A stretch of DNA of 64,000 nucleotides from an uncultured Planctomycetota bacterium (GTDB lineage: Bacteria > Planctomycetota > Planctomycetia > Isosphaerales > Isosphaeraceae), in NCBI GenBank assembly GCA_963845755.1, contig CAWJTV010000011.1, positions 32,001 to 96,000 on the forward strand, given 5' to 3'. Below, one piece after another: positions 1-64,000 of this stretch (within the stretch, counting starts at the first letter, position 1; the number at the start of each line of letters is the position of its first letter). A model generated the notes under the pieces. That model was not told where the DNA came from, made no database searches, and worked only from the letters and a program-made list of their open reading frames with translations. A program made the translations under genes and the position numbers.

Positions 1-177
1 TCGCTCTATACCCGCACCGATGAAGTCGACAGCGCCTGGCAGTTCATCACGTCGATCCTGGACGCCTGGAATCGGCCCGAGGCGCCGCCGCCGGCCACCT
101 ACGTCGCCGGGAGCTGGGGACCTCCGGAAGCCGATGCGCTGATCGTCCAGGATGGCGCCCGATGGCGCAGGCCGTGA
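1..177 (+). CDS. zwf: Glucose-6-phosphate dehydrogenase, C-terminal end (partial)
   Basis: Frame +1 reads SLYTRTDEVDSAWQFITSILDAW...YVAGSWGPPEADALIVQDGARWRRP*, the typical G6PD C-terminus; not in the ORF track. Confidence 0.9.
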   Translation, partial: SLYTRTDEVDSAWQFITSILDAWNRPEAPPPATYVAGSWGPPEADALIVQDGARWRRP

Positions 178-244
178 GATCGCGACTCGGCTTGGCGGTC
201 GAGAGGAATTCGGCTAGGCTGATAGGAACAGGAGAAGACCCATC

Positions 245-556
245 ATGACCATCCATCTACCAGAGGCCCTGGAGAGCTTCCTCCACGCTCGGGTCAGCCG
301 TGGCGCGTACCCATCGATCGATGAGGCGGTCGCCGACGCCGTGCGGCGGCTCATGCGGGACGTCGCAGCAACCGAACCCGGCGAGGGCCTCTCCGCGCCG
401 GAAACGGGGACAAGCCCAGCGCATAAGCCGATCTGGGAGGAATTTGAGGAAATATCCCGCACCATACCTCCCGAGGTTTGGGACGACTTGCCTACAGACC
501 TGTCCGAGCAGCATGACCACTACATCTATGGAGGTCCAAAGCGGGCGACGGAATGA
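245..556 (+). CDS. Type II antitoxin (RHH/ParD-like N-terminus, DLPTDLSEQHDHYIYG tail)
   Basis: 103 aa, ATGA overlap with downstream PIN gene. Confidence 0.75.
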   Translation: MTIHLPEALESFLHARVSRGAYPSIDEAVADAVRRLMRDVAATEPGEGLSAPETGTSPAHKPIWEEFEEISRTIPPEVWDDLPTDLSEQHDHYIYGGPKRATE

Positions 557-956
557 AGCGATATTTCGCCGACTCCCTTTACTGGATCGCGATCGCCAAC
601 CCGAAGGATCAGTGGCATGTCCAGGCGATCGGTTGTGCACGGTTGCTGAAGTCCGCTGAGATCGTCACTACGGAGGAAGTGCTCAACGAGTTCCTCGCTG
701 CCTTCCGGTACAATGTCCAACTCCGCACGACCGGGGTTCGTTATCTCGAGACGATCTTGGCCAATCCTCTCGTGACGGTGATCTCCCAGTCCCATTGGTC
801 GTTCCGGGCCGGCTTCGCCCTCTACCGAAACCGCCCGGACAAGCAATACAGTTTGACCGACTGTATCTCCATGGAAACGATGCGCAGGAAGGCATCACAG
901 AGATCCTCACGCATGACATCCATTTCACTCAGGAAGGATTTATCATCCTGCTTTAG
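553..956 (+). CDS. vapC: PIN-domain (VapC-like) toxin, frameshift near 890
   Basis: YFADSLYWIA...EVLNE...YSLTDCISM, then shifted frame GITEILTHDIHFTQEGFIILL* (TAG 954-956). Confidence 0.85.
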
Positions 957-1027
957 CGACGAGGCCGTGCGATGTTCGACTTCTACGTCCGCAAAGGGAG
1001 TTCCCTGTCACTGCGAATGAGCGGGCT

Positions 1028-1674
1028 ATGAGCCTGTCGAACACCCCAACCGATATCCCTTCGCCCGAACCAACGGCAGATCTGCGTCCGCGCCGGTGGC
1101 GATCCTCGCTCAAGACCACGCGGGCCTGCTCCTTCTCGTCCTCCTGATCGCGGGCCTGTTCGGGGTCTGGAACGAATGGAAGCGACGCAACGCCGTCAAC
1201 GAGTTGATCGGCCGGCTCTCCTCGAGCCGGATCCAACTCATGCCGACACTCGCCGCGGCCGAGCCGTTCTGGCTCTACCACAGGAAGCGAATTGTCGCCG
1301 TTGGGGCGTTCGGCCCGCAGGTCCGGCGAATCCGTGACTTGCATGCCGAACCGATTGCCGTCGAGGTTCTGGTTCGGGCCATCTTGAATGACCCTGACGA
1401 TCAAATACGAGTTGAGAGCGTGTTGAGCCTCGGCGAGATCGCACGCCCCGATCAACGACTCCCCGAAATCCTCGCCGCGGTGCAGGAACTCGCCCGCAAC
1501 GACCCGGGGGTGCAAGGTGTGGCCGAGCTCGCCATCAGGCGGCTTCGCTCGAGCCGGCAACACGTCGAAAGTCGCGCCCGGCTGCTGCCTCAACTGGACC
1601 CCGAAGCGCGTGAGCGATTCCTGGAGAAGGAGGTCGCCGATGAGGCCCGCGAGGTCCGTTGGTGGCTGCAATGA
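1028..1674 (+). CDS. Membrane-anchored HEAT-repeat protein (start uncertain, 1028 or 1096)
   Basis: TM segment LLLLVLLIAGLFGVW, then DPDDQIRVESVLSLG and NDPGVQGVAELAI HEAT-like units. Confidence 0.55.
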
Positions 1675-1704
1675 GTCCCGCAGCCCAGGATGTCCAGAAA
1701 CCCC

Positions 1705-2144
1705 TCAGTCCTCCTCCCGCCTCCGCCGTCCAGAGCCACGCAGCACCAGCAGGAAGAAGATGATCGCCAGCGTGCCGAAAATCCCGGTGAACTGGTTATT
1801 CTGATCCAGGTAGAAGACCAGGAGCAAGAAGAGTGAGACGACCAGCCCGGTAATGAAGACCAGGCGCAGGCGCCGACGGCGGTCGAGGGCGCGGACTCGA
1901 CGATCGAGGATCGATCCGAGTCGAGGGATTCCTCAGGGACGTCCGCGATCGTCTCGATGCTCTCGTCGTGTCCATGAACCCGGCGCCGGGTCGCCGGATG
2001 ACCGAACAGCACTTCCGGCGGCAGCGACGGATATCCGCACGCCGGACAGCGCAGCCAGCCTTCCCAGGCTCCATGCTGGGCCTCGAGCTCGGCCTTGCAG
2101 CGCGGGCAGGAATACGCCACGAAGTAAATCACCTGCGAATCCAC
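1705..2144 (-). CDS. Zn-ribbon membrane protein, frameshift near 1865
   Basis: YSCPRC...LRCPACG; shifted frame gives two TM helices ending LRGSGRRRREED*. Confidence 0.65.
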
Positions 2145-2314
2145 GGTGCGGCCCCCGTTGAGATCTGGGATCTTGGATTGAGTGTCAGCTTATCCGAAGT
2201 CCAATTCAAATCCCAAATCGAAAATCCAAAATCCCGCCGGCCCCTTTCGACTCGACGATCCGGCACGTAGGATGGGGATCGATCTTGCGGGGTGAAAACG
2301 ACGCCGGTAAGAAC

Positions 2315-2373
2315 GTCGGTCAGGCTTTCCAGCCTGACCTTTCGGACGAGTCAGGCTGGAAAGCCTGACCGAC
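2315..2373. repeat. REP-like nested inverted repeat
   Basis: GTCGGTCAGGCTTTCCAGCCTGAC ... GTCAGGCTGGAAAGCCTGACCGAC. Confidence 0.85.
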
Positions 2374-2386
2374 ATACGGAACGCCC

Positions 2387-2878
2387 ATGGCCATCGTCAT
2401 TCGACCCTATCGCGAGCCCGATCGGCAGGCCGTGCGAGACCTGACCATCGCGGCGTTCGAGGGCGTCTCGATCGACCACAACATCGACCTGAGGCTCGGC
2501 CCGATCACCGGACGGGACTGGCGTTGGCGGAAGTCGCGCGACGTCGACCGCGACATCGATCTGCTGGGTGCCGATCTCGCCGTGGCCGAAGACGATCAGA
2601 GCGGCGCGGTGGTCGGCTACGTCACCATGCAGTGCGACGATGAAACGCTTATCGGCTGGATCCACAATCTGGTGGTCGGCTCGGGTGTGCGGGGCCAGGG
2701 GTTGGGCCGGCAGCTCATCGAGCATGCCCTGAACCATTTCCGCGCCGCCGGCATGACGGTGGCCAAGATCGAGACCCTCGAGCAGAATGCGATCGGCCGG
2801 CACCTCTATCCGGCGCTCGGGTTCCTCGAGATCGCGCGACAGATCCACTACGCCATGCCCCTGACCGAGACGGACTAA
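2387..2878 (+). CDS. GNAT family N-acetyltransferase
   Basis: IHNLVVGSGVRGQGLGRQL acetyl-CoA motif; NAIGRHLYPALGF. Confidence 0.92.
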   Translation: MAIVIRPYREPDRQAVRDLTIAAFEGVSIDHNIDLRLGPITGRDWRWRKSRDVDRDIDLLGADLAVAEDDQSGAVVGYVTMQCDDETLIGWIHNLVVGSGVRGQGLGRQLIEHALNHFRAAGMTVAKIETLEQNAIGRHLYPALGFLEIARQIHYAMPLTETD

Positions 2879-2885
2879 CCCACCG

Positions 2886-4479
2886 ATGAGCCCGGCCACG
2901 AGCCCCATTGAGACCGATGCCGGCTCAGCCGTCGTGCCGCACCGGCTGGAGATGCGGCACATCGCCAAGAGCTTCGGGGGCGTGCGCGCTGCGAGACGTG
3001 TCGCTGGTCGCGCCGGCCGGCGAGGTCCACTCGATCTGCGGCGAGAACGGGGCGGGCAAGAGCACGCTGATGAAGATCCTCGCCGGCGCGATCGCCGAAT
3101 ACGACGGCGCGATCGTCCTGGACGGCCGCCCGGTCTGGTTCTCCGGACCGCGCAGGCCGAGGATGCCGGCATCCGGATCATCTACCAGGAGCTCAACCTC
3201 GTCCCGCAGCTCACCGTGGCCGACAACATCTTCCTCGGCCGGGAGACGACGCGCGGGGGCCGGCTCGGCTGGCTGGATGAACGCGCGATGGAAGCCCGGA
3301 CGCGCCGGCTCTTCGACCGCCTGGGCGCCCCGATCGCGCCGCGGACCCGCGTCGGCGACCTGCGGATCGGCGACCAGCAGATGGTCGAGATCGCCAAGGC
3401 GCTGGCGTTCGAAGCCTCGATCGTGATCATGGACGAGCCCACCTCGGCCCTGTCGGACTCGGAGGTTGCCCGGCTCTTCCGCGTCATCGACGACCTCCGG
3501 CGGGCCGGAACCACGGTGCTGTACATCAGCCACAAGATGAACGAGGTCTTCACGCTGTCCGACCGCGTGACCGTGCTCCGCGACGGCCAGCTCGTCGCGT
3601 CGTCGTCGCGGGCGGACACCACGCCCGACCAGGTCGTGCGCTGGATGGTCGGCCGCGAGATCGCCGCGCTGAACTACCAGCCCCACCCGATCCAGCCCCG
3701 GGCGACTCTCGAGGTGGCGGACCTCTCGTTGCCCAGCCCGACGGGGAGCGGCCGGCCCAGCCTGCGCGGCATCACGTTCTCGGTCCGGGCCGGCGAGGTG
3801 CTGGGCGTCGCCGGCCTGCTCGGCGCCGGCCGCACCGAGCTCCTCGAAGCGATCTACGGCGCCAGCCCGTCGCCACCGGGAGGCACACTCCAGTTGGAAG
3901 GCCGGCCGGTCCGCTTCAGCCACCCCGACCAGGCCATCCGCGCCGGCATCGCGATGGTCACCGAGGATCGCAAGACCCTCGGCCTCTTCGACCGGATGAC
4001 CGTCGCCGAGAACATCACGCTCCGCCGTCTCTCCGACCTGACTTTCGGCGCGCTGCCGCTGGTCGACCCCCGCGCCGCACCGGGCGGTCGAGTGGTCGAT
4101 CAAGGAGCTGGCGATCAAGACGGCCGGCGGCGATGCCCCGGTGACGAGCCTCTCCGGCGGCAACCAGCAGAAGTGCATCCTCGCCCGATGGCTTCTGATC
4201 GAGCCCCGGCTGCTCCTGCTCGACGAGCCGACGCGCGGCATCGACGTCGGCGCCAAGTCCGAGATCTACCAACTGATCCGCCGCCTGGCCGGACAGGGCC
4301 GTGCCATCATGATGACGTCCAGCGAGCTGCCCGAGCTACTGGCCGTCGCCGACCGGATCATCGTCCTCTGCGAGGGGCGAATCACGGCGGAGATCCCCCG
4401 CGCCGAGGCCACGGAGGAGGCCATCATGCACGCCGCGACCCGGTTCCTCGACCGGGCTAAGCCGGGAGTGGCCGACTAA
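2886..4479 (+). CDS. Sugar ABC transporter ATP-binding protein (RbsA/MglA type), frameshifted
   Basis: [35 protein letters not shown] and [13 protein letters not shown] spread over three ORF fragments. Confidence 0.92.
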
Positions 4480-4598
4480 CGCTGACGTCTGGTTTCGCCC
4501 GCGGGACAGTCAGTAGGCCACGTCGTGACGAGGCAATTACGGATGCTGTCGGTTGCGGCGGCTCGGCGTTTGTTCCAGGAACCCAAACCGGCGGAATC

Positions 4599-4700
4599 GT
4601 CGAGCCTGGGGCATCAGACCAAAAACGATGGGACGGTTTCTCTTGCCTCCGTTCTTCGAGACCCGGAGGCCGACCGAAATCCCCAGGGACCAAGGCGTTC
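4599..4700. repeat. Diverged ~100-bp intergenic element, copy 1 (copy 2 at 9484-9587)
   Basis: Shared blocks GTCGAGCCTGGG, ACGATGGGA, CCGG.GGCCGAC and TCCCCAGGGAC at matching spacing. Confidence 0.6.
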
Positions 4701-5164
4701 CGTCGCTCCTCAGGACTCTCTGGCTGAGGAGATGTCGTGGGGGCCCGTTCCCGGGGGGTCACGTCACGGGACCGCTTCGACGCTGGCACGAATCATGCTA
4801 CGAGTCCGTGGGGAAGACGGCCCCCATGCCTTCAAGCCGGGTGTCCCGTGGCGAATCTTGCGAGAGCGCTTAACGCTGGGATGAAGATCGCCGGACGGAG
4901 CCGGCTCCTAAAAGAAGTACTTGGACCGGCGGGAACGGCTCCAGGTGCTCGGACAAAACGAAGAAATCCTCCTGTTCTTGAAAGTTCTCGATGAGCACCT
5001 CTTCGCGGTCCCGGCACCCCGATCCTCTCCCCGTGGGGGCGAGGGCGACGGATCGAATCCCCTTCTCCCCTCGTCGAGAAGGTACCCGCAGGGCGGATGA
5101 GAACGTGGGCCGCCGGCAGCCACAGGATCGGATGGAGGCGATCGCATCGGAGGCCAACGGGACC

Positions 5165-6673
5165 ATGAGCCAGGAAACGACCAAGGGGGATGAATGGCGA
5201 GCACCTCCCGAGCTGTACGAGCAACTGGACACCGTCCCTCCTGAGGCGCGGGCGGCGATCGTGCTGGGCATTATCGAGGCGCATCCCGAAAGGCGCCTCA
5301 TCCTGCCGGCCCGTAATGGCATAAGGCCCATGCTGGATGGCATCACTCTCGCGCATCCCGCGGTCGCGCCTCCAAGGGGAGAGACTCCCGAAATCACTCC
5401 GCGTCGGAACGGCGTACGGTCGGGTCTGGACCTCCGCGGGGCTGACCTACGTGGGGCGTCTCTCCGCGATGCCGATCTCCACGGCGCCGACCTGGAAGAG
5501 GCGGATCTTCGGGACGCCGACCTGAGGAGGGCGGATCTCCGCGGGGCAAGCTTGCGGCTGGCCGACTTGAGGGGTAGCTGTCTGGCCGAAGCCCACGTGG
5601 AGGGAGCCAACCTGGCGGGGGCCGACCTTCGTGCCGCGTTCCTCGAAGGGGCTGACCTCCGGGATACCGACCTGGCGAACGCCCGCCTGGAGGGGGCGAA
5701 CCTGGGCGATGCCGACCTGCGGGGGGCTATGCTCGAGGAAGCGAACCTCGACGGCTCGAGCGTCCGCTTCGCCAGGCTCCGGCGGGCCTCGAAGGGGCCA
5801 GCATTCGACGCGCCGACCTGCGCGGCGCCGACTTGGCGGGCGCCGACCTGCGCGGCGCCGACCTCGAGGACTCGGAACTCGAAGAGGCCGGTCTTCGCGG
5901 CTCGAAGCTCGTCGGGGCGACTCTCCGGACTTGCATCCTCCGGGAGGCCGACCTGACGGAGGCCGACCTGACGGAGGCCGACCTGCGCGGCGCCCTCTTG
6001 AAGGGGGCGAACCTCCGGGATGCCGTCCTTCGCGACGTCAGGCTCCAGGGGTCAACCTCTCCCAGAGCGAGATCGCCCACATCCACCTGGGTGGGGCCAA
6101 GCTGGACGACACGCAACTCCGGTTGAAACAGCTCGATGGGGCGATCGGCGAGGAGCGGGCCGGCGACTTCGAGCGGGCGGCGCAGGGCTACCTGGCCCTC
6201 GAGCGGAACTTCGAGGGCCTCGGCGACAAGGACGCCGCCAGTTGGGCCTACCGACGCAGGCGACGCATGCAGAAGCGCAGGCGCGGCCCGAGCGGCCCGG
6301 TCGGGCGGCGTGGCGACGGTCGGCCGGATGCGAGTATGCCAGCGATCAACTGGTCGAGTGGATGTGGACTACGGCGAGGCACCGAGTCCTCGGCTCGCTC
6401 GCCGTGGTTTACGTGGTCTTCACCCTGATCTACATCCTGGCGGGGAGCGTCGTCCGCGAGGTTGAGATGGCGGGAGAGGCCGTCCGGATGATCACGCGCC
6501 ATCCGGCCAAGGTGGCGGTCTTCAGCCTCCTGGTCATGACGTCGGGGAGCCCGGAAGGCGGCCTGGCGCCGCGGGGCGACCCGACTCTGTTTCTCATGGG
6601 CGTCCAGACCTTTCTGGGCATCGCCTTGACCGGCCTGCTGGGCTTCGTACTCGGCAACCGGATCCGCCGCTGA
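5165..6673 (+). CDS. Pentapeptide-repeat protein with C-terminal membrane (channel-like) domain, frameshifted
   Basis: Long A(D/N)LxG pentapeptide runs; C-terminal TM-loop-TM; RBS GGAGG before ATG 5165. Confidence 0.8.
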
Positions 6674-6775
6674 TTCGCCACGGAGAACAACCCTCCTTCG
6701 CTTCTCGGGGGTTTTCGACGCTCCTCGCCGAACGCCACCGGGTTCCTGGAGCCACCCGTGAGGATTGGGTTGCGA

Positions 6776-7040
6776 TCCTTACGCCGAAGGCGTTGCACAA
6801 CACAGCCCAGGGTCGCCGCAGGCGCACCCTGGGTACCGCGGGGAGACTCCACCATCGTGTCCTTACGCCGAAGGCGTTACACAACACAGCCCAGGGTCGC
6901 AAAGGGCAGCTCGGGGACGATGGGGCGGACTCGGTTATGGAACCCCGTTGGGGTACGGGTGTTCTGAGGGCGGATCGCTTCCCAGGGTGTCGCTTGCGGC
7001 GACCCTGGGCTGTGCTATCTAACGCCTTCGGCGTAGGGAA
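6776..7040. repeat. REP/BIME-like cluster between convergent genes
   Basis: TCCTTACGCCGAAGGCGTT.CACAACACAGCCCAGGGTCGC at 6776 and 6860, inverted copy at about 6998-7040. Confidence 0.85.
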
Positions 7041-7088
7041 CAGTCTCGAACCGAGGTAGTGATGAGCGAGGAGTGTCGTGTTTTCCGT

Positions 7089-9289
<2,201 letters not shown>

Positions 9290-9483
9290 TGGGGCCTCCA
9301 TCGCGGTTCATGGGATCGGAGAGGAGTTCATCGACTGACATAACCCTGCCCGAGGGCAACAGCAATGATTCGCGACAGGTTGGCCGCAGGTTCGCAGGTT
9401 TCGGACCCCGGCCCATCGACATCGAGAACGAGTGCGTCATCCGCCTGGAGTCTCTACCCCAAAAGCCTCGGAAGGTCGGAAGA

Positions 9484-9587
9484 GTCGAGCCTGGGACGTG
9501 TGCTCCAGGACGATGGGATCGTTCCTCTCTCCCACCGCTCTTGGGGCTCCGGCGGCCGACAGAAGTCCCCAGGGACAAAGCCGTTCT
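9484..9587. repeat. Diverged ~100-bp intergenic element, copy 2
   Basis: Same blocks as 4599-4700. Confidence 0.6.
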
Positions 9588-9596
9588 GTCTCCCCC

Positions 9597-9967
9597 CTAA
9601 CGCGGCCTTCGGCCGCAACCCAATCGAGATTCCCGATTCCCGAAGGGGAATCGATTGGGAATCCCGATTCGAGATTCCCGATTCCCGAAGGGGAATGATT
9701 CGAGAATCCGGAATCTCGAATCCGGAATTCGGAATCCCGAGAGGCGCCCAGGTGGGCAGGGGATTCTGCCGGAGGAAAACTCTAACGCGGCCTCGGCCGA
9801 AACCCAATCGAGATTCCCGATTCCCAAAGGGGAATCAATTCGGATTCCCGATTCGAGATTCCCGATTCCCGAAGGGGAATGATTTGAGAATCCGGAATCG
9901 CGAATCCGGAATTCGGAATCCCCAGAAGGCGCGCACAGCAAGGGATCCTCCCGGAGGAAAACTCTAA
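9597..9967. repeat. Tandem pair of ~183-bp units built from GATTCCC/GGAATCC heptamers
   Basis: CTAA boundaries at 9597, 9782 and 9964; each unit starts CTAACGCGGCC and ends GGAGGAAAACT. Confidence 0.9.
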
Positions 9968-10505
9968 GGGCTCTCCGGCCGGCGAAATCGAGGCGGGCCC
10001 GGTTCCTGGAGCTCGCGCCCAGCTACTAACTCTGACCTCATTCGGGGCTCTCACCCCTTTCGGAACCGACTCTGACAAACCCGCGGTAAGGCTCCTCGCT
10101 CGATGGGAACGGAGAAAGATCCATGCCTGCGTGGGTCTTCCGTGGATCGAGACGAAGAAAGAAGACACTCCTGCAAGTCAGGTTGGGAAGAGATCCAAGA
10201 AGAGAGCCTCGGTTTGATCGCGCACTGCCTGACGCTCGATGCATGGCTCCTGATCGATGATCTCCGTGTCTCCGTGGAGGGCCGTCCGCGTCTTGTCCGA
10301 AATCTCTTGCTGCTCGCACTCTCTTGCTCGTGAAGCGTCCAATCGTGTATTGGCGTATGTGGCTCGGGCTGGCGGGAACCTTCTTGTTCTTCGCAATCTC
10401 GATCGCCATGATGATGCACAACGCGTGCTGCCGGCAAGGTGCCGGGTTTCTTCTGCAGCCAGAACGATCAATCGGTAGAGGTGCTCTTATCAGCGGGGGA
10501 CAACC

Positions 10506-11732
10506 ATGCGACAACGACTCTTTCTTTGTGTCTTTCAGCCTGGGCGCTGCCCGGCCGGCTGGGCGGCCGAGTTCCCGGCGTTCCGGGCTCAAGAGCTCGA
10601 TCCCAACGTCGGCAAGGTCTGTTACGCGGTGACGACCGCCGACGTCAATGGCGACGGTAAGCTCGACGTCGTGGCCGTGACCGAGGACGCAGTCGTCTGG
10701 TTCGCCAACCCGGGGTGGGAGAAGCACAACATCATCAAGGCGCACCGAGCTAGACAACGTCTGCATCCAGCCCCACGACATCGACGGCGACGGCAAGGTC
10801 GACTTCGCCCTCGGCGCCGGGTGGCAGTCCGCCGAATACCAAGATCGGCGGCACGCTCCAGTGGCTCCGCCGCTCGGACGACGTCGATAAGCCCTGGCAG
10901 GTCTCCCGATCGGCGCCGAGCCGACTTGCACCGGATCCGCTGGGAAAGGTCCTGGGCAACGGGAAGAAGCAACTGATCGTCGCCCCACTCCAGGGGCGGG
11001 GAACGAAGGGGCCGGACTGGGGTAACGGGAATGGGGTGCGGGTCCTCGTCTACAGCGTCCCCGAGAAACCCGCCCGAGACCCCTGGCCTTCCGAGGTCGC
11101 CGACCGCTCGCTGCACACGGTTCACAACCTCCAGGCGATCGACTTTGACGGCGACGGCAAGGACGAGATCGTCCTGGCCGCGCTGGGAGGGGGTCTACTT
11201 GCTCGACCGCGACTCGGGCGGCCACTGGTCGAAGACCCAGCTCGGCACCGGGAACCAGGAGTCGAAGCCAAACAAAGGTTCGAGCGAGGTCAAGGTCGGC
11301 CGCCTGGCCGACGGCCGCCGCTACATCGCCACGATCGAGCCCTGGCACGGATTTCAGGTCGTCGTCTACACCCCGCCGCGCCGGTCGGGCCCGGAGGGTG
11401 CGCTCTGGGAGCGCCAGGTCGTCGATGAGCCCGTGCAGTGGGGCCACGCCGTCTGGTGCGCCGACCTCGACGGCGACGGCGACCAAGAGCTGATCATCGG
11501 CCAGCGCGAGAACAAGTCCGGATCAAACGCGTGCCGAGGGGCCCGGCGTGTTCGTCTACGACCCCAAGCCGGCTCGACCCCACTCGCTTTCACCCGCCAC
11601 ATCATCGAGGACGGCGGCGTCGGCTGCGAGGACGCCGTGGCCGCCGACCTCGACGGCGACGGCCGCCTCGATCTCATCGCCGGGGGCCGCGCCACACATA
11701 ACGTCCGGATCTACTGGAATCGCCAGCAATAA
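10506..11732 (+). CDS. Secreted FG-GAP/VCBS beta-propeller protein (aldos-2-ulose dehydratase-like), frameshifted
   Basis: Repeated DxxGDGxxD motifs; ATIEPWHGFQVVVY; WGHAVWCADLDGDG. Confidence 0.8.
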
Positions 11733-11754
11733 TGCGGGCGGAATGTGTCCGACA

Positions 11755-11825
11755 TCAAAGCCAGCGGTCTATGTCGTTTCGCTTGCCGACGTTCACAATC
11801 AAGACGGCGACGCTCTCCCTAACGT
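11755..11825 (-). pseudogene. Remnant 3' end of a RelE-like toxin
   Basis: Reads VRESVAVLIVNVGKRNDIDRWL*, matching the end of the intact toxin at 14503 (LVVVVVDVGNRRDIYRSP*). Confidence 0.65.
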
Positions 11826-11921
11826 TCTCAAGTATGCTCACTACTCTGCCGATGTCGAATATCATGGGAGCGTATTCGAGAGTCCTCGCGGATCACCACC
11901 ACTCGAAGAAGGCGACCCACC

Positions 11922-12191
11922 CTCGTTCCCACGCTCGGAGGCTGTGATTTTTTGATCGCGACGCTGTCTATTGAGCCCCGAATCGCCGTTGATCGTCCTG
12001 AGCATCGATTCGGGGCTCATTAGGGGCACCGAAATCGTGTACAGTTGATCCGATCTGACAGTCGTCGTACAAAAAAATCACAGCCTCTCGGCGTGGGAAT
12101 GCCGTCTTCGACGCTCGGCGTCGCGGCCCTCGCCCCGCCTGGGGACGCGGAGCGTCCCGCACGGCATTCCCATGCGGAGCGTGGGAACGAG
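11922..12191. repeat. REP element (CTCGTTCCCACGC...GCGTGGGAACGAG) interrupted by a MITE
   Basis: Same family as the uninterrupted copy at 22046-22144. Confidence 0.85.
11938..12087. mobile_element. 150-bp MITE with 16-bp TIRs and 3-bp target duplication
   Basis: GAGGCTGTGATTTTTT ... AAAAAATCACAGCCTC, flanked by TCG at 11935-11937 and 12088-12090. Confidence 0.8.
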
Positions 12192-12263
12192 GGGAATGAG
12201 ATCGGGCGGAGGCCATCGCCTCCGCCCTTCCGCCAGAATCCTTCGACGTCTTGACGATCTCGG

Positions 12264-14012
12264 TTATTTCGGGCGTTCGCGGCCCGCCGTATCCAGTCTC
12301 CTGAGGATCAGCTCAAGCTTCTCCTCCAGCCTTTGCACCCGTTGCTCCAGCGTCTGAACGGGCGTCATGCCGCTGCCGGCCATAACTCCGCCGCCTGACG
12401 TCGGCGTCATGCCCCTCATGCCGGCCATAACTCCGCCGCCTGACGTCGTGGACGGTACCACGGGAGCGGGGGTCGGGAGCAACAGCGGCCGCTCGACGGG
12501 CGTCGGGCTCGCGGGCGTCGCGCTGGCGGGCGCCGGCGCCGGCGACCACTGGATCACCTCGCCACCCGCCCGCGTGATGATGGCCGGCAAGACACTTGCC
12601 TCTTCCAAAGCCAGCAAGCGGACCGAGCCGTCGACTATTCCGATTTGGTAGCCGTCCGTGCCGCGGTGATCCAGCGCCGGCAGGGGGCGCCCCGGGACGA
12701 ACGGGAGTTCGCCCGGCTTCGTCCAGGGGGTGGCCTCGTCGGCGACGGCGACCAGGAGGGTATTCGACGTGCCGTCGGTGATGTCCTCAATGCGGACGCC
12801 CTGCGAGCCTTCGAAGATGGCCCCCTTGCCCCCGAACCCTCGGATGCGGGTCAGCCCAGAGGGCGCGGGGGAGGCGGGTGTCTCGAAGACGGCCGGCATC
12901 CGGGCTGCCAATGCCTTGTTGTGCGGGCTGTCCCAGGGCTCGTCCTGGCGGAACTGCCGATAAAGCTCGTTCTCTTCGAGGTAGGGGAGCAAAGCCACCC
13001 GCCAACTCAGGGTCGGCAGGCCGTCGGGCCCGTAAGTCGCCATGGGGGGGAGGTGGACGTTGGTAGACACGTAGTTGTGGAATGCCAGCCCGATCTGTTT
13101 GAGATTGTCGGCCTGCACCTGCCGCCGATCCTGCGACCGCTCGACCGGGATCCGGGGAAAGCTGCCGGGCCCCTGCGCCCGGGACGGCGTCATCCAGGTC
13201 GCGGCCACCATCCCGGCGAGGGCGAGACCGCCGGCGAGAAGGGAAACCGTCATTGTCGATTTCGAGAACATGCTCAGGGTAGCTCCTCGAGTCAGGGTGG
13301 TGACACCGGGCGCGGTCGCCGACGAGACGATCGCCCCGAGAGTCGCGCGGATCAGGGTCGGGTGGAGCGGGGCTGTGTAACCCTCGCTCGCCGACAGGGC
13401 GGCCAGGGCAAGGGACGGGGAGACTCCCCGGCCGATCAACCGATCGCGGAGGGACTGCCGGCCGCGGGCCAGGCGGCTCTTCACCGTCCCGACCGGGCAG
13501 CCGAGCCGGTGGGCCGCTTCCTCCGCCGAGGCCCCTTCGAGCAGGCACAGGACCAGGACATCGCGGTGCCGGGACGGCAGTCGCCCCAGTTCGGCGTCGA
13601 GGATCGGCATCACGTCCGACCACTCGGCCTCCCGCCGCTCGCGGGCGGGATATTCGGTCAAAGGCTCGTGCCGATGGCGGGCCGCCCGCGTCCGGGCCTT
13701 CCTGGCGACGCGTGTTGCCACGCCGTAAAGCCAGGGGCCGAGCCGATCGGGGGCGCGGACCTGTGCGGCTTTGCGTGCCAGGACGAGGAAGGTCGCCTGG
13801 AAGGCATCGTCGGCGTCGTGCGGGCTGGCCAGGATCCGTCGGCAGACGCCCAGGACCATGGGCCCGTGGCGGGCCACCAACGCCTCGAACGCCGAATCGT
13901 CGCCCTCGGCGACAAATTGTTCGAGAAGGGCGCCGTCCCCCGAAGGAGCTACTCCGCACCGGAACAGTCGATCCAGGTCCCGAAAAACCGAAGAGTTGCG
14001 GACACCACGCAT
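12264..14012 (-). CDS. ECF sigma-70 factor with TM segment and extracytoplasmic DUF1559-like domain
   Basis: AFEALVARHGPMVLGVCRR, DDAFQATFLVL, GTVKSRLARGR; then [12 protein letters not shown]...SWRVALLPYLE...ITDGTSNT. Confidence 0.92.
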   Translation of the reverse strand: MRGVRNSSVFRDLDRLFRCGVAPSGDGALLEQFVAEGDDSAFEALVARHGPMVLGVCRRILASPHDADDAFQATFLVLARKAAQVRAPDRLGPWLYGVATRVARKARTRAARHRHEPLTEYPARERREAEWSDVMPILDAELGRLPSRHRDVLVLCLLEGASAEEAAHRLGCPVGTVKSRLARGRQSLRDRLIGRGVSPSLALAALSASEGYTAPLHPTLIRATLGAIVSSATAPGVTTLTRGATLSMFSKSTMTVSLLAGGLALAGMVAATWMTPSRAQGPGSFPRIPVERSQDRRQVQADNLKQIGLAFHNYVSTNVHLPPMATYGPDGLPTLSWRVALLPYLEENELYRQFRQDEPWDSPHNKALAARMPAVFETPASPAPSGLTRIRGFGGKGAIFEGSQGVRIEDITDGTSNTLLVAVADEATPWTKPGELPFVPGRPLPALDHRGTDGYQIGIVDGSVRLLALEEASVLPAIITRAGGEVIQWSPAPAPASATPASPTPVERPLLLPTPAPVVPSTTSGGGVMAGMRGMTPTSGGGVMAGSGMTPVQTLEQRVQRLEEKLELILRRLDTAGRERPK

Positions 14013-14211
14013 GCGCTACGCCCTCCGTCTCGTGCTGCTACAAGAATACTGCCCCTGAGACGTGATTCGGGTCCATCCGTCGCGAGATTGTCCCAGGATC
14101 GACAATCCGTGTCCGGCGAGCCAGGCTCTCCGCTTCGTTTCCTCGTCACGAGTCGTCGGTACGCGAGTCGGTCGCGCACGGGACGGGCCCGATTCGCCGG
14201 GGTACGGGACT

Positions 14212-14480
14212 CGACTGGAACGAGGAGGATGAGTCGATCATCGGTCAGCGCGATCCGACCAAGACGGGCTCGACCGTGCCGCGCGGTCCCGGCGTCTTCG
14301 TCTTCGCCCCCAAGCCGAACCCGACCTTTCTGGCCTTCGAACGCCACACCATCGACGACGGCGGCATGGCCCGCGAGGACGCCCTGGCCGCCGACCGCGA
14401 CGGCGATGGTCGATCCGACCTCATCGCCGGAGGACGGGCCACGCATAACGTGAAGATTCATTCGAAATCGCCAACAATAA
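14212..14480 (+). pseudogene. Decayed duplicate of the FG-GAP gene 3' end
   Basis: PRGPGVFVFAPKP...HTIDDGGMAREDALAADRDGDGRSDLIAGGRATHNVKI mirrors 11480-11732; no 5' part. Confidence 0.85.
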
Positions 14481-14502
14481 TGCGGGCGGAATGTGTCCGA
14501 CA

Positions 14503-14808
14503 TCAGGGCGAACGGTAGATGTCGCGGCGATTGCCGACGTCAACAACTACGACAACGAGGCGCTGAGCCTCGACTTTATAGATGACGCGGTAGTCGCTCA
14601 CCCGGATCCGGTAGAGATCAACCTCGCCCTGAAGGTTCTTCGATCCGGGAGGATGCCGGTCGTCGGCCAATCCGAGGATCGCAGCATCAACGCGCCTCAG
14701 GTCGGCCTTCGGGAGCGATGCCAGTCCACGCTCGGCAGCACGGGTGAACTGAATCTCATATCGTCTTGGCTCGGGGCTGGGCTCGCTTTCGTTTCGCCTT
14801 CGGCTCAT
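14503..14808 (-). CDS. relE: RelE/ParE family toxin
   Basis: YEIQFTRAAERGLASL...LYRIRVSDYRVIYKV...VVDVGNRRDIYR. Confidence 0.9.
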   Translation of the reverse strand: MSRRRNESEPSPEPRRYEIQFTRAAERGLASLPKADLRRVDAAILGLADDRHPPGSKNLQGEVDLYRIRVSDYRVIYKVEAQRLVVVVVDVGNRRDIYRSP

Positions 14809-15070
14809 CATCGAGTCCCAGTCTGCGGCGGACGACCGCGTAGGGGATACGGTCCTCGGATTCGGCCAGGGCGGTGCGTGCGGCCTCCACATCGAGGCGA
14901 TCCTCAACCTCCTCGATCAACCGCTCGAGCAATTTCAAGTCCTCGAGCGGGACGATGGCCGCGACATCCTTTCCCCTCCGGTGGATGATGATCCGCTCCC
15001 CCTGGTACTCCGCGCGGTTCAGGATCTCGGCCAGCGACTGTCGAAGCTCGACCACATTCAGGCGCATCAT
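14756..15070 (-). CDS. Phd/YefM family antitoxin
   Basis: LNVVELRQSLAEILNRAEYQGERIIIHRRGKDVAAIVPLEDL; overlaps the toxin. Confidence 0.9.
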   Translation of the reverse strand: MMRLNVVELRQSLAEILNRAEYQGERIIIHRRGKDVAAIVPLEDLKLLERLIEEVEDRLDVEAARTALAESEDRIPYAVVRRRLGLDDEPKAKRKRAQPRAKTI

Positions 15071-15123
15071 TCGGCCGGCTCCCCATCGACTTCCCAGGGC
15101 CCCGCGCATCATTGACCTCAAGA

Positions 15124-15154
15124 TCATCATGTACATGATGAACACTGCCGTCAA
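15124..15154 (-). promoter_or_regulatory. TA promoter (TTGACG-N17-CATGAT) with overlapping 18-bp palindromic operator
   Basis: Perfect palindrome TCATCATGTACATGATGA at 15124-15141; -35 at 15149-15154. Confidence 0.7.
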
Positions 15155-15204
15155 GCTCGTTGTCGCGGCTCATCTGGAACAGGACTGGAATTGCTGGCAG
15201 ACGC

Positions 15205-18200
15205 TCACCGCCCATCCCCGCTCAAGACGAAGGCGGCCCACAGGGCGGGATCGCTCCGTGCGGCACGGGCATTCGATGGTGAGCTCGGCCCGCCCTCCGG
15301 CAGCTTCACCGCCGTCTCGCCGGGCCCGCGATCCTTCGCCAGCTCCGCTTGGCGCTTCGCCACCAGCCCCGGGTCGTTCAACACGGCGAGCTGCGCCTGA
15401 CGCAGCGCCTCCAGCTTGGGCAGCTTCTTGTCCCACAGGTTGGTGTAGAACTGCTCCATCAGCACGGTGGTGGCGTCGTCGTCCACCTTCCACAGGCTGG
15501 CGACGACGGCGCGGGCCCCCGCCGCCTGGAAGCGCGCTGGAGGCCCATCACCCCCTGACCGCTCTCCAGCGCGCCCAGGCCGGTCTCGCAGGCGGAGAGG
15601 ACGACCAGCTCGGTACCCCGCAGATCCAGGGCCTGCACCTCCTCGGCCGTCAGGATGCCGTCCTCGCGCAGCGGGGCGTCGGCGGACGCATCGGGCAGGC
15701 CGGCGCCCGGGTCGCGGCCGCCGCCGGCCAGCACGACCCCCGACCGCAACAGCGGCATCAGGGCGAAATCCACATCATCATCCCCCGACTTGGTGGCTGT
15801 CAGGGGCAGGGCGAACGGATCCTCGCGACGGACCTCGGCGCGGAGGGCCGCGATCCGAGCGGGGGATTCGAAGAAGCCGTGCGTCCCCAGGTGCACCGCC
15901 CGCCAGTGGCCACCGTCGAGCCGCCGCTTGATCGCGGCCTCGGTCGGCTCGGCCTTGGTCAGCAGCTCGGCCGGCTGGCCGGCGAAGGCGGCGTGGAACA
16001 GTTCGCGGGCGCGCCGGGCCTCTGGGCCGGTCCCCGGCAGCGGCCAGAAGCCGGACCGCTGTGCGACCCCGGATAGGCCCACCGGGGACCGTGCGGACGG
16101 TCCGGGCTGGCCCGGGTCGGCCTGGAAGTCAACGTCACCGACTGCCAGCAGCCCGCGCCCGGCCGGTCCTTGTGGGTCGGCCAGAGACTCGATGGCCGAG
16201 CGACCCGAAGCGACGTAGCCGATGGCCAGGTCCTCGATCAGGTACGAGCCGGGTTTGCACCCGGGCAGGGCCGCGAACGGGAGGAATGAGAGGCTCCCGT
16301 CCGGGGCGATCAGGACGATGCGAGCGTCGCCCAGATGGGGCCGCAGCGGTTCCCAGACGAGCCGGCCCAGCTCGTCGGCCGCCGTCTGCAAGTCACCGGC
16401 CTGGCGAGCATCGAGGGCGCGCCGCCAGGACCGAAGCGTCTCGTCGATTGCTCGAGCCTGGCCCAGGGGGACAAGGGCCACCGGCCGGCCGCGACGCACG
16501 ACGAACGCCAGGTGGCGCCGCTCCCTCTGAACCCGCCCCTTTCCACCCTGGGGCGGGCTGAAATGGGTGTATTCGAGGAAGTCAACCAGGGCCGTATCGG
16601 CGGGCAGGGCCGCGGCCACCTCGTCAGGTTCCCGCCGTTCCGCTTGCTTCTGTCCGCGGTAACTAGCGCTCTGGCGGGCCAGGTCCGCCTCGAGGTCTTC
16701 TTTGGCTTCACGCAGCTTGTGGAGCTGCTGACGCCAGGCTTCGCCCTGACCCGCGGGCGGTGGGCGAAATGCCACGTTGGCGAGCTGGCTGCGGACCCGG
16801 GCGAGTCGAGCCAGGGATGGCGCCAATTCGGGCTGGTCACGGGCCAGCCGAGCCTCGACATGCCGAGCTTCCGCCGCACCTTTCCAGTCGAGGACTTGAC
16901 GGTAGAGATCCGCAGGCTTGGCGCCCGTGCGTCGGCCGACGTTGAGATAGGCGTCCAGTGCCCTTCGCCGATCTTGGTACAGCCGGAGCTGTTGGCGTTC
17001 GCCGAGGACCGAGGAGGTACCCTGCGTAAAGCGGGAGATGACCGCCAGCGCCTCGATGAACAGGGGCTCAGCACGGGCGAAGTCGCCCATGTTGTGGTAC
17101 AGCCCGGCCAAGTTGTAGAGGGACTTGGCGTAGTCAGGGTGGTTCGCGCCCAAGGCCTTCCTACCGATCGCCAGCGCCTCGCGGAGCATCGGCTCGGCGC
17201 GGGCGGGGTCGCCCATCTCCAGGTACAGCCCGGCCAGATTGTTGAGGGACGTGGCGTAGTAGGGGTGGTCCGCGCCCACCGCCTTCTTCCAAATGGCCAC
17301 CGCCTGGCGGTAAATCGGCTCGGCGCGGGCGTGGTCGCCCTTGGCATGGTACAGCATGGCCAGGTTATTGAGGGCCGTGGCGTTGTCGAGGTGGTCCGCG
17401 CCCAACGCCTTCTTCATGCTCGCCAGCGCCTCGCGGAGCATCGGCTCGGCGCGGGCGTGGTCACCCATGGCCCAGTACAGCCCGGCCAGGTTGTTGAGCG
17501 AAAGGGCGTAGTCGGGGTGGTCCGCGCCCAACGCCTTCTTCCGGATCGCCAGCGCCTCGCGGAGCATCGGCTCGGCGCGGGCATAATCCCCCATGGTCCC
17601 GTACAGCAGGGCCAGGTTGTTGAGGCCCGCGGCGTAGCCGGGGTGGTCCGCGCCCAACGCGTTCTTCTTGATCGCCAGCGCCTCGCGGTGCATCGGCTCG
17701 GCGCGGACAAAGTCGCCCATCTCGCGGTACAGCCCGGCCAGGTTATTGAGGCCCGCGGCGTAGGCGGGGTGGTCCGCGCCCAGTGCCTCCTTCCGGATCG
17801 CCAGCGCCTCGCGGAACATCGGCTCGGCACGGGCGTAGTCGCCCATGAGGTCGTACAGCCCGGCCAGGTTATTGAGGGACGTGGCGTAGTCGGGGTGGTC
17901 CGTGCCCAGCGCCTGCTTCGTGATCGCTAGCGACTCGCGGAGCATCGGCTCGGCGCGAGCATGATTCCCCGAGGCCTGGTACAACTCGGCCAGGTTGTTG
18001 AGGACCGTGGCGTAGTCGGGGTGGTCCTGACCTAGCAATTCGCCCCGGATCTCCATGGCCTCGCGGCACTGAGCGATTCCCTCCGCATACTTCCCCTCTC
18101 TCCGAAGTGCGTGCTGAAGCCGGTTCAGTCGATCCGCGTGCTGGAGCCACTGCCGATGGCCATCAGAAGCGCTGCCCGCCGATCAAGATCGGCCAGCGCC

Positions 18201-18637
18201 CGGCGCGCGTCACCGATCCGCCAATCCTTCCGGTCCGGTTGCCGCTCGCGGATGGAGAGCACTTCCGCGAGGGCTTTCCTGGCCGCCGCCCTGTCCTTAC
18301 CCAACTCGTGCAATCTCGCCAGGTACTCGAGTGAGCCCACGACGTCCTCGTGCAACTCGCCCAGCACCTCCCGCTCGATGGCCAGCTTCATTCCGAACGC
18401 AGTCATCGTTTCCTCAAGATTGCCGGCCTCAGCCAGCTTGGTAGCCTCCTCGTTGTACCGGTCGCGTTCCGCGAGCCGGCGGGCCTTTTCAGTCTCGGAG
18501 AGCTTTGATGCGGGGACAGCTCCGGGAGGTTGGCGCCGGACCCACGCAGTCACCGCGCCGGAAACGATCAAAGTGACCAGAACGGTCGCAAGAGGGGCCG
18601 TCAGAATCTGGTGCCCGAACGAACGAGAATGAATCAT
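15205..18637 (-). CDS. TPR-CHAT (caspase-like) protein, frameshifted into three ORF pieces
   Basis: 42-aa LGADHPDYAxxLNNLAxLY TPRs; VHLGTHG and LSACETG dyad; ends WAAFVLSGDGR. Confidence 0.92.
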
Positions 18638-18691
18638 CGGCCGGCCTTTCCCAGAAAGGACAGATCCTTCCCCCTTGCTACGCACAGAGCC

Positions 18692-20580
18692 TCATTCACC
18701 CCGGTAGGCGAACCGTGCTGTCTGGATCACATCGAACTGCCCCTGGGTCCTCATACGCTCCATCAGTTGCAGCAGCGGATCATCGAGCTTGTCCGCCTCC
18801 TCGCCGATCCCGCGTACCAGGCCCGCCCGGAGCGACTCAATCGGCTGGCCCTCGTCCAGGCCCCGCGTGGCAAACACCAGCTCGGGACGAAGCGGCGAAG
18901 GGGGCATCGGGCCGACCAGGCCGGCCAGGTCCGTTCCCGGAGGCAGCGGCGTGCGGCGCGCCAGCAGCAGCACCGTCTCCAACCCTCCGGGGCCTTCCAT
19001 GGGGAGCCCGTAGTCCAGCGCCTCCGGGCTATGCACGGTCTCCCGCGCCGAACCTCCCGACGGCTGGCTACCAAACTTGCCGTCGTCGCGCGGGTAGAGC
19101 AGACTCACTCTCCCCTGGCTGTCGAGCCACATCAGGTATACATAAGCCGTCTGGTTCATGCGGGCTTCGAGGTGAACGCGTTCGCCGGCAAGGAGCGGTC
19201 GCGCGCGGGCTCGCCAACCTTCAATTCCCGCTCGACATTGTCCGTCTTCGACCGGACCCGGACGATCAGCTCGCCCGCCAGTGACGGGCGAGGAATCACG
19301 ATGGGAGGGACCGGCGGTGGGACGGGGATCGGCGGGGGCGGGATCAGGGCGTAAACCAGCCCTCCGAGGAGGACCGATGCCACCACGCCGGCGGCCAGCG
19401 CCAGGATCTTCGGACGCTTGACGAAGCGAACCAGCGCCTTCTGCAACGCCTCGGCCGAGGGGTAGCGGTCGGCCGGATCGGCGGCCATGGCCTTGAGGCA
19501 GATGCCCCGCAGGTCGCGCGAGACCTTGGGATCGTCGAGGGCCTTGCGGTCGAAGTCGCAGCGGCGGGCGCGGTCCATCGATTCGCGCCAGTTTCGGCCC
19601 GGGAACGGGGCCTCGCCGGTCAGCAGGTCGTAGAGCACGGCCCCAAGGGCGAAGACGTCGCTGCGCGGGCCGACTTTATCTTGTTCCTCGGGCGATTCGA
19701 TCCGGGCTTGCTCGGGGGGCATGAAGGCAAACGTGCCGCCGGGCTGGCCCGGGTCGTCGCAATAGGCATGACATAGCCGCGCCATGCCGAAGTCGATCAA
19801 TCGCGGCTCGCCCGACTCATCGACCAGGATGTTCTTCGGCTTGATGTCCCGGTGGAAGACCCCTTGGCGGTGCGCATAGTCGGCCGCCCCGGCGACCTTC
19901 GCCAGCAGGGCCGCGGCCCGGCGCGGCTTCAAACGCCCCTCGCGGGCGACCTGATCGAGCGTCCGGCCGCGGATGTACTCCATCACCAGGTAGGGCCGGT
20001 CATCGTGGAAATCGGAATCGAAGACGCGGACCAGGTTGGGATGGTCCAGATGCGCCAGGATCCTCCCCTCCTCGATGATCTCGCAGCGGCCGTCCGGCCG
20101 GACCGGCTTAAGCGCGAGCTTGAGGACCAGCTCCAGGGCCAGCCCCGGGTGGACGACCCGGTAGACCTCCGCCTGCCCGGTGGGCGGAAATCGGCCGATG
20201 ACCAGGTACTTGCCGATCGCGGCCGGCAGCGGCGCCTCCCGGGAGGTCGAACCGTCCTCCTCGGTACCGCGATCGTGCCCGGAGATCGAACCTGGATCGC
20301 CCGCCCGGTTGGCCGAATCCCAGGGCGCAGTTGCGCCGGGGTCATCGACCTGGCCATTCGTGTCGGCCGGAGGGGAGATCGGCTCGCTCATGGTCGAAGG
20401 GGAAAGGGGCGTCCTCTGCCCATTCTCTCGGAGCACCGCCACCTCGGCCAGGAGACGATCGCGCCGGGTCTGACAGCGCGCGCAGCCAGCGACGTGCTCG
20501 GACACCGCGGGCGGGACGACCTCGCCCATGGCCAGTGCCAGCAGTTCGGTCTCATCGGGGCAAGCCAGAGTCGATGTCAT
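18692..20580 (-). CDS. Ser/Thr kinase with N-terminal HxxxCxxC, TM segment and C-terminal DUF4384-like domain, frameshift near 19180
   Basis: HVAGCARC; HRDIKPKN, DFG, GTFAFMPPEQ, DVFALG; AYVYLMWLDSQGRVSLLYP. Confidence 0.88.
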
Positions 20581-21184
20581 CGATCAGGTCCTCGTCGAAT
20601 TCCTGGCAGACGGCGCGGACTTGCGTCAGGACGCGGCTCGAGTTCGCGAAGACGGCGTTGGGCTCGAGACCCAGCTCCCGGCCGACCTCGATACCGGAGC
20701 GATTCCGCAAGAGCCGCTGCTCGAAACAGGCCCAGACTCGCCTCGACGTCCGCGCGTGGACCCGTTTCAGCGCGAGTTCCAGGATCCTCCTGCGATGGAA
20801 GAGAATCCAATCTTCCTCCATTTGCAGGTTCTCCGCGTCGGTTGCGCGGAGCATCCGGTCAACCCAGTTGTCGGTGGCCTTCCGCTCGCTGGCCAGCCGC
20901 CGCGCCCGATCGACGACTGCGTGATGTGCCACGCTGAACAGCCAGCACCGGAACCGGCTCTTCTCCCGATCGTAGGTGTGGATCTTGTCCAGCAGCTTCA
21001 CGAAGATATCCTGGACGACGTCCTGGGCTTCGAACTCCTGCAAACCTTGCTTGAGCAGGAAAGCGAAGAGCATCGGCCGGTAAATGGCGTCGAACTCACG
21101 CCATCGTTCGGGGTCCTTCCGGCAAGCCCCGACGATGACGGAATGCGCGAGTGTCCGTATTCGACATGGTCTGATGTACGGCAT
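20552..21184 (-). CDS. ECF sigma factor (kinase-associated type), start uncertain
   Basis: WREFDAIYRPML, AQDVVQDIF, FRCWLF, VFANSSRVL; overlaps the kinase start. Confidence 0.88.
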   Translation of the reverse strand: MPYIRPCRIRTLAHSVIVGACRKDPERWREFDAIYRPMLFAFLLKQGLQEFEAQDVVQDIFVKLLDKIHTYDREKSRFRCWLFSVAHHAVVDRARRLASERKATDNWVDRMLRATDAENLQMEEDWILFHRRRILELALKRVHARTSRRVWACFEQRLLRNRSGIEVGRELGLEPNAVFANSSRVLTQVRAVCQEFDEDLIDDIDSGLPR

Positions 21185-21335
21185 TGACGTGCGCAGTGAT
21201 GACCGTCCTCGGCCACTCCCTCCTCGAAGAGGATACGCCGGAACGGGGGCTCGGAGCCAGTAGGTGCTCCGATCGGCCGTGGCCCGCGTCGAATGCGGTT
21301 CCCCCTCGACGTCACCACGTGACAGGTCGGCGATC

Positions 21336-21659
21336 TCATCGTGCTCCTTCCCTTCGCACGTTGCCCAGCCGGTCCTCGACTTGCTGCCGGAGTGCGTCAA
21401 CCCAGGGGGTCAGAGCCCTCAGCCTCCGCGCGTGGATTTTCTGCTGGAGTCGAGCGACCTGATCGCACAGATTGCGGAGATCCTCGGCGATGTCTTCCGG
21501 CCCCGCCTGAGACAGGGCGACTGGCTGTGCATTGGTTTTCAGTGCATGGTACGACCGGTGGGCCAGTTCGCGGACTTTCCGGCTGAGCTTGCCCGCGTCC
21601 GACCAGGTGCTATCCTCGCTCGTACCGTCATGCAATTCCTGGGGTTGGGTGTTTGTCAT
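21336..21659 (-). CDS. Hypothetical helical protein
   Basis: 107-aa ORF with plausible composition, co-oriented upstream of the ECF gene. Confidence 0.45.
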   Translation of the reverse strand: MTNTQPQELHDGTSEDSTWSDAGKLSRKVRELAHRSYHALKTNAQPVALSQAGPEDIAEDLRNLCDQVARLQQKIHARRLRALTPWVDALRQQVEDRLGNVRREGAR

Positions 21660-21829
21660 CGTTGATTCTTCCGGGTTTCAACGGCGTAATGTCTCCGGGT
21701 TGAATCGAGTCCTCGCCCTCCACTTCATAAGAGTGATACGCACGACTCCCGAGAACTTTCCGAAGAACCGTTCATCCGGATCCTGCGCGCCGGTCTTGAA
21801 AGCGGCCCTTCGGGGCATGGAGGTGCCCT

Positions 21830-21940
21830 GCGCCGGGCGCGAGTCTCCTGACCCCGCCCCTGTGCAAGACCGAAGGTCTCCAACCCCGACCCCAGAGGGC
21901 GACCTCCGGTCCGCCAGACGGCGGGGTCTGGAAATCTCAG
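21830..21940. repeat. REP-like element (second copy at about 23825-23930)
   Basis: GACCGAAGGTCTCC...; exact 24-mer GACCTCCGGTCCGCCAGACGGCGG at 21901 and 23874. Confidence 0.75.
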
Positions 21941-22045
21941 CGGTGAACATCTTCGGAGGCGGCAAGCGTCTTGTGACTGAAGGACTTGAAGGGTTCAGAC
22001 AGAAATAAAGTCGGCAAGGATGAGACTGTTGTAACGACACCGGGT

Positions 22046-22144
22046 CTCGTTCCCACGCTCTGGGAATGCCGTCCTGGCCGCTCTGCGGCCCCGGCGACGC
22101 GGAGCGTCGCACCCGGACGTTCCCACGCAGAGCATGGGAACGAG
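22046..22144. repeat. REP element CTCGTTCCCA...TGGGAACGAG
   Basis: Terminal inverted repeats; same family as 11922-12191. Confidence 0.85.
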
Positions 22145-22290
22145 AATTCCCTGGCGTCAGGAAGAGACCCTCCCTCTTGAGCCCGGTTCCGTGGCTACAG
22201 TCTCCAAGTTTTCCTCAGTGTCGCTGGGATTCTTCGATCCGGGATTGGTTTGACGACGCGATTCTTGCCCGGCGACTTCGCCCGATTCCT

Positions 22291-22411
22291 ACCGCAGAGA
22301 TCGCAGAGACAACGCGGAGAACCCCCGCGATTGTGCAACGCGAAGGCCCATCACCAGAACGTTTCTCCTCTTCTCCGTGTTCCACTCTGCGGTCTCCGCG
22401 GTCTCTGCGGT
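22291..22411. repeat. Nonamer-based inverted repeat (ACCGCAGAG.../...CTCTGCGGT)
   Basis: Three CGC(A/G)GAGA units facing three CTC(T/C)GCGGT units. Confidence 0.75.
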
Positions 22412-22721
22412 GGGTTTGACGACTTGATTCCTGCCCGATGACTTGGTGCGATTGTGGGTGACCAGCGGCGTCGTCAAGTTGAACGCGATCATCGAGCCAA
22501 CCGGCGCCCGCTCGATCAATCTCATGACTTGCCACTGCGCCAAGGGTTCGAGGGCCTGTCTGGGGACGGTGACCGGCCCAGACTTGTTGAGCTTTTCGAG
22601 CTCGGGTCGCGCGATGGAGCCCGACGGATGCGGTCGCCTGTTCCCTCGCGCGTGAAGGGCCTATGATAGAGAAGGACTCCAGCAATCCGATCCGTGCCCA
22701 TTCACCATCCCGGGGCAAACC

Positions 22722-23021
22722 ATGAGCATCAGCGAAACGACGGAAGAACCGGCACTGCCGGACGAGCCGGTAATGGAGCGGTCTCTCCTGGCGGATCTCA
22801 AAGTGCCATCGATGATCCAGAAGGCGCTGGACAAACATCGGCGTGACCTGCCCGAGCTGATGAAGACGCACGCCGATCAATGGGTGGCCTACCACGGCGA
22901 CCAGCGGCTGGGATTCGGCCGGTCGAAGCGGAAGCTTTACCGCAAGTATCTCGACCGCGGCCTGAGCATCGATGAGCTGATGGTCCTCGGCGTCGAACCG
23001 ATGCTAGACGATGAACTTTGA
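22722..23021 (+). CDS. Small protein, DUF5678-like
   Basis: ELMKTHADQWVAYHGDQRLGFG...LYRKYLDRG. Confidence 0.65.
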   Translation: MSISETTEEPALPDEPVMERSLLADLKVPSMIQKALDKHRRDLPELMKTHADQWVAYHGDQRLGFGRSKRKLYRKYLDRGLSIDELMVLGVEPMLDDEL

Positions 23022-23078
23022 TTCGACCCGAGCGAGTGGGACGATGTGTGATCGGCACTCTCCGAGAGGAGGATCCAT

Positions 23079-23612
23079 GTGACGACCCTCCTGCGAGACC
23101 TTCCTTACTTCGACTCCAGGACTGTCGTCGTGGTTCGGAATCGAGAAGTGCCGGTCAAGCCGCAACAAATCGTGGTCTGGGTGAGCCTGGCGGAGATCGA
23201 GCAGAGCGAACTCGTGTCCGGCACGCCTCGTTTTCCCGCCATCCTGGATACGGGCTTCTCGCACAACTTCGGCATCCGAGAGGAACACCTCGATCAATGG
23301 GCCGGCATGCGACCGGGGTACTTCCGGAAGATCGGCGATGTCCGCGTCAACAATGTCGCCGCTTGGCTCCATCAAGCCGATATCTGGTTGCACCGGAACC
23401 GACCGGGGAAGCGCGATGAGATGAGGGATGATCGGCCGTTCTGCCTGGAGCTGAATCAAGGCATCGTGGTCTACCCGGCGGAGTCCCCCAATGCCCCACG
23501 CCTGCCGGTGCTGGGCCTTCGCGGGCTGAAATGGGCGCGGCTCCGGCTCGCGATCGACTGCGAGCATCGCCGCGTCGGGCTCCGCACGCCGCGGCGGTTC
23601 TGGTTCCTCTGA
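23079..23612 (+). CDS. Retropepsin-like aspartic protease
   Basis: FPAILDTGFS catalytic motif and late PVLGLRGL motif; RBS AGGAGG. Confidence 0.7.
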   Translation: MTTLLRDLPYFDSRTVVVVRNREVPVKPQQIVVWVSLAEIEQSELVSGTPRFPAILDTGFSHNFGIREEHLDQWAGMRPGYFRKIGDVRVNNVAAWLHQADIWLHRNRPGKRDEMRDDRPFCLELNQGIVVYPAESPNAPRLPVLGLRGLKWARLRLAIDCEHRRVGLRTPRRFWFL

Positions 23613-23700
23613 AAGGCCGTTGACCGCGACTCTCATCATTGCGGCGTCGGCAGTGAACGTCCGGCCGAGGGAGACCACCGATGCCGTCAGAAGTATTTCG

Positions 23701-23820
23701 AACTCATTCAAAGGCAGAAGTCAGCGAAGGAGGAGCCGTCCTTTGAGAGGAAGTCGCGGGCGAGCGAGCGAGCGGCCGGGTCGGGCCGGCGGCCGAGGGT
23801 GAGGAGATCGGCGGCGCTCG
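23701..23820 (-). pseudogene. Decayed duplicate of the DUF1553 gene 3' end
   Basis: LLTLGRRPDPAARSLARDFLSKDGSSFADFCL matches LLTLGRRPDPDERALARDFLSKDNSSFADFCL at about 29850-29950. Confidence 0.88.
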
Positions 23821-24036
23821 ATCCTGGCACCCGGCCGACCGAATGTCTCCACTCCCACCCCGCCCCGACGGGAGACCTCCGGTCCGCCAGACGGCGGCGA
23901 CCCTTCGGGTGCCCGGAGACCCGCGCCGAATGGAGCCGGGGCTTGCACAGCCGGCCAGCATCGGCAGCAACGACACTCCCGACGCCGGAATCTGCCCAAG
24001 GGCTGCGGTGCGCGTCCTTCGCGTCCTGGAGGGATA

Positions 24037-27000
24037 TCAATGTGCGAACGGGTCGGCCGGGAAGACCTGGTCGAGCTCGATCGTCTCGGCCTCGCTCAGG
24101 AAGGCCTGTGACTCCGGATTTCCGGCCAACGGCGGATTCTTCATCAATTCGTGCAGCCGTCCCAGGGTGTCGCGGGCCTGACCGGACAGCCCCAGGCGGT
24201 GCTGGGCCAAGGCCAGGAAGGCCAGGTCGCCAGGTTCTTGCCCCTTGTTCAGGTCGTTTGACCGTGTCAGGGTTGCCAGCGCCTCGGCCATGAGCCCGCA
24301 GCGGTACTGGGCCGCGCCCAGGGTATTGAGGTAAGAGCCGTTCTCAGGCCCGAGCCGGCAAGCGGCCCTGGCCAGGCGCAGGCCGCGCTGGTAATTCGCT
24401 TCCGGTCGCCCGGGGTCGCGAACCAGAGCCCAACCGGCATCGTTGCACTCCTCAGCGGATTCGGACCAGGTCCCGGCCAGTTTCAGGCAGGCGGCCTGGA
24501 TCTCCGGATCGGCCGCCGGTCGGGCCTGGAGGGCGGCGAGTACGTCGTCGCGGAGGAGCAAGCGATCAAACAGGGGCGCGACGATCGCCTTGGCTCGATG
24601 TCGCGTCCGATCCGATGGCGGGAGGAGGTTGAGGTAGAACCGGGCCGCGAAGTCGTCATTGGCCGCTCGGGCCGCTTCGTAACCTTCCCGGTAGCGCTCA
24701 TAGTTCGGTTGCATCAGCAGCCTGCGATAGGAAAGCTCTTCCTCGTCCGGTTGCAGCGGGATCAGTTCGACGCGGTCGCGGATCACGTGGGCGATCCACC
24801 GGCCGTCCGGGCTGATCGGGCCGGGAAGGGGTGCGGGCGGAATCGGTTCGCCATTCAATTCGTGGCCCGTCCGCGCCTCCCAGACCTTCACTGTCTTGTC
24901 AAAACTCCTCGCGACGATCCGCGTACCGTCCGGGCTGTACGACACGAAAGGCTCCTCGCCCGAATGCCCCTGGAGTACGAGCAGGAGCGTTCCCGACCGC
25001 GTGTCCCATACTCTTATCTTCCGGTCCCAACCGCCGGTGACGATGTGCGTGCCGTCCGGGCTGAACGCCGCGCTCCTCACCGGTCCTGCATCCGCGTACA
25101 GCTCGAACAAGGCCACCCCCGTCCGTGCGTCCCAAACCTTGGCCGTCTGGTCCTCGCTGCCGGTGACCACCCGAGTGCCGTCCGGGCTGAAGGTCGCGCT
25201 CGACACCTCGCCCGTATGCCCTTTGAGTTCGAGCGGGGCCTTACCCGTCCGCGCGTCCCAGACCTTCGCCGTCCGCTCAACGCTACTGGTGAGGATTCGG
25301 GTGCCGTCGGGGCTGAACGATGCGCTCATCACCCTGTCGGTTTGGCCTTTCAGTTGGAGGAGGGGCGTTCCGGTCCGCGCGTCCCACACCCTCGTTGTCT
25401 GGTCGAAACTGCCGGTGACGATGCGCAAGCCGTCCGGGCTGAACGCCGCGCTCCAGACATCGCCCGTGTGCCCTCTCAGGTCGAGCAGCGCCGTCCCCGA
25501 CCGCGCGTCCCACACCCTCGCGAGTTGGTCATCACCTCCGGTGACTATGCGAGTACCATCGGGGCTGAACGCCGCGCTCCTTATCGGGTTTGTGTGCCCT
25601 TTGAGGTCGAGCAGGAGCGCCCCCGAGTGCGCGTCCCACACCTTCGCCTCCCCGGAACTCGCGAACACTCCGCCGCCGGTGACGATGCGCGTGCCGTCTG
25701 GCCCGAACGACGCGCAATCCACATAGCCTGTGTGCCCTTTGAGGTCGAGCAGGAGCGCCCCCGAGCGCGCGTCCCACACCTTCGCCCCCGTGCCCTTTTG
25801 GTCCCAACCGCCGGTGAGGATCCGTGTGCCGTCTGGGCTAAACGACACGCTCATCACCGCGCCCGTATGCCCTTTCAGTTCGAACACGATCGCCCCCGAC
25901 CGCGCGTCCCACACCTTCGCCTCTCCGGGTCGGTCCGTGACCGATCCGGCGCCGGTGATAATGCGCGTGCCGTCCGGGCTGAACGCCGCGGTCGTCACCC
26001 TGTCGGTGTGGCCTTTCAGATCCAGCAGGGTGGTCCCCGTCCGCGCGTCCCAGACCTTCGCTTGTTCGTCCTCACTTCCGGTGATGATGCGCGTGCCGTC
26101 CGGGCTGAACGCCGCACTCGACACCCAGCCAGTATGTCCTTTCAGCTCCAGCACTGGCATCCCCGTCCGCGCGTCCCAGACCTTCGCCGTCTGGTCAAGA
26201 CTTCCGGTGATGATGCGCGCCCCGTCCGGACTGAACGCCGCGCTCCTTACCTGGCCCGTGTGTCCCTTGAACTCCAGCAAGAGCGTCCCCGTTCGCGCAT
26301 CCCAAACCATGGCCTCTCCGGAGCCGTGCACCAACACTCCGCAACCGGTGAGGATCCGCGTCCCGTCGGGGCTGAACGCCACACTCCAAACCGAGCCCGC
26401 ATGCGCCTTTCAGGTCGAGCTTGAGCGTTCCCGTTCGCGCGTCCCAGACCTTTGTCCTTCCGTCATTACCACCGGTAATGATGCGCGTACTGTCGGGGCT
26501 GAACGCGACGCTTGACACTAACCCCTCATGCCCTTTCAGCTCGAGCAGGGTCCTCCCGGTCCGTGCGTCCCAGACCTTCGCCGTCCCGTCTCGACTACCG
26601 GTGACGATCCGGGAGCCGTCCGGGCTGAACGCCGCGCTCGATCAGCGCGCCCGTAACGCCACCGAGTTCGAACAGGGTGGTCCCCGTCCGCGCGTCCCAG
26701 ACCTTGGCCGACTGGTCATCGCTACTGGTGAGGATGCGGGTGCTGTCCGGGCTGAACGCCGCGCTCTCCACGCTCTCAGTGTGGCCCCTCAGCTCGAGCA
26801 GGGTCGTCCCGGTGGTCGCGTCCCACACCCTCGCCGTCTGGTCGTCGCTGCCGGTGACGATCCGGGAACCGTCGGGGCTGAACGCCGCGCTTATCACCCC
26901 GCTCGTGTGGCCCCTCAGCTCGAGCAGGGTCGTCCCCGTGGTTGCGTCCCACACCCTCGCCGTCTGGTCGTCGCTGCCGGTGAGGATGCGGGTGCCGTCC

Positions 27001-28698
27001 GGGCTGAACGCCGCGCTCCAAACCGCGCCCGTGTGGCCGTAGAGGGTGAACAGGCCGCCGCGAGTGAGTCGCTTCAAGTAGTGCCACTCCCAGCCTCGCT
27101 GGCCCCGGGGCACGTTATCCAGCCGTTCAGTAGCCAGGACGACGTCGCGATCTTCGTAGGCGGCACTGGCCAGGACCATATCGCTGACGCCCAGCCGATA
27201 CTTGAGTTCGTCGGCGCGGGCATAGGCGACCTTCGTAGCCGCATCGCGTTCCTTGACGCGCTCGGCCTCGGCGGCCCGTGACCGTTCAGCCCGGATCAAC
27301 CCCCAGGTCGTTCCCAGGATGCCACCCAGGAGCGCCAGGACCACCAGGCTGGCGGCGACCACCGCGCCGCGATGCTTCCGCACGAACTTCCGCATCCGGT
27401 ACGCCCGGCTCGGCGGGGCGGCCTGCACTGGCTCGTACGCCAGGTGACGCAAGACGTCGGCCGCGAAACCGTTGGCCGTCTCGTAGCGACGCGTGCGGTC
27501 CTTCTCGAGCGCCTTCATCACGATCCAGTCGAGGTCACCCCGCAACGCCCGCTTCAATTGCTCCGGCTCGATGTCGCGGCTGGCCGCGATGCTCGGCAGG
27601 GCCTCCGCCGTGCTCACCTTGGTGCTCGGCCGGGGCGGGTCGACCTCCCGCACCATCCGCAGCATCTCCAGGAACGCCCCCCGCTGGAACTGCTTCGCGT
27701 CGATCGGCGGCGAACCGGCCAGCAGCTCGTACAGGATCACCCCGAGCGCATAGACGTCGGTCCGGGTGTCGATGTCCATCGACGAGGGGTCCGCCTGCTC
27801 CGGCGACATGTACGCGGGCGTGCCTACGATCGCCCCGGCGTCCGCCAGGCTCTGGTCGGTGAGCTTGATTTCCGTCGCCTTGGCGACTCCGAAGTCGATG
27901 ACCTTGGGGGTGGGCCGGCCGTCCACCTCGGTGACCAGGACGTTGCCGGGCTTCAGGTCGCGGTGGATGATCCCCTTCTGATGGGCGTGTTGCACCGCCT
28001 GGCAAACGGAGACGAACAGCTCCAGCCGGGCCCGCACAGGGAGCCGATGGCGGTCGCAGTAATCGGTGATCGGCACCCCGCTCACCAGCTCCATCACGAA
28101 GAACGGCTGGCCGGCCGCGGTGGTGCCGCCGTCGTAGACGCGGGCGATGTTGGGGTGGTCCATCAAGGCCAGCGCCTGTCGCTCGGCATCGAACCGGGCC
28201 AGCACCGCCCGCGAGTCCATGCCGACCTTGATCACCTTCAGCGCCACCGGCCGCTTGACCGGCTCGGTTTGGCCCGCCCGGTAGACGGTGCCCATCCCTC
28301 CTTCGCCGAGGAGGTCGAGCAGCGTGTAGCGGCCGGCGATAACCTGGCCCGCGACGGATCCGTCTGGGCGGTCGGCCGGCGCTGGGCCCGCGATCGTGGT
28401 GATCGGGCCGTCCGGTCGCTGTTTCTCGGTCACAAGTTGCGATAGGGGAAGCGTTTCCGAAATAGAGGCACGGGTCGCCTCTTCGGTTTCGGGTGCGGTG
28501 GTTTCGGACAGGACGCAGGAGTCTGGCTCCAGGAACCGGCCGGCCCCGTCGTGGGCGGCCAGCAGCGCCTCGACCCGCCGGCGGAGGCGCGGCGTCATCC
28601 CCACAGGCGCTCTCCAGGTAGGCAGCCCGGGCGGCCAGGTCGGTCCGTTCGAGGGCTTCGGTGAAGATGGTCATCAAATTGGGGTCGTTGTCGGGCAT
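24037..28698 (-). CDS. Ser/Thr kinase with WD40 propellers and C-terminal TPR, frameshifted
   Basis: LGEGGMGTVY, HRDLKPGN, IDFGVAKA, YMSPEQ; many GHTxxVxSAAFSPDG repeats; YLNTLGAAQYR. Confidence 0.93.
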
Positions 28699-28725
28699 CG
28701 GTTCACCTCCAAAGCGGATTCCCTG

Positions 28726-28795
28726 ACAGCCCCTCGCGAAACGGGGACAGGCAACTCGAAGACTCGGAGCCAGTCCCCGTTTCGCGAGGGGCTGT
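28726..28795. repeat. Long hairpin between the ECF and kinase genes
   Basis: ACAGCCCCTCGCGAAACGGGGAC ... GTCCCCGTTTCGCGAGGGGCTGT. Confidence 0.85.
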
Positions 28796-28851
28796 TACCC
28801 AATGCCCCGTTCAGCCCGGGAGTGCGCCAAAGAATCCGAAGAATCCTCGGA

Positions 28852-29400
28852 TTACCCGCCGCCGAGCGCGTCGGCGAGCCAGGCTCGGGCGAACGCCCAG
28901 TGGCGGTCGGCGGTCCGGCGAGGGAGGCCCAGGGCTTCGGCCGCGTCACCCAGCGTCATCCCGGCGAAGAACCGCACCTTCACCAGTTCGGCGGCTACGG
29001 GGAACTCCTTCGCCAGTCGGTCGAGGGCGTCGTCGAGCTCGAGGAGGTCGTTGTCGGTGGCGACGGCCGGGCCGGTGAGTCGGTCGAGATCGACCGGGTT
29101 TCGTCGGCCACCCCGTTTCAGCCGGGTGCGGTCCCGGGCGTGGTTGACCAGCACACGCCGCATCGCCTCGGCCGCGGCGGCGAAAAAGTGCGACTTGCCG
29201 TCGAAGTGCTGGTCCCCGACCAACCTCAGGTACGCCTCATGGACCAGGGCGGTGGCGTCGAGGGTGTGCCCGGGTCGCTCCGCGGCCATCCGCGCGGCCG
29301 CGAGCCTCCGCAGCTCGTCGTAGACCAGCGGGAGTAATTCGTCCGCCGCACGACGATCGCCGGCTGCGGCGGCCTCGAGGAGGTGGGTGATCTCGGACAT
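28852..29400 (-). CDS. ECF-type sigma factor (kinase-associated)
   Basis: LLPLVYDELRRLAAARM...TLDATALVHEAYLRL...AMRRVLV...WAFARAWL. Confidence 0.93.
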   Translation of the reverse strand: MSEITHLLEAAAAGDRRAADELLPLVYDELRRLAAARMAAERPGHTLDATALVHEAYLRLVGDQHFDGKSHFFAAAAEAMRRVLVNHARDRTRLKRGGRRNPVDLDRLTGPAVATDNDLLELDDALDRLAKEFPVAAELVKVRFFAGMTLGDAAEALGLPRRTADRHWAFARAWLADALGGG

Positions 29401-29520
29401 GGAAGCGAGCCTCCCGGTTGTCTCGCAACGGAAAATCGAGGCGTTTCCGCACGCCGCCACCGGACAGCGTCTTGACCAGGATTTCATGGCGACGGCGATG
29501 GTGTGGCCGGGCAGTTCCAG

Positions 29521-29613
29521 TTATATTAAAATATATTTATATTAAAATATCATATATGACTACCACGCCAATGCACTAGTGCACGGCCGCTCCACCTGTT
29601 ATTCACCTGTTAT
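29521..29613. promoter_or_regulatory. AT-rich patch with direct repeats and palindromes upstream of the ECF gene
   Basis: TTATATTAAAATAT x2, TCATATATGA, TGCACTAGTGCA, CACCTGTTAT x2. Confidence 0.5.
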
Positions 29614-29814
29614 CAAGTGGACGGCTCTCGAGAGTTTCCCGCTCGGCGTGGTGCCCTCGCCGCACCAGCGCCGGGTATGCGCTGCTCCTTCGCGAAGCGC
29701 TCTCGCCGATCACCCCAACGTGCCGACGAGAGTATAAGAGCCTCCCCGTCCATCAAGGAACTGAGGAACCGGCCGCGAATCGTCGCAATCCCGCACCATG
29801 TTGTGGCAAAGTCT

Positions 29815-32012
29815 CTAATCGACATAGACAAACTCATTCAAATTGAGCAAGGCGAGGCAGAAGTCGGCGAAGGAGGAGTTGTCCTTGGAGAGGAAGTCGC
29901 GGGCAAGCGCCCGCTCGTCCGGATCGGGCCGGCGTCCGAGGGTGAGGAGATAGGCGCGTTCGACCTTGGCATCGAGCCCCGAACCGGCCTCGCGCTCGGC
30001 CCGCCCGGCGAGGGCATGCGCCGCTTCCGAAGAGAGCGGGCTATTGAGCAGGCTCAGCGCCTGCGGCGCGATCGTGGTGACGGGGCGCTTCGGACAGCTC
30101 GCATTCGTATCGGGACGATCGAACGCTTCGAAGAAAGGATACCGCAGGTTGCGCCGGATGAAGACATAAAGGCTGCGGCGTTTCTGGTCTTCGACCCTGG
30201 CGGAAACCGGCCAGATCGCGCCCTTGCTCGAGAGCTTGGTCAGCTCGGGGGGCAGGGGAGGGAACACGCCCGGCCCATCCAGGGCCGGATTCAACCGGCC
30301 CGAGGCGGCGAGCAAGGCATCGCGAATCGCCTCGCCATCGAGTCGTTAACGATTCTGTCGGGCGAGCCAGAGGTTGTCCGGGTCGGCCTCGCGCGCGGCC
30401 GTCGGCCGCGACGATTGGCGATACGTGGCGCTCGTAACGATCAGCCGGTGCATGGCCTTGAGGCTCCAGCCCCGAGCGACCAATTCGGTCGCCAGCCAGT
30501 CGAGCAACTCGGGATGGCTGGGCTCGTCGCCCATCCGGCCGAAGTCGCTGGACGTGCCCACCAGCCCACGGCCGAAATGCCCTTGCCAGAGCCGGTTGAT
30601 CATCACTCGAGTGGTCAGCGGGTGGTCGGGACGCGTCAGCCAATCGGCCAGCGCCTTGCGTCGCCCGGTCGTCTCGGGCGTCGGGGTGATCGACGGGGTC
30701 GCCGACGACAGAACCGCCGGGAACGCCGGCTCGACGGCCGGTCCTCGCGCGGTGTACTCGCCTCGTTTCAGAAAATACGTCGGCGGTGGCCGATGTCCAG
30801 ACTCATCGATCCCGCGCGGTCGGTAGGGGCGATGGTGAGGCCTTCTTCAACTGCTCCAGTCGCGCGAGCAATCGCTGCCGCTCAGCTCTGGCAGCTCCAT
30901 CCATCAGCCCCGGCCAATCCTTGGCCTTGATCCGCCCGTCGCGGCTGAGGATGTCGTAGACCATCGTGACTTCGGCCGGACTGCGCTCGGTCTCCGGTTT
31001 GTTGTAGGCCAGGACGGCCTCGTCGAGCGAGCCCATCGGCAAGCCCGGCGCCCGCTTGTCGCGGACGGGTTTTTCGATGCGAAGGATCCTCGCCTGGACC
31101 GTCGCCATCTCGGCTCGCCAGGCGGCGACGACCGTCTCGTAAGCCTTTCTTCGCGCGGTCGAGGCCAGCGGATAATCGTTGCGGAACCGGGCGGGCGTGA
31201 AGAACGCCTGGAGCCGGTAGAAATCCGCCTGGCGGATCGGGTCGAACTTGTGATCGTGGCAGCGCGCGCAACCGATCGTCAGGCCGAGGAAGACCAGGCC
31301 CGTCGTTTCCGTGATGTCGTTCAAGGCGTTCTGCCGCCTCAGACCCTGGTCGTTCAGGTCGACCATATCCGGATAGCAGCGATTGAAGCCGGTCGCGATG
31401 AAGGCATTGGGATCGTCGGGCGCGACCTCGTCGCCGGCCAGTTGGAACCGGACGAACTGATCGTACGGCAAGTCACGGTTCATCGCGGACACGACCCAGT
31501 CGCGGTATCGCCACGCGTTCGGCCGCGCCTGGTCGAACTCGAAGCCATCGGTGTCGGCATAACGCGCCAGGTCGAGCCAGTGCTGCGCCCAGCGCTCTCC
31601 GTACTGGGGGCTGGCCAGCAGGCGGTCGACGACCTTCTCATAAGCATCCGCCGAGCGATCGTTCTGGAAGCTTCCGATCTCGTCGGGCGTTGGCGGCAAG
31701 CCAGTCAGGTCGAAGCTCAGGCGCCGGAGCAGTGTCGGCGCGATCGGCTTTGGGAGAAGGCGAGAGGCCATTGGACTCGAGGACCGACAGGATGAACGCG
31801 TCGATGGGATTACGGACCCATCGGCTTTCCTCAACGACAGGCGGTTCGGTTCGCCGGGGAGACCGGAATGCCCAGTGGTCCTGCTCCTCGGCCGTGATCG
31901 GCTTGTCGGGGAGTCGCGTGTCGTCGGCCACCGCCAGGGCCACGAATCCCAGGACGATCGCCACCGAGCGGCCAGAACTACGCAGCATGGATCGCATCCT
32001 CATCAGTGACAT
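29815..32012 (-). CDS. DUF1549/DUF1553 (PSCyt2/PSD1) protein, frameshifted
   Basis: HWAF, NPIDAFI, YGERWAQHWLDLARYADT, CARCHDHKFDP, PSHPELLDWLA, RRSLY, NLNEFVYVD. Confidence 0.93.
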
Positions 32013-32723
32013 CGCGCTGTTGAACTCCCTATGGTTTCTCCACGATGAGAACCCCATAAGGTGCGAGCTGCGAAGTCGCGCCGTCGAACCTGAGGCGGAT
32101 CTGATCGATAACGCCCGTCACGCCCAGCGCGTTTTTGGGTTCCGTGCCCGGAGCAATCCCGAGCGATCCTCTTGGCCTCGAAAGGACAGCCCGCGCACCG
32201 GCCGCTTAGGACGTTGAAGTGTTGCGCCATGATCAATGCTCCTGAGCCGGAATGGCCTTTCTCATTCTTGTCATCGTCTCGGATCGGCTCGATGACGGCA
32301 AGGTCGGAGCCCGCGAATCCGCGCAATCTCTCGAATGGCTGAGATCCCAGCCGAAGGGCCATGATCTCCGGCCAATCGTCGGGATCGACTCTTTCCAGGG
32401 AAAAATTCCGATTGCCGAGTCAAGTCTGAGACGGAAGGCCGGTAAGAGAGAGTGTGCGATCGAGAAGCCGATCGACGCGGTCGCGGGGGAGCGGATGACG
32501 AGGCCGCCCTGGAATCCTCGGCTCTCGGATTCCTGGACACCCGTCGAATTCGGAAACCACAAGTCTTGATTTGTTGCGGCCGCGGTTTCCGCGCGGCTCG
32601 CAGGTCGAAGAGTGAAGTGGGAAACGCTCTTCCGAGGATCTCGGAAGTCGGGCGGCGTACGCCCTCAACGAACGGCTTCACCCTCAACGATTCTCGGGTT
32701 CACCACAATCGAGGAGAAACGCG

Positions 32724-33434
32724 ATGAATACGCTGCGCCGATCGTCTCGGAAGGCGAAGATCCGCCTGGAGTCCCTCGAGGATCGAATCACCCCGGCCGC
32801 TCATCCCGGCAGCGCACACCTGGCCGCCCTGCTGGCGCACACCAACGTCATCGTCAAGCGGGAACCGCCACCGCCTTTCTCGAACCCACCCGGCCACAAG
32901 GGTCACGAGCTTCACCGCTTGCACCGCAATACCCAGCCCTCGACCATCGGATACATGCCGGGCACCATATCCGTGAACACGATTCCGGTCTCGTTTCAGC
33001 CGGCCGTGGTGTTGTCCACGAAGCCGACCACGAGCGGCGAGGGGACAACCTCGATCGATGCCACGGTCAGCCCCAACCCCACGATCACGCCGCCCGTGAG
33101 TTCGCCCTTGCCGGCCAATCTCGCTGCGCCGCTGGTGCAGATCAACGAGGCGTTTCAAGCCGTGAGCGGCAAGACTCCATTCTCCTCACCTTATGGGAGC
33201 CAGATCGAGATCGAAGGCTCGAGCGTGGGCGTGGAGATCCATGGCAATGACGGCGACCTGGACAGCCTCCTCGTCGACATGGACAAGCTGGGCTTCCAAC
33301 TCAGCAGCACCAGTACCACGACCGATACAATCGCCGGGCTGATCCCCATCGACGCCCTGGCGAAGGCGGCCGAGGACGCGCTGACACTCAGCGTCACGCC
33401 CGAGTATCTCCCTCAGTCATTCGGAACGCTCTGA
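32724..33434 (+). CDS. Secreted planctomycete protein with LEDR motif
   Basis: RLESLEDRITPAA; RBS GAGGAG. Confidence 0.75.
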   Translation: MNTLRRSSRKAKIRLESLEDRITPAAHPGSAHLAALLAHTNVIVKREPPPPFSNPPGHKGHELHRLHRNTQPSTIGYMPGTISVNTIPVSFQPAVVLSTKPTTSGEGTTSIDATVSPNPTITPPVSSPLPANLAAPLVQINEAFQAVSGKTPFSSPYGSQIEIEGSSVGVEIHGNDGDLDSLLVDMDKLGFQLSSTSTTTDTIAGLIPIDALAKAAEDALTLSVTPEYLPQSFGTL

Positions 33435-33467
33435 TCGCCGCGGTCTCCGGCACCAACCCGAGGGTCG

Positions 33468-34070
33468 TCAAGACTCGCCGTTGAGCCGCTTGACCTCGTC
33501 GCGAATGAACCCGAGAACGCGACTCTTGGCCTTGAAGACGGTCATGACGTTCATCCCCAATCGCGCGGCCACTTCCTCCCCGGGCCGGCCCTCGCTTGCC
33601 GTCAAGCGGAAGGCTTCCCAGGTCTGCGGCTCGACGCGATTGCGAACCGTGGCGCAGGCGCGGGCGACCACCTCGCGGTCGAATTCCTGTTCCAGGTGCG
33701 CCATCAGGTCGGAGCGGGCCTCGACCGTTTCCAGGATCTCGATCACGCGGTGGTCGCCGCTACCGACGCCGGGACGACGACGATCGGCGAAGAAATCGCT
33801 CAGTGCGTGCTGGGTCACCGATCGCAGCCAGCCGCGGAACGTCCGGGATGGATCGTAGCTGAACGTCTTCAAGGCTCGGGCGAGCCGAAGCAGCACGTCT
33901 TGGGTCACGTCCTCGGCGTCGGCCGCTTGCAACCCGCGCTGGCGGCACCAGTTGCGGATCTTCGGGCCATAGCAGGCGACGAAGCACTCCCACGCCTCCT
34001 GATCCTGGGAGCCTTGGCCGACGCGCCACAGAAGCGTGGGACTGGTTTCGTCCGACGGCAAATCCTGCAT
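33468..34070 (-). CDS. ECF sigma factor
   Basis: TSPTLL, AWECFVACYGP, DAEDVTQDV, FRGWL, VFKAKSRVL. Confidence 0.92.
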   Translation of the reverse strand: MQDLPSDETSPTLLWRVGQGSQDQEAWECFVACYGPKIRNWCRQRGLQAADAEDVTQDVLLRLARALKTFSYDPSRTFRGWLRSVTQHALSDFFADRRRPGVGSGDHRVIEILETVEARSDLMAHLEQEFDREVVARACATVRNRVEPQTWEAFRLTASEGRPGEEVAARLGMNVMTVFKAKSRVLGFIRDEVKRLNGES

Positions 34071-34400
34071 GGTCTCTTGACCTCAGGCCAGATATCCGGA
34101 CTGTATTCTGCGCGTGGCCAATCCCCGTCGGCAAGTCCTTGCCGGGTATCGCTCTCTCGCCCGAATCACCGCCGTTCCCGCGGCTGGGACGCTTCACCGT
34201 CGTCATGCCGGCGAATTCGGTCGGCCAGAAAAGGCGAGCCGGGAAGCCTGCGACTCGCGATCGCTCGGTTAACGAAAATTCGTTTCGCACGGCTATTGCG
34301 GCCCCCTCGCGATTGCCGTTCTGGCGCGGGCATTGCGGTTGTTTGATCGAGAAGTTAAGATCCCTGCAATAACAGGATCCTTCAGGATCAAACCCACTTC

Positions 34401-34937
34401 ATGCTTGCTCTCGGGCATCGTCCCATGAATACGACTCGATTGCGGATCGCCGTTCTGGGCTGCGTTGCGCCCTCGCTCATCGCAATGCTCACGGTCAATC
34501 GCGAGGACGAATCGCCGCCGTGCGGCCCGGTCTGGGGACGGGTCAGCTACAACGGTCGTCCTCTACAAAAGGGGGCCATCCTATTTGCCCCGTTGGGGGC
34601 GGAGATGGGTGACTGGGCCATCGGGCCCCTCGGCAAGGATGGCCGGTTCTCCATGGACCCGAACTGGCGCCGGGGTTACTCCGAGAAGGTCCGATTCCGA
34701 ATCTGTATCGTTCCGTTTCCCTGCACGTTCACGGCGGACGACGTATCGCCGTGGCCGAGAGGAGAACCGCGGTGCGACATCGGCACGGCCTCGCCGCCTG
34801 GCGAGACTCTCGACGTTCCCCGGCAGACGTTGGTCGATCTGCCAATCCCCCGACGGTTCACCAAGATCTGGACCTCGGGGCTCACGGTCACCCTGGACCA
34901 GGACTCCGCTCGCGTCGACGTCGAATTGAAGGATTAA
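34401..34937 (+). CDS. Planctomycete carboxypeptidase-regulatory-like small protein
   Basis: PVWGRVSYNGRPLQKGAILFAP...DGRF...IPRRF...SGLTVTL. Confidence 0.7.
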   Translation: MLALGHRPMNTTRLRIAVLGCVAPSLIAMLTVNREDESPPCGPVWGRVSYNGRPLQKGAILFAPLGAEMGDWAIGPLGKDGRFSMDPNWRRGYSEKVRFRICIVPFPCTFTADDVSPWPRGEPRCDIGTASPPGETLDVPRQTLVDLPIPRRFTKIWTSGLTVTLDQDSARVDVELKD

Positions 34938-35133
34938 CAGGAACTCGATTTTTGAAGAGACGACGAGAGCGGGGCCGCGCTCGAGAGAGACTGGAAAGAC
35001 GCGGCTCGGAGGGCGCCTCCCTTTCCCCGCTCTCCCTGCCGTCCTGGAGCGAGCGGCGGCGCGACCAGAGTCGCGAGCGCCGCTGCCTGAGGACGACCAT
35101 CGTCTCGATCGACCCAACGAACGGAAGGCCATC

Positions 35134-36696
35134 TCAATTGCAGGAGAGGCAGGTCGGGACAACGACCGGCACCATCGTGCACTGCTGGACGGCGATCTGC
35201 CGCGGGACGAGGCGAGCGACGCACCGATTTACGGTGACGGGGACCTGCTCGGAGACACACACCGGCACCTGGCGCGACGCGGTCTCGGCCACCATCCGGC
35301 ACGTCGTGACCGGGACCCGTTCGGACCGCTGTTCGCTGACGTACTGGCAGGTAGTGACGGGGATCGTCTCCACCCGCTCCTCCGCCACCATCTGACACGT
35401 CTGGACCTCGTACGGCTCGACGTGCTCCTCGGCGACATACTGGCAGGTCGTGACGGGGATCGTCTCCGCCCGCTCCTCGGCCACCATCTGGCACGTCCGC
35501 ACCTCGTATGGCTCGACATGTTCCTCGGCGACATACTGGCAGGTGGTGACGGGGATCGTCTCCACCTGCTCCTCGGCCACCATCCGGCACGTCCGCACCT
35601 CATAAGGGTTCGACATGCTGCTCCGCGACGTACTGGCAGGTGGTGACGGGGATCGTCTCCACCCGCTCCTCCGCCACCATCCGGCAGGTCTGTACGGGGA
35701 CCTTGCGGATCATTGTCTCACGGACGTAGCGGGTCTCGCTCACCGTGCGGACCGTCGGCCGCGACACGAAGACCCGCTGGCTGACGACCCGCGGCGCACA
35801 CTGGACGGCGACGGTCGCGGTGACTTTCTTGTGGTGAAAGCAGCTAAAGAGCCCGCGTTTTTCGCAACCGCAATCCTCGGCGGGCACGCGGACCTTGCGC
35901 TCGACGATCGGGCCTGGCTCGGTGGTGTACTGCCGCTCGTAATATCCGCACTCGACGACTTCCTGGCGACAGGTTGTCACCGGACGGCGGACGATGTACG
36001 ACTGGTTGACCATCGCTGTCTCATACACCGGCCTCATCACGGTCGTGCGCCGCTCCTGGTTGACCGTCTGGTAAACCGGCTTCATCACCGTATAGCGCCG
36101 TTCGCGCTGTTCGGTCTGGTAGACCGGCTTCATGACTGTGTAGCGCCGTTCCTGGTTGACCGTCTGGTACACCGGCTTGCGGACCGTGTACCGCCGCTCC
36201 ATCTGCTGGGTCTTCACGACCGGTCGGTAGACGGTATAACGCCGTTCGTGGTTGACCGTCTGATAGACCGGCTTCATCACGCGGTAGCGCCGCTCGCGGC
36301 GCTCGGTCTGGTAGACCGGCTTCATCACGCGGTAGTGTCGCTGCTGATTGACCGTCTGGTAGACCGGCTTCATCACGGTGTAAGGTCGTTCGACATAGGA
36401 GGTTTCTGCGACGGGCCTCATGACGGTATAATTCTCCGTCTTGTAGGCCATGCGATAGCGCGTCTCCATGACCGTCATCGGTTCCGAATCGTAGACGGTC
36501 TCATAAACGGTCTGGTAGACGGTTTGCACCTGGGGGGCCAAGGCCACCACATTGCACTGACTTTCCACCACGGCCGGCGGCGCACAGCGGTGGCAGGCGC
36601 CCCGCCATAGGTGGCCCAGGCCGGCTCCGAAAACCCCCCGAAGAAGGAGACGATCGCCCCAGCGATCAGATACATCCTTTTCGTGAACGTGAACAT
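35134..36696 (-). CDS. Secreted Val/Thr/Tyr/Cys-rich repeat protein, two frameshifts
   Basis: Signal-like MFTFTKRMYLIAGAIV...PAWA; repeats RRYTVMKPVYQTV and RMVAEERVETIPVTTCQYVAEEHVEPYEVRTC. Confidence 0.8.
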
Positions 36697-37348
36697 GCAT
36701 GACTCCTCGGCGGATTCTGGGGCCTCCTTGCCGCTCCTGTGGGTAGTGGCTATTGATGCGCAATCCGCTCAAGGCCATCGCGCCGAGCAGCCGAAGTTTG
36801 TCAATTGCGCACTTGCGCCGATGGCTCACGGTGATGAGTATATCATCCGTCGAATCGCAAAATCGGACAGAAACCAAGATTCACCAAAGTGCGAGGTCGC
36901 CCTGTGCCGATAACGACGAGTTGAGCGTCGTCTTCGACAACACCTCCTCCAGAGCAAGGGATGTGCCCGCGCAATAGCCTGGCGTGGGGGCCGGGCCGGC
37001 GCTGACGGAGAAAAGCTCGACAGGGCCGTGCTTTACGATTGTTTCGCGAGCCTTGGTCCAAAGACTCCGGAGGACTGGAACGGCGCTCGGCCTTGAACTT
37101 TTTACATGGCCGAAAATGCCAACCGATCTCGTCGGTTTCGGTGTTACCAGCTCCGAGTCCCCGGTTCGAAATCAACCGGCAACTCGAGCGGCTCACGTTT
37201 GGGTTGCACACGGGTCCGTGTGTGTTCTGTGCGCACCAATCCCCATGGCAGGCGATCTCCGGTGCTCGCAGAGCACGCTACTGCGAACACAGCACCTGGT
37301 TCCAACCCCAAAACCTCACGCCCTCCCCGTTCCAAATCGTTAAACGTT

Positions 37349-38392
37349 CTAGGCGTCCCCCAGAGCCCGCAACGTTTCGATGGCCTGGCTACGGACGCTG
37401 ACGAGGCCGGAGGTGGTCAGTTTTTCGAGCTCGGCGCGGAGGGATTTGGCCAACTGGGGCGCCCCGTTGCGGACGGATGATCGGAGCGCTTCGATGGCTT
37501 CGAGTTGAATGGCCTCGATCTTGTTCTGCTTCTCCGTGGCCGACTCCATCCCGATCACCTTGTTGAGGTCGGAGGTGGAGAGCATCTCGCGAAGGGTGGC
37601 TTGAGCGGCGGAGTCGCCGCGCCGGCCCAGCGCGATGGCGGCGTTGTAGCGAGTGAATCGGTCTTCGTCCGAGTGGATACGATCGCGGAGGATCGGGCTG
37701 ACCTCGGGACCGCCGAAGAATCCCAGGGCGTAAACGGCCATCTGGCGGAGTTGCGGATTGCTATCGGCGGCCGTCTCGCCAAGAGCCTTGACGGCGCGGG
37801 GATCGTCGAGCTTGCCATCGAGCCGGGCTGCTTGTTTGGCCAGGCTCCCGACCGCGGCAATCCGGATGACGAGATCGAACTGGGGTTCCATCGCCCGAAT
37901 GAGCGGGACGAGCGGGTTGACCGGTTGACCGCTCTGCGTCTGGGCTTCCAGCGTCTGGAACGTGCCCAGGGTGAGGGCCACGTACTGGGCCAATTTCGGG
38001 TCGTCTCGCAGTTTGGGGTTCTCGTAGTGGTCCAGCTCGCGGGAGAGCAATTCCGTCAACGCGCCGAGGAGCTTCGGATCGCCGGAAACCGCCGGATCAT
38101 TCTGAATCAGGCTGGCCAACTCGAAGGCCGATCGCCAGTTGGCCGTCGGAAGCTGAAGCTGCCGGACGTACTCCATGGCATCGCGTTCGCCGCCGGCCAA
38201 TTTGCCGAACAAGAGCCAGACGATGATGACCACCAAAACCACCAGCGCCGGAATGACGAAGAGCTGCACGACGAACCCCGCCGACGGAGCCTCGACCGGC
38301 GGCAAGTCAGGCAACGGCGGGGGCTTGTCCACTTCGGCCCCGAGGTTGGCAAAGGGATCACTGGTCGAATTGGAAGCGATCGGATGGCTCAT
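37349..38392 (-). CDS. Membrane-anchored HEAT-repeat protein
   Basis: TM FVIPALVVLVVIIVWLLFG; LRQMAVYALG, TRYNAAIALG. Confidence 0.85.
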   Translation of the reverse strand: MSHPIASNSTSDPFANLGAEVDKPPPLPDLPPVEAPSAGFVVQLFVIPALVVLVVIIVWLLFGKLAGGERDAMEYVRQLQLPTANWRSAFELASLIQNDPAVSGDPKLLGALTELLSRELDHYENPKLRDDPKLAQYVALTLGTFQTLEAQTQSGQPVNPLVPLIRAMEPQFDLVIRIAAVGSLAKQAARLDGKLDDPRAVKALGETAADSNPQLRQMAVYALGFFGGPEVSPILRDRIHSDEDRFTRYNAAIALGRRGDSAAQATLREMLSTSDLNKVIGMESATEKQNKIEAIQLEAIEALRSSVRNGAPQLAKSLRAELEKLTTSGLVSVRSQAIETLRALGDA

Positions 38393-38593
38393 GAGTGCGG
38401 TTGCTTCATCGTCGGAATTCCAAGGTCAATCATGACATCGGGCGGAATCGCTCGGGGCGTTCCGGCCCGATCTCCCCAAGTTCAGTGTAGAGATTCCGGC
38501 CAGTACGTCAAGCAAGCCGGGCGGGCCGAGTCGGTTGATTCCTGCGTGAGTACGTCCCGTCCGCACAAAGGAGGAATCGGATCGTCTCGTGAG

Positions 38594-41500
38594 CTAGGGC
38601 CGCCCCAAGTGGCGTCGGACGAGCGGATGGTGACGAATGTCGAACCACATCGGGAGAACCGCTGGCCTGCGCTCAGGAAGGGCGCGCGTTGCCTGGTCGG
38701 CGGCTTCGGCCTCATGGTTCCTGGCCTGGGTCGTGTGGCCCTTGAGCTTGGTCAGGTGTGGAGGCCCGTGCCCTTTGTCGCCCGCTTTGAGATGATGCTT
38801 CGAGGGGAATTGCGGAGAGAATGTGTTGCCGGGGATGTTCGTCGCGAGTCCTGAGCCTAATGCCGTACCTGGGGTTTCAGTCCCGCTGGAGTTCGGCGTA
38901 CCAGTCGTTTCCAAGCGAGTACTCTCGGTGTTGCCGGATGTCACGGGAGAGCTCGTGGTCGCCTGGCTTCCCACAGGCATGGTTACTAACACATGATTGG
39001 ACGCGATGGAAGTCTCGGAGTCGGAGGAGACGGCTGGGTCGATGAAGATCCCGCTGAGCACCGCGTTCACGCCGGCCTCGTGCGTGAACGTGATCACCAC
39101 GTCGCCTTGCACCGCCCAATTCAGGTACACCCCGTTTGTGAACGAGGAGACCGTCTCGGTGTCCAGGACCGTCCCCGTCGCCGCGTCGCTGATCTGGATC
39201 TGCTCGACCCGGCTCGGCGAGCTTTGCAGGTCGAGGAAGTACAGCTCGATATCGTGCGCCTTCCCGTCGATCAGGTCCAGGTTCACCGTGAAGCTGGTCG
39301 TGGAGTACCAGCACTCCTCGATCCGGCCGGAACCGCCCGGGTTCTGCAGCGCCTGGGGAGCCGTCGAGCTGGCTGACCAGACGTGGGTCAATTCGCCGCT
39401 AGGCGAGACGGTGGCATAGGGAGACAGGCTGGGCGTGTCGCCGATGACGTCGTAGCCCTGCGTGCCGTAGGTCCCGATCCAACCGCCTCGCGTCGTCGTG
39501 TCCGTCTTGAGGAACGAGGCCGAGGAGCCCGCGGGATCGATGAAGATCCCGCTGAGCACCGCGTTGGCGCCGGCCTCGTGCGTGATCGTGATCACCACGT
39601 CGCCTTGCACCGCCCAATCCAGATACACCCCACCGGTGAACGACGAGACCGTCTCGGTGTCCAGGACCGTCCCCGTCGCCGCGTCGCTGATCTGGATCTG
39701 CTCGACCCGACTCGGCGAGCTTTGCAGGTCGAGGAAGTACAGCTCGATATCGTGCAGTTGCCCGTCGATCAGGTCCAGGTTCACCGTGAAGCTGGTGGGA
39801 GAGTACCAGCACTCCTCGATCCGGCCGGATCCGCCCGGGTTCTGCAGCGCCTGGGGGGCGGTCGTGCTGGCCGACCAGACGTGGGTCAATTCGCCGCTGG
39901 GCGAGACGGTGGCGTAGGGGGACAGGCTGGGCGTGTCGCCGATGACGTCGTAGCCCTGCGTGCCGTAAGTCTTGATCCAACTGCCCTGGGTGGTCGTGTC
40001 CGTCTTGAGGAACGTGGCCGAGGAGGAGGTCGTTGCAGCCGGATCGACGAAGATCCCGCTGAGCACCGCGTTCGCGCCAGTCTCGTGCGTGATCGTGATC
40101 GTCACGTCGCCCTGCACCGCCCAATTCAGGTACACCCCGTTTGTGAACGAGGAGACCGTCTCGGTGTCCAGGACCGTCCCCGTCGTCGCGTCGCTGATCT
40201 GGATCTGCTCGACCCGACTCGGCGAGCTTTGCAGGTCGAGCATGTACAGCTCGATGTCGTGCGCCTTCCCGTCGATCAGGTCCAGGTTCACCGTGAAGCT
40301 GGTGGGAGAGTACCAGCACTCCTCGATCCGGCCGGATCCGCCAGGGTTCTGCAGCGCCTGGGGGGCGGTCGTGCTGGCCGACCAGACGTGGGTCAATTCG
40401 CCGCTGGGCGAGACGGTGGCGTAGGGAGACAGGCTGGGCGTGTCGCCGATGACGTCGTAGCCCTGCGTGCCGTAGGTCCCGATCCAACCGCCTCGCGTCG
40501 TCGTGTCCGTCTTGAGGAACGTGGCCGATGCTTGGTTCCCGGCCGTGATGTTCACAGTGAAAGTCCCCATCCTCCCAGTCGCGACGGCGTTGCCGCTCAG
40601 GTCGGTGACCGGCGTGCCGCCGAGGCTCACCGCGTACGTGCCGTTATCGTTGGCCGACCAGGAGCCGCCGGGGGGCGTGATCTGGTAGGTCACGACGAAT
40701 CCCTTCGCATTGCCGACCGCGTCAGTCGATCCGGTCGTCTCGGTGGAGATCACGGTCGCGGTGATCGGGGCGACGCCGCCGGGTGGGCTCACTTGCACGA
40801 CGGTGCCCGGTAGGCTGGTGCCCGCGACCGCCGTATTGTCGGTGTAAGTGACGGTGAAAACGTATGGGTTCGCGGAGGAGGCGTTGGAGGCCGTGACGTT
40901 GGGCGCACTCAGGCTGGCGGTCGGGGGTGATGTGTCGGCGATCGCGTTCGACTGATAGGCGCCAATATCCGTGCCGTTGGAGCTGGTCCGTGGGCCGTAG
41001 CCGCGCTGGTCGGTCAAGAGATCCTCGGGATTGGACCCGGCGCCGATGGCCGGGCTGCCCGTCTGCAAGGCAATGGTCGGGGTCGGGCCGCCGTTACTCG
41101 CAAGCCCCGCGGTGGCGAGGAGGGGGTTGACCCCGAGCAGGTTCTTCTTGTTGGTGCCCACTGTGCCGTTGATCACGGGAGTCTGGAACAGGCAGGACAG
41201 CGCATTGACGGGGCCGGAGTAATCCACGGGGCCGTTGCCGGCGAAGAGGGTGCTCACCGCCATGACGGTCCCCGCGACCTGGTCCACGCCCCCCACGGAA
41301 CCTGCGCCGGCCTGGGTGTTCAGGGCGATGGTGCTGTTGTCGAGGTCGACGGTTCCTCCGTCGATATAGCAACCGCCGCCGTGAGCGGTGCCCGCCAGGC
41401 CAGACGACCCCGAGGCGCCGTTGCCCAGCCCCAGGCTGCCTCCCTTGCCACCCGGGCCGCCACTTCCCGCCGCCCCCCCGCGAACCGAATTCTCGGCGAC

Positions 41501-44500
41501 GGTATTGTTGACCAGCGTGAGCGCCCCGCCGGCGACAAACAGTCCGCCCCCCTGACCCTGACCGCCATCGCCGCCGGGTCCGCCGTTTCCGCCGGTCACC
41601 CCGCCGCCTCCGAAGAAGCTGCTGCTTGTCCCGAAGATCAGGGGGATGCCGCCGTCGAGGCCGCCATGTTGGTGCGCGGGAGAGCCAGCCCGGTGCTTGA
41701 CGATCACGCCGGCCCCCCCAGACCCTCCCGACCCCCCACCAAGACTACCACTGAGACCGCCCGCGAGGGCGCCGGAACCGCCGGCGCCGCCGGAACCGCC
41801 GGCGCCACCGTTGGCCGCGTTACCGCTGAAGGTGTCGCCGTCGAACAGGACGGTTCCTGCCGCGAGGAACAAGCCGCCCCCTTGCCCGATCCCGCCGAGG
41901 CCGCCGGTGCCGCCGCTGCCCCCGACAACGACCGACCCGCCGCTGCCCCCGGTGATGAGCGAGCCCAGGCCACCGAAGCCACCGGGACCGCCGCGTCCGC
42001 CGGCCCCGCCCTGGCCACCGATGGCCTGATTGTCGCTCAGGGTCGTGAGCGCCAGGGTCAGCGCCCCACCGTCGACGTAAAACCCGCCGCCCGCGGCCGC
42101 ACCGCCGGGACCGCCGACCCCGCCGAGGCCGCCATTGCCACCGTGTCCGAAACCGGTCGGGAATCCGCTGCCGGTCGTCGGTAATCCCGGCAGGCTGCTG
42201 CCGGTCGGCAATGAGAACGTGGTGCTGGCCACCAGGCTGCTCCCCGGTCCACCGGCGCCTCCGGCTCCGCCCTGGCCCCCCACGGCGGAATCGCCCTGAA
42301 GCAGGTCCTTATTGAGAGTCAGGCTCCCCGCCGCGAGATAGAAGGCCCCGCCAGCCGCAGCTCCGCCGGCCCCACCAGGACCTCCCGAGCCGCCGGCTTT
42401 GCTCTCTCCGCCGATTCCACCGGCTCCGCCGAATCCGCCGGCTCCGCCGAGGGCTTCGTTGGTGGCGAAGGAGTCGTTGGCCCCGAAGAACTGGCCGCCC
42501 GCCACGTAGAGGCCGCCGCCGGCCGCCGTCCCCCCTCGACCACCGCCGCCGCCGGTTACCGCCGCGCTGGGGTGGGCGGTATTCCGGGCGCTGCCTTTCC
42601 CCCCATTGCCACCATCGCCCCCGAGGGCGAAGTTGCCGCTGATCGTGTCGTTGTTCAAGCTCAGGGTTCCGGCGGCCAGGTAGATGCCGCCGCCCCGGCC
42701 GGGATCGCCGTTCCCGCCGCCGCCGGCCGCCTTGCTGCTCCCGGCCGCTGCCCCGCTGGCGCCGGCGAGACCTTGGGCCCGGTTCTTCGTCAACGCGACG
42801 TGGGTCATCTCGACCGTGCCGCCGTCGATCAGCAGTGCACCGCCCAGCGCGGCCGTGCCCCCGAGGATGCCGCCCCCCGTGGCATTGCCTCCCTCGATCG
42901 ACAGGCCCTGGAACACGACCGTCACGTTCGCCTGACTCGTGCCCACGACCTCGAAGACCCGGTCGCTCCAGAGAGCCAGTCCCGGCTCGATGATCGTGCT
43001 CGTCTCCCCCTGGCCGACGATCGTCAGGGTCTTGTTCGGCAAGCTCGAGGTATTCTGGATCACGATCTGGCCCAGAGTCGTATCGGTGAGAACGTAAGTC
43101 GCCGTCGACAACACGATGGTGTTGCTCGCGTCGCCATTACTCTCGGCGGTGTTGATGGCATCGCGCAGGCTCGCATCGGTCGGCACCGGATAGAACGTCC
43201 CCGATCCGGGCGTCGGATTGGCGACGACATTGAAGGCCCCGGTCTTGACCGACGGGAAGTCGGAATCGGTAATCTGGAACGTGTAGCCTGTGCCGATCTT
43301 GTTGAGCGTCAGATTGTCGAAGACCGCCTGGCCGTGGCTGGCCCTCACGGTGAGCGTCCCGCCCAGGGTGGCGCCGGTGGGGTTGTTCGCCAGCGCGATG
43401 GTCATGGTGCCACCGTACTCGGGGTCCACGCCGCCCTGGACATCCTCGGCCGAGACGACGACCCCGAACGGGTCTCCAACGATGACGTTGCTCGGGGGCT
43501 GAGCGGTCACGACCATCTGGGTGGCGGCCCCATACGCGACCAGGTCGGGGATCAGCAGGTTGGCCTTCGGGCTGCCCAGGCCGGTGACCTCGTCGTAGCC
43601 GGGTCCGGCCTTGAACCCGCCGTTGCTGCCGCTGGTGATGTCGTGGAAATCGTTGCTGGAGACGGTATAGATGGCCGGCAGCGTCTGGCTGGGACCATCG
43701 AGGCTCGATGCCCCCGCCAGCACGCGTCCTTGATCGGCAATGGCGATCAGGCCCGACCAACTGGGTGCCGCGACGCTCGTGCCACCGATCGGGATCCATG
43801 CGCTGCCGTCCTGGGTCTCATCGAACGTGTCGTAGACGGCAACTCCCGTGTTGGGGTCGGCGTCCCAGGCGACGTCGGGGATGGTCCGCTTGCCGGTGCT
43901 CTGGACGCCGTCCTGGTAGGCCGGCTCGCTTTCGAACTGGCTCGTACCGCCGCCGCTGCCGGACCAGGCGGTCTCGCTCGCGATGGTGTTGTTCGCATTG
44001 AGGTCCAGCGTGGTCCCGCCGGTCGCCAGCACCTTGGGCGAGTAGGCCGGATAGTACCCCGGGGAGCCCGAGTCGCCCGTGGCCGCGATGAAGGTCACCC
44101 CTTGATGCCCACTCGGCGTGGTGAATGTGCTGTCGTTGGAGAGTTCACTCGAGACCTCGTCGAGCCCCCAGCTCATCGACACCACCGACACGCCGGGGAG
44201 ACTCGCCGCCGTCGCCACCGCCGTGAACAGGTCGGCATTGTTGGGGTCGGAGTCGGAGCTGGCCTCGACCAGATCGATGTTTGCCCCGGGAGCCATCGCA
44301 TGCGCCCATTCGATATCGAGGGCTTCCTCCATCTCCCAGTCCCCGTTGCCGCTGCCGGCCGATGGGTCCGTGCCCGGTAGGTTCGTGGTCTGGCCAGACT
44401 GGTTGAACTTGGTGAAGCTGGGCGGATCGGGCAGGCCGAATGTCTGATCGAAGACCGCCAGGTCGCTGCTGCCGAAATTGGGATCCGTACTATCGACGAA

Positions 44501-44833
44501 GTCGGGATCGTCGTAAGCGTCGACGATCGCAATGGTCTGGCCGGACCCATCCCCCTGGACCGTCCCGTACATGATGTTATTCAGGCCGTACGCCGTGCGA
44601 ATCTGGTCGGGGGCGTAGCCGCCCACGGGACCGCCGCTGATCTGGGGCTCGCCGTCTCCCGAGCCGGGCGTCGAACCCCATGGGCCGGGCATCGACACGT
44701 GACCACCGATCACGATCGGCAGCGTGATCGATGACGACGCCAGCAGGGTCCGCTTCTCCAGGTCTTCCAGAATCGGACGGAGGGATGGCTTGCGGATCGT
44801 CCGGAGACGATGCCATCGCGGTCGGGAGGACAT
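38594..44833 (-). CDS. Giant secreted S53 (sedolisin-like) peptidase with Gly-rich region and three C-terminal repeats
   Basis: LEKRTLL; EEALDIEW, ATGDSG, GGTSVAAP, GYDEVTGLGSP; LASNGGPTPTIAL...DQRG. Confidence 0.92.
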   Translation of the reverse strand: MSSRPRWHRLRTIRKPSLRPILEDLEKRTLLASSSITLPIVIGGHVSMPGPWGSTPGSGDGEPQISGGPVGGYAPDQIRTAYGLNNIMYGTVQGDGSGQTIAIVDAYDDPDFVDSTDPNFGSSDLAVFDQTFGLPDPPSFTKFNQSGQTTNLPGTDPSAGSGNGDWEMEEALDIEWAHAMAPGANIDLVEASSDSDPNNADLFTAVATAASLPGVSVVSMSWGLDEVSSELSNDSTFTTPSGHQGVTFIAATGDSGSPGYYPAYSPKVLATGGTTLDLNANNTIASETAWSGSGGGTSQFESEPAYQDGVQSTGKRTIPDVAWDADPNTGVAVYDTFDETQDGSAWIPIGGTSVAAPSWSGLIAIADQGRVLAGASSLDGPSQTLPAIYTVSSNDFHDITSGSNGGFKAGPGYDEVTGLGSPKANLLIPDLVAYGAATQMVVTAQPPSNVIVGDPFGVVVSAEDVQGGVDPEYGGTMTIALANNPTGATLGGTLTVRASHGQAVFDNLTLNKIGTGYTFQITDSDFPSVKTGAFNVVANPTPGSGTFYPVPTDASLRDAINTAESNGDASNTIVLSTATYVLTDTTLGQIVIQNTSSLPNKTLTIVGQGETSTIIEPGLALWSDRVFEVVGTSQANVTVVFQGLSIEGGNATGGGILGGTAALGGALLIDGGTVEMTHVALTKNRAQGLAGASGAAAGSSKAAGGGGNGDPGRGGGIYLAAGTLSLNNDTISGNFALGGDGGNGGKGSARNTAHPSAAVTGGGGGRGGTAAGGGLYVAGGQFFGANDSFATNEALGGAGGFGGAGGIGGESKAGGSGGPGGAGGAAAGGAFYLAAGSLTLNKDLLQGDSAVGGQGGAGGAGGPGSSLVASTTFSLPTGSSLPGLPTTGSGFPTGFGHGGNGGLGGVGGPGGAAAGGGFYVDGGALTLALTTLSDNQAIGGQGGAGGRGGPGGFGGLGSLITGGSGGSVVVGGSGGTGGLGGIGQGGGLFLAAGTVLFDGDTFSGNAANGGAGGSGGAGGSGALAGGLSGSLGGGSGGSGGAGVIVKHRAGSPAHQHGGLDGGIPLIFGTSSSFFGGGGVTGGNGGPGGDGGQGQGGGLFVAGGALTLVNNTVAENSVRGGAAGSGGPGGKGGSLGLGNGASGSSGLAGTAHGGGCYIDGGTVDLDNSTIALNTQAGAGSVGGVDQVAGTVMAVSTLFAGNGPVDYSGPVNALSCLFQTPVINGTVGTNKKNLLGVNPLLATAGLASNGGPTPTIALQTGSPAIGAGSNPEDLLTDQRGYGPRTSSNGTDIGAYQSNAIADTSPPTASLSAPNVTASNASSANPYVFTVTYTDNTAVAGTSLPGTVVQVSPPGGVAPITATVISTETTGSTDAVGNAKGFVVTYQITPPGGSWSANDNGTYAVSLGGTPVTDLSGNAVATGRMGTFTVNITAGNQASATFLKTDTTTRGGWIGTYGTQGYDVIGDTPSLSPYATVSPSGELTHVWSASTTAPQALQNPGGSGRIEECWYSPTSFTVNLDLIDGKAHDIELYMLDLQSSPSRVEQIQISDATTGTVLDTETVSSFTNGVYLNWAVQGDVTITITHETGANAVLSGIFVDPAATTSSSATFLKTDTTTQGSWIKTYGTQGYDVIGDTPSLSPYATVSPSGELTHVWSASTTAPQALQNPGGSGRIEECWYSPTSFTVNLDLIDGQLHDIELYFLDLQSSPSRVEQIQISDAATGTVLDTETVSSFTGGVYLDWAVQGDVVITITHEAGANAVLSGIFIDPAGSSASFLKTDTTTRGGWIGTYGTQGYDVIGDTPSLSPYATVSPSGELTHVWSASSTAPQALQNPGGSGRIEECWYSTTSFTVNLDLIDGKAHDIELYFLDLQSSPSRVEQIQISDAATGTVLDTETVSSFTNGVYLNWAVQGDVVITFTHEAGVNAVLSGIFIDPAVSSDSETSIASNHVLVTMPVGSQATTSSPVTSGNTESTRLETTGTPNSSGTETPGTALGSGLATNIPGNTFSPQFPSKHHLKAGDKGHGPPHLTKLKGHTTQARNHEAEAADQATRALPERRPAVLPMWFDIRHHPLVRRHLGRP
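39040..40525 (-). repeat. Three near-identical intragenic ~500-bp repeats
   Basis: FLKTDTTT.G.WI.TYGTQGY...NAVLSGIF.DP three times. Confidence 0.92.
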
Positions 44834-45578
44834 GGGGATTCTCCTGGGTGCGGGGCACTCTTGATTGTTGAAGGCGAACCGACCGCGATCGATCCCCGAA
44901 GGATCGAAGCTTTCAGATGGGATCGATGGATGACGGGGACGGGCGCGGACTCTGCGTTGGCGGTCCAGCGGGACCAGTCGTGGACCGCACGCGCCATCAA
45001 TTCATCGGGTTTGCACGGATGACGTCTCTCGCTTGCAATGCCGTGTGAAGGAGACGATTGCCGGTGTATCGGCAAACGGCCTGGAAGGTCGAAAGCCTCC
45101 TGGGCGAACACAACGATCCTGACAATAGCGAATGACAGTCAGGAGGCAGACAAGGACATCGTCGCGGCCTGCGATCCTCGATGAAACAGCTTTCAAGATA
45201 ATGACTTCAGCCGAACGGAATGCAGGCGGGTACGGAGCTCGGGCAGGGCCTTTGGCGACACCGCACCTCAAGGGTGCGAGGGATTCAAGACCCGGCATCT
45301 CCAACAGATTTACGAGACATAATCGGAAAGTCAAGCCGAGCCGTTAAGATTTGCAAATGATGCTCGACGCAGTGAAAGGACCCAGATTGCCGCCACCTCA
45401 ATTCGGAGGCAGCCTGAAAACCACGTCGGCGCGGAACCCGCAACTTCTCAGGATAGCGAACGCGCCTTGTGCCTCCTCTTCAATCGTGATCTCGCCATAT
45501 TGGGAAACGAACTCCTTGCATCCGGTGGCAATCCTTGTTCCAATGCGCAATCAGCACAGTTCAATGGCATGATGCTCG

Positions 45579-46238
45579 ATGTGCTCTTTGGGTGGCGCGC
45601 CTCTCTGGATGTCCTATCCGGTCGGGAGAGGGGATCACATGGGCCATCACCGGGATTCGCACGCGAGTCCCATTCGCTCCGTCGAATTTCACCTGAAACG
45701 CCTCGCGATGCGGTGGAACTTACCCGCTATCGAATGCGAGGACTGCACCCAGGAGGCCTGGCTCGCCCTGCGGGAAGAGCACTCGGACTGGGCGCCCGAC
45801 GAGCCGAGGGCCCTGACGTGGCTTGCTGCCGTCGTCCTCAACAAGGCGCGGGACTTCCATCGCCATCAGAAACGACACCCAGTCCGGCATCTCGATGACT
45901 TGCCCCCGATTTCCGTATTCGACGCCGTCCAATCACTGCCAGAGTCCGACCAGAACGGCCAAGATCGAGAGGTCATTTCCAAGCTTCGAGACAGTTTGAA
46001 CCGACTGAGTGAAATCAATCGTGAAATTCTCATATCGCGGATATTGCTTGGCTTGACCTATCGGGAGATTGGCGTGGCCATGAACCTGGGGGCGGAGCAA
46101 GTCAAGAAGCGCCACTCCCGAACCCTGCGTCGATTGCAAAAGGAGTTACGCCCGCACATGCGAGGGAGCGACGATGCTGGGGGGGGGGTAAATGGAACTT
46201 CCCATTCCGAATCCTGCTCATTTCGGGCTCTCCCGTAG
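45579..46238 (+). CDS. ECF sigma factor (start uncertain)
   Basis: EDCTQEAWL, TWLAAVVLNKARD, LTYREIG, VKKRHSRTLRRL. Confidence 0.8.
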   Translation: MCSLGGAPLWMSYPVGRGDHMGHHRDSHASPIRSVEFHLKRLAMRWNLPAIECEDCTQEAWLALREEHSDWAPDEPRALTWLAAVVLNKARDFHRHQKRHPVRHLDDLPPISVFDAVQSLPESDQNGQDREVISKLRDSLNRLSEINREILISRILLGLTYREIGVAMNLGAEQVKKRHSRTLRRLQKELRPHMRGSDDAGGGVNGTSHSESCSFRALP

Positions 46239-46573
46239 TTCGGGCTGGAGAGCCAGACTTCGGTGACTCTCCTACCGCTTCAATCCTGCAAAATTATGCA
46301 CGAATTCTTTTACACCTTGTCTCGCAATAAGTTGCGTCCGAGACCCACCCGATTGAAAAATCGCGGCTCGATCACTTAAGAATCGCCTAAGTCCTTAGAA
46401 AATCAGGGCTTGCGGCACGCAATCACTCCAGAGGCGCCGTACTCGATGTCGATGTGGGGCGTCCCCTTATGCGATTTATAGAGTAGAGGGACTAAGCCCG
46501 CTTTCGATCGGGCAATGGGCGAGGCAGTCGTCCGAAGGGGTCCTTTGTTTTTTTCCTGCCAAGGGGTAAGGCA

Positions 46574-47515
46574 ATGACCCCATCAAGAGGAGCTCAGGTT
46601 CCCCGTCTTGGATTCACCTTGATTGAGGTCTTGGTCGCCATGGCGATCATTGCCATTCTCTGCGCGATCCTGATACCCGCGGTTCTGCTCGTCCGAGAGT
46701 CAGCCCGCCGAATATCCTGCACGAACAACTTGTCACAGCTCGGCGTTGCCCTGAACTCGTATCTCGGGTTCTATAACGATGTCATGCCGGCGCCGTCCAA
46801 TGGCTACTCGGTCCATGTCGTCCTGCTCCCGATGCTGGACCAGGGCGCCCTGTACAATATGTTCAACCTATCGCAAACGTACATGCCGACGCCGGGGTAC
46901 CGAGTTAGCTCCACGATCTCCTCCTGTTTGGTCGGTACGTTCGGCTGCCCGTCCGACTCGGAATTCGGAGTAACCGGCAACGTGAACTACGCCTGCAACA
47001 CGGGTACTGGCTTGATCTCGTATGGGATGAACGGAGTGTTTACTTACGGTGTATGGTCCAAGGCGATACCCGTGAGTAGCATCACCGATGGCACCAGTAA
47101 CACGACGGCGATGTCCGAGTGGTTACTTGGGCTGCCGAATCTCGGGAGAGATCCCAGGCGCACAGTGTTCATTACGTCATCCGGCCCTTACGTGACTACG
47201 GACGGCCTGGCTCGCGATTGTCGTGGAATTGATATGTGGCTCGCTCCGCGAAGCAACAACAAGGGCACGGCGTGGATTGCCAACCAGATGTCCTTTACGT
47301 TATACAACCATGTTATGAACATTAACGAGTACAGTTGCCTCCCGGGTGGCGCCATGCCACTTGGTGCTCTCACCGCCGGCAGCATGCACAATAGCGGGGC
47401 GAACTCGTTGTTCGTAGACGGTCACGTGAAGTGCATCTCGTCCGGGATCGACCTCAAAGTCTGGAGGGCCGCCGGCAGCCGAGACGGTGGTGAGGTGGTC
47501 ACATCCGACCTCTAG
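46574..47515 (+). CDS. DUF1559 prepilin-type N-methylation protein
   Basis: GFTLIEVLV, CTNNLSQLG, ITDGTSNT, HNSGANSLFVDGHV. Confidence 0.93.
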   Translation: MTPSRGAQVPRLGFTLIEVLVAMAIIAILCAILIPAVLLVRESARRISCTNNLSQLGVALNSYLGFYNDVMPAPSNGYSVHVVLLPMLDQGALYNMFNLSQTYMPTPGYRVSSTISSCLVGTFGCPSDSEFGVTGNVNYACNTGTGLISYGMNGVFTYGVWSKAIPVSSITDGTSNTTAMSEWLLGLPNLGRDPRRTVFITSSGPYVTTDGLARDCRGIDMWLAPRSNNKGTAWIANQMSFTLYNHVMNINEYSCLPGGAMPLGALTAGSMHNSGANSLFVDGHVKCISSGIDLKVWRAAGSRDGGEVVTSDL

Positions 47516-47590
47516 GTCGGCATCCGCTTGCGCTCCTGACACGTGTCTCTTGTCCAACATCCATTTTGCCAGCAGCGGAGGAAGACGACA

Positions 47591-48034
47591 ATGAGGACAG
47601 CCGTGATTCTCGTCGCGGTAGTTGTGGTGTGCTCGCTCTCGACGATCGAGGCCCATGCTCAATCGGGCTATGCGCTCTCGGTGTGGTCACCGACGAACGG
47701 GCAAAACTACGGTAACGGGGCTTGGATGAACGTTAACGGGTCGTTCACGTACCCGTGGCCATGCGTGGGAATTACATGCTCACCCAACGTGTGGCTGACT
47801 TTGACGGGCGGCAATACGATGTGGTACAATGTGGATCTGAATGCAAACGGTATGGTGAGCTACGGCTATGGTTATGGCGGTATCGTGGCGACCTTAACCG
47901 TATATGCGAACATGCCGTGGGGATCCTATGACATGGATATCTGGCTGTCCGACGCGACATCGAACCCACCGGCCGGCAACGGCAACAATGTACTCGGAAG
48001 TCCAGTGTTCTTGACGATATCAGTGGGACCATGA
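47591..48034 (+). CDS. Secreted hypothetical protein (G/N/Y/W-rich)
   Basis: Signal peptide MRTAVILVAVVVVCSLSTIEAHA; RBS GGAGG. Confidence 0.7.
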   Translation: MRTAVILVAVVVVCSLSTIEAHAQSGYALSVWSPTNGQNYGNGAWMNVNGSFTYPWPCVGITCSPNVWLTLTGGNTMWYNVDLNANGMVSYGYGYGGIVATLTVYANMPWGSYDMDIWLSDATSNPPAGNGNNVLGSPVFLTISVGP

Positions 48035-48050
48035 TGGGCCCCCGGGGTGA

Positions 48051-48569
48051 TTGTCATGCCGAGTGGCCCGGTCCGCGGCTGGCCAGCGTCTGTGGCCAGT
48101 CTACGCGCTCGTTTCCACCGCCTCCGCCCTAGTCTGTACAACGATCTACGAGTATGGATCAGTCGGTGCCGCCCTGGCGGCAGTGCGTGGCCGCGCTGTC
48201 CATGTCGAACACACCACCAAGTCGTTCGGTGCGACAAAGGTCGGCTCCAATCGTAAGGTGGAATTTGTGCTGAACAATTTGCTGAATCGCCCCGTCCGAG
48301 TGGTCGCTTCGGAGTCGGCGTGTTCGTGCGCGTCGGTGGTTCGCCTTCCGGTTACTATTCCACCGATGGGTAGCCAGACCGTTATGGTCTCGGTGCAACC
48401 ACAGATCGTTGGTCGCCTCGAACAGACTGTCGGTTTGCAGATAGACGTCCTGGGTCACCCGCTCCTGCAACTCCGTGTGGTTGGTGAGGTGGAAGCGGGA
48501 GAAGAACCTGATCAAAAAAACGGAAGGACGGGAATAGTGAAGACGGAGAACCGCCGCCCCGCTTTTTGA
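48051..48569 (+). CDS. DUF1573-like Ig-fold protein
   Basis: FVLNNLLNRPVRVVASESACSCA...IPPMGS. Confidence 0.7.
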   Translation: MSCRVARSAAGQRLWPVYALVSTASALVCTTIYEYGSVGAALAAVRGRAVHVEHTTKSFGATKVGSNRKVEFVLNNLLNRPVRVVASESACSCASVVRLPVTIPPMGSQTVMVSVQPQIVGRLEQTVGLQIDVLGHPLLQLRVVGEVEAGEEPDQKNGRTGIVKTENRRPAF

Positions 48570-48636
48570 AGGGCTCTTATGACACGAACGGCCTGGACGC
48601 CCGACGGCTCTGCGATCTGATCTTCTTGAGGAACTC

Positions 48637-51293
48637 TCATGGCACGAACGGCGTGTGCGGCACCCGGGCGTGGCAGGTCGTCCCGGCGTGGAAACGCCTG
48701 GCATGAGGACCGCGACCGTAGAAGATGTGAGGGCGCCGGGGTCCCTCGAGCGCCGGCGCCTTGTGGCCCAAACGCTTCTGGAGCGGTCGCCGGACTCGAT
48801 AGGCGACGGCCGAAGTCAGGATCACTCCGAGAGGGATCGTGAGGTCGGCTTCGATCAGGTGTGATCGGTGTTTTCGACGGCGTGCGGGGACCGGGACTTC
48901 GGACTGGGCGAGGATTTCCGAGGACTCCGGCGTCCTGGGGCTGTGGTCTGCATCGGACACCCCGCCGAGCCAGGAGGAGATGGGCCCGCTCGGGAACCAG
49001 TTGACCAGGGAGAGCAGCCGGTCAACCCGCGCCAGGACCCGCGCATCTTCGCCGGCGCCGACCGTCTCGGGTTTGGCCGTCACAGCCAGGACGGCCGCCT
49101 CTTGCGGGACGGCCGGTTGACCTTCGGCGGAGCCGAGATTTTCGGGCGGATCGCCATTGCCGAGTCGCCACTCGGAGTCCGACGCCGACGTGTAGCGGAT
49201 TCCCGGCATCAACCCGTTCAATCGATCCGCCACGGAAGCCAGCGCCCCCTCGACCGTCGGGCCGACCGCGGCGACCTGCTGGGCATCCGCCCCCGGCAGC
49301 CCCATCAGGCCCGTGTCCATCGAGACCAGCAGCAAGCTGGAGGGGACGGGAGACGCGACGAGTGCTGTCACACTCGATGCCGCGCTGCCGCCGGAAATCA
49401 CCGCATTCGTCACCCCATCGGCTGCTCCCAGGCCCGATGTCGCGGTCGGGTCCGCCGAGAGCGAGCCGACCAGCGACAAGCTCAGCGCGGGTGCCTGGCC
49501 GACGCCGTTCTCGATGATCTTCTCGTAATCGAGTGCCAGCGGCTTGAGGGTCCATTGAACCACGGCGGGTTGAGACCCGACGGCGGTCACCCGCACGTCG
49601 TAGACCCCGGGCTGGAGTGCCATCTCGGAGTGGGTCAGTCCCGACAGGTTGTCCATGGTGAGGGCGGTCGTCCCGCCTGGCCCCGTGACTTCGAGATCGG
49701 CCTCGCCTGCGCCCACGAGGGTCTGGATCCCGTAAGTACCGGGGCAGATCACCACGAAGCGGTAGGCGGTTTCCTGGCCGGCGGCGAGCAGGGTGGTCCG
49801 CGAGATCGACGAGTCCCAGGTCACGTTGATCGGGCCGGGCCAGACGACGCCCAGATTGTCGGGGCGCTCGCTCCGGTGGGTGCGATGGTCCAGGTCGCCA
49901 GGACGCCCGACGGATTGCCCGACGGAGCGACCAGCGGTAGGCCGGAGGAATCGGTCAAGCCGCCTTGGACCGGATCGACCAACCGGTACGTCCCCGCCGG
50001 CAGGGGTTCGTCGAAGATGAACCCAAGTGCGTTCGTGGCGAATTGATCGCTCACGGCCGTGATGGGCCAGACCTGGCCCGAGGCGTTGACCACTTCGAGG
50101 GCGGTCTCTTGCTGGTCGGGAAGGAATAGAGGGGTCGCGTTGACCGGGCCGGAGAAGGTCAGGTCCAGTCCCGTCGGGGACGGTTCGAGGGAATCCGCGT
50201 ACTCCAGGGTGTGGCCCACCAGGGTGGTGGTGCTGACGGCCGGATCGGCGAACAACTGGAGGAGGAACCGGCCGCTGGGGCCTTCGAAACCCGCGATGCC
50301 CGGCGTCCCCGTCACGGGGTTGTAGCCGTTGAGCCATCCGGTCAGGTTCTTGGCGGCGGAGACCCCGACGTAATACGTTCCCGGCGCCAGGCCCTCGATG
50401 AGGAAGGGATCGGAGCGGTTGGTCGCCGAACCCGCGCCGGAGGTGTTTTCGGCCAGCACATCCCCCTTGGCGTCGAAGAGGGTCAGGCCGGCTGTCAAGG
50501 GGCTGCCGATGGCCTGCGACAAGAGCTGCGCATTCAATTGCCAGCGGTTCCCCGACGGCAGCGTGAACTGATAGAGGCTTACCGACGACGACGCGTTCTG
50601 GGGATCGACGAAGCCCGAAACGCTCCGCGTCGTCGGGCCGATGTTCCCCAACTTGATCGCGCCTCCCAGCGTCACTCCGGGGCCCAGGATCGTGAACTGG
50701 GCGATCGGCACCGGCTGGCTCCCCGCCCAGGCCGATGCCGGGTAGAACGAACCGAACACGGAAGCCAGCACAGTCCCCGGCAGGATGTCGAGCTGGTAAG
50801 TCCCCGGCCCCAGCCCCAGGTTCCCTGCCGAAGGCGAGATGCTGACCTGGGCCTGGGAGACGGTCCCATCGGCAGCCGTCTGGATGGTGACGTTCTCCTG
50901 CAGCGGCGACGAGGTGTTGCTGCCCAGCACGGGCGACCCCACGCCGCCGGGGCCGACCTGGTCGAGCTCCACCTCGGCGTTGTCACCCTGGCTGACATTG
51001 TCGAACGCGACGAGTGCGGGAAAGGTCTGACCTGGTTCGGTACCGAGTAAGCCCGAGAAGACATTGTCGATCGTGGTGACGTCACCCGGGTCGAAGGTGA
51101 TCGCCAACTGCTGAGGCGCCTGAAGCAGGACCGTCCCATCGGCCGGCTGAATCGCATCGATCCCGGGTAGGGAGACCGAGAGGAGATGCCGGCTCTCCAG
51201 GAGTTCCAGGGCGGGCCGACGACTCGCTGGCCGCTGGGAGCGGGTTCGGAGATGATACGACTTCCCATCAAGCAGGTTCATCGGGATATCCAC
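48637..51293 (-). CDS. Large secreted LESR-motif protein with PPC-like domains, frameshift near 49830
   Basis: LELLESRHLLS; LTLFDAKGDVLA...DPFL..GLAPGTYYVGVS. Confidence 0.75.
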
Positions 51294-51311
51294 GACTTCG
51301 GTGATGCCCTG

Positions 51312-52832
51312 TCACCGGTGGTGTCTTCGGGGCGTCGAATGCCGCTGGTGGTGGCCGTGCCAATCCTCCAGGACGGCATCCACCGCCTGGAAGACGACCA
51401 CCACGTCCGGCATGCCGGCGGTCGAGCTGGGCTGCTGCCCCGTCTTGGAATTGCTCTGCGGAGTCATCGCGGTCGTCTCCGCGTCCTGCGTCGTGAAGCT
51501 GGGCAAAGCGCCGATTGATCCGCCACCATGGCCGGTGGGCGGGTTCGGCTGCGCAGGTGGCACGGTGGTCTTCCCCGCGACCGCGCCGCTATTCATCTGG
51601 AAAGCCCAGCCCGAGATATTGCCGATCGTGATCCAAATGGGCTGCTGCGGGATGAGGGGAGACTCGCCGGCACCGATGGCGTTCATGCTTGCCTCAATGG
51701 CGTTCTGGGTGGTGCCGCCGCTGTTGTCCGGCTGTTCAGGCACCACCGTGTTCGGCGGCGAGATCGGCGACTGGGACTGCGAGCCGAAATTGACCAGCAA
51801 GCCGTAGGCTCCAACGGTACCCACCGTGCCCGAGCTCGCCGCCGTGACCCTGATGTAATACTTCTGCCCGGCCTGAACGTTAATCGTCGTCGAGGGCGCC
51901 GCCCCGTAGACGCCCGTCGCGTAGACTTGGGAGATCTGGCTCAGCGACGAGTTGTAGACGGTCAGCCCGGGTGCCAGCGAGCTCAGGTTGGACGACTGCG
52001 CGGTGATCGCCATCTTTCCGGTCGTCGAGGAGGGGACTGTGACAACGTACCACTCCGCATCACCGGCGGTGGTATTGTCCAGGGCCGAGAGCGAGATCTG
52101 GGACTGACCGTTGATATAGGACGTGATATTGGTCGCGGTCAGAAACGTGCTGTTCCGCGTGCCGTGGTTATTGAACTGGTCGTACTGGTGCGCGCCATAA
52201 ACGGAATCGATACCGCTAACGTCGTCGCTGCTCAGGGTCTGATTGATCCCCTCGTAGGTGCCGTACATCACGGCCCATTGGACGCTCGAGTCGCCCAGGC
52301 CCAGGGCGTGGCCGAACTCATGCGCCGCCACGGTCATCAGGTCATACGTGTTGTTGATCGCCCAGGTCGCCGTCGAGTTGAACAGGATATCACCGGCAGC
52401 CGTGCCGCCATTGGCCTGCGGGGGCAGGAAGGTTTCGGCGAGGACGCCGGACGGCAACGGGATGGCGCCGATGCGGATGTCGCCGAACCGCGGGTCGTCT
52501 TGCTGATCGCCGCTGATGCCGTCCGCTTCTCCGCCATCCGGAACCAGGGACAGGTTGACATTGGCAGCCGTCTCCCAGATCGACGCCGCCTGTTCGATCT
52601 GAGTTTGCCAGGTCGCCGTGGAAGCCACCTTGTTGAGGGTCTGGAACAGAACGCTGGGCGTTCCGCCCACGCTGGTCCCATCGGGCATGAAGCTGTAGGT
52701 GATCCGGCTGTCGTAGGTCCACATGTCGCCGAGGGTCGAGTAGAGCAGCAGCCGACTCTCCAGATGTTCCGGGGCAGGGCGGGCGTTGCGAGACGGTGTC
52801 CACCGAGCGGAGGTGCGTCGAAGTCCCAGCAT
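51312..52832 (-). CDS. Matrixin-family (M10-like) metalloprotease, secreted
   Basis: LESRLLL; GDIRIG, AGDILFN, AAHEFGHALGLGDS, Met-turn AVMY. Confidence 0.9.
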   Translation of the reverse strand: MLGLRRTSARWTPSRNARPAPEHLESRLLLYSTLGDMWTYDSRITYSFMPDGTSVGGTPSVLFQTLNKVASTATWQTQIEQAASIWETAANVNLSLVPDGGEADGISGDQQDDPRFGDIRIGAIPLPSGVLAETFLPPQANGGTAAGDILFNSTATWAINNTYDLMTVAAHEFGHALGLGDSSVQWAVMYGTYEGINQTLSSDDVSGIDSVYGAHQYDQFNNHGTRNSTFLTATNITSYINGQSQISLSALDNTTAGDAEWYVVTVPSSTTGKMAITAQSSNLSSLAPGLTVYNSSLSQISQVYATGVYGAAPSTTINVQAGQKYYIRVTAASSGTVGTVGAYGLLVNFGSQSQSPISPPNTVVPEQPDNSGGTTQNAIEASMNAIGAGESPLIPQQPIWITIGNISGWAFQMNSGAVAGKTTVPPAQPNPPTGHGGGSIGALPSFTTQDAETTAMTPQSNSKTGQQPSSTAGMPDVVVVFQAVDAVLEDWHGHHQRHSTPRRHHR

Positions 52833-53212
52833 CGTAATACTCCGTTGCAAATCAGGGAGATTTCGCAGGGGATAGACTCAGACGGCGGAGGATCGATTTC
52901 GTCGCGCGGCTGAAGGCCAACGCCTCATCCGGCTAGGGAAGCTCAGGATCATCGCGGCTTCGTGATCCTCCACCGAACACAGTAGACGCACCTCCACTGC
53001 AACACTAGGTCAGGTTGGGAGATGCTGCCAAGAAAAGACGTGTTAGCCCGGTGGTCAGGCAAATTTGAGGGAGGGGCGTTGCGATCGAGCCACAAGTGCT
53101 GCCAAAAAAGGACATGAAATCGGTCGAACCTGGAGCTTCATCGGCTCAGAAAAGCCACTTCCGTCGCCCGGCGAGATCCGCGGCCGCGGAGCCGGTCGGA
53201 CCCGATGGGCCG

Positions 53213-53995
53213 TCAAACCGCGGCGCGGGTCGCCCGCTTCCGCCGCCAGATCATGGCGGCAGCCGCCAGGCCCCAGAAGGTCCAGGTCGTGGGCTCCGGG
53301 GTCGCCATCGGAACAACCATCTGCGGCGCCGACTGGATGATCTGATCGAAGCCGCTCGGAAGAATCGCCGCGCGCAGGGCGGCGGCGGCGGCCGGGCTGA
53401 ACGTCGAGTTCGGGCTGATCATCATGGCCCAGTTGGCCCTCGTCGAATCGATATAGTTGCCGGACTGGTCGTAATTCTCCCCGACGCCGAAGGCGAGCAT
53501 CAACTCGTGGGCGATATTGTGCGCGACAAGCCATTCGAGCTGATCGACCGATTGGGCCGATTGGGCCATCGGATCGATGAAGCTGAACCCGTTGCCGCCG
53601 ATGGCGGTTGTCCCAATAGCGCCGGGAAAGGCCAGGCTCGAGGTGTTCGAGACCTCGCTGAGCACATGGGCGGTTGGGATGCCGGGATTGTCTGTCAGAG
53701 CGACTGCAATTCCGCTGAGGCTGAAGGTCTGCTCGACACGCTGGAGGACCGTGCCGTCGAAACTCTGCTGTTGCTGCGCGGTGGGAGGGCCGCCGAAGAG
53801 GCCGGCGACGGCTGTGCTGTCGAACCAGGGCTGTGCGTTACCGGTTGTGATCTGGCTCTGGTCGGGATACGGGCTGGATCCCAGGTTGATGAAGGCGTCA
53901 ACGGGGGCGGACGAAATGAGCGGATCGGCGCCGGCCGTTCGCACCGCGGCGATCGACAGGATGATACCCAGAACGAGGATCCTCCAACCAGCCAT
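53213..53995 (-). CDS. PEP-CTERM sorting-signal protein
   Basis: Signal peptide; C-terminal TPEPTTWTFWGLAAAAMIWRRKR. Confidence 0.85.
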   Translation of the reverse strand: MAGWRILVLGIILSIAAVRTAGADPLISSAPVDAFINLGSSPYPDQSQITTGNAQPWFDSTAVAGLFGGPPTAQQQQSFDGTVLQRVEQTFSLSGIAVALTDNPGIPTAHVLSEVSNTSSLAFPGAIGTTAIGGNGFSFIDPMAQSAQSVDQLEWLVAHNIAHELMLAFGVGENYDQSGNYIDSTRANWAMMISPNSTFSPAAAAALRAAILPSGFDQIIQSAPQMVVPMATPEPTTWTFWGLAAAAMIWRRKRATRAAV

Positions 53996-54566
53996 CGCGA
54001 ACCTCCTGTTCGAACCCCTGGGGACTGCCGTTATAACGATCCTGCCGCATTCCCTCTTTGGATGGGACGCCAAGGTTTTCGACCGGCGCGGAGACTATGT
54101 AGCCAGCGGCCGGCTTCCGCTCGGGTCGAATCCCACTGATCTGAAGGGAAGGGAAGAGCCGACGAAATCGAAGGGATGCCTCCCCAGTTAGCAAACTTCA
54201 TGCCGAGATCAAGTCCTCACCGAATGACCGATGCTTCAGCGGGAGAAGATTGTCGAAACTACCGATTCGGCCGGCTGTTCGGTTTTTTCGCCCGGGAACC
54301 TCGGGGTGCCGCCCCGGACCGGTCCGGGGCGCGCGAATGTTCCACAACCTGGTGCTTTTTACAAACCCTTGGATATCTTGGGAGAGAACGAGCAGACTCA
54401 CGTCCACGGCGTGGGGGGCCGGTACCGATCAGCCTGCCACCGGACAAAAGCGATCTCCGGCGGAACTTTTTCCCCGGCAGCGGCACCTTGAGAGAGGATC
54501 GGTGTTGGTCCATGCCACTTCCTCGACGATTCTGGTACGGGGTTCTGGGAAGTTGGAAGTTGGGTC

Positions 54567-54596
54567 TTGATCATCGTCGGATCCGTCGATTATAGT
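54567..54596 (+). promoter_or_regulatory. Putative sigma-70 promoter TTGATC-N18-TATAGT
   Basis: Near-consensus hexamers about 45 nt upstream of ATG 54640. Confidence 0.5.
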
Positions 54597-54639
54597 GATC
54601 CCTGTATTTGTGACGGTCGTTGATTGGACCAAGGTTGGG

Positions 54640-55002
54640 ATGACCATGCCGCGGTTCGTTCGACAATTCCTGTTCGCCTCACTGGTCGCTTGGCACGCCG
54701 CGGTCATGCTCTGCGGCCCATACCTGCACGAGCTGGCCGGTTCCGGGCACGGCAACGGCGCGGTCTCGTCGAAGGAACAGCGTCCCGACGGCCCCGCGCA
54801 ATCCAACCGCGACGTCACGGACGGCTGCCTCATCTGCCATTTCGTCGCGCAGGGGCAATTGCCGGTCACCTTCTCCGACGGCCCGTCGATCCAGCAGATC
54901 GACGCCCTGACAGTCCCCCCACTCCCAGTCGCACGACCCCTCTCGAACCGGCTCCCAGCCGGCCCTCGCGCTCCGCCAGGGGCGGCCTCCAACCTGTCCT
55001 GA
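54640..55002 (+). CDS. DUF2946-like leader protein with CxxC and RAPP motifs
   Basis: Hydrophobic N-terminus, CLICH (54826-54840), Pro-rich tail GPRAPP (54961-54978). Confidence 0.8.
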   Translation: MTMPRFVRQFLFASLVAWHAAVMLCGPYLHELAGSGHGNGAVSSKEQRPDGPAQSNRDVTDGCLICHFVAQGQLPVTFSDGPSIQQIDALTVPPLPVARPLSNRLPAGPRAPPGAASNLS

Positions 55003-55392
55003 CCGGCGTGAGAGCGCGGTCCTTACAGACCGGCCGCCGGCTGGCGTGCGCCACCCTACCTACCGCGAGCTCCCCGATCGAGCCCCGGCATGGGGCCGCG
55101 CACTCGCCCCGACCGATCGCCTCCGGCGCAACGGCGCCGCGGACCGACCGGCCCGCCGATCCCTGGTCAACGGATCGTTAACGCACGGTCCGGTCGCCGA
55201 TCCGGCCCGGCTGATCCCGGCCGGATCGGCTGCACGTGCAATCACCCCTGCGCGTGAGTCGACACGATCCCACCAAGACGGAGCGGCAGCTCGTGGCCCC
55301 GCGCGGTCCGCGACCGTTGATAACGGCCATATCCGGCAAAAATTGACATTGGAATTTGTCCTGATCCGATTCTCATCTCCGAGGAGTTCCCT

Positions 55393-56497
55393 ATGCGTAA
55401 TGATCGTTCGCGGACCGCAAGACCAGGCTTCACGCTCATCGAGCTCCTGGTCGTGATCGCAATCATCGCGGTCCTGATTGCCCTGCTCCTGCCCGCGGTT
55501 CAGGCCGCTCGCGAAGCCGCTCGCCGGGCCCAGTGCGTCAACAACCTGAAGCAGATCGGCCTGGCGCTGCACAACTATCACGACGCCATCAGCACCTTTC
55601 CTTCCGGCTACATCGATTACCAAAACAACTCCATCTATACTCCCGACCTGGACATGGGACCGGGCTGGGGCTGGGCGGCCCTCGCGCTGCCGTTCCTGGA
55701 ACAGCAGCCCCTGTACAACGCGATCAATTTCAACCTGGGCATACGAAGCGCAAGCAACAGCACGGCCGTGCTGACGCCGTTGACCGTCTTCCAGTGTCCT
55801 ACGGATGGTTACAACCCGCAGCCCTGCATCCTCTACGACAGCACGTTCAGCAACCCCATCATCACGGTGGCGCACTCCAACTACGTCGCTGGCAGCGGCT
55901 GGGAGGAATGCTTTGTGAACGCCACCGGGAACCCCACACCATTCTACCTCAACACCAGCGACCCCAACGATCAAGACGGAGACCCCACGGACGGCATCCC
56001 TGGCAATGGCATTACCTGTGGGTATGGCGCGGCCGGCATCGGCATGTTTTCGCGCAGACAGTAACACGCGCAACGCCTCCGTCATTGACGGACTGAGCAA
56101 CACAATCGCCGTCGGCGAGCGCTGCACCGCCCACTCCCCAACCACCTGGGTCGGCGCCGTGACGGGAGCAAGATGCCCCGCGTGGATGGCTACCATCGGC
56201 TGGACAACCCCCAATACTCCTCCCTCCCAGTGCCAGAATACCGGAAATGGCACCGCCTACGACAATGCGGACTTCGACGAAGCCTTGTGCCTCGGCCATG
56301 GCAACGCCACGCACAAGCCCAACAGCGACAACCCGGTCTTCGACCCCGATACGTTTTGGGCCATGCACCCCGGTGGATGCAATTTCCTGTTCGGCGACGG
56401 CTCGGTGCATTTCCTCAAGGTCAGCATGAACCCGGGCGCGTATCAATACCTGATGACCAGAGCCGGCGGCGAGATCATCTCGGGAGATTCCTATTGA
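55393..56497 (+). CDS. DUF1559 prepilin-type protein, frameshift near 56055
   Basis: [59 protein letters not shown]. Confidence 0.95.
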
Positions 56498-56581
56498 TGG
56501 CCGCGGTCCGCGCGCCTCAAACCGGTGGGCGCTGGCCATTCGCCTGGTTCTTCGCCCCGATTCCGAGGGAGGACTTGACTT

Positions 56582-57019
56582 ATGCGCGTGCAGACAGGTC
56601 TGGTTCTGTTGCTTGGCTTGCTGGCGTGCGCCGGCTGCAACAATGGGAAATCGACCGACGAGTTGATCGCGGATCTGAAGTCGGGCACAGAGATAGAGGG
56701 CGTTAAAGCGGCGCGCACCTTGCCGCGGGGAAGGGGCGATGCGGAAAAGGTCGTTCCGGCGTTGATCGAAGGCCTCACGCATAGGGCCAACGATGTCCGC
56801 CGCAGCTCCGCCCTCAAACTTGGCGAGTTTCACGAACTCGCCAAGGATGCCATCCCCGCGCTCCAGAAGGCGGAGCAGGACGACGCTGACGCCAGGGTCC
56901 GCGAAGCAGCCGGCATCGCCTTGTCGCGCATCGATCCGGAACGATTTCCCTACAAGCTCAAGGTCGGACTTCCCAACACGTCCAAGGGACGGCCGGCGGG
57001 AGCTTCGAGAAGACGCTGA
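56582..57019 (+). CDS. HEAT-repeat lipoprotein
   Basis: Lipobox LLACAGC; VVPALIEGL, AIPALQKA, VREAAGIAL. Confidence 0.82.
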   Translation: MRVQTGLVLLLGLLACAGCNNGKSTDELIADLKSGTEIEGVKAARTLPRGRGDAEKVVPALIEGLTHRANDVRRSSALKLGEFHELAKDAIPALQKAEQDDADARVREAAGIALSRIDPERFPYKLKVGLPNTSKGRPAGASRRR

Positions 57020-57309
57020 TTCGAAGGCCGTCGGTGCCGGCGCGCAGCCTCATCCTGACCACGGGACTGGAAGCTTTTCTCGTATGTGAAACGTGCTCGC
57101 TGATCTTTCAGTTGGCGGGCATGGCTTGTCGGTTGGAGACGGTGCTCTGCCGTGTTTTCTGGCGGATCCCCGGCTGAGCCGGCCATCCTGGGCCGGATCC
57201 CTTGTGTTGTGAACGTCGAACCCCGGGCCGGGACGCGTTCGCGGTGCGGACATCCCGCGCGCGCGCTCGGCCCTCATCTACCACAGCCCATTACTACGGA
57301 GACGCAACG

Positions 57310-57771
57310 ATGAACCGTCGCGAGATTCTCGGTGTCGCTGGGGCCAGCTTAGCGGGAGTCGCGCTCGGGGCGACCGAGTCCCGAGCCCAGCATCCCCACC
57401 ATCACGACAAGCTGCATGGCGATTGCCTCAAGGCCTGCGAGGCGTGCGCCACCGTCTGCAACGAGACGTTCCATCACTGCTTCGAGAAGGTCAAGGATGG
57501 TCACGGTGACCATCACGTCGTCACCATCCTGACCATCGACTGCCAGGAGTTCTGCGGCCTGGCGTCGGAGCTCATCGCCCGGGAAAGTCCGATGGTCTCG
57601 GTCATCTGCGCGGCCTGTGCCGACGCTTGCAAGATGTGCGCGGCGGAGTGTTCCAAGCACGATGACCCGCAGATGAAGGAGTGCACCGCCGCCTGCAAGG
57701 CCTGTGAGACCGCGTGTCGCGCCATGGCCAAGGCGGCCGGCGAAGCCAAACCCGAAGTCTTAGACCGCTAA
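57310..57771 (+). CDS. Tat-exported Cys-rich four-helix-bundle copper-storage-like protein (Csp1 type)
   Basis: MNRREIL twin-arginine signal; 16 Cys in CxxxC/CxxC spacing; HPHHH. Confidence 0.88.
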   Translation: MNRREILGVAGASLAGVALGATESRAQHPHHHDKLHGDCLKACEACATVCNETFHHCFEKVKDGHGDHHVVTILTIDCQEFCGLASELIARESPMVSVICAACADACKMCAAECSKHDDPQMKECTAACKACETACRAMAKAAGEAKPEVLDR

Positions 57772-57834
57772 ACCGGAGGGTGCGTGCGTACCGGATTCGT
57801 GTCATGATTCCTTGATTCGTGGTGGCCTTTTGCG

Positions 57835-59128
57835 ATGAACCCGCTTGCCTGGCTGACGAACCGGGGGGACGTCCTCACGCGGGACGTCCTTCCGGCCCTG
57901 GCGCCGTATATTCGCTGGCTGAGAACCCCGCTCGGCTCGCTCACCCTGGCGGCACTCGCCGCGGGCCTATGCGGGATGTTTCTGCACCCGCAAGGGTTCG
58001 TGGTGTTCTTCGGTGTCCTGGCGGTGATGACCCTGGGCCTGGCCTGGCCCTGGCTGGGCGTCCGCGGGCTGGAGGGCTTGCTGAGCTTCGACCGCCTCCG
58101 CTGCCGCGAGGGGGAATCGGTCCAGGCGAAACTGACCCTCCGCAACCGGATGTTCTGGAGTGCCTGTGGGATCGCGATCAAGGGAGGGTTCCACGCGCCA
58201 TCGGGTGAGCGTGGCGATGAGACCGCGCTGGTTGGCCTGGCGTCGGTGCCTCCCCGGCGCACAATCGTGAAAATGTTCGAGTTCGTCCCTCAAATCCGCG
58301 GCGAGTATCCCATCCGCCGGCCTCGGGTGGTCTGCGGCTTCCCGTTCGGCCTGAGGGAGGCATCGCGGCCGCTGGATGTCGCCGAGTCGCTGCTGGTCTG
58401 GCCCCGGACTTTCCCCGTCCCGATGATGCCCGAGACCGCCGGCGCCCGGGCGTCCGACGGCCTGGCCACCCGCGACCGCGCGGGCCAGTGGGGCGATCCG
58501 CTGGGCGTCCGGCCTTACCGCCGCGGCGATCCGCTCCGTCGCGTCCACTGGGTCCTGACCGCGCGGCACGGAGAGTTGATCGTCCGCGAGCTCCAATCGA
58601 ACGCCGTCCCTCGCGTCCAGATCGTGCTCGATGCCCACCCGGCCGCGCACCGCGGGTCGGGGCCGGACAGCTCGCGCGAGTGGGGCATCCGCATCGCCGC
58701 GAGCCTGGCCGAGGGTTGGATCCGCGAAGGAGCCGACGTCGAGATGGTCGTCGACCGGGGCCTGGTCCCGGCATGCGGCGGTTCGAAGCGGGCCCGCTCG
58801 GCGACCTTGCTCGACGCCCTGGCGCGATTGGCCCCGGCGTGTGACCGAACCCTCGAGGAATTGCTCCGCCTCCCCGAATGCCGTGGCGACGGCGGATTGC
58901 GGGTCATCGTCACGACGGACATCGCGGCTGCGCGACGACAGTGGACAAGAAGCCCGGCGACGGCCCAGAGATGCCTGGGTCGTGCTCCAGGCCGCGGCGT
59001 TCGGATCCGACGAGACCTCCGCTCCGACTGAACCCTTGCCGGTGGCTCCCTGGATCCGGATCGGTGGCCCGGAGCACGTGGCGGCATGTCTCCACCGGCC
59101 GGGAAAGGAGATTCTGCTTGGTGCCTGA
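57835..59128 (+). CDS. DUF58 protein, frameshift near 58935
   Basis: FPFGL, LLVWP, GVRPYRRGDPLRRVHW..TARHGELIVRE. Confidence 0.9.
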
Positions 59129-61473
59129 TCGTCGTGAAGAGGTGCGGGTCTGCTGGACGACCCAGGCCATGGCGGGACTCGCCGCCATTGCGCTGGACCA
59201 AGCCGTGCTGGAGCCGGGCCGGTCGCGTGCCGTCGCCTTGACGTGGACGGTCGCCGCGCTCGTCGCGCCGATGCTGGCCGCGGGCTGGTGGCTGGGAAGG
59301 GCTCGGAGGACCCGGTCGGGCTCCTTCCCGATCGTCGCCCTCCTGATCGTGTTCGCTCTCCCATTCGTCGGCGAGGCGGTTCGGTTCGCCGTCAGCGGCC
59401 GCGGGGCGATGGCGGAGGTCCTCTTGATGGCCGCCTTGCGAAACCTGGGGCTCGGCCTGGCCGCGATGGCCCACCGGCTGTTCTATGCGCGACTGTCGGC
59501 CGTCGTCAGCCTGTTCCTGGTGACTGTGGCCTCGTCGGTCGGCGGCGACGCCGGACTGGCCGTCCTGGGGCCGATCGGCGGATTCGCCATGGTGGGGACG
59601 CTCTGGTTGATGCTCGTCTACTGGAACGGCCTGGCCCTGGAGTCGGGCGCGGGACCAGCGTCGCGGCGGCTCCCGCTGTCGGGCGCGGCCTGGGTGCTGG
59701 GGATCCTTGGGATGCTCGCCGCGGTCGCGGCGGTCGGGCCTTCGCGCGCGGCCACCGCGCTGGCGGGCCTGCTGCCCACCTCGGGCGGCACGGACTGGAG
59801 CGACCCCGATGCCCGATCGGGGGTCGGCGACGGCGACCACGAGGTCAGCGCCAGCGAGCACCCCGAATCGGTCGGGTTCACCGAAAGCGAGGTCTACCTG
59901 GAAACCGACCGGCCCAGCCTCTACGACGCGTTCAACGAGACGTACGGCGAGCCGTTCAAGCCCAAGAAGCAAGAGAAGATGATCGCCCTGGGACAGCAGG
60001 ACATCGGCCCGCAGGAGGAGCGACCGGCCGAGAACCTCCAGGCCGGTCGCGAGTTCGCCGCAGTGCGGCGGAAACCCCAACCGCATCCCCGACGGCCCGG
60101 TGAGCGGGCGGCCAAGGCGTTGGTTTACGTCAAGGGCCCGACTCCGCTGCACCTGCCCTTGACGTCGTACAGCCACTTCGACGGCACGGCCTGGCACGAG
60201 GAGCCCTGCTGCAACCGGCATCTCCCCGTCGAGCCGGAACCCCACGGTTCGTGGTTGAGACTGCCGTGGTCGGAGGCGCCATTCCTGGCCGGGATCGTCG
60301 CTCACCAGGTCAAGATCGGAACGCTCGAATCGAGCCCGATGCCGGTACCGCCGCACCTGACCCGGTTTCGTGTCGGCAGTGTCAACCGGCTCGACTTCTT
60401 CGGCTGGGCCCAGTTCGGAATCATCCGGATGACCGACCGGACCGTGCCGGCGGGGACCGTGATCGACTCCGAAGCGCGGACGGTCGACCCCCAGGAGCTG
60501 AAGTCGATCCCGTTCCGGCCGCGGCTGGACAATGAGGACGACCACAACCTCTCGTTCCAGGGAGATTATCGGATCGACCCGTCGGTGGCCGCGCTGGCGA
60601 GGAGTTGGGTTGTGGACCGACCCGAAGGCTGGTCACAGATTGAGGTCGTCATCGCCGCGCTTCGGAGTGGCTACGGTCACGATCGTTCGGCCACGGCTCC
60701 GTCCGGCTGCACCGACGTCGTCGCCGAGTTCTTGCTGCGCTCCCATCGCGGCCCCGATTACCTGTTCGCCTCGGCGGCGGCCGTGATCCTGCGGTCGCTG
60801 GGTTACCCGACGCGGGTCGTCAGTGGTTTATATGCGGCGCCGGGACGATATGACCCCCGTACGCGCCACACACCGGTGACCCGCGACGACGTCCACTTCT
60901 GGGCCGAGATCCGGCTGTGGAACGGCATCTGGGTCGCCATCGAGCCCACCCCTGGCTACGAGCTGTTGCGCCCGGTTCGCCCCTGGTCCGAGCAGATTGT
61001 CCAGGCGGCTCTGGGCCGCCGGGAGATGGGCACAAGGTCACGCCGCCGGCCTTCTGGCCGCGGTAGTCGGCTTCGGGGCGCTTGTGATCCGGCGACACGA
61101 CGTGCTCGATCGGCTCGCAACCCTCGGGCTGGCCCTGCGCATGGGACACGACCCGAGGCGGTACGTGATGTATGCGTTGAAGTTGATCGAGCGACGGTCG
61201 CGGCGGGCCGGCCGCGCGCGACCGCCGGGACTCACCCTCGGCCGCTGGTATTTCCCCCTCGCGTGGGAAGCGACGGGAGAGGACCGAACCGCGCTGGAAG
61301 GGCTCGTCCGGCTGGCCGACTGGGCGACCCACGCTCCCGACCGCTCAGGCCTGCCCGCACCCGCAAGCGCGCACGACATCCAGCAAACCTGCCGGTCCGC
61401 AGTGCGGGTGTGGACACAGGCTCGCTTCCGCCATGCCATGACTTCCCGGCTCGGAAAGGCGGCCATCTCATGA
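59121..61473 (+). CDS. Membrane transglutaminase-like protein, frameshift near 61020
   Basis: Multiple TM helices; GPDYLFASAAAVILRSLGYPTRVVSG, HFWAEI, WVAIEPTPG. Confidence 0.85.
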
Positions 61474-62447
61474 GGACGATGACGACCATGACGGTCCTGA
61501 TGAACGAGACCCATGCTGACCCGATCGAGAGGATCCGCGCCGCGCTCAACGGTGCACTGCGCGGCAAGGCCGATGTGGTAGAGCATGTGCTCGCCTGCCT
61601 GCTGGCGCGGGGGCACTTGCTCGTCGAGGATCTGCCGGGCCTGGGCAAGACGACGCTGGCCAAGGCCCTCGCGCTGGCGCTGGGCGGCAAGTTTGCGCGG
61701 GTCCAATGTACCCCGGACCTCCTGCCCGGCGACATCACCGGGTTCCGCGTGTTCGACCAGCACACCCGCGAGTTCGAATTCCTGCCGGGTCCGGTCTTCG
61801 CCGACGTGCTCCTGGCCGACGAGATCAATCGCGCGACCCCGCGCACCCAGAGTGCCCTCCTCGAAGCCATGGCCGAGCGACAGGTCACCGTGGACAACGT
61901 CAGGCACGTGCTGTCGGACACGTTCTTCGTGATCGCTACCCAGAATCCGGTCGAGCAGCATGGGACATACCCGTTGCCCGAGGCCCAGCTCGACCGATTC
62001 GCCGTGAAGCTGCGGATCGGCTACCCGGGACGCGATCACGAGCTGGCCATGCTGGAAGCGGCGGTTGGCCGAGGGATAGACGGAGACCGGTCCGTGGCTC
62101 CCGTGATGGACCCGGGCCAACTCCGAGCGCTTCAGGAACGTGTGGCGGAGATCGCCGTCGGCGCGGCGGTTCGCGAGTACATCGTCGCTCTGGCCCATGC
62201 TACCCGGACGCATCGGCAGGTCACCCTCGGACTGAGCCCGCGCGGATTGTTGATCTGGCAGCGACTGGCGCAGGCCCGCGCGTTCCTCGACAGCCGGAGC
62301 TACGTGACACCGGACGACGTCCAGGACGTCGCCGAACCCGTGCTGGGGGTCCGCCTCGGCGTCGAGCCCGACGCGATCGCTCGGATCCACTCCGAGATCA
62401 CGGCGTCTGTTCCGGTCCCCGTTTATGTCAAGACTGGTCCCGAGTGA
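61470..62447 (+). CDS. MoxR family AAA+ ATPase
   Basis: HLLVEDLPGLGKT, TPDLLPGDITG, LADEINRATPRTQSALLEAM, YPLPEAQLDRF. Confidence 0.95.
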   Translation: MRTMTTMTVLMNETHADPIERIRAALNGALRGKADVVEHVLACLLARGHLLVEDLPGLGKTTLAKALALALGGKFARVQCTPDLLPGDITGFRVFDQHTREFEFLPGPVFADVLLADEINRATPRTQSALLEAMAERQVTVDNVRHVLSDTFFVIATQNPVEQHGTYPLPEAQLDRFAVKLRIGYPGRDHELAMLEAAVGRGIDGDRSVAPVMDPGQLRALQERVAEIAVGAAVREYIVALAHATRTHRQVTLGLSPRGLLIWQRLAQARAFLDSRSYVTPDDVQDVAEPVLGVRLGVEPDAIARIHSEITASVPVPVYVKTGPE

Positions 62448-62495
62448 GGCGGCTCTCGTGTGGCCCAACCCCTGAACTCAGAAAAAGGGCATTGC

Positions 62496-63002
62496 ATGAA
62501 GACATCATCCTGGTTATCCACGCCCGCGTATCGGGCGACTCTCGCGGCCGCCTGCCTGCTCGCACTTGCGGGTTGTCGAGGCGAGTCGTCCCCCGGCGAT
62601 GACGAAGACCACGTCGGCCACGTCATCCCCGCGCACAAGCCGAGGACGTTTCCGGAGGCCGTCCATCGCCTGCGTGAGCTGAACGATCAGATCGGCCGCG
62701 AGATCGGCGGAGGAGCATCTGCGGCGGCGTCCGGGGATAAGACCCTACACATCGCGCTGGACATCGCCAACTGGCTCCCCGAGATCGCCGCGGATTGTGA
62801 CATGCCCGAGACCCCCTGGAACGTGGTGAACACTCGGTCGGAGGTGCTGGCCGCGGACTACCAGGCCATCCTTTCCAACCCGGCGACGGCCGGCGCGGCC
62901 AACGAGTTGAAAAACACGGGAAAGGCGATCGCCGACCTCGAGGCCCTGCTGGCCGCCGCCGACCTCCGTTGGTTTGCCGGAACTCATCAGAAGCGAGGGT
63001 AA
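62496..63002 (+). CDS. Lipoprotein with His/acidic motif
   Basis: Lipobox LAGC; DDEDHVGHVIPAHKP; WLPEIAADCDMPE. Confidence 0.75.
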   Translation: MKTSSWLSTPAYRATLAAACLLALAGCRGESSPGDDEDHVGHVIPAHKPRTFPEAVHRLRELNDQIGREIGGGASAAASGDKTLHIALDIANWLPEIAADCDMPETPWNVVNTRSEVLAADYQAILSNPATAGAANELKNTGKAIADLEALLAAADLRWFAGTHQKRG

Positions 63003-63006
63003 CGTC

Positions 63007-64000
63007 ATGTTCGAGACCATCTTCTGGGGCGCGGTGCTCCGCGTTTCCCAGGCATTCATGCAGGCAGCTCCGACGATCCTGGTGGGGATCGTCGTGGCGG
63101 CGATCTTCCGGCGGCTGCTCGGGCACGGGGGGACCCGACGGCTCTTCGGCACCGGGACCCGGCGCGAGCTGCCGCAGGCGTGGCTCGTCGGGATGTTGAT
63201 GCCGATCTGCTCGCTGGGTGTAATCCCGGTCGCCCAGGAGATGCGGCGGGCGCGGGTCTCCGGGGGTGCGATCCTGGCATTCGCCATGACCGCTCCGCTG
63301 TTCAACCCGTTATCGATGCTCTACGGCCTCACGCTCTCGGCGCCGTGGGTCATCCTGTCGTTCGCATTCTGCACGATGCTGGTGGTGACGGCTGTGGGCG
63401 CGGCGTGGAACGGGCTCTTCCCGATGGCCGCATCGGAGGAACCGGCCCCGTCGCCGGTCGCCTATGGCGTGAAGCGAATGATCGCGATCGTCGTGGCCGC
63501 TGCGCGCGCGATCGTCGGCCCGTTTCTGGTTTACGCGGTGCTGGCTCTGCTGGGCGTGGCACTACTCGCCGCCTTGGTGCCGCACGGCAGCCTCATGACG
63601 ACCATGGAGCACAGCAACCCTTACGCCCCGCTGGCGATGACTGCGGTGGCGATCCCCGCGTATGCCACGCCATTGATGGCCATGTCGCAGCTCGGCTCGA
63701 TGTTCCAGCACGCCAACTCGGTCGGGGCGGCGTTTGTCCTATTGACCCTGGGCGCGGGAATCAATCTCGGGTTCATCGCCTGGGTCGGGCGGACCTACGG
63801 ACTGAAGCGCGGCCTGGCCTGGCTGGCTATCCTGGTGGCCGTGGTGCTCTCCCTGGCCTACGCGATCGAGAAGCCGCTCTATCCCAGCGAGATCCAGCCG
63901 GCCGGCCATACCCACGCCTTCGACATCTATTGTTGCCCGTTCGTTTCCGGTACGAGCCATTTGCCGGGGACCGTCCTGGCGAAACTCAAGGAAGACCTCC
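63007..64000 (+). CDS. DUF318/ArsP-type permease (partial, runs off the window)
   Basis: MFETIFWG...MLMPICSLGVIPV...AILAFAMTAPLFNP; later HTHAFDIYCCP; absent from the ORF track. Confidence 0.82.
   Translation, partial: MFETIFWGAVLRVSQAFMQAAPTILVGIVVAAIFRRLLGHGGTRRLFGTGTRRELPQAWLVGMLMPICSLGVIPVAQEMRRARVSGGAILAFAMTAPLFNPLSMLYGLTLSAPWVILSFAFCTMLVVTAVGAAWNGLFPMAASEEPAPSPVAYGVKRMIAIVVAAARAIVGPFLVYAVLALLGVALLAALVPHGSLMTTMEHSNPYAPLAMTAVAIPAYATPLMAMSQLGSMFQHANSVGAAFVLLTLGAGINLGFIAWVGRTYGLKRGLAWLAILVAVVLSLAYAIEKPLYPSEIQPAGHTHAFDIYCCPFVSGTSHLPGTVLAKLKEDL

What the first reader, a model, noticed from the sequence alone, without database searches (positions are those of the whole stretch)
54567..64000. 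Candidate copper/metal-responsive operon: CxxC-RAPP leader -> DUF1559 pilin-like -> HEAT lipoprotein -> Tat Csp -> DUF58/transglutaminase/MoxR -> His lipoprotein -> permease
Seen: nine co-oriented genes, several with metal-ligand signatures (CLICH; 16-Cys bundle; DHVGH..PAHK; PICS and HTHAFDIYCCP in the permease). Known: DUF2946 leaders (CruR, CutF) precede copper-related genes, Csp proteins store Cu(I), DUF318 permeases occur in metal loci, and MoxR AAA+ ATPases act as chaperones, often for metal insertion. Inference: one metal-handling system that uses a planctomycete DUF1559 prepilin-like protein where proteobacteria have a TonB-dependent transporter or multicopper oxidase. That would give a function to one member of this large orphan family. 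I know of no description of this combination.
Basis: partly seen in the sequence, partly recalled or inferred. Interest (0 to 1): 0.85.

Follow-up and report, generated by a model that had tools for sequence, protein, structure and literature searches.

The report
Metal-sensing leader operon of planctomycetes
A small metal-sensing, ribosome-stalling leader gene heads a conserved planctomycete operon (a pilin-like protein of a huge unexplained family, a chaperone trio, a lipoprotein and a membrane transporter) that most likely switches on when the cell runs short of a metal, zinc more probably than copper, which gives several orphan protein families a testable job.

Summary
The nine co-oriented genes are real; three frame breaks match this assembly's error rate, and the unit runs past the window (513-aa permease, one more lipoprotein). 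It joins two modules that relatives often keep apart, each behind a CruR/CutF-type leader (CxxC, 43 residues, RAPP; spacing 42-46 in 94 of 96). Leader to DUF1559: of 72 testable best matches to this DUF1559 subfamily 63 have an intact leader upstream, against 0 of 62 paralogues in this genome. Leader to DUF58, Cys-less transglutaminase, MoxR, His-lipoprotein, DUF318 permease: order kept in 25 of 29 loci; a model docks lipoprotein on permease (0.65, controls 0.01). Across the class the co-cargo points to zinc starvation (ZigA, ZepA/All3515, a Zur-like palindrome). Copper rests on the Csp, a local add-on, and this genome lacks those zinc markers, so the metal here is open. DUF1559 folds as a pilin: it stands in the TonB receptor's gene slot but is no transporter. 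A RAPP-DUF1559 link is already tabulated, uninterpreted, in EMBO J 2025 source data, and this scan noted both modules before on other DNA. New variant of a known kind; nothing is shown experimentally.

The parts
53213..53995 (-). Divergent PEP-CTERM surface protein with H-x3-HE-x-x-L motif; probably travels with the system
   Evidence: PF07589 weak; single copy in genome; homologues beside leader-headed units in 7 other places (L019 twice, L024, L028, L033, L168, L184), two of which keep HExxH
54462..54486 (+). ECF-sigma-type promoter (GGAACT...CGGCA), left without its cognate sigma gene in this genome
   Evidence: Motif present before 9 of 9 leaders whose first gene is this ECF and 5 of 85 others, 0.4% in shuffles (pattern drawn by eye from these loci); also in L014, L019 twice, L026, L028; best genome hit 33-39% against 54-61% for orthologues
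54567..54596 (+). sigma70-like promoter TTGATC-18-TATAGT
   Evidence: Only hit in 54100-64000, but 0.7 expected by chance; TTGAC-type -35 boxes are visible before many related leaders
54640..55002 (+). CruR/CutF-type leader peptide, 120 aa: hydrophobic N-terminus, CG-x-x-LH...H, CxxC (aa 63-66), RAPP (aa 110-113), 43 residues apart
55003..55392 (+). 390-nt C-rich intergenic region; candidate site of Rho-dependent termination
   Evidence: C over G skew +0.13 to +0.17 here; mean +0.12 around 94 leader stops against +0.01 downstream, weaker (+0.05) for the intergenic part alone; Rho is encoded; no ECF remnant
55393..56497 (+). DUF1559 prepilin-like protein of a leader-linked subfamily; frame break near 56057
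   Evidence: PF07596, PF07963, TIGR04294; tree; pilin fold of the intact 86%-identical orthologue
56582..57019 (+). HEAT-repeat lipoprotein, partner gene of this DUF1559 clade
   Evidence: PF13646; follows the same DUF1559 type in L019, L024, L027, L028, L035, L074, L075, L181
57310..57771 (+). Tat-exported copper storage protein (Csp1-like), 16 Cys
   Evidence: E 1e-12 to Csp3 5fig and 1e-4 to Csp1 5fjd; TIGR04401 47 bits, cut-off 100
57835..59128 (+). DUF58 membrane-anchored protein without DxSxS; frame break near 58940
   Evidence: PF01882; DxSxS in 1 of 43 orthologues
59169..61473 (+). Membrane transglutaminase-like protein with catalytic Cys replaced by Asp; frame break near 60990
   Evidence: PF01841; GPDYLFA against GFCAHYA in 6g49; G[PA]DY in 36 of 43 orthologues, 4 close variants with D or E, 3 not matched
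61470..62447 (+). MoxR AAA+ ATPase
   Evidence: PF07726, PF17863; 61-87% identical to the cassette orthologues
62496..63002 (+). His lipoprotein (H-x4-H-K-P, WLPE-x-A, W); predicted partner of the permease
   Evidence: conservation in 34 sequences; no Pfam family; complex model
63007..64000 (+). DUF318/ArsP-type permease extended by a C-terminal four-helix bundle; continues to G000:C11:96548 (513 aa)
   Evidence: PF03773 43 bits over cut-off 32.3; C68, H303, D306 at least 95% conserved in 43 loci; model pLDDT 85

Best explanation
A metal-limitation operon of the cell envelope, gated after transcription starts. Inferred mechanism: the ribosome making the exported leader stalls at RAPP; with the CxxC held 43 residues away, just outside the exit tunnel, metal binding (Cys2 plus the conserved N-terminal His) releases the stall, bares C-rich RNA and lets Rho stop transcription in the 390-nt gap, as in CruR. 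When the metal is scarce the stall holds and the genes are made. The cargo then captures and imports metal: a dedicated DUF1559 pilin subunit with its lipoprotein at the surface or in the periplasm, and a His lipoprotein docked on the periplasmic four-helix bundle of a DUF318 permease that moves the ion inward. MoxR with DUF58 and the Cys-less transglutaminase-fold membrane protein acts as an ATP-driven assembly or remodelling machine for this apparatus, not as an enzyme of cross-linking. The ancestral signal is most likely zinc; in this branch a Csp was added as a periplasmic copper sink or store. Shown by computation: gene content, leader constraint, synteny, leader-DUF1559 specificity, loss of the catalytic Cys, pilin fold. 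Inferred: stalling, Rho termination, direction of regulation and transport, the metal, the role of MoxR.
For: Leader: spacing 43 in 73 and 42-46 in all 94 of 96 profile hits with the motif; RAPP 70, RGPP 23, RSPP 1; CruR spacing is 45 and conserved within 1-2 residues (PMC9426467). Median gap to first gene 310 nt, too long for CutF-type hairpin opening; Rho present. Zinc co-cargo in 94 leader-headed runs: ZigA 5, All3515/ZepA family 4 (246 bits, cut-off 75; ZepA is Zur-repressed and mediates zinc uptake, PMC10957091), choice-of-anchor M 6, DUF3526 ABC-2 permease 3, weak AztD-like 4; Csp 1 called, 2 more found later. ZigA-family genes beside the cassette in 5 of 29 permease loci (534-648 bits, two over the cut-off of 600) and in the same run in 3 of 14 further loci, Csp in 0 of those 14. 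TGCAA-N5-TTGCA within 400 nt of 12 of 94 leaders (shuffles mean 0.75, max 3), 9 of the 12 heading the cassette; just upstream of the run in 4 of the 14 further loci and in L032, L036; its arms match the predicted Desulfovibrio Zur box ATGCAACnnnGTTGCAT (PMC545781). Fur-family genes adjoin the cassette in L008, L034, L251. Lipoprotein-permease model: score 0.65, best of 3 controls 0.01; the mark was reached by 116 of 157 solved and 2 of 215 mismatched pairs; runs agree in at least 54% of contacts, partner pLDDT at least 73; the interface uses the conserved P95, E96, W108; no like solved complex is known to me and neither chain had a clear structural match.
Against: This genome shows none of the zinc markers: no ZigA, All3515, choice-of-anchor M, DUF3526 or cassette-type Fur by tblastn, and no palindrome within 2 mismatches at 53990-55400; all 12 palindrome-bearing leaders lie in other families. 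The only metal-specific gene in this operon is a copper storage protein, and its three closest orthologues (68-73%) are also in leader-headed or leader-remnant units. Characterised DUF318 relatives are described as efflux (NF033936 Cu/Zn efflux, 50 bits of cut-off 300; Shew_3410 needed under zinc stress). L011 lies divergent from a CusA/CzcA pump. The permease does not replace ZnuABC: within the family it is in 9 of 11 ZnuA-positive and 8 of 38 ZnuA-negative genomes. Only 2 of the 14 further cassette loci had a leader by pattern. The H-x-[DE]-[DE] motif of 23 of 59 leader-linked DUF1559 (1 of 61 paralogues) is absent from the window's copy. The palindrome was picked by eye from the same 94 loci, and kin are not independent.
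Confidence: 0.5

Rival explanations
1. Copper-responsive operon: in this branch the leader reads copper (repressing like CruR to supply cuproenzymes, or inducing like CutF), Csp stores Cu(I) in the periplasm and the permease moves copper.
For: Both characterised leaders of this kind sense copper. Csp sits in the unit in the window and 7 related loci (one truncated) and its closest orthologues are leader-linked; Csp is also divergent from this DUF1559 subfamily in L235 and L236. A P1B ATPase scoring best as copper-type precedes a subfamily member in L198. Zinc markers are missing from this genome.
Against: No PCuAC, Sco, CopC, multicopper oxidase or CusF hit turned up among the neighbour proteins that I scanned (a selection of cluster representatives and singletons, not all genes). 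Csp is in 0 of 14 further cassette loci and 26 of 29 other Csp loci show neither leader nor cassette genes within 1.5 kb. The L198 ATPase lies downstream of a ZigA gene cluster (L238).
Confidence: 0.25
2. Metal-excess operon: the leader stalls more when metal is bound and the permease, lipoprotein and Csp export or sequester Zn/Cu.
For: Nearest named permease families are efflux systems; DUF2946 genes head czc-type efflux operons, such as Caulobacter CC2720; Csp can act as a sink.
Against: ZigA, ZepA and a repressor-type palindrome near promoters are marks of shortage; similarity to the efflux models covers under 120 residues and is far below their cut-offs.
Confidence: 0.12
3. In this genome the locus is a decaying mosaic: three genes are true pseudogenes, the ECF sigma is lost, and the gene string is no longer one working unit.
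For: Three frame breaks; orphan ECF promoter; relatives show remnants (truncated Csp in L028, IS-broken ECF in L026, DUF58 stubs in L089, L091, L207); 290-nt gap before Csp.
Against: Break rate equals the genome background (8 of 24 genes); identity to intact orthologues stays at 57-87% on both sides of each break; the same order is intact or nearly so in L024, L027, L028, L035.
Confidence: 0.06
4. The leader monitors export or pilus/envelope assembly (SecM-like) or thiol redox state, and the cargo is an envelope-building kit with metals only incidental.
For: RAPP/RGPP peptides also head sec, Dsb and sigma-factor genes (PMC12992588); here leaders head pilins, Flp/Tad operons (4 of 96) and an ECF sigma (9 of 96).
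Against: Invariant CxxC at a fixed distance plus His, His-rich insertions, and repeated metal-specific cargo.
Confidence: 0.07

Closest known systems
CruR (Bp2923)-bfrG-bp2921 of Bordetella pertussis, DUF2946/PF11162 (PMC9426467)
   Same: First gene of an operon; export signal; CxxC and C-terminal RAPP at fixed spacing (43 here, 45 there); long intergenic gap; C-rich RNA.
   Different: Extra conserved N-terminal His and often Cys; scores just under the Pfam cut-off; cargo is DUF1559, a MoxR cassette and an ECF sigma, not a TonB receptor and PepSY; co-cargo suggests zinc. The paper notes only that a few homologues occur in Planctomycetes.
CutF-CutO-CutG of Rhodobacter capsulatus (PMC9973294; bioRxiv 2025.02.05.636593)
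   Same: Exported Cys leader with C-terminal Pro motif controlling metal genes in cis.
   Different: CutF has CxxxC and a short gap with an SD-hiding hairpin and is induced by copper; here CxxC and gaps of about 190-480 nt.
RAPP/RGPP upstream ORF survey (Fujiwara/Chiba group attribution recalled; PMC12992588)
   Same: Source data of Fig. 4B list DUF1559 as a downstream gene of RAPP ORFs (112 RAPP against 68 AAPP, 6.5-fold, adjusted p 1e-31).
   Different: Main text has no mention of DUF1559, prepilin, pilin or DUF58; no subfamily, metal or cassette analysis seen.
MoxR-DUF58-transglutaminase cassettes (P. aeruginosa TgpA operon, recalled; Bifidobacterium PFNA, search listing only)
   Same: Same three families in one operon.
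   Different: Order DUF58-TGase-MoxR; catalytic Cys replaced by Asp; DxSxS lost; fixed link to a permease, a His lipoprotein and metal regulation.
DUF318/ArsP permeases (SO_0444, SaoE, Shew_3410)
   Same: PF03773 over cut-off; PxCS motif.
   Different: 513 aa with an H-x-H-x-x-D-x-x-C loop and a C-terminal four-helix bundle predicted to hold a lipoprotein; far below the SO_0444 and SaoE cut-offs.
Copper storage proteins Csp1/Csp3
   Same: Cys-lined four-helix bundle; twin-arginine-like signal as in Csp1.
   Different: Below the TIGR04401 cut-off; placed in a leader-controlled operon.

Membership tests
DUF2946 / CruR-type leader | PF11162 over gathering score | tested here: not met
   22.3 bits, cut-off 23.7, E 2.4e-4, full-length match
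DUF2946 / CruR-type leader | CxxC and C-terminal RAPP at conserved spacing | tested here: met
   43 residues; 42-46 in 94 of 96 homologues
DUF2946 / CruR-type leader | First gene of an operon, long gap to next gene, N-terminal export segment | tested here: met
   390-nt gap; median 310; hydrophobic N-terminus seen in alignment, no signal-peptide predictor run
DUF2946 / CruR-type leader | Metal-dependent stalling and control of downstream genes | not testable with these tools
   needs reporter and toeprint assays
DUF2946 / CruR-type leader | Downstream genes linked to copper | tested here: inconclusive
   Csp here; zinc markers dominate class-wide
DUF1559 (PF07596) prepilin-like | N-methyl motif, PF07596, H-X9-DG C-terminus | tested here: met
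   (two pieces across the frame break); intact in L028
TonB-dependent receptor or multicopper oxidase (role proposed for DUF1559) | Beta-barrel or cupredoxin fold | tested here: inconclusive
   Nine best VIA rows are pilins (Z 3.2-4.3, rmsd 3.2-4.8, 85-128 aligned), all weak; model pLDDT 73.5; unlisted folds are not excluded by this search, but the prepilin N-terminus argues for a pilin
Copper storage protein (Csp) | Cys-lined four-helix bundle homologous to solved Csps | tested here: met
   E 1.3e-12 to 5fig; 16 Cys
Copper storage protein (Csp) | TIGR04401 cut-off | tested here: not met
   47.3 bits against 100
Active transglutaminase-like enzyme (TgpA type) | Cys-His-Asp triad | tested here: not met
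   Asp at the Cys position, His kept, Glu at the Asp position; which residue is catalytic in 6g49 is recalled
vWA partner of MoxR | MIDAS DxSxS | tested here: not met
   pattern found in 1 of 43 DUF58 orthologues
MoxR AAA+ ATPase | PF07726 and lid PF17863 over cut-off | tested here: met
   203.6 and 66 bits
SO_0444 / SaoE efflux permeases | NCBIfam cut-off over the whole protein | tested here: not met
   49.7 of 300 and 42.6 of 325 bits
Zur regulon | Zur-type operator at the promoter and a cognate regulator | tested here: inconclusive
   palindrome and Fur-family neighbours in other families; no palindrome at this promoter; the genome's two Fur-family genes are not of the cassette type

The most novel reading that the evidence does not exclude
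Planctomycetes scavenge metal with their pilin-like fibres: under zinc (or copper) shortage a stalling leader, in some lineages amplified by a leader-gated, anti-sigma-free ECF loop, puts a dedicated DUF1559 subunit into a type IV/type II fibre as a metal-catching head, and a new two-part importer (His lipoprotein on an extended DUF318 permease), assembled by MoxR, DUF58 and a pseudo-transglutaminase, takes the ion in. The hundred DUF1559 paralogues per genome would then be exchangeable substrate-binding pilins, each tied to its own regulon.
Probability: 0.15. Interest if true: 0.9.

Novelty: new variant of a known kind. Interest (0 to 1): 0.62.

Why it matters
DUF1559 is one of the most expanded families of planctomycetes (41 or more genes per genome, PMC8567305) with no known function; here one subfamily is tied to a defined regulatory input, so one condition (metal chelation) and one gene can be tested in cultured, tractable species. 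The same leader also gives the first regulatory handle on a MoxR-DUF58-transglutaminase cassette and points to a possible new metal transporter with a lipoprotein partner, present in 82 of 201 genomes of the class. If the metal is zinc, it extends the CruR/CutF mechanism beyond copper; 38 of 49 genomes of this family gave no ZnuA match, so how they take up zinc is itself open. A leader gating an autoregulated ECF sigma with no anti-sigma gene beside it would be an unusual way to switch a sigma factor.

Tried and rejected
Permease as a replacement for ZnuABC: no anticorrelation. One conserved metal motif for all leader-linked DUF1559: rejected; H-x-[DE]-[DE]-[FY] is in 23 of 59 and not in the window copy, and the tree needs at least 5 label changes, so several clades were recruited (quick mode, frameshifted paralogues left out: 62 intact kept, 35 not). 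ECF gene remnant in the leader gap: none. Zur-type palindrome or zinc genes in this genome: 5 exact palindromes, none beside recognisable zinc genes. Intrinsic terminators in the operon: 4 found, 5.3 expected. Fold searches: Foldseek gave no match at E 0.001 for DUF1559 or the permease; VIA matches of the permease are to generic four-helix bundles (PsbQ Z 14.5, rmsd 2.5, 110 aligned) and show no function; the membrane part was barely tested. Atlas searches of both lipoproteins gave only unnamed planctomycete clusters. Expression: no RNA holder listed. Genes whose N-terminus holds GC-rich shadow ORFs in the gaps were disregarded on codon score. Literature searches found no paper describing the cassette or the leader-DUF1559 unit; subscription journals are mostly not covered, the CutF File S1 table was not among the 3 held supplements, and file 10 and the cut end of file 8 of PMC12992588 were not searched, so DUF58 may be listed there.

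Full report
Setting and observation. The window is G000:C11:32001-96000 of a 14.3-Mb, 88%-complete assembly; the closest permease relatives (70-79%) are records titled Isosphaeraceae or Planctomycetota. All nine genes are present and co-oriented, with gaps of 390, 84, 290, 63, 40, -4, 48 and 4 nt, and a tenth gene follows the 513-aa permease outside the window. DUF1559, DUF58 and the transglutaminase-like gene each switch frame once. Elsewhere in this genome 8 of 24 long genes with close orthologues are also split, so 2-3 breaks are expected here; related contigs lack the extra base at 56057. I read the breaks as assembly errors, shown only indirectly.

The leader. It matches PF11162 over its length but just under the cut-off. 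A profile of 16 such leaders found matches in 62 of 201 genomes of the class (only 23 candidates per genome were scored, so this undercounts). Of 103 listed places I fetched 96; the other 7 were already held or were tandem second copies. In 94 of 96 a CxxC precedes R[AGS]PP by 42-46 residues, 43 in 73. CruR has 45, conserved within one or two residues, and works by copper-relieved stalling and Rho termination (PMC9426467, passages and section 10); its stall at RAPP was later shown in vitro (PMC12992588, passages). H30 is invariant in the 16-row alignment. The genome holds a single leader of this profile and encodes Rho.

What the leader heads. First co-oriented gene in the 96 loci: DUF1559 43, DUF58 20, ECF sigma 9, Flp pilin 4, All3515 family 3, others 17. 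DUF1559 makes up under 1% of this genome's genes (97 prepilin starts, about 13,000 genes). In a tree of 59 leader-linked DUF1559, 62 intact paralogues and the window copy, 41 leader-linked rows and the window copy fall in one 47-row group (support 88) with 5 paralogues; other clades are leader-linked too. Reverse test: I took the 82 best matches (251 bits or more) of a subfamily profile. 35 lay behind leaders already found; of the other 47 I fetched 40. In all, 63 have an intact leader within 3.5 kb, 1 a frame-broken one, 8 none, 3 had no upstream sequence, 7 were not fetched; at 320 bits or more, 34 of 34 testable. 19 of the 63 were used to build the profile; 28 were leaders that the leader search had missed. 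Control: 0 of 62 paralogues in this genome. The model of the intact orthologue (pLDDT 73.5) matches pilins best, weakly.

The cassette. DUF58, transglutaminase-like, MoxR, (His lipoprotein), permease keep their order in 25 of 29 distinct loci (1 cut by a contig end, 3 partial) and in 9 of 14 further loci picked from the class search. The permease occurs in 82 of 201 genomes. The transglutaminase-like protein has Asp in place of the Cys of 6g49, conserved family-wide, and DUF58 lacks DxSxS: a pseudo-enzyme scaffold is more likely than cross-linking. The permease keeps C68, H303 and D306 and ends in a four-helix bundle. A complex model places the His lipoprotein on that bundle (residues 463-509) through its conserved P95, E96 and W108: score 0.65, best control 0.01; 116 of 157 solved and 2 of 215 mismatched pairs reach the mark; contact agreement at least 54%, partner pLDDT at least 73. 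This supports binding and does not show it.

A fusion. The full order leader, DUF1559, HEAT, Csp, cassette is found in L024, L027, L028 (ECF inserted, Csp cut short) and L035; L033 has two DUF1559 and no HEAT; L019 splits it into leader-Csp-cassette and a second leader-ECF-DUF1559-HEAT; L026 has leader, broken ECF, Csp, cassette. All seven are close relatives. Elsewhere the two modules are mostly separate.

Which metal. For zinc shortage: in 94 leader-headed runs ZigA 5, All3515/ZepA 4, choice-of-anchor M 6, DUF3526 3, weak AztD-like 4. ZepA is Zur-repressed and mediates zinc uptake (PMC10957091, abstract and passages); Caulobacter znuGHI is a Zur-repressed ABC-2 system (PMC4176598, passages; that it carries DUF3526, and the zinc link of choice-of-anchor M, are recalled). 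ZigA-family genes flank the cassette in 5 of 29 and 3 of 14 loci, with or without a leader. TGCAA-N5-TTGCA lies before 12 of 94 leaders (shuffles 0.75; pattern chosen by eye from these loci) and before the run in 4 of the 14 further loci and in L032 and L036; it resembles the predicted Desulfovibrio Zur box (PMC545781, passages). For copper: the Csp is genuine, its three closest orthologues in the class search are leader-linked, and Csp faces this DUF1559 subfamily in two more genomes. Against applying zinc to this genome: it shows no ZigA, ZepA, DUF3526, ZnuA or operator at this promoter. For efflux: DUF318 relatives help under zinc stress (bioRxiv 072470, passages). I put shortage with zinc as ancestral signal at 0.5, copper at 0.25, excess at 0.12.

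A second input. Nine leaders head a 154-234-aa ECF sigma with no anti-sigma gene called beside it; all nine carry GGAAC[TC]-N12-16-SGGCR upstream, against 5 of 85 others. The window has this promoter and a sigma70-like one but no orthologue of the sigma was found in the assembly. This suggests a positive loop gated by the leader, lost or unassembled here. RAPP peptides upstream of ECF genes are known in Streptomyces.

What is known. CruR and CutF define the kind (also PMC9973294, passages and section 11; bioRxiv 2025.02.05.636593, passages). DUF1559 appears as an enriched downstream gene in the source data of PMC12992588 but not in its main text. DUF1559 papers give localisation and stress expression only (PMC8567305, PMC2754498, passages). 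Ten searches found no description of the cassette or the subfamily. Earlier notes of this scan reached similar readings on other genomes (e1-7688416, e1-4557067, e1-5334388); I saw them after forming mine, and they are not independent support.

Verdict. Real, conserved, not described as a system in the papers I could search; a new variant of a known regulatory kind with uncharacterised cargo. Added here: the subfamily-level reverse test, the fusion of the two modules, the ECF loop and the lipoprotein-permease model. The metal in this genome and every mechanistic step remain untested. Interest 0.62.

Noticed in passing
L099, L146, L152, L155, L015: The same leader family heads Flp/Tad pilus operons (Flp pilin, A24 peptidase, TadE), a second link between this leader and pilus genes.
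   Followed up: partly
L088, L096, L101, L106, L107, L109, L115, L117, L122, L014, L019, L026, L028: Short ECF sigma directly behind the leader with its own predicted promoter before the leader and no anti-sigma gene called: a candidate leader-gated positive feedback loop.
   Followed up: partly
class search: Only 11 of 49 genomes of the window's family gave a ZnuA/TroA-family match, against 147 of 151 in the other families; the route of zinc and manganese uptake in these genomes is unexplained.
   Followed up: partly
window 57092-57123 (approximate): 13-pair hairpin in the HEAT-Csp gap; the first 150 nt of the gap are 86% identical in L181. L024 and L028 hold the 3' end of a second DUF1559 gene at this place.
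   Followed up: no
L012, L013, L015, L119, L135, L137, L141 and G000:C28:97800-105000: A band-7 (HflK/HflC-like) gene trio with a P1B-type ATPase follows the permease in several genomes; in this genome a similar ATPase and band-7 gene lie near a DUF1559 on another contig, without leader or palindrome.
   Followed up: partly
L101, L106, L107, L115, L117, L185-L189, L192: Recurrent unit: leader, (ECF), DUF1559, small lipoprotein, choice-of-anchor M PEP-CTERM protein, often a second DUF1559 of the H-x-E-D subfamily.
   Followed up: partly
window 46640-48569: Another prepilin-like gene followed by a secreted protein and a DUF1573/Ig-like gene; no leader.
   Followed up: no
window 48637-52850: Minus-strand pair of a matrixin (M10) metallopeptidase with PPC domain and a PPC/Ig-like surface protein (weak CopC-domain hit), the second split by a frame break near 49820.
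   Followed up: no
window 15459-21073 and 24037-29400: Two ECF sigma / kinase / TPR-CHAT or WD40 gene strings, judged from translations only.
   Followed up: no
G000:C34:408079-408507 (L237): Second, more distant Csp paralogue (47%) without leader or cassette.
   Followed up: partly

Follow-up and report, generated by a model that had tools for sequence, protein, structure and literature searches.

The leader ORF and its surroundings

The window (the whole stretch of 64,000 nucleotides that was analyzed) contains a short upstream ORF (uORF), hereafter called the leader, that resembles the DUF2946 family and lies ahead of a DUF1559 prepilin-type gene, a likely copper storage protein (Csp), and several further genes on the same strand (Table 1). 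On the minus strand, positions 49821-54073 divergently encode a PEP-CTERM-like protein, a matrixin (M10) protease, and a PPC protein with a CopC-like match; a PEP-CTERM gene stands upstream of the leader in several related loci too.

Table 1. Positions of the leader, its sequence elements, and the downstream genes in the window.
Feature	Position	Strand	Basis or remark
Sigma-70-like promoter, TTGATC-18-TATAGT	54567..54596	+	Homolog form TTGAC-16/18-yAnACT
DUF2946 (CruR/CutF-like) uORF	54640..55002	+	120 aa; translated from sequence, Pfam, conservation
Hydrophobic signal-like or membrane helix	54640..54726	+	Hydropathy and predicted helix
His30 codon, GPxLH motif	54727..54729	+	Invariant: 82/82 rows, 40/40 homologs
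CxxC (C63, C66)	54826..54837	+	Invariant in 40/40 homologs
C-rich, G-poor stretch; candidate Rho-loading (rut) site	54907..54996	+	C32/G11 in 54907-54966
RAPP arrest motif	54967..54978	+	43 residues after C66; putative arrest site
Spacer, 390 nt	55003..55392	+	Between leader stop and DUF1559 gene
Shine-Dalgarno sequence (SD) GAGGAG of DUF1559 gene	55381..55386	+	Within 23-bp stem, 55303-55325 with 55396-55418
DUF1559 prepilin-type gene, H-X9-DG C-terminus	55393..56497	+	Split by +1 base near 56057
HEAT-repeat putative lipoprotein	56582..57019	+	Pfam
Tat-type four-helix-bundle copper storage protein (Csp)	57310..57771	+	TIGR04401 E 2e-12, below cut-off; PDB Csp matches to E 2e-12
DUF58 gene	57835..59128	+	Frameshift near 58948
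Transglutaminase-domain gene and MoxR AAA gene	59211..62447	+	Fused in assembly by frameshift near 61004-61117
His-containing putative lipoprotein, then ArsP_1/SO_0444-like permease	62493..64000	+	Permease 514 aa, extends beyond window

An earlier note on this DNA had described the leader as a 120-residue ORF with a signal-like N-terminus, a central CxxC, a Pro-rich linker, and an RAPP motif seven residues before the stop, and all of these elements were confirmed. The motifs read C63LIC66H and R110APP on either side of the linker, and the last seven residues are followed by TGA. The N-terminal region has a 19-residue hydropathy peak of 1.57 and a predicted helix at residues 3-27 of a 118-residue form, which starts at ATG 54646. 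This is probably the conserved start, Met being found there in 68 of 82 aligned rows. A longer form starting at GTG 54595 was dropped because this codon overlaps the -10 element of the promoter-like site at 54567-54596, which also favors ATG 54646. A second CxxC (C25-GP-C28) is common in close homologs and carries the substitution C28Y here (window 54721-54723).

The leader is not a chance ORF, since only four of the 163,049 stop-to-stop frames of the 14.3-Mb genome contain the strict pattern CxxC-x40-48-R[AG]PP near a stop, and the leader frame alone among these four matches the family profile. Compared with 12 close homologs, dN/dS is 0.15 in the region of RAPP, 0.16 across the CxxC block, and 0.52 in the linker; the low values at the two motifs indicate that the leader is under purifying selection at the level of the protein sequence. 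The AlphaFold model of the leader is mostly unstructured and lacks a compact fold (pTM 0.31), and therefore gives no metal-site geometry.

Conservation of the leader family

The Pfam model PF11162 (DUF2946) matches the leader across almost the full model with 21-22.2 bits (E 3e-4 to 6e-4), just under the gathering score of 23.7 bits. Among the leader homologs, 65 of 82 match DUF2946 at E<0.1, the best at 4e-6. Four other weak matches to DUF2946 in the same genome were inspected, and none was convincing.

A protein search yielded 47 homologs among 65 candidates. In an alignment of 40 sequences (the query and 39 others), no variation is seen at H30, H37, C63, or C66, and at least 90% retain RAPP. 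The named loci belong to Isosphaeraceae or other planctomycete genomes; profile searches detected homologs in 87 of 121 genomes of Isosphaeraceae, the family from which the window comes, and in 13 of 401 genomes across the phylum, where the profile loses sensitivity and misses divergent members. For counting, 106 distinct uORF loci were pooled from several searches and from 60 regions picked among family-profile matches, after removal of one reverse-strand false match; these loci are related and not independent, and kinship inflates the homolog counts. The distance from the second Cys to RAPP is 43 residues in 94 of the 106 loci and 42-47 in six, and could not be parsed in the other six, two of which are doubtful. 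The distance from His to Cys, unlike this spacing, ranges from 18 to 51. His30 is a possible third metal ligand.

Three loci (L095, with uORFs ending at 844 and 1526; L152, at 845 and 1514; and L103) have two divergent CxxC-43-RAPP uORFs in tandem on the same strand ahead of the same operon, which are possibly two sensors in series.

Putative promoter and transcription unit

The sigma-70-like pattern of the site at 54567-54596, fixed only after the upstream regions had been viewed, occurs upstream of 42 of 92 leader homologs (2.4 expected) and of 14 of 51 non-redundant loci (1.4 expected). The CruR-like architecture that the earlier note had recognized is supported, as are the fixed CxxC-RAPP spacing and the first position of the leader behind this conserved site. 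That note had also named a separate promoter of the DUF1559 gene, marked by TTGACA at 55343-55348, as a finding that would speak against control by the leader. This hexamer lies inside the spacer without a matching -10 element, and TTGACA occurs in three of 51 homolog spacers, with 2.0 expected by chance; the promoter-like pattern was found in none of the 51 spacers (1.0 expected). An internal promoter was rejected on these grounds, and the leader and the operon would share one upstream promoter.

The spacer and its history

The spacer is, as first described, GC-rich (68.7%, versus 64.4% for the genome) and has inverted repeats, seven pairs of which lie within 54900-55450. Folding of 55003-55392, which the earlier note had proposed as a check, showed a stability modestly better than that of shuffled sequences (z -2.5, or -3.0 with flanks), but only two of ten homolog spacers reach z <= -2. 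Searches of 54000-57400 with Rfam covariance models gave no matches at E<=1, and no intrinsic terminator was found in the spacer. Spacer sequences can be aligned among close kin only. A conserved RNA structure was rejected on the basis of the folding of the homologs and this narrow sequence sharing, and the comparison indicates that no conserved RNA switch is formed by the inverted repeats.

Spacers that precede DUF1559 genes have a median length of 331 nt (range 93-473, n=51). Positions 55004-55299 align with the region between the uORF and an ECF sigma factor gene in locus L068, with a score of 98.5 (shuffled sequences, 32 ± 4, maximum 46), and weakly with loci L002 and L003, and the last ~35 nt of the spacer align with the gap that separates the ECF and DUF1559 genes in L002 and L003. 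As the two ends of the spacer match both gaps flanking the ECF gene, an ECF sigma gene was likely lost from the spacer by deletion. The assembly contains no close ortholog of this gene (best matches 33-48% identity, mostly partial). The junction is spanned by related contigs in three other runs and is thus not an assembly artifact.

Genes downstream of the leader

The gene directly after the leader varies. At the 106 loci, it encodes DUF1559 in 54 cases, an ECF sigma factor in 26, DUF58 in seven, Csp in five, an ABC ATPase in two, MerC in one, an unnamed protein in one, and other proteins in six, while four loci were too short. The earlier note had taken the DUF1559 gene as the cis-acting target; it is indeed the most frequent first gene, but the leader heads a multigene operon, and elsewhere other genes come first. 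Across the loci compared, the leader appears as the constant part, and the cargo genes are interchangeable.

The loci at which an ECF sigma gene comes first include L002, L003, L068, L113, L115, L117, and L119, and the sigma factor of L002 scores over the cut-off of TIGR02937. The arrest peptide may gate the sigma factor at such loci. The module of DUF58, transglutaminase, MoxR, lipoprotein, and permease genes (window 57835-64000) recurs under leaders, DUF58 being present in 29 of 80 long loci. Csp orthologs with at least 67% identity lie 0.25-3 kb downstream of a leader uORF in 19 of 22 cases, and a Csp was seen in only 17 of the 80 long loci. The likeness of the permease to the SO_0444 efflux protein rests on a profile score below the cut-off.

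Some paralogous leaders head other operons. In L125 (1009-5980, minus strand), the leader is followed by genes for a His/Cys lipoprotein, a permease of the ArsP type, and a COG0523-like P-loop GTPase that contains CICC and is of a type linked to zinc starvation; this suggests zinc rather than copper for L125. Two Singulisphaera leaders (L028 and L029), with a spacing of 45, precede genes for an ABC ATPase, an FtsX permease, and DUF3299, an operon that resembles the Vibrio zrgBCD zinc uptake genes. The gene content suggests that the paralogs heading MerC, ABC-DUF3299, and GTPase operons respond to other metals.

In the DUF1559 gene of the window, an extra base near 56057, overlooked in an earlier reading, breaks the reading frame; it is missing from all eight related contigs covering the site. 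The DUF58 gene (near 58948) and the transglutaminase gene (near 61004-61117) are likewise shifted, and the assembly has 98 prepilin-type ORFs, of which 22 fall below 260 residues. These frameshifts are probably assembly errors, strain-level decay being a possible alternative. The genome has 163 matches to the DUF1559 profile, split pieces included.

The DUF1559 clade to which this gene belongs has nine His/Cys residues (H149, C156, C161, C197, C232, H235, C287, H290, and H295) that are present in 75-100% of the 16 clade members examined and in no more than 4% of 75 paralogs from the same genome. The predicted structure of an intact ortholog has a pLDDT of 64, with values below 50 in the His/Cys-rich parts. 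A Foldseek search with this model gave no match at E<=0.001, the weak matches being to pilins only (best Z 4.6, rmsd 3.7, 113 residues aligned). The uORF-linked DUF1559 proteins do not form one clade (eight label changes, at least four of them forced, in a FastTree phylogeny). One could speculate that the leader-linked clade is a metal-handling, pilin-like surface protein that forms, with the HEAT lipoprotein and the Tat-type Csp, a module for copper capture and storage, placed where Proteobacteria put a TonB receptor, and that the leader perhaps combines a copper-induced stall with an output through Rho, gating an ECF sigma factor in about a quarter of the loci. We consider this unlikely as a whole; if true, the large DUF1559 family would gain its first function tied to a ligand.

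A proposed model for control by the leader

The 3' part of the leader is C-rich and G-poor, with C exceeding G from -60 to +30 nt around the Arg codon of RAPP in 94 of 94 loci. The G deficit goes beyond what the amino-acid content dictates: the synonymous deficit averages -3.05 per 72 nt, and 41 of 51 non-redundant loci lie below expectation, compared with means of -0.86 (4,641 gene ends) and -1.31 (274 Pro-rich gene ends), although the distributions overlap and 20% of gene ends reach -2.9. The window has a deficit of -6.4, which is equaled by 1.5% of gene ends. The stretch is predicted to be less paired on average (0.47-0.52 unpaired versus 0.35-0.41 elsewhere); in the window, -25..0 is predicted to be paired (0.28 unpaired). 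It lies where the rut site of CruR was mapped (PMC9426467), which fits a CruR-type attenuator, and the genome encodes Rho. Alternatively, the G deficit could reflect selection for slow codons (CCT, GCT, and CCA) rather than a rut site. The genome also has two EF-P genes scoring over the cut-off.

Starting from the observed anatomy and conservation of the leader, the promoter-like site, the operon content, the excess of C over G, and the presence of Rho, we propose that the leader acts as a CruR-type attenuator. A single upstream promoter would transcribe the leader and the operon, and the ribosome would stall at RAPP by default. Positioned just 3' of the C-rich stretch, the stalled ribosome would bar Rho from the RNA polymerase in the long spacer, and the operon would be read. 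Metal, most likely copper, would bind the CxxC of the nascent chain, perhaps together with His30, at 43 residues from the peptidyl center and pull on the chain; the stall would then be released, and Rho would terminate transcription within the spacer. We give this complete scheme, with metal as an off-switch, about an even chance of being correct. Its parts differ in strength: that the leader exerts cis-acting control by arrest is highly probable, that the output runs through Rho is fairly likely, copper is likewise the likelier metal, and the off direction is favored only slightly.

The direction is the point at which a second scheme, to which we assign a modest probability, departs from this model. 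Here, copper bound outside the membrane would induce or prolong the stall, as in CutF, and the resulting protection from Rho would turn the storage and efflux operon on. The Tat-type Csp and the SO_0444-like permease downstream fit this opposite direction, Csps being mostly upregulated by high copper (PMC7558416). The conserved N-terminal hydrophobic helix and the invariant His30 also speak for this scheme; the CutF stall is triggered by copper and requires the signal peptide. Against it, the leader has a CxxC and RAPP with CruR-like fixed spacing, whereas CutF has CxxxC and PPP, and the RAPP of CruR arrests translation in vitro without ligand (PMC12992588). Arrest in the ligand-free state fits metal-off logic. 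The same holds for the paralogs heading the starvation-type ABC-DUF3299 and permease-GTPase operons; in one of these paralogs, the permease precedes a GTPase of the zinc-starvation type.

These paralogs also bear on the identity of the signal. With the same arrest mechanism, the leader could sense zinc (or nickel or cobalt), or export or disulfide status, instead of copper. His30, His37, Cys63, Cys66, and His67 could form a Cys2His2-type site, DUF2946 genes appear in a table of the Caulobacter Zur regulon, and CutF-like proteins are stated not all to be copper-specific. However, in the clade of the leader itself, the linked metal gene is Csp, and we regard a signal other than copper as rather improbable here.

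Still less probable is translational control of the CutF/SecM type, in which the stall would remodel the spacer RNA and free the SD of the DUF1559 gene. A 23-bp stem does enclose the SD and the start codon (p 0.78), leaving the SD ~0.2 unpaired, and the SDs of linked DUF1559 genes show slightly more pairing (median 0.14, n=37) than those of genome controls (0.22, n=73; p 0.007, with no correction for kinship). The SD lies ~400 nt from the stall site, however, and when the ribosome footprint was forced to be single-stranded, its unpaired fraction was still 0.20; the folding model thus predicts that a stalled ribosome would not open it. Even the shortest of the 51 spacers (93 nt) places no SD within reach of a stalled ribosome. 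Spacers share neither sequence nor length beyond close kin, and the first gene is interchangeable, a variation that fits control at the level of transcription. Rho attenuation is favored over SD melting because of the G-poor, C-rich stretch, the Rho gene, and a 390-nt spacer that exceeds the reach of the ribosome.

That the leader is an ordinary secreted metal-binding peptide next to a gene with its own TTGACA promoter is very improbable: the signal-like N-terminus and the hexamer are there, but RAPP and its exact spacing are kept while the linker drifts, the hexamer occurs at chance level, and the predicted protein is mostly unstructured.

Comparison with known systems

The leader resembles CruR (Bp2923), a DUF2946 uORF of Bordetella pertussis (Roy et al. 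2022, PMC9426467), in its export-like N-terminus, a CxxC set at a constant distance from the C-terminal RAPP, its place at the head of the operon, long GC-rich spacer, excess of C over G at the 3' end of the uORF, and copper-related genes downstream. The Cys-to-RAPP spacing of CruR is 45, conserved within 1-2 residues (PMC9426467), and the spacing of 43 in the leader falls within this range. The tail after RAPP comprises three residues in CruR and seven in the leader, the spacers measure 162 and 390 nt, respectively, and the invariant His of GPxLH sets the leader family apart. CruR targets a TonB receptor, whereas the leaders precede DUF1559, ECF sigma, Csp, DUF58-transglutaminase-MoxR, and permease genes. 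Roy et al. mention a few planctomycete homologs, and CruR Table S1 contains two other planctomycetes (PMC9426467).

CutF of Rhodobacter capsulatus (Ozturk et al. 2023, PMC9973294; bioRxiv 10.1101/2025.02.05.636593) belongs to the same family, shares the Cys motif, Pro-rich end, and putative signal, and acts in cis on a copper gene. It differs in its motifs and in melting a nearby SD stem-loop, unlike the distant SD at the present locus, which the modeled footprint leaves unaffected. [quoted passage not shown] In contrast to these monitors, the leader has a conserved metal motif and no sec or yidC gene downstream in its operon, and 96 of the 106 first genes fall in families other than sec/yidC.

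The pairing of RAPP uORFs with DUF1559 was tabulated by Fujiwara et al. (2025, PMC12992588, Fig. 4B source data), with 112 RAPP versus 68 AAPP cases, a 6.5-fold enrichment, and an adjusted p of 1e-31; DUF1559 is one of 30 downstream groups in that table. Many uORFs among the source-data entries listed contain His/CxxC and RAPP, the motif strings of the present clade are absent among those entries, and the section of the article text covered here does not discuss the DUF1559 group. In the literature on DUF2946/CruR, RAPP arrest, and DUF1559, we found no experimental study of such leaders in planctomycetes, and full supplements may list the clade.

The class of mechanism is known and the DUF1559 pairing has been tabulated; the leader adds a member to the CruR/CutF family. 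It defines a regulon across Isosphaeraceae, composed of promoter, leader, and interchangeable cargo genes, and singles out, in a large family whose function is unknown (PMC10632474, PMC4807772), one DUF1559 clade that may be metal-regulated. With this leader, one could test cleanly if CruR-type leaders are able to turn storage genes on, besides turning uptake genes off.
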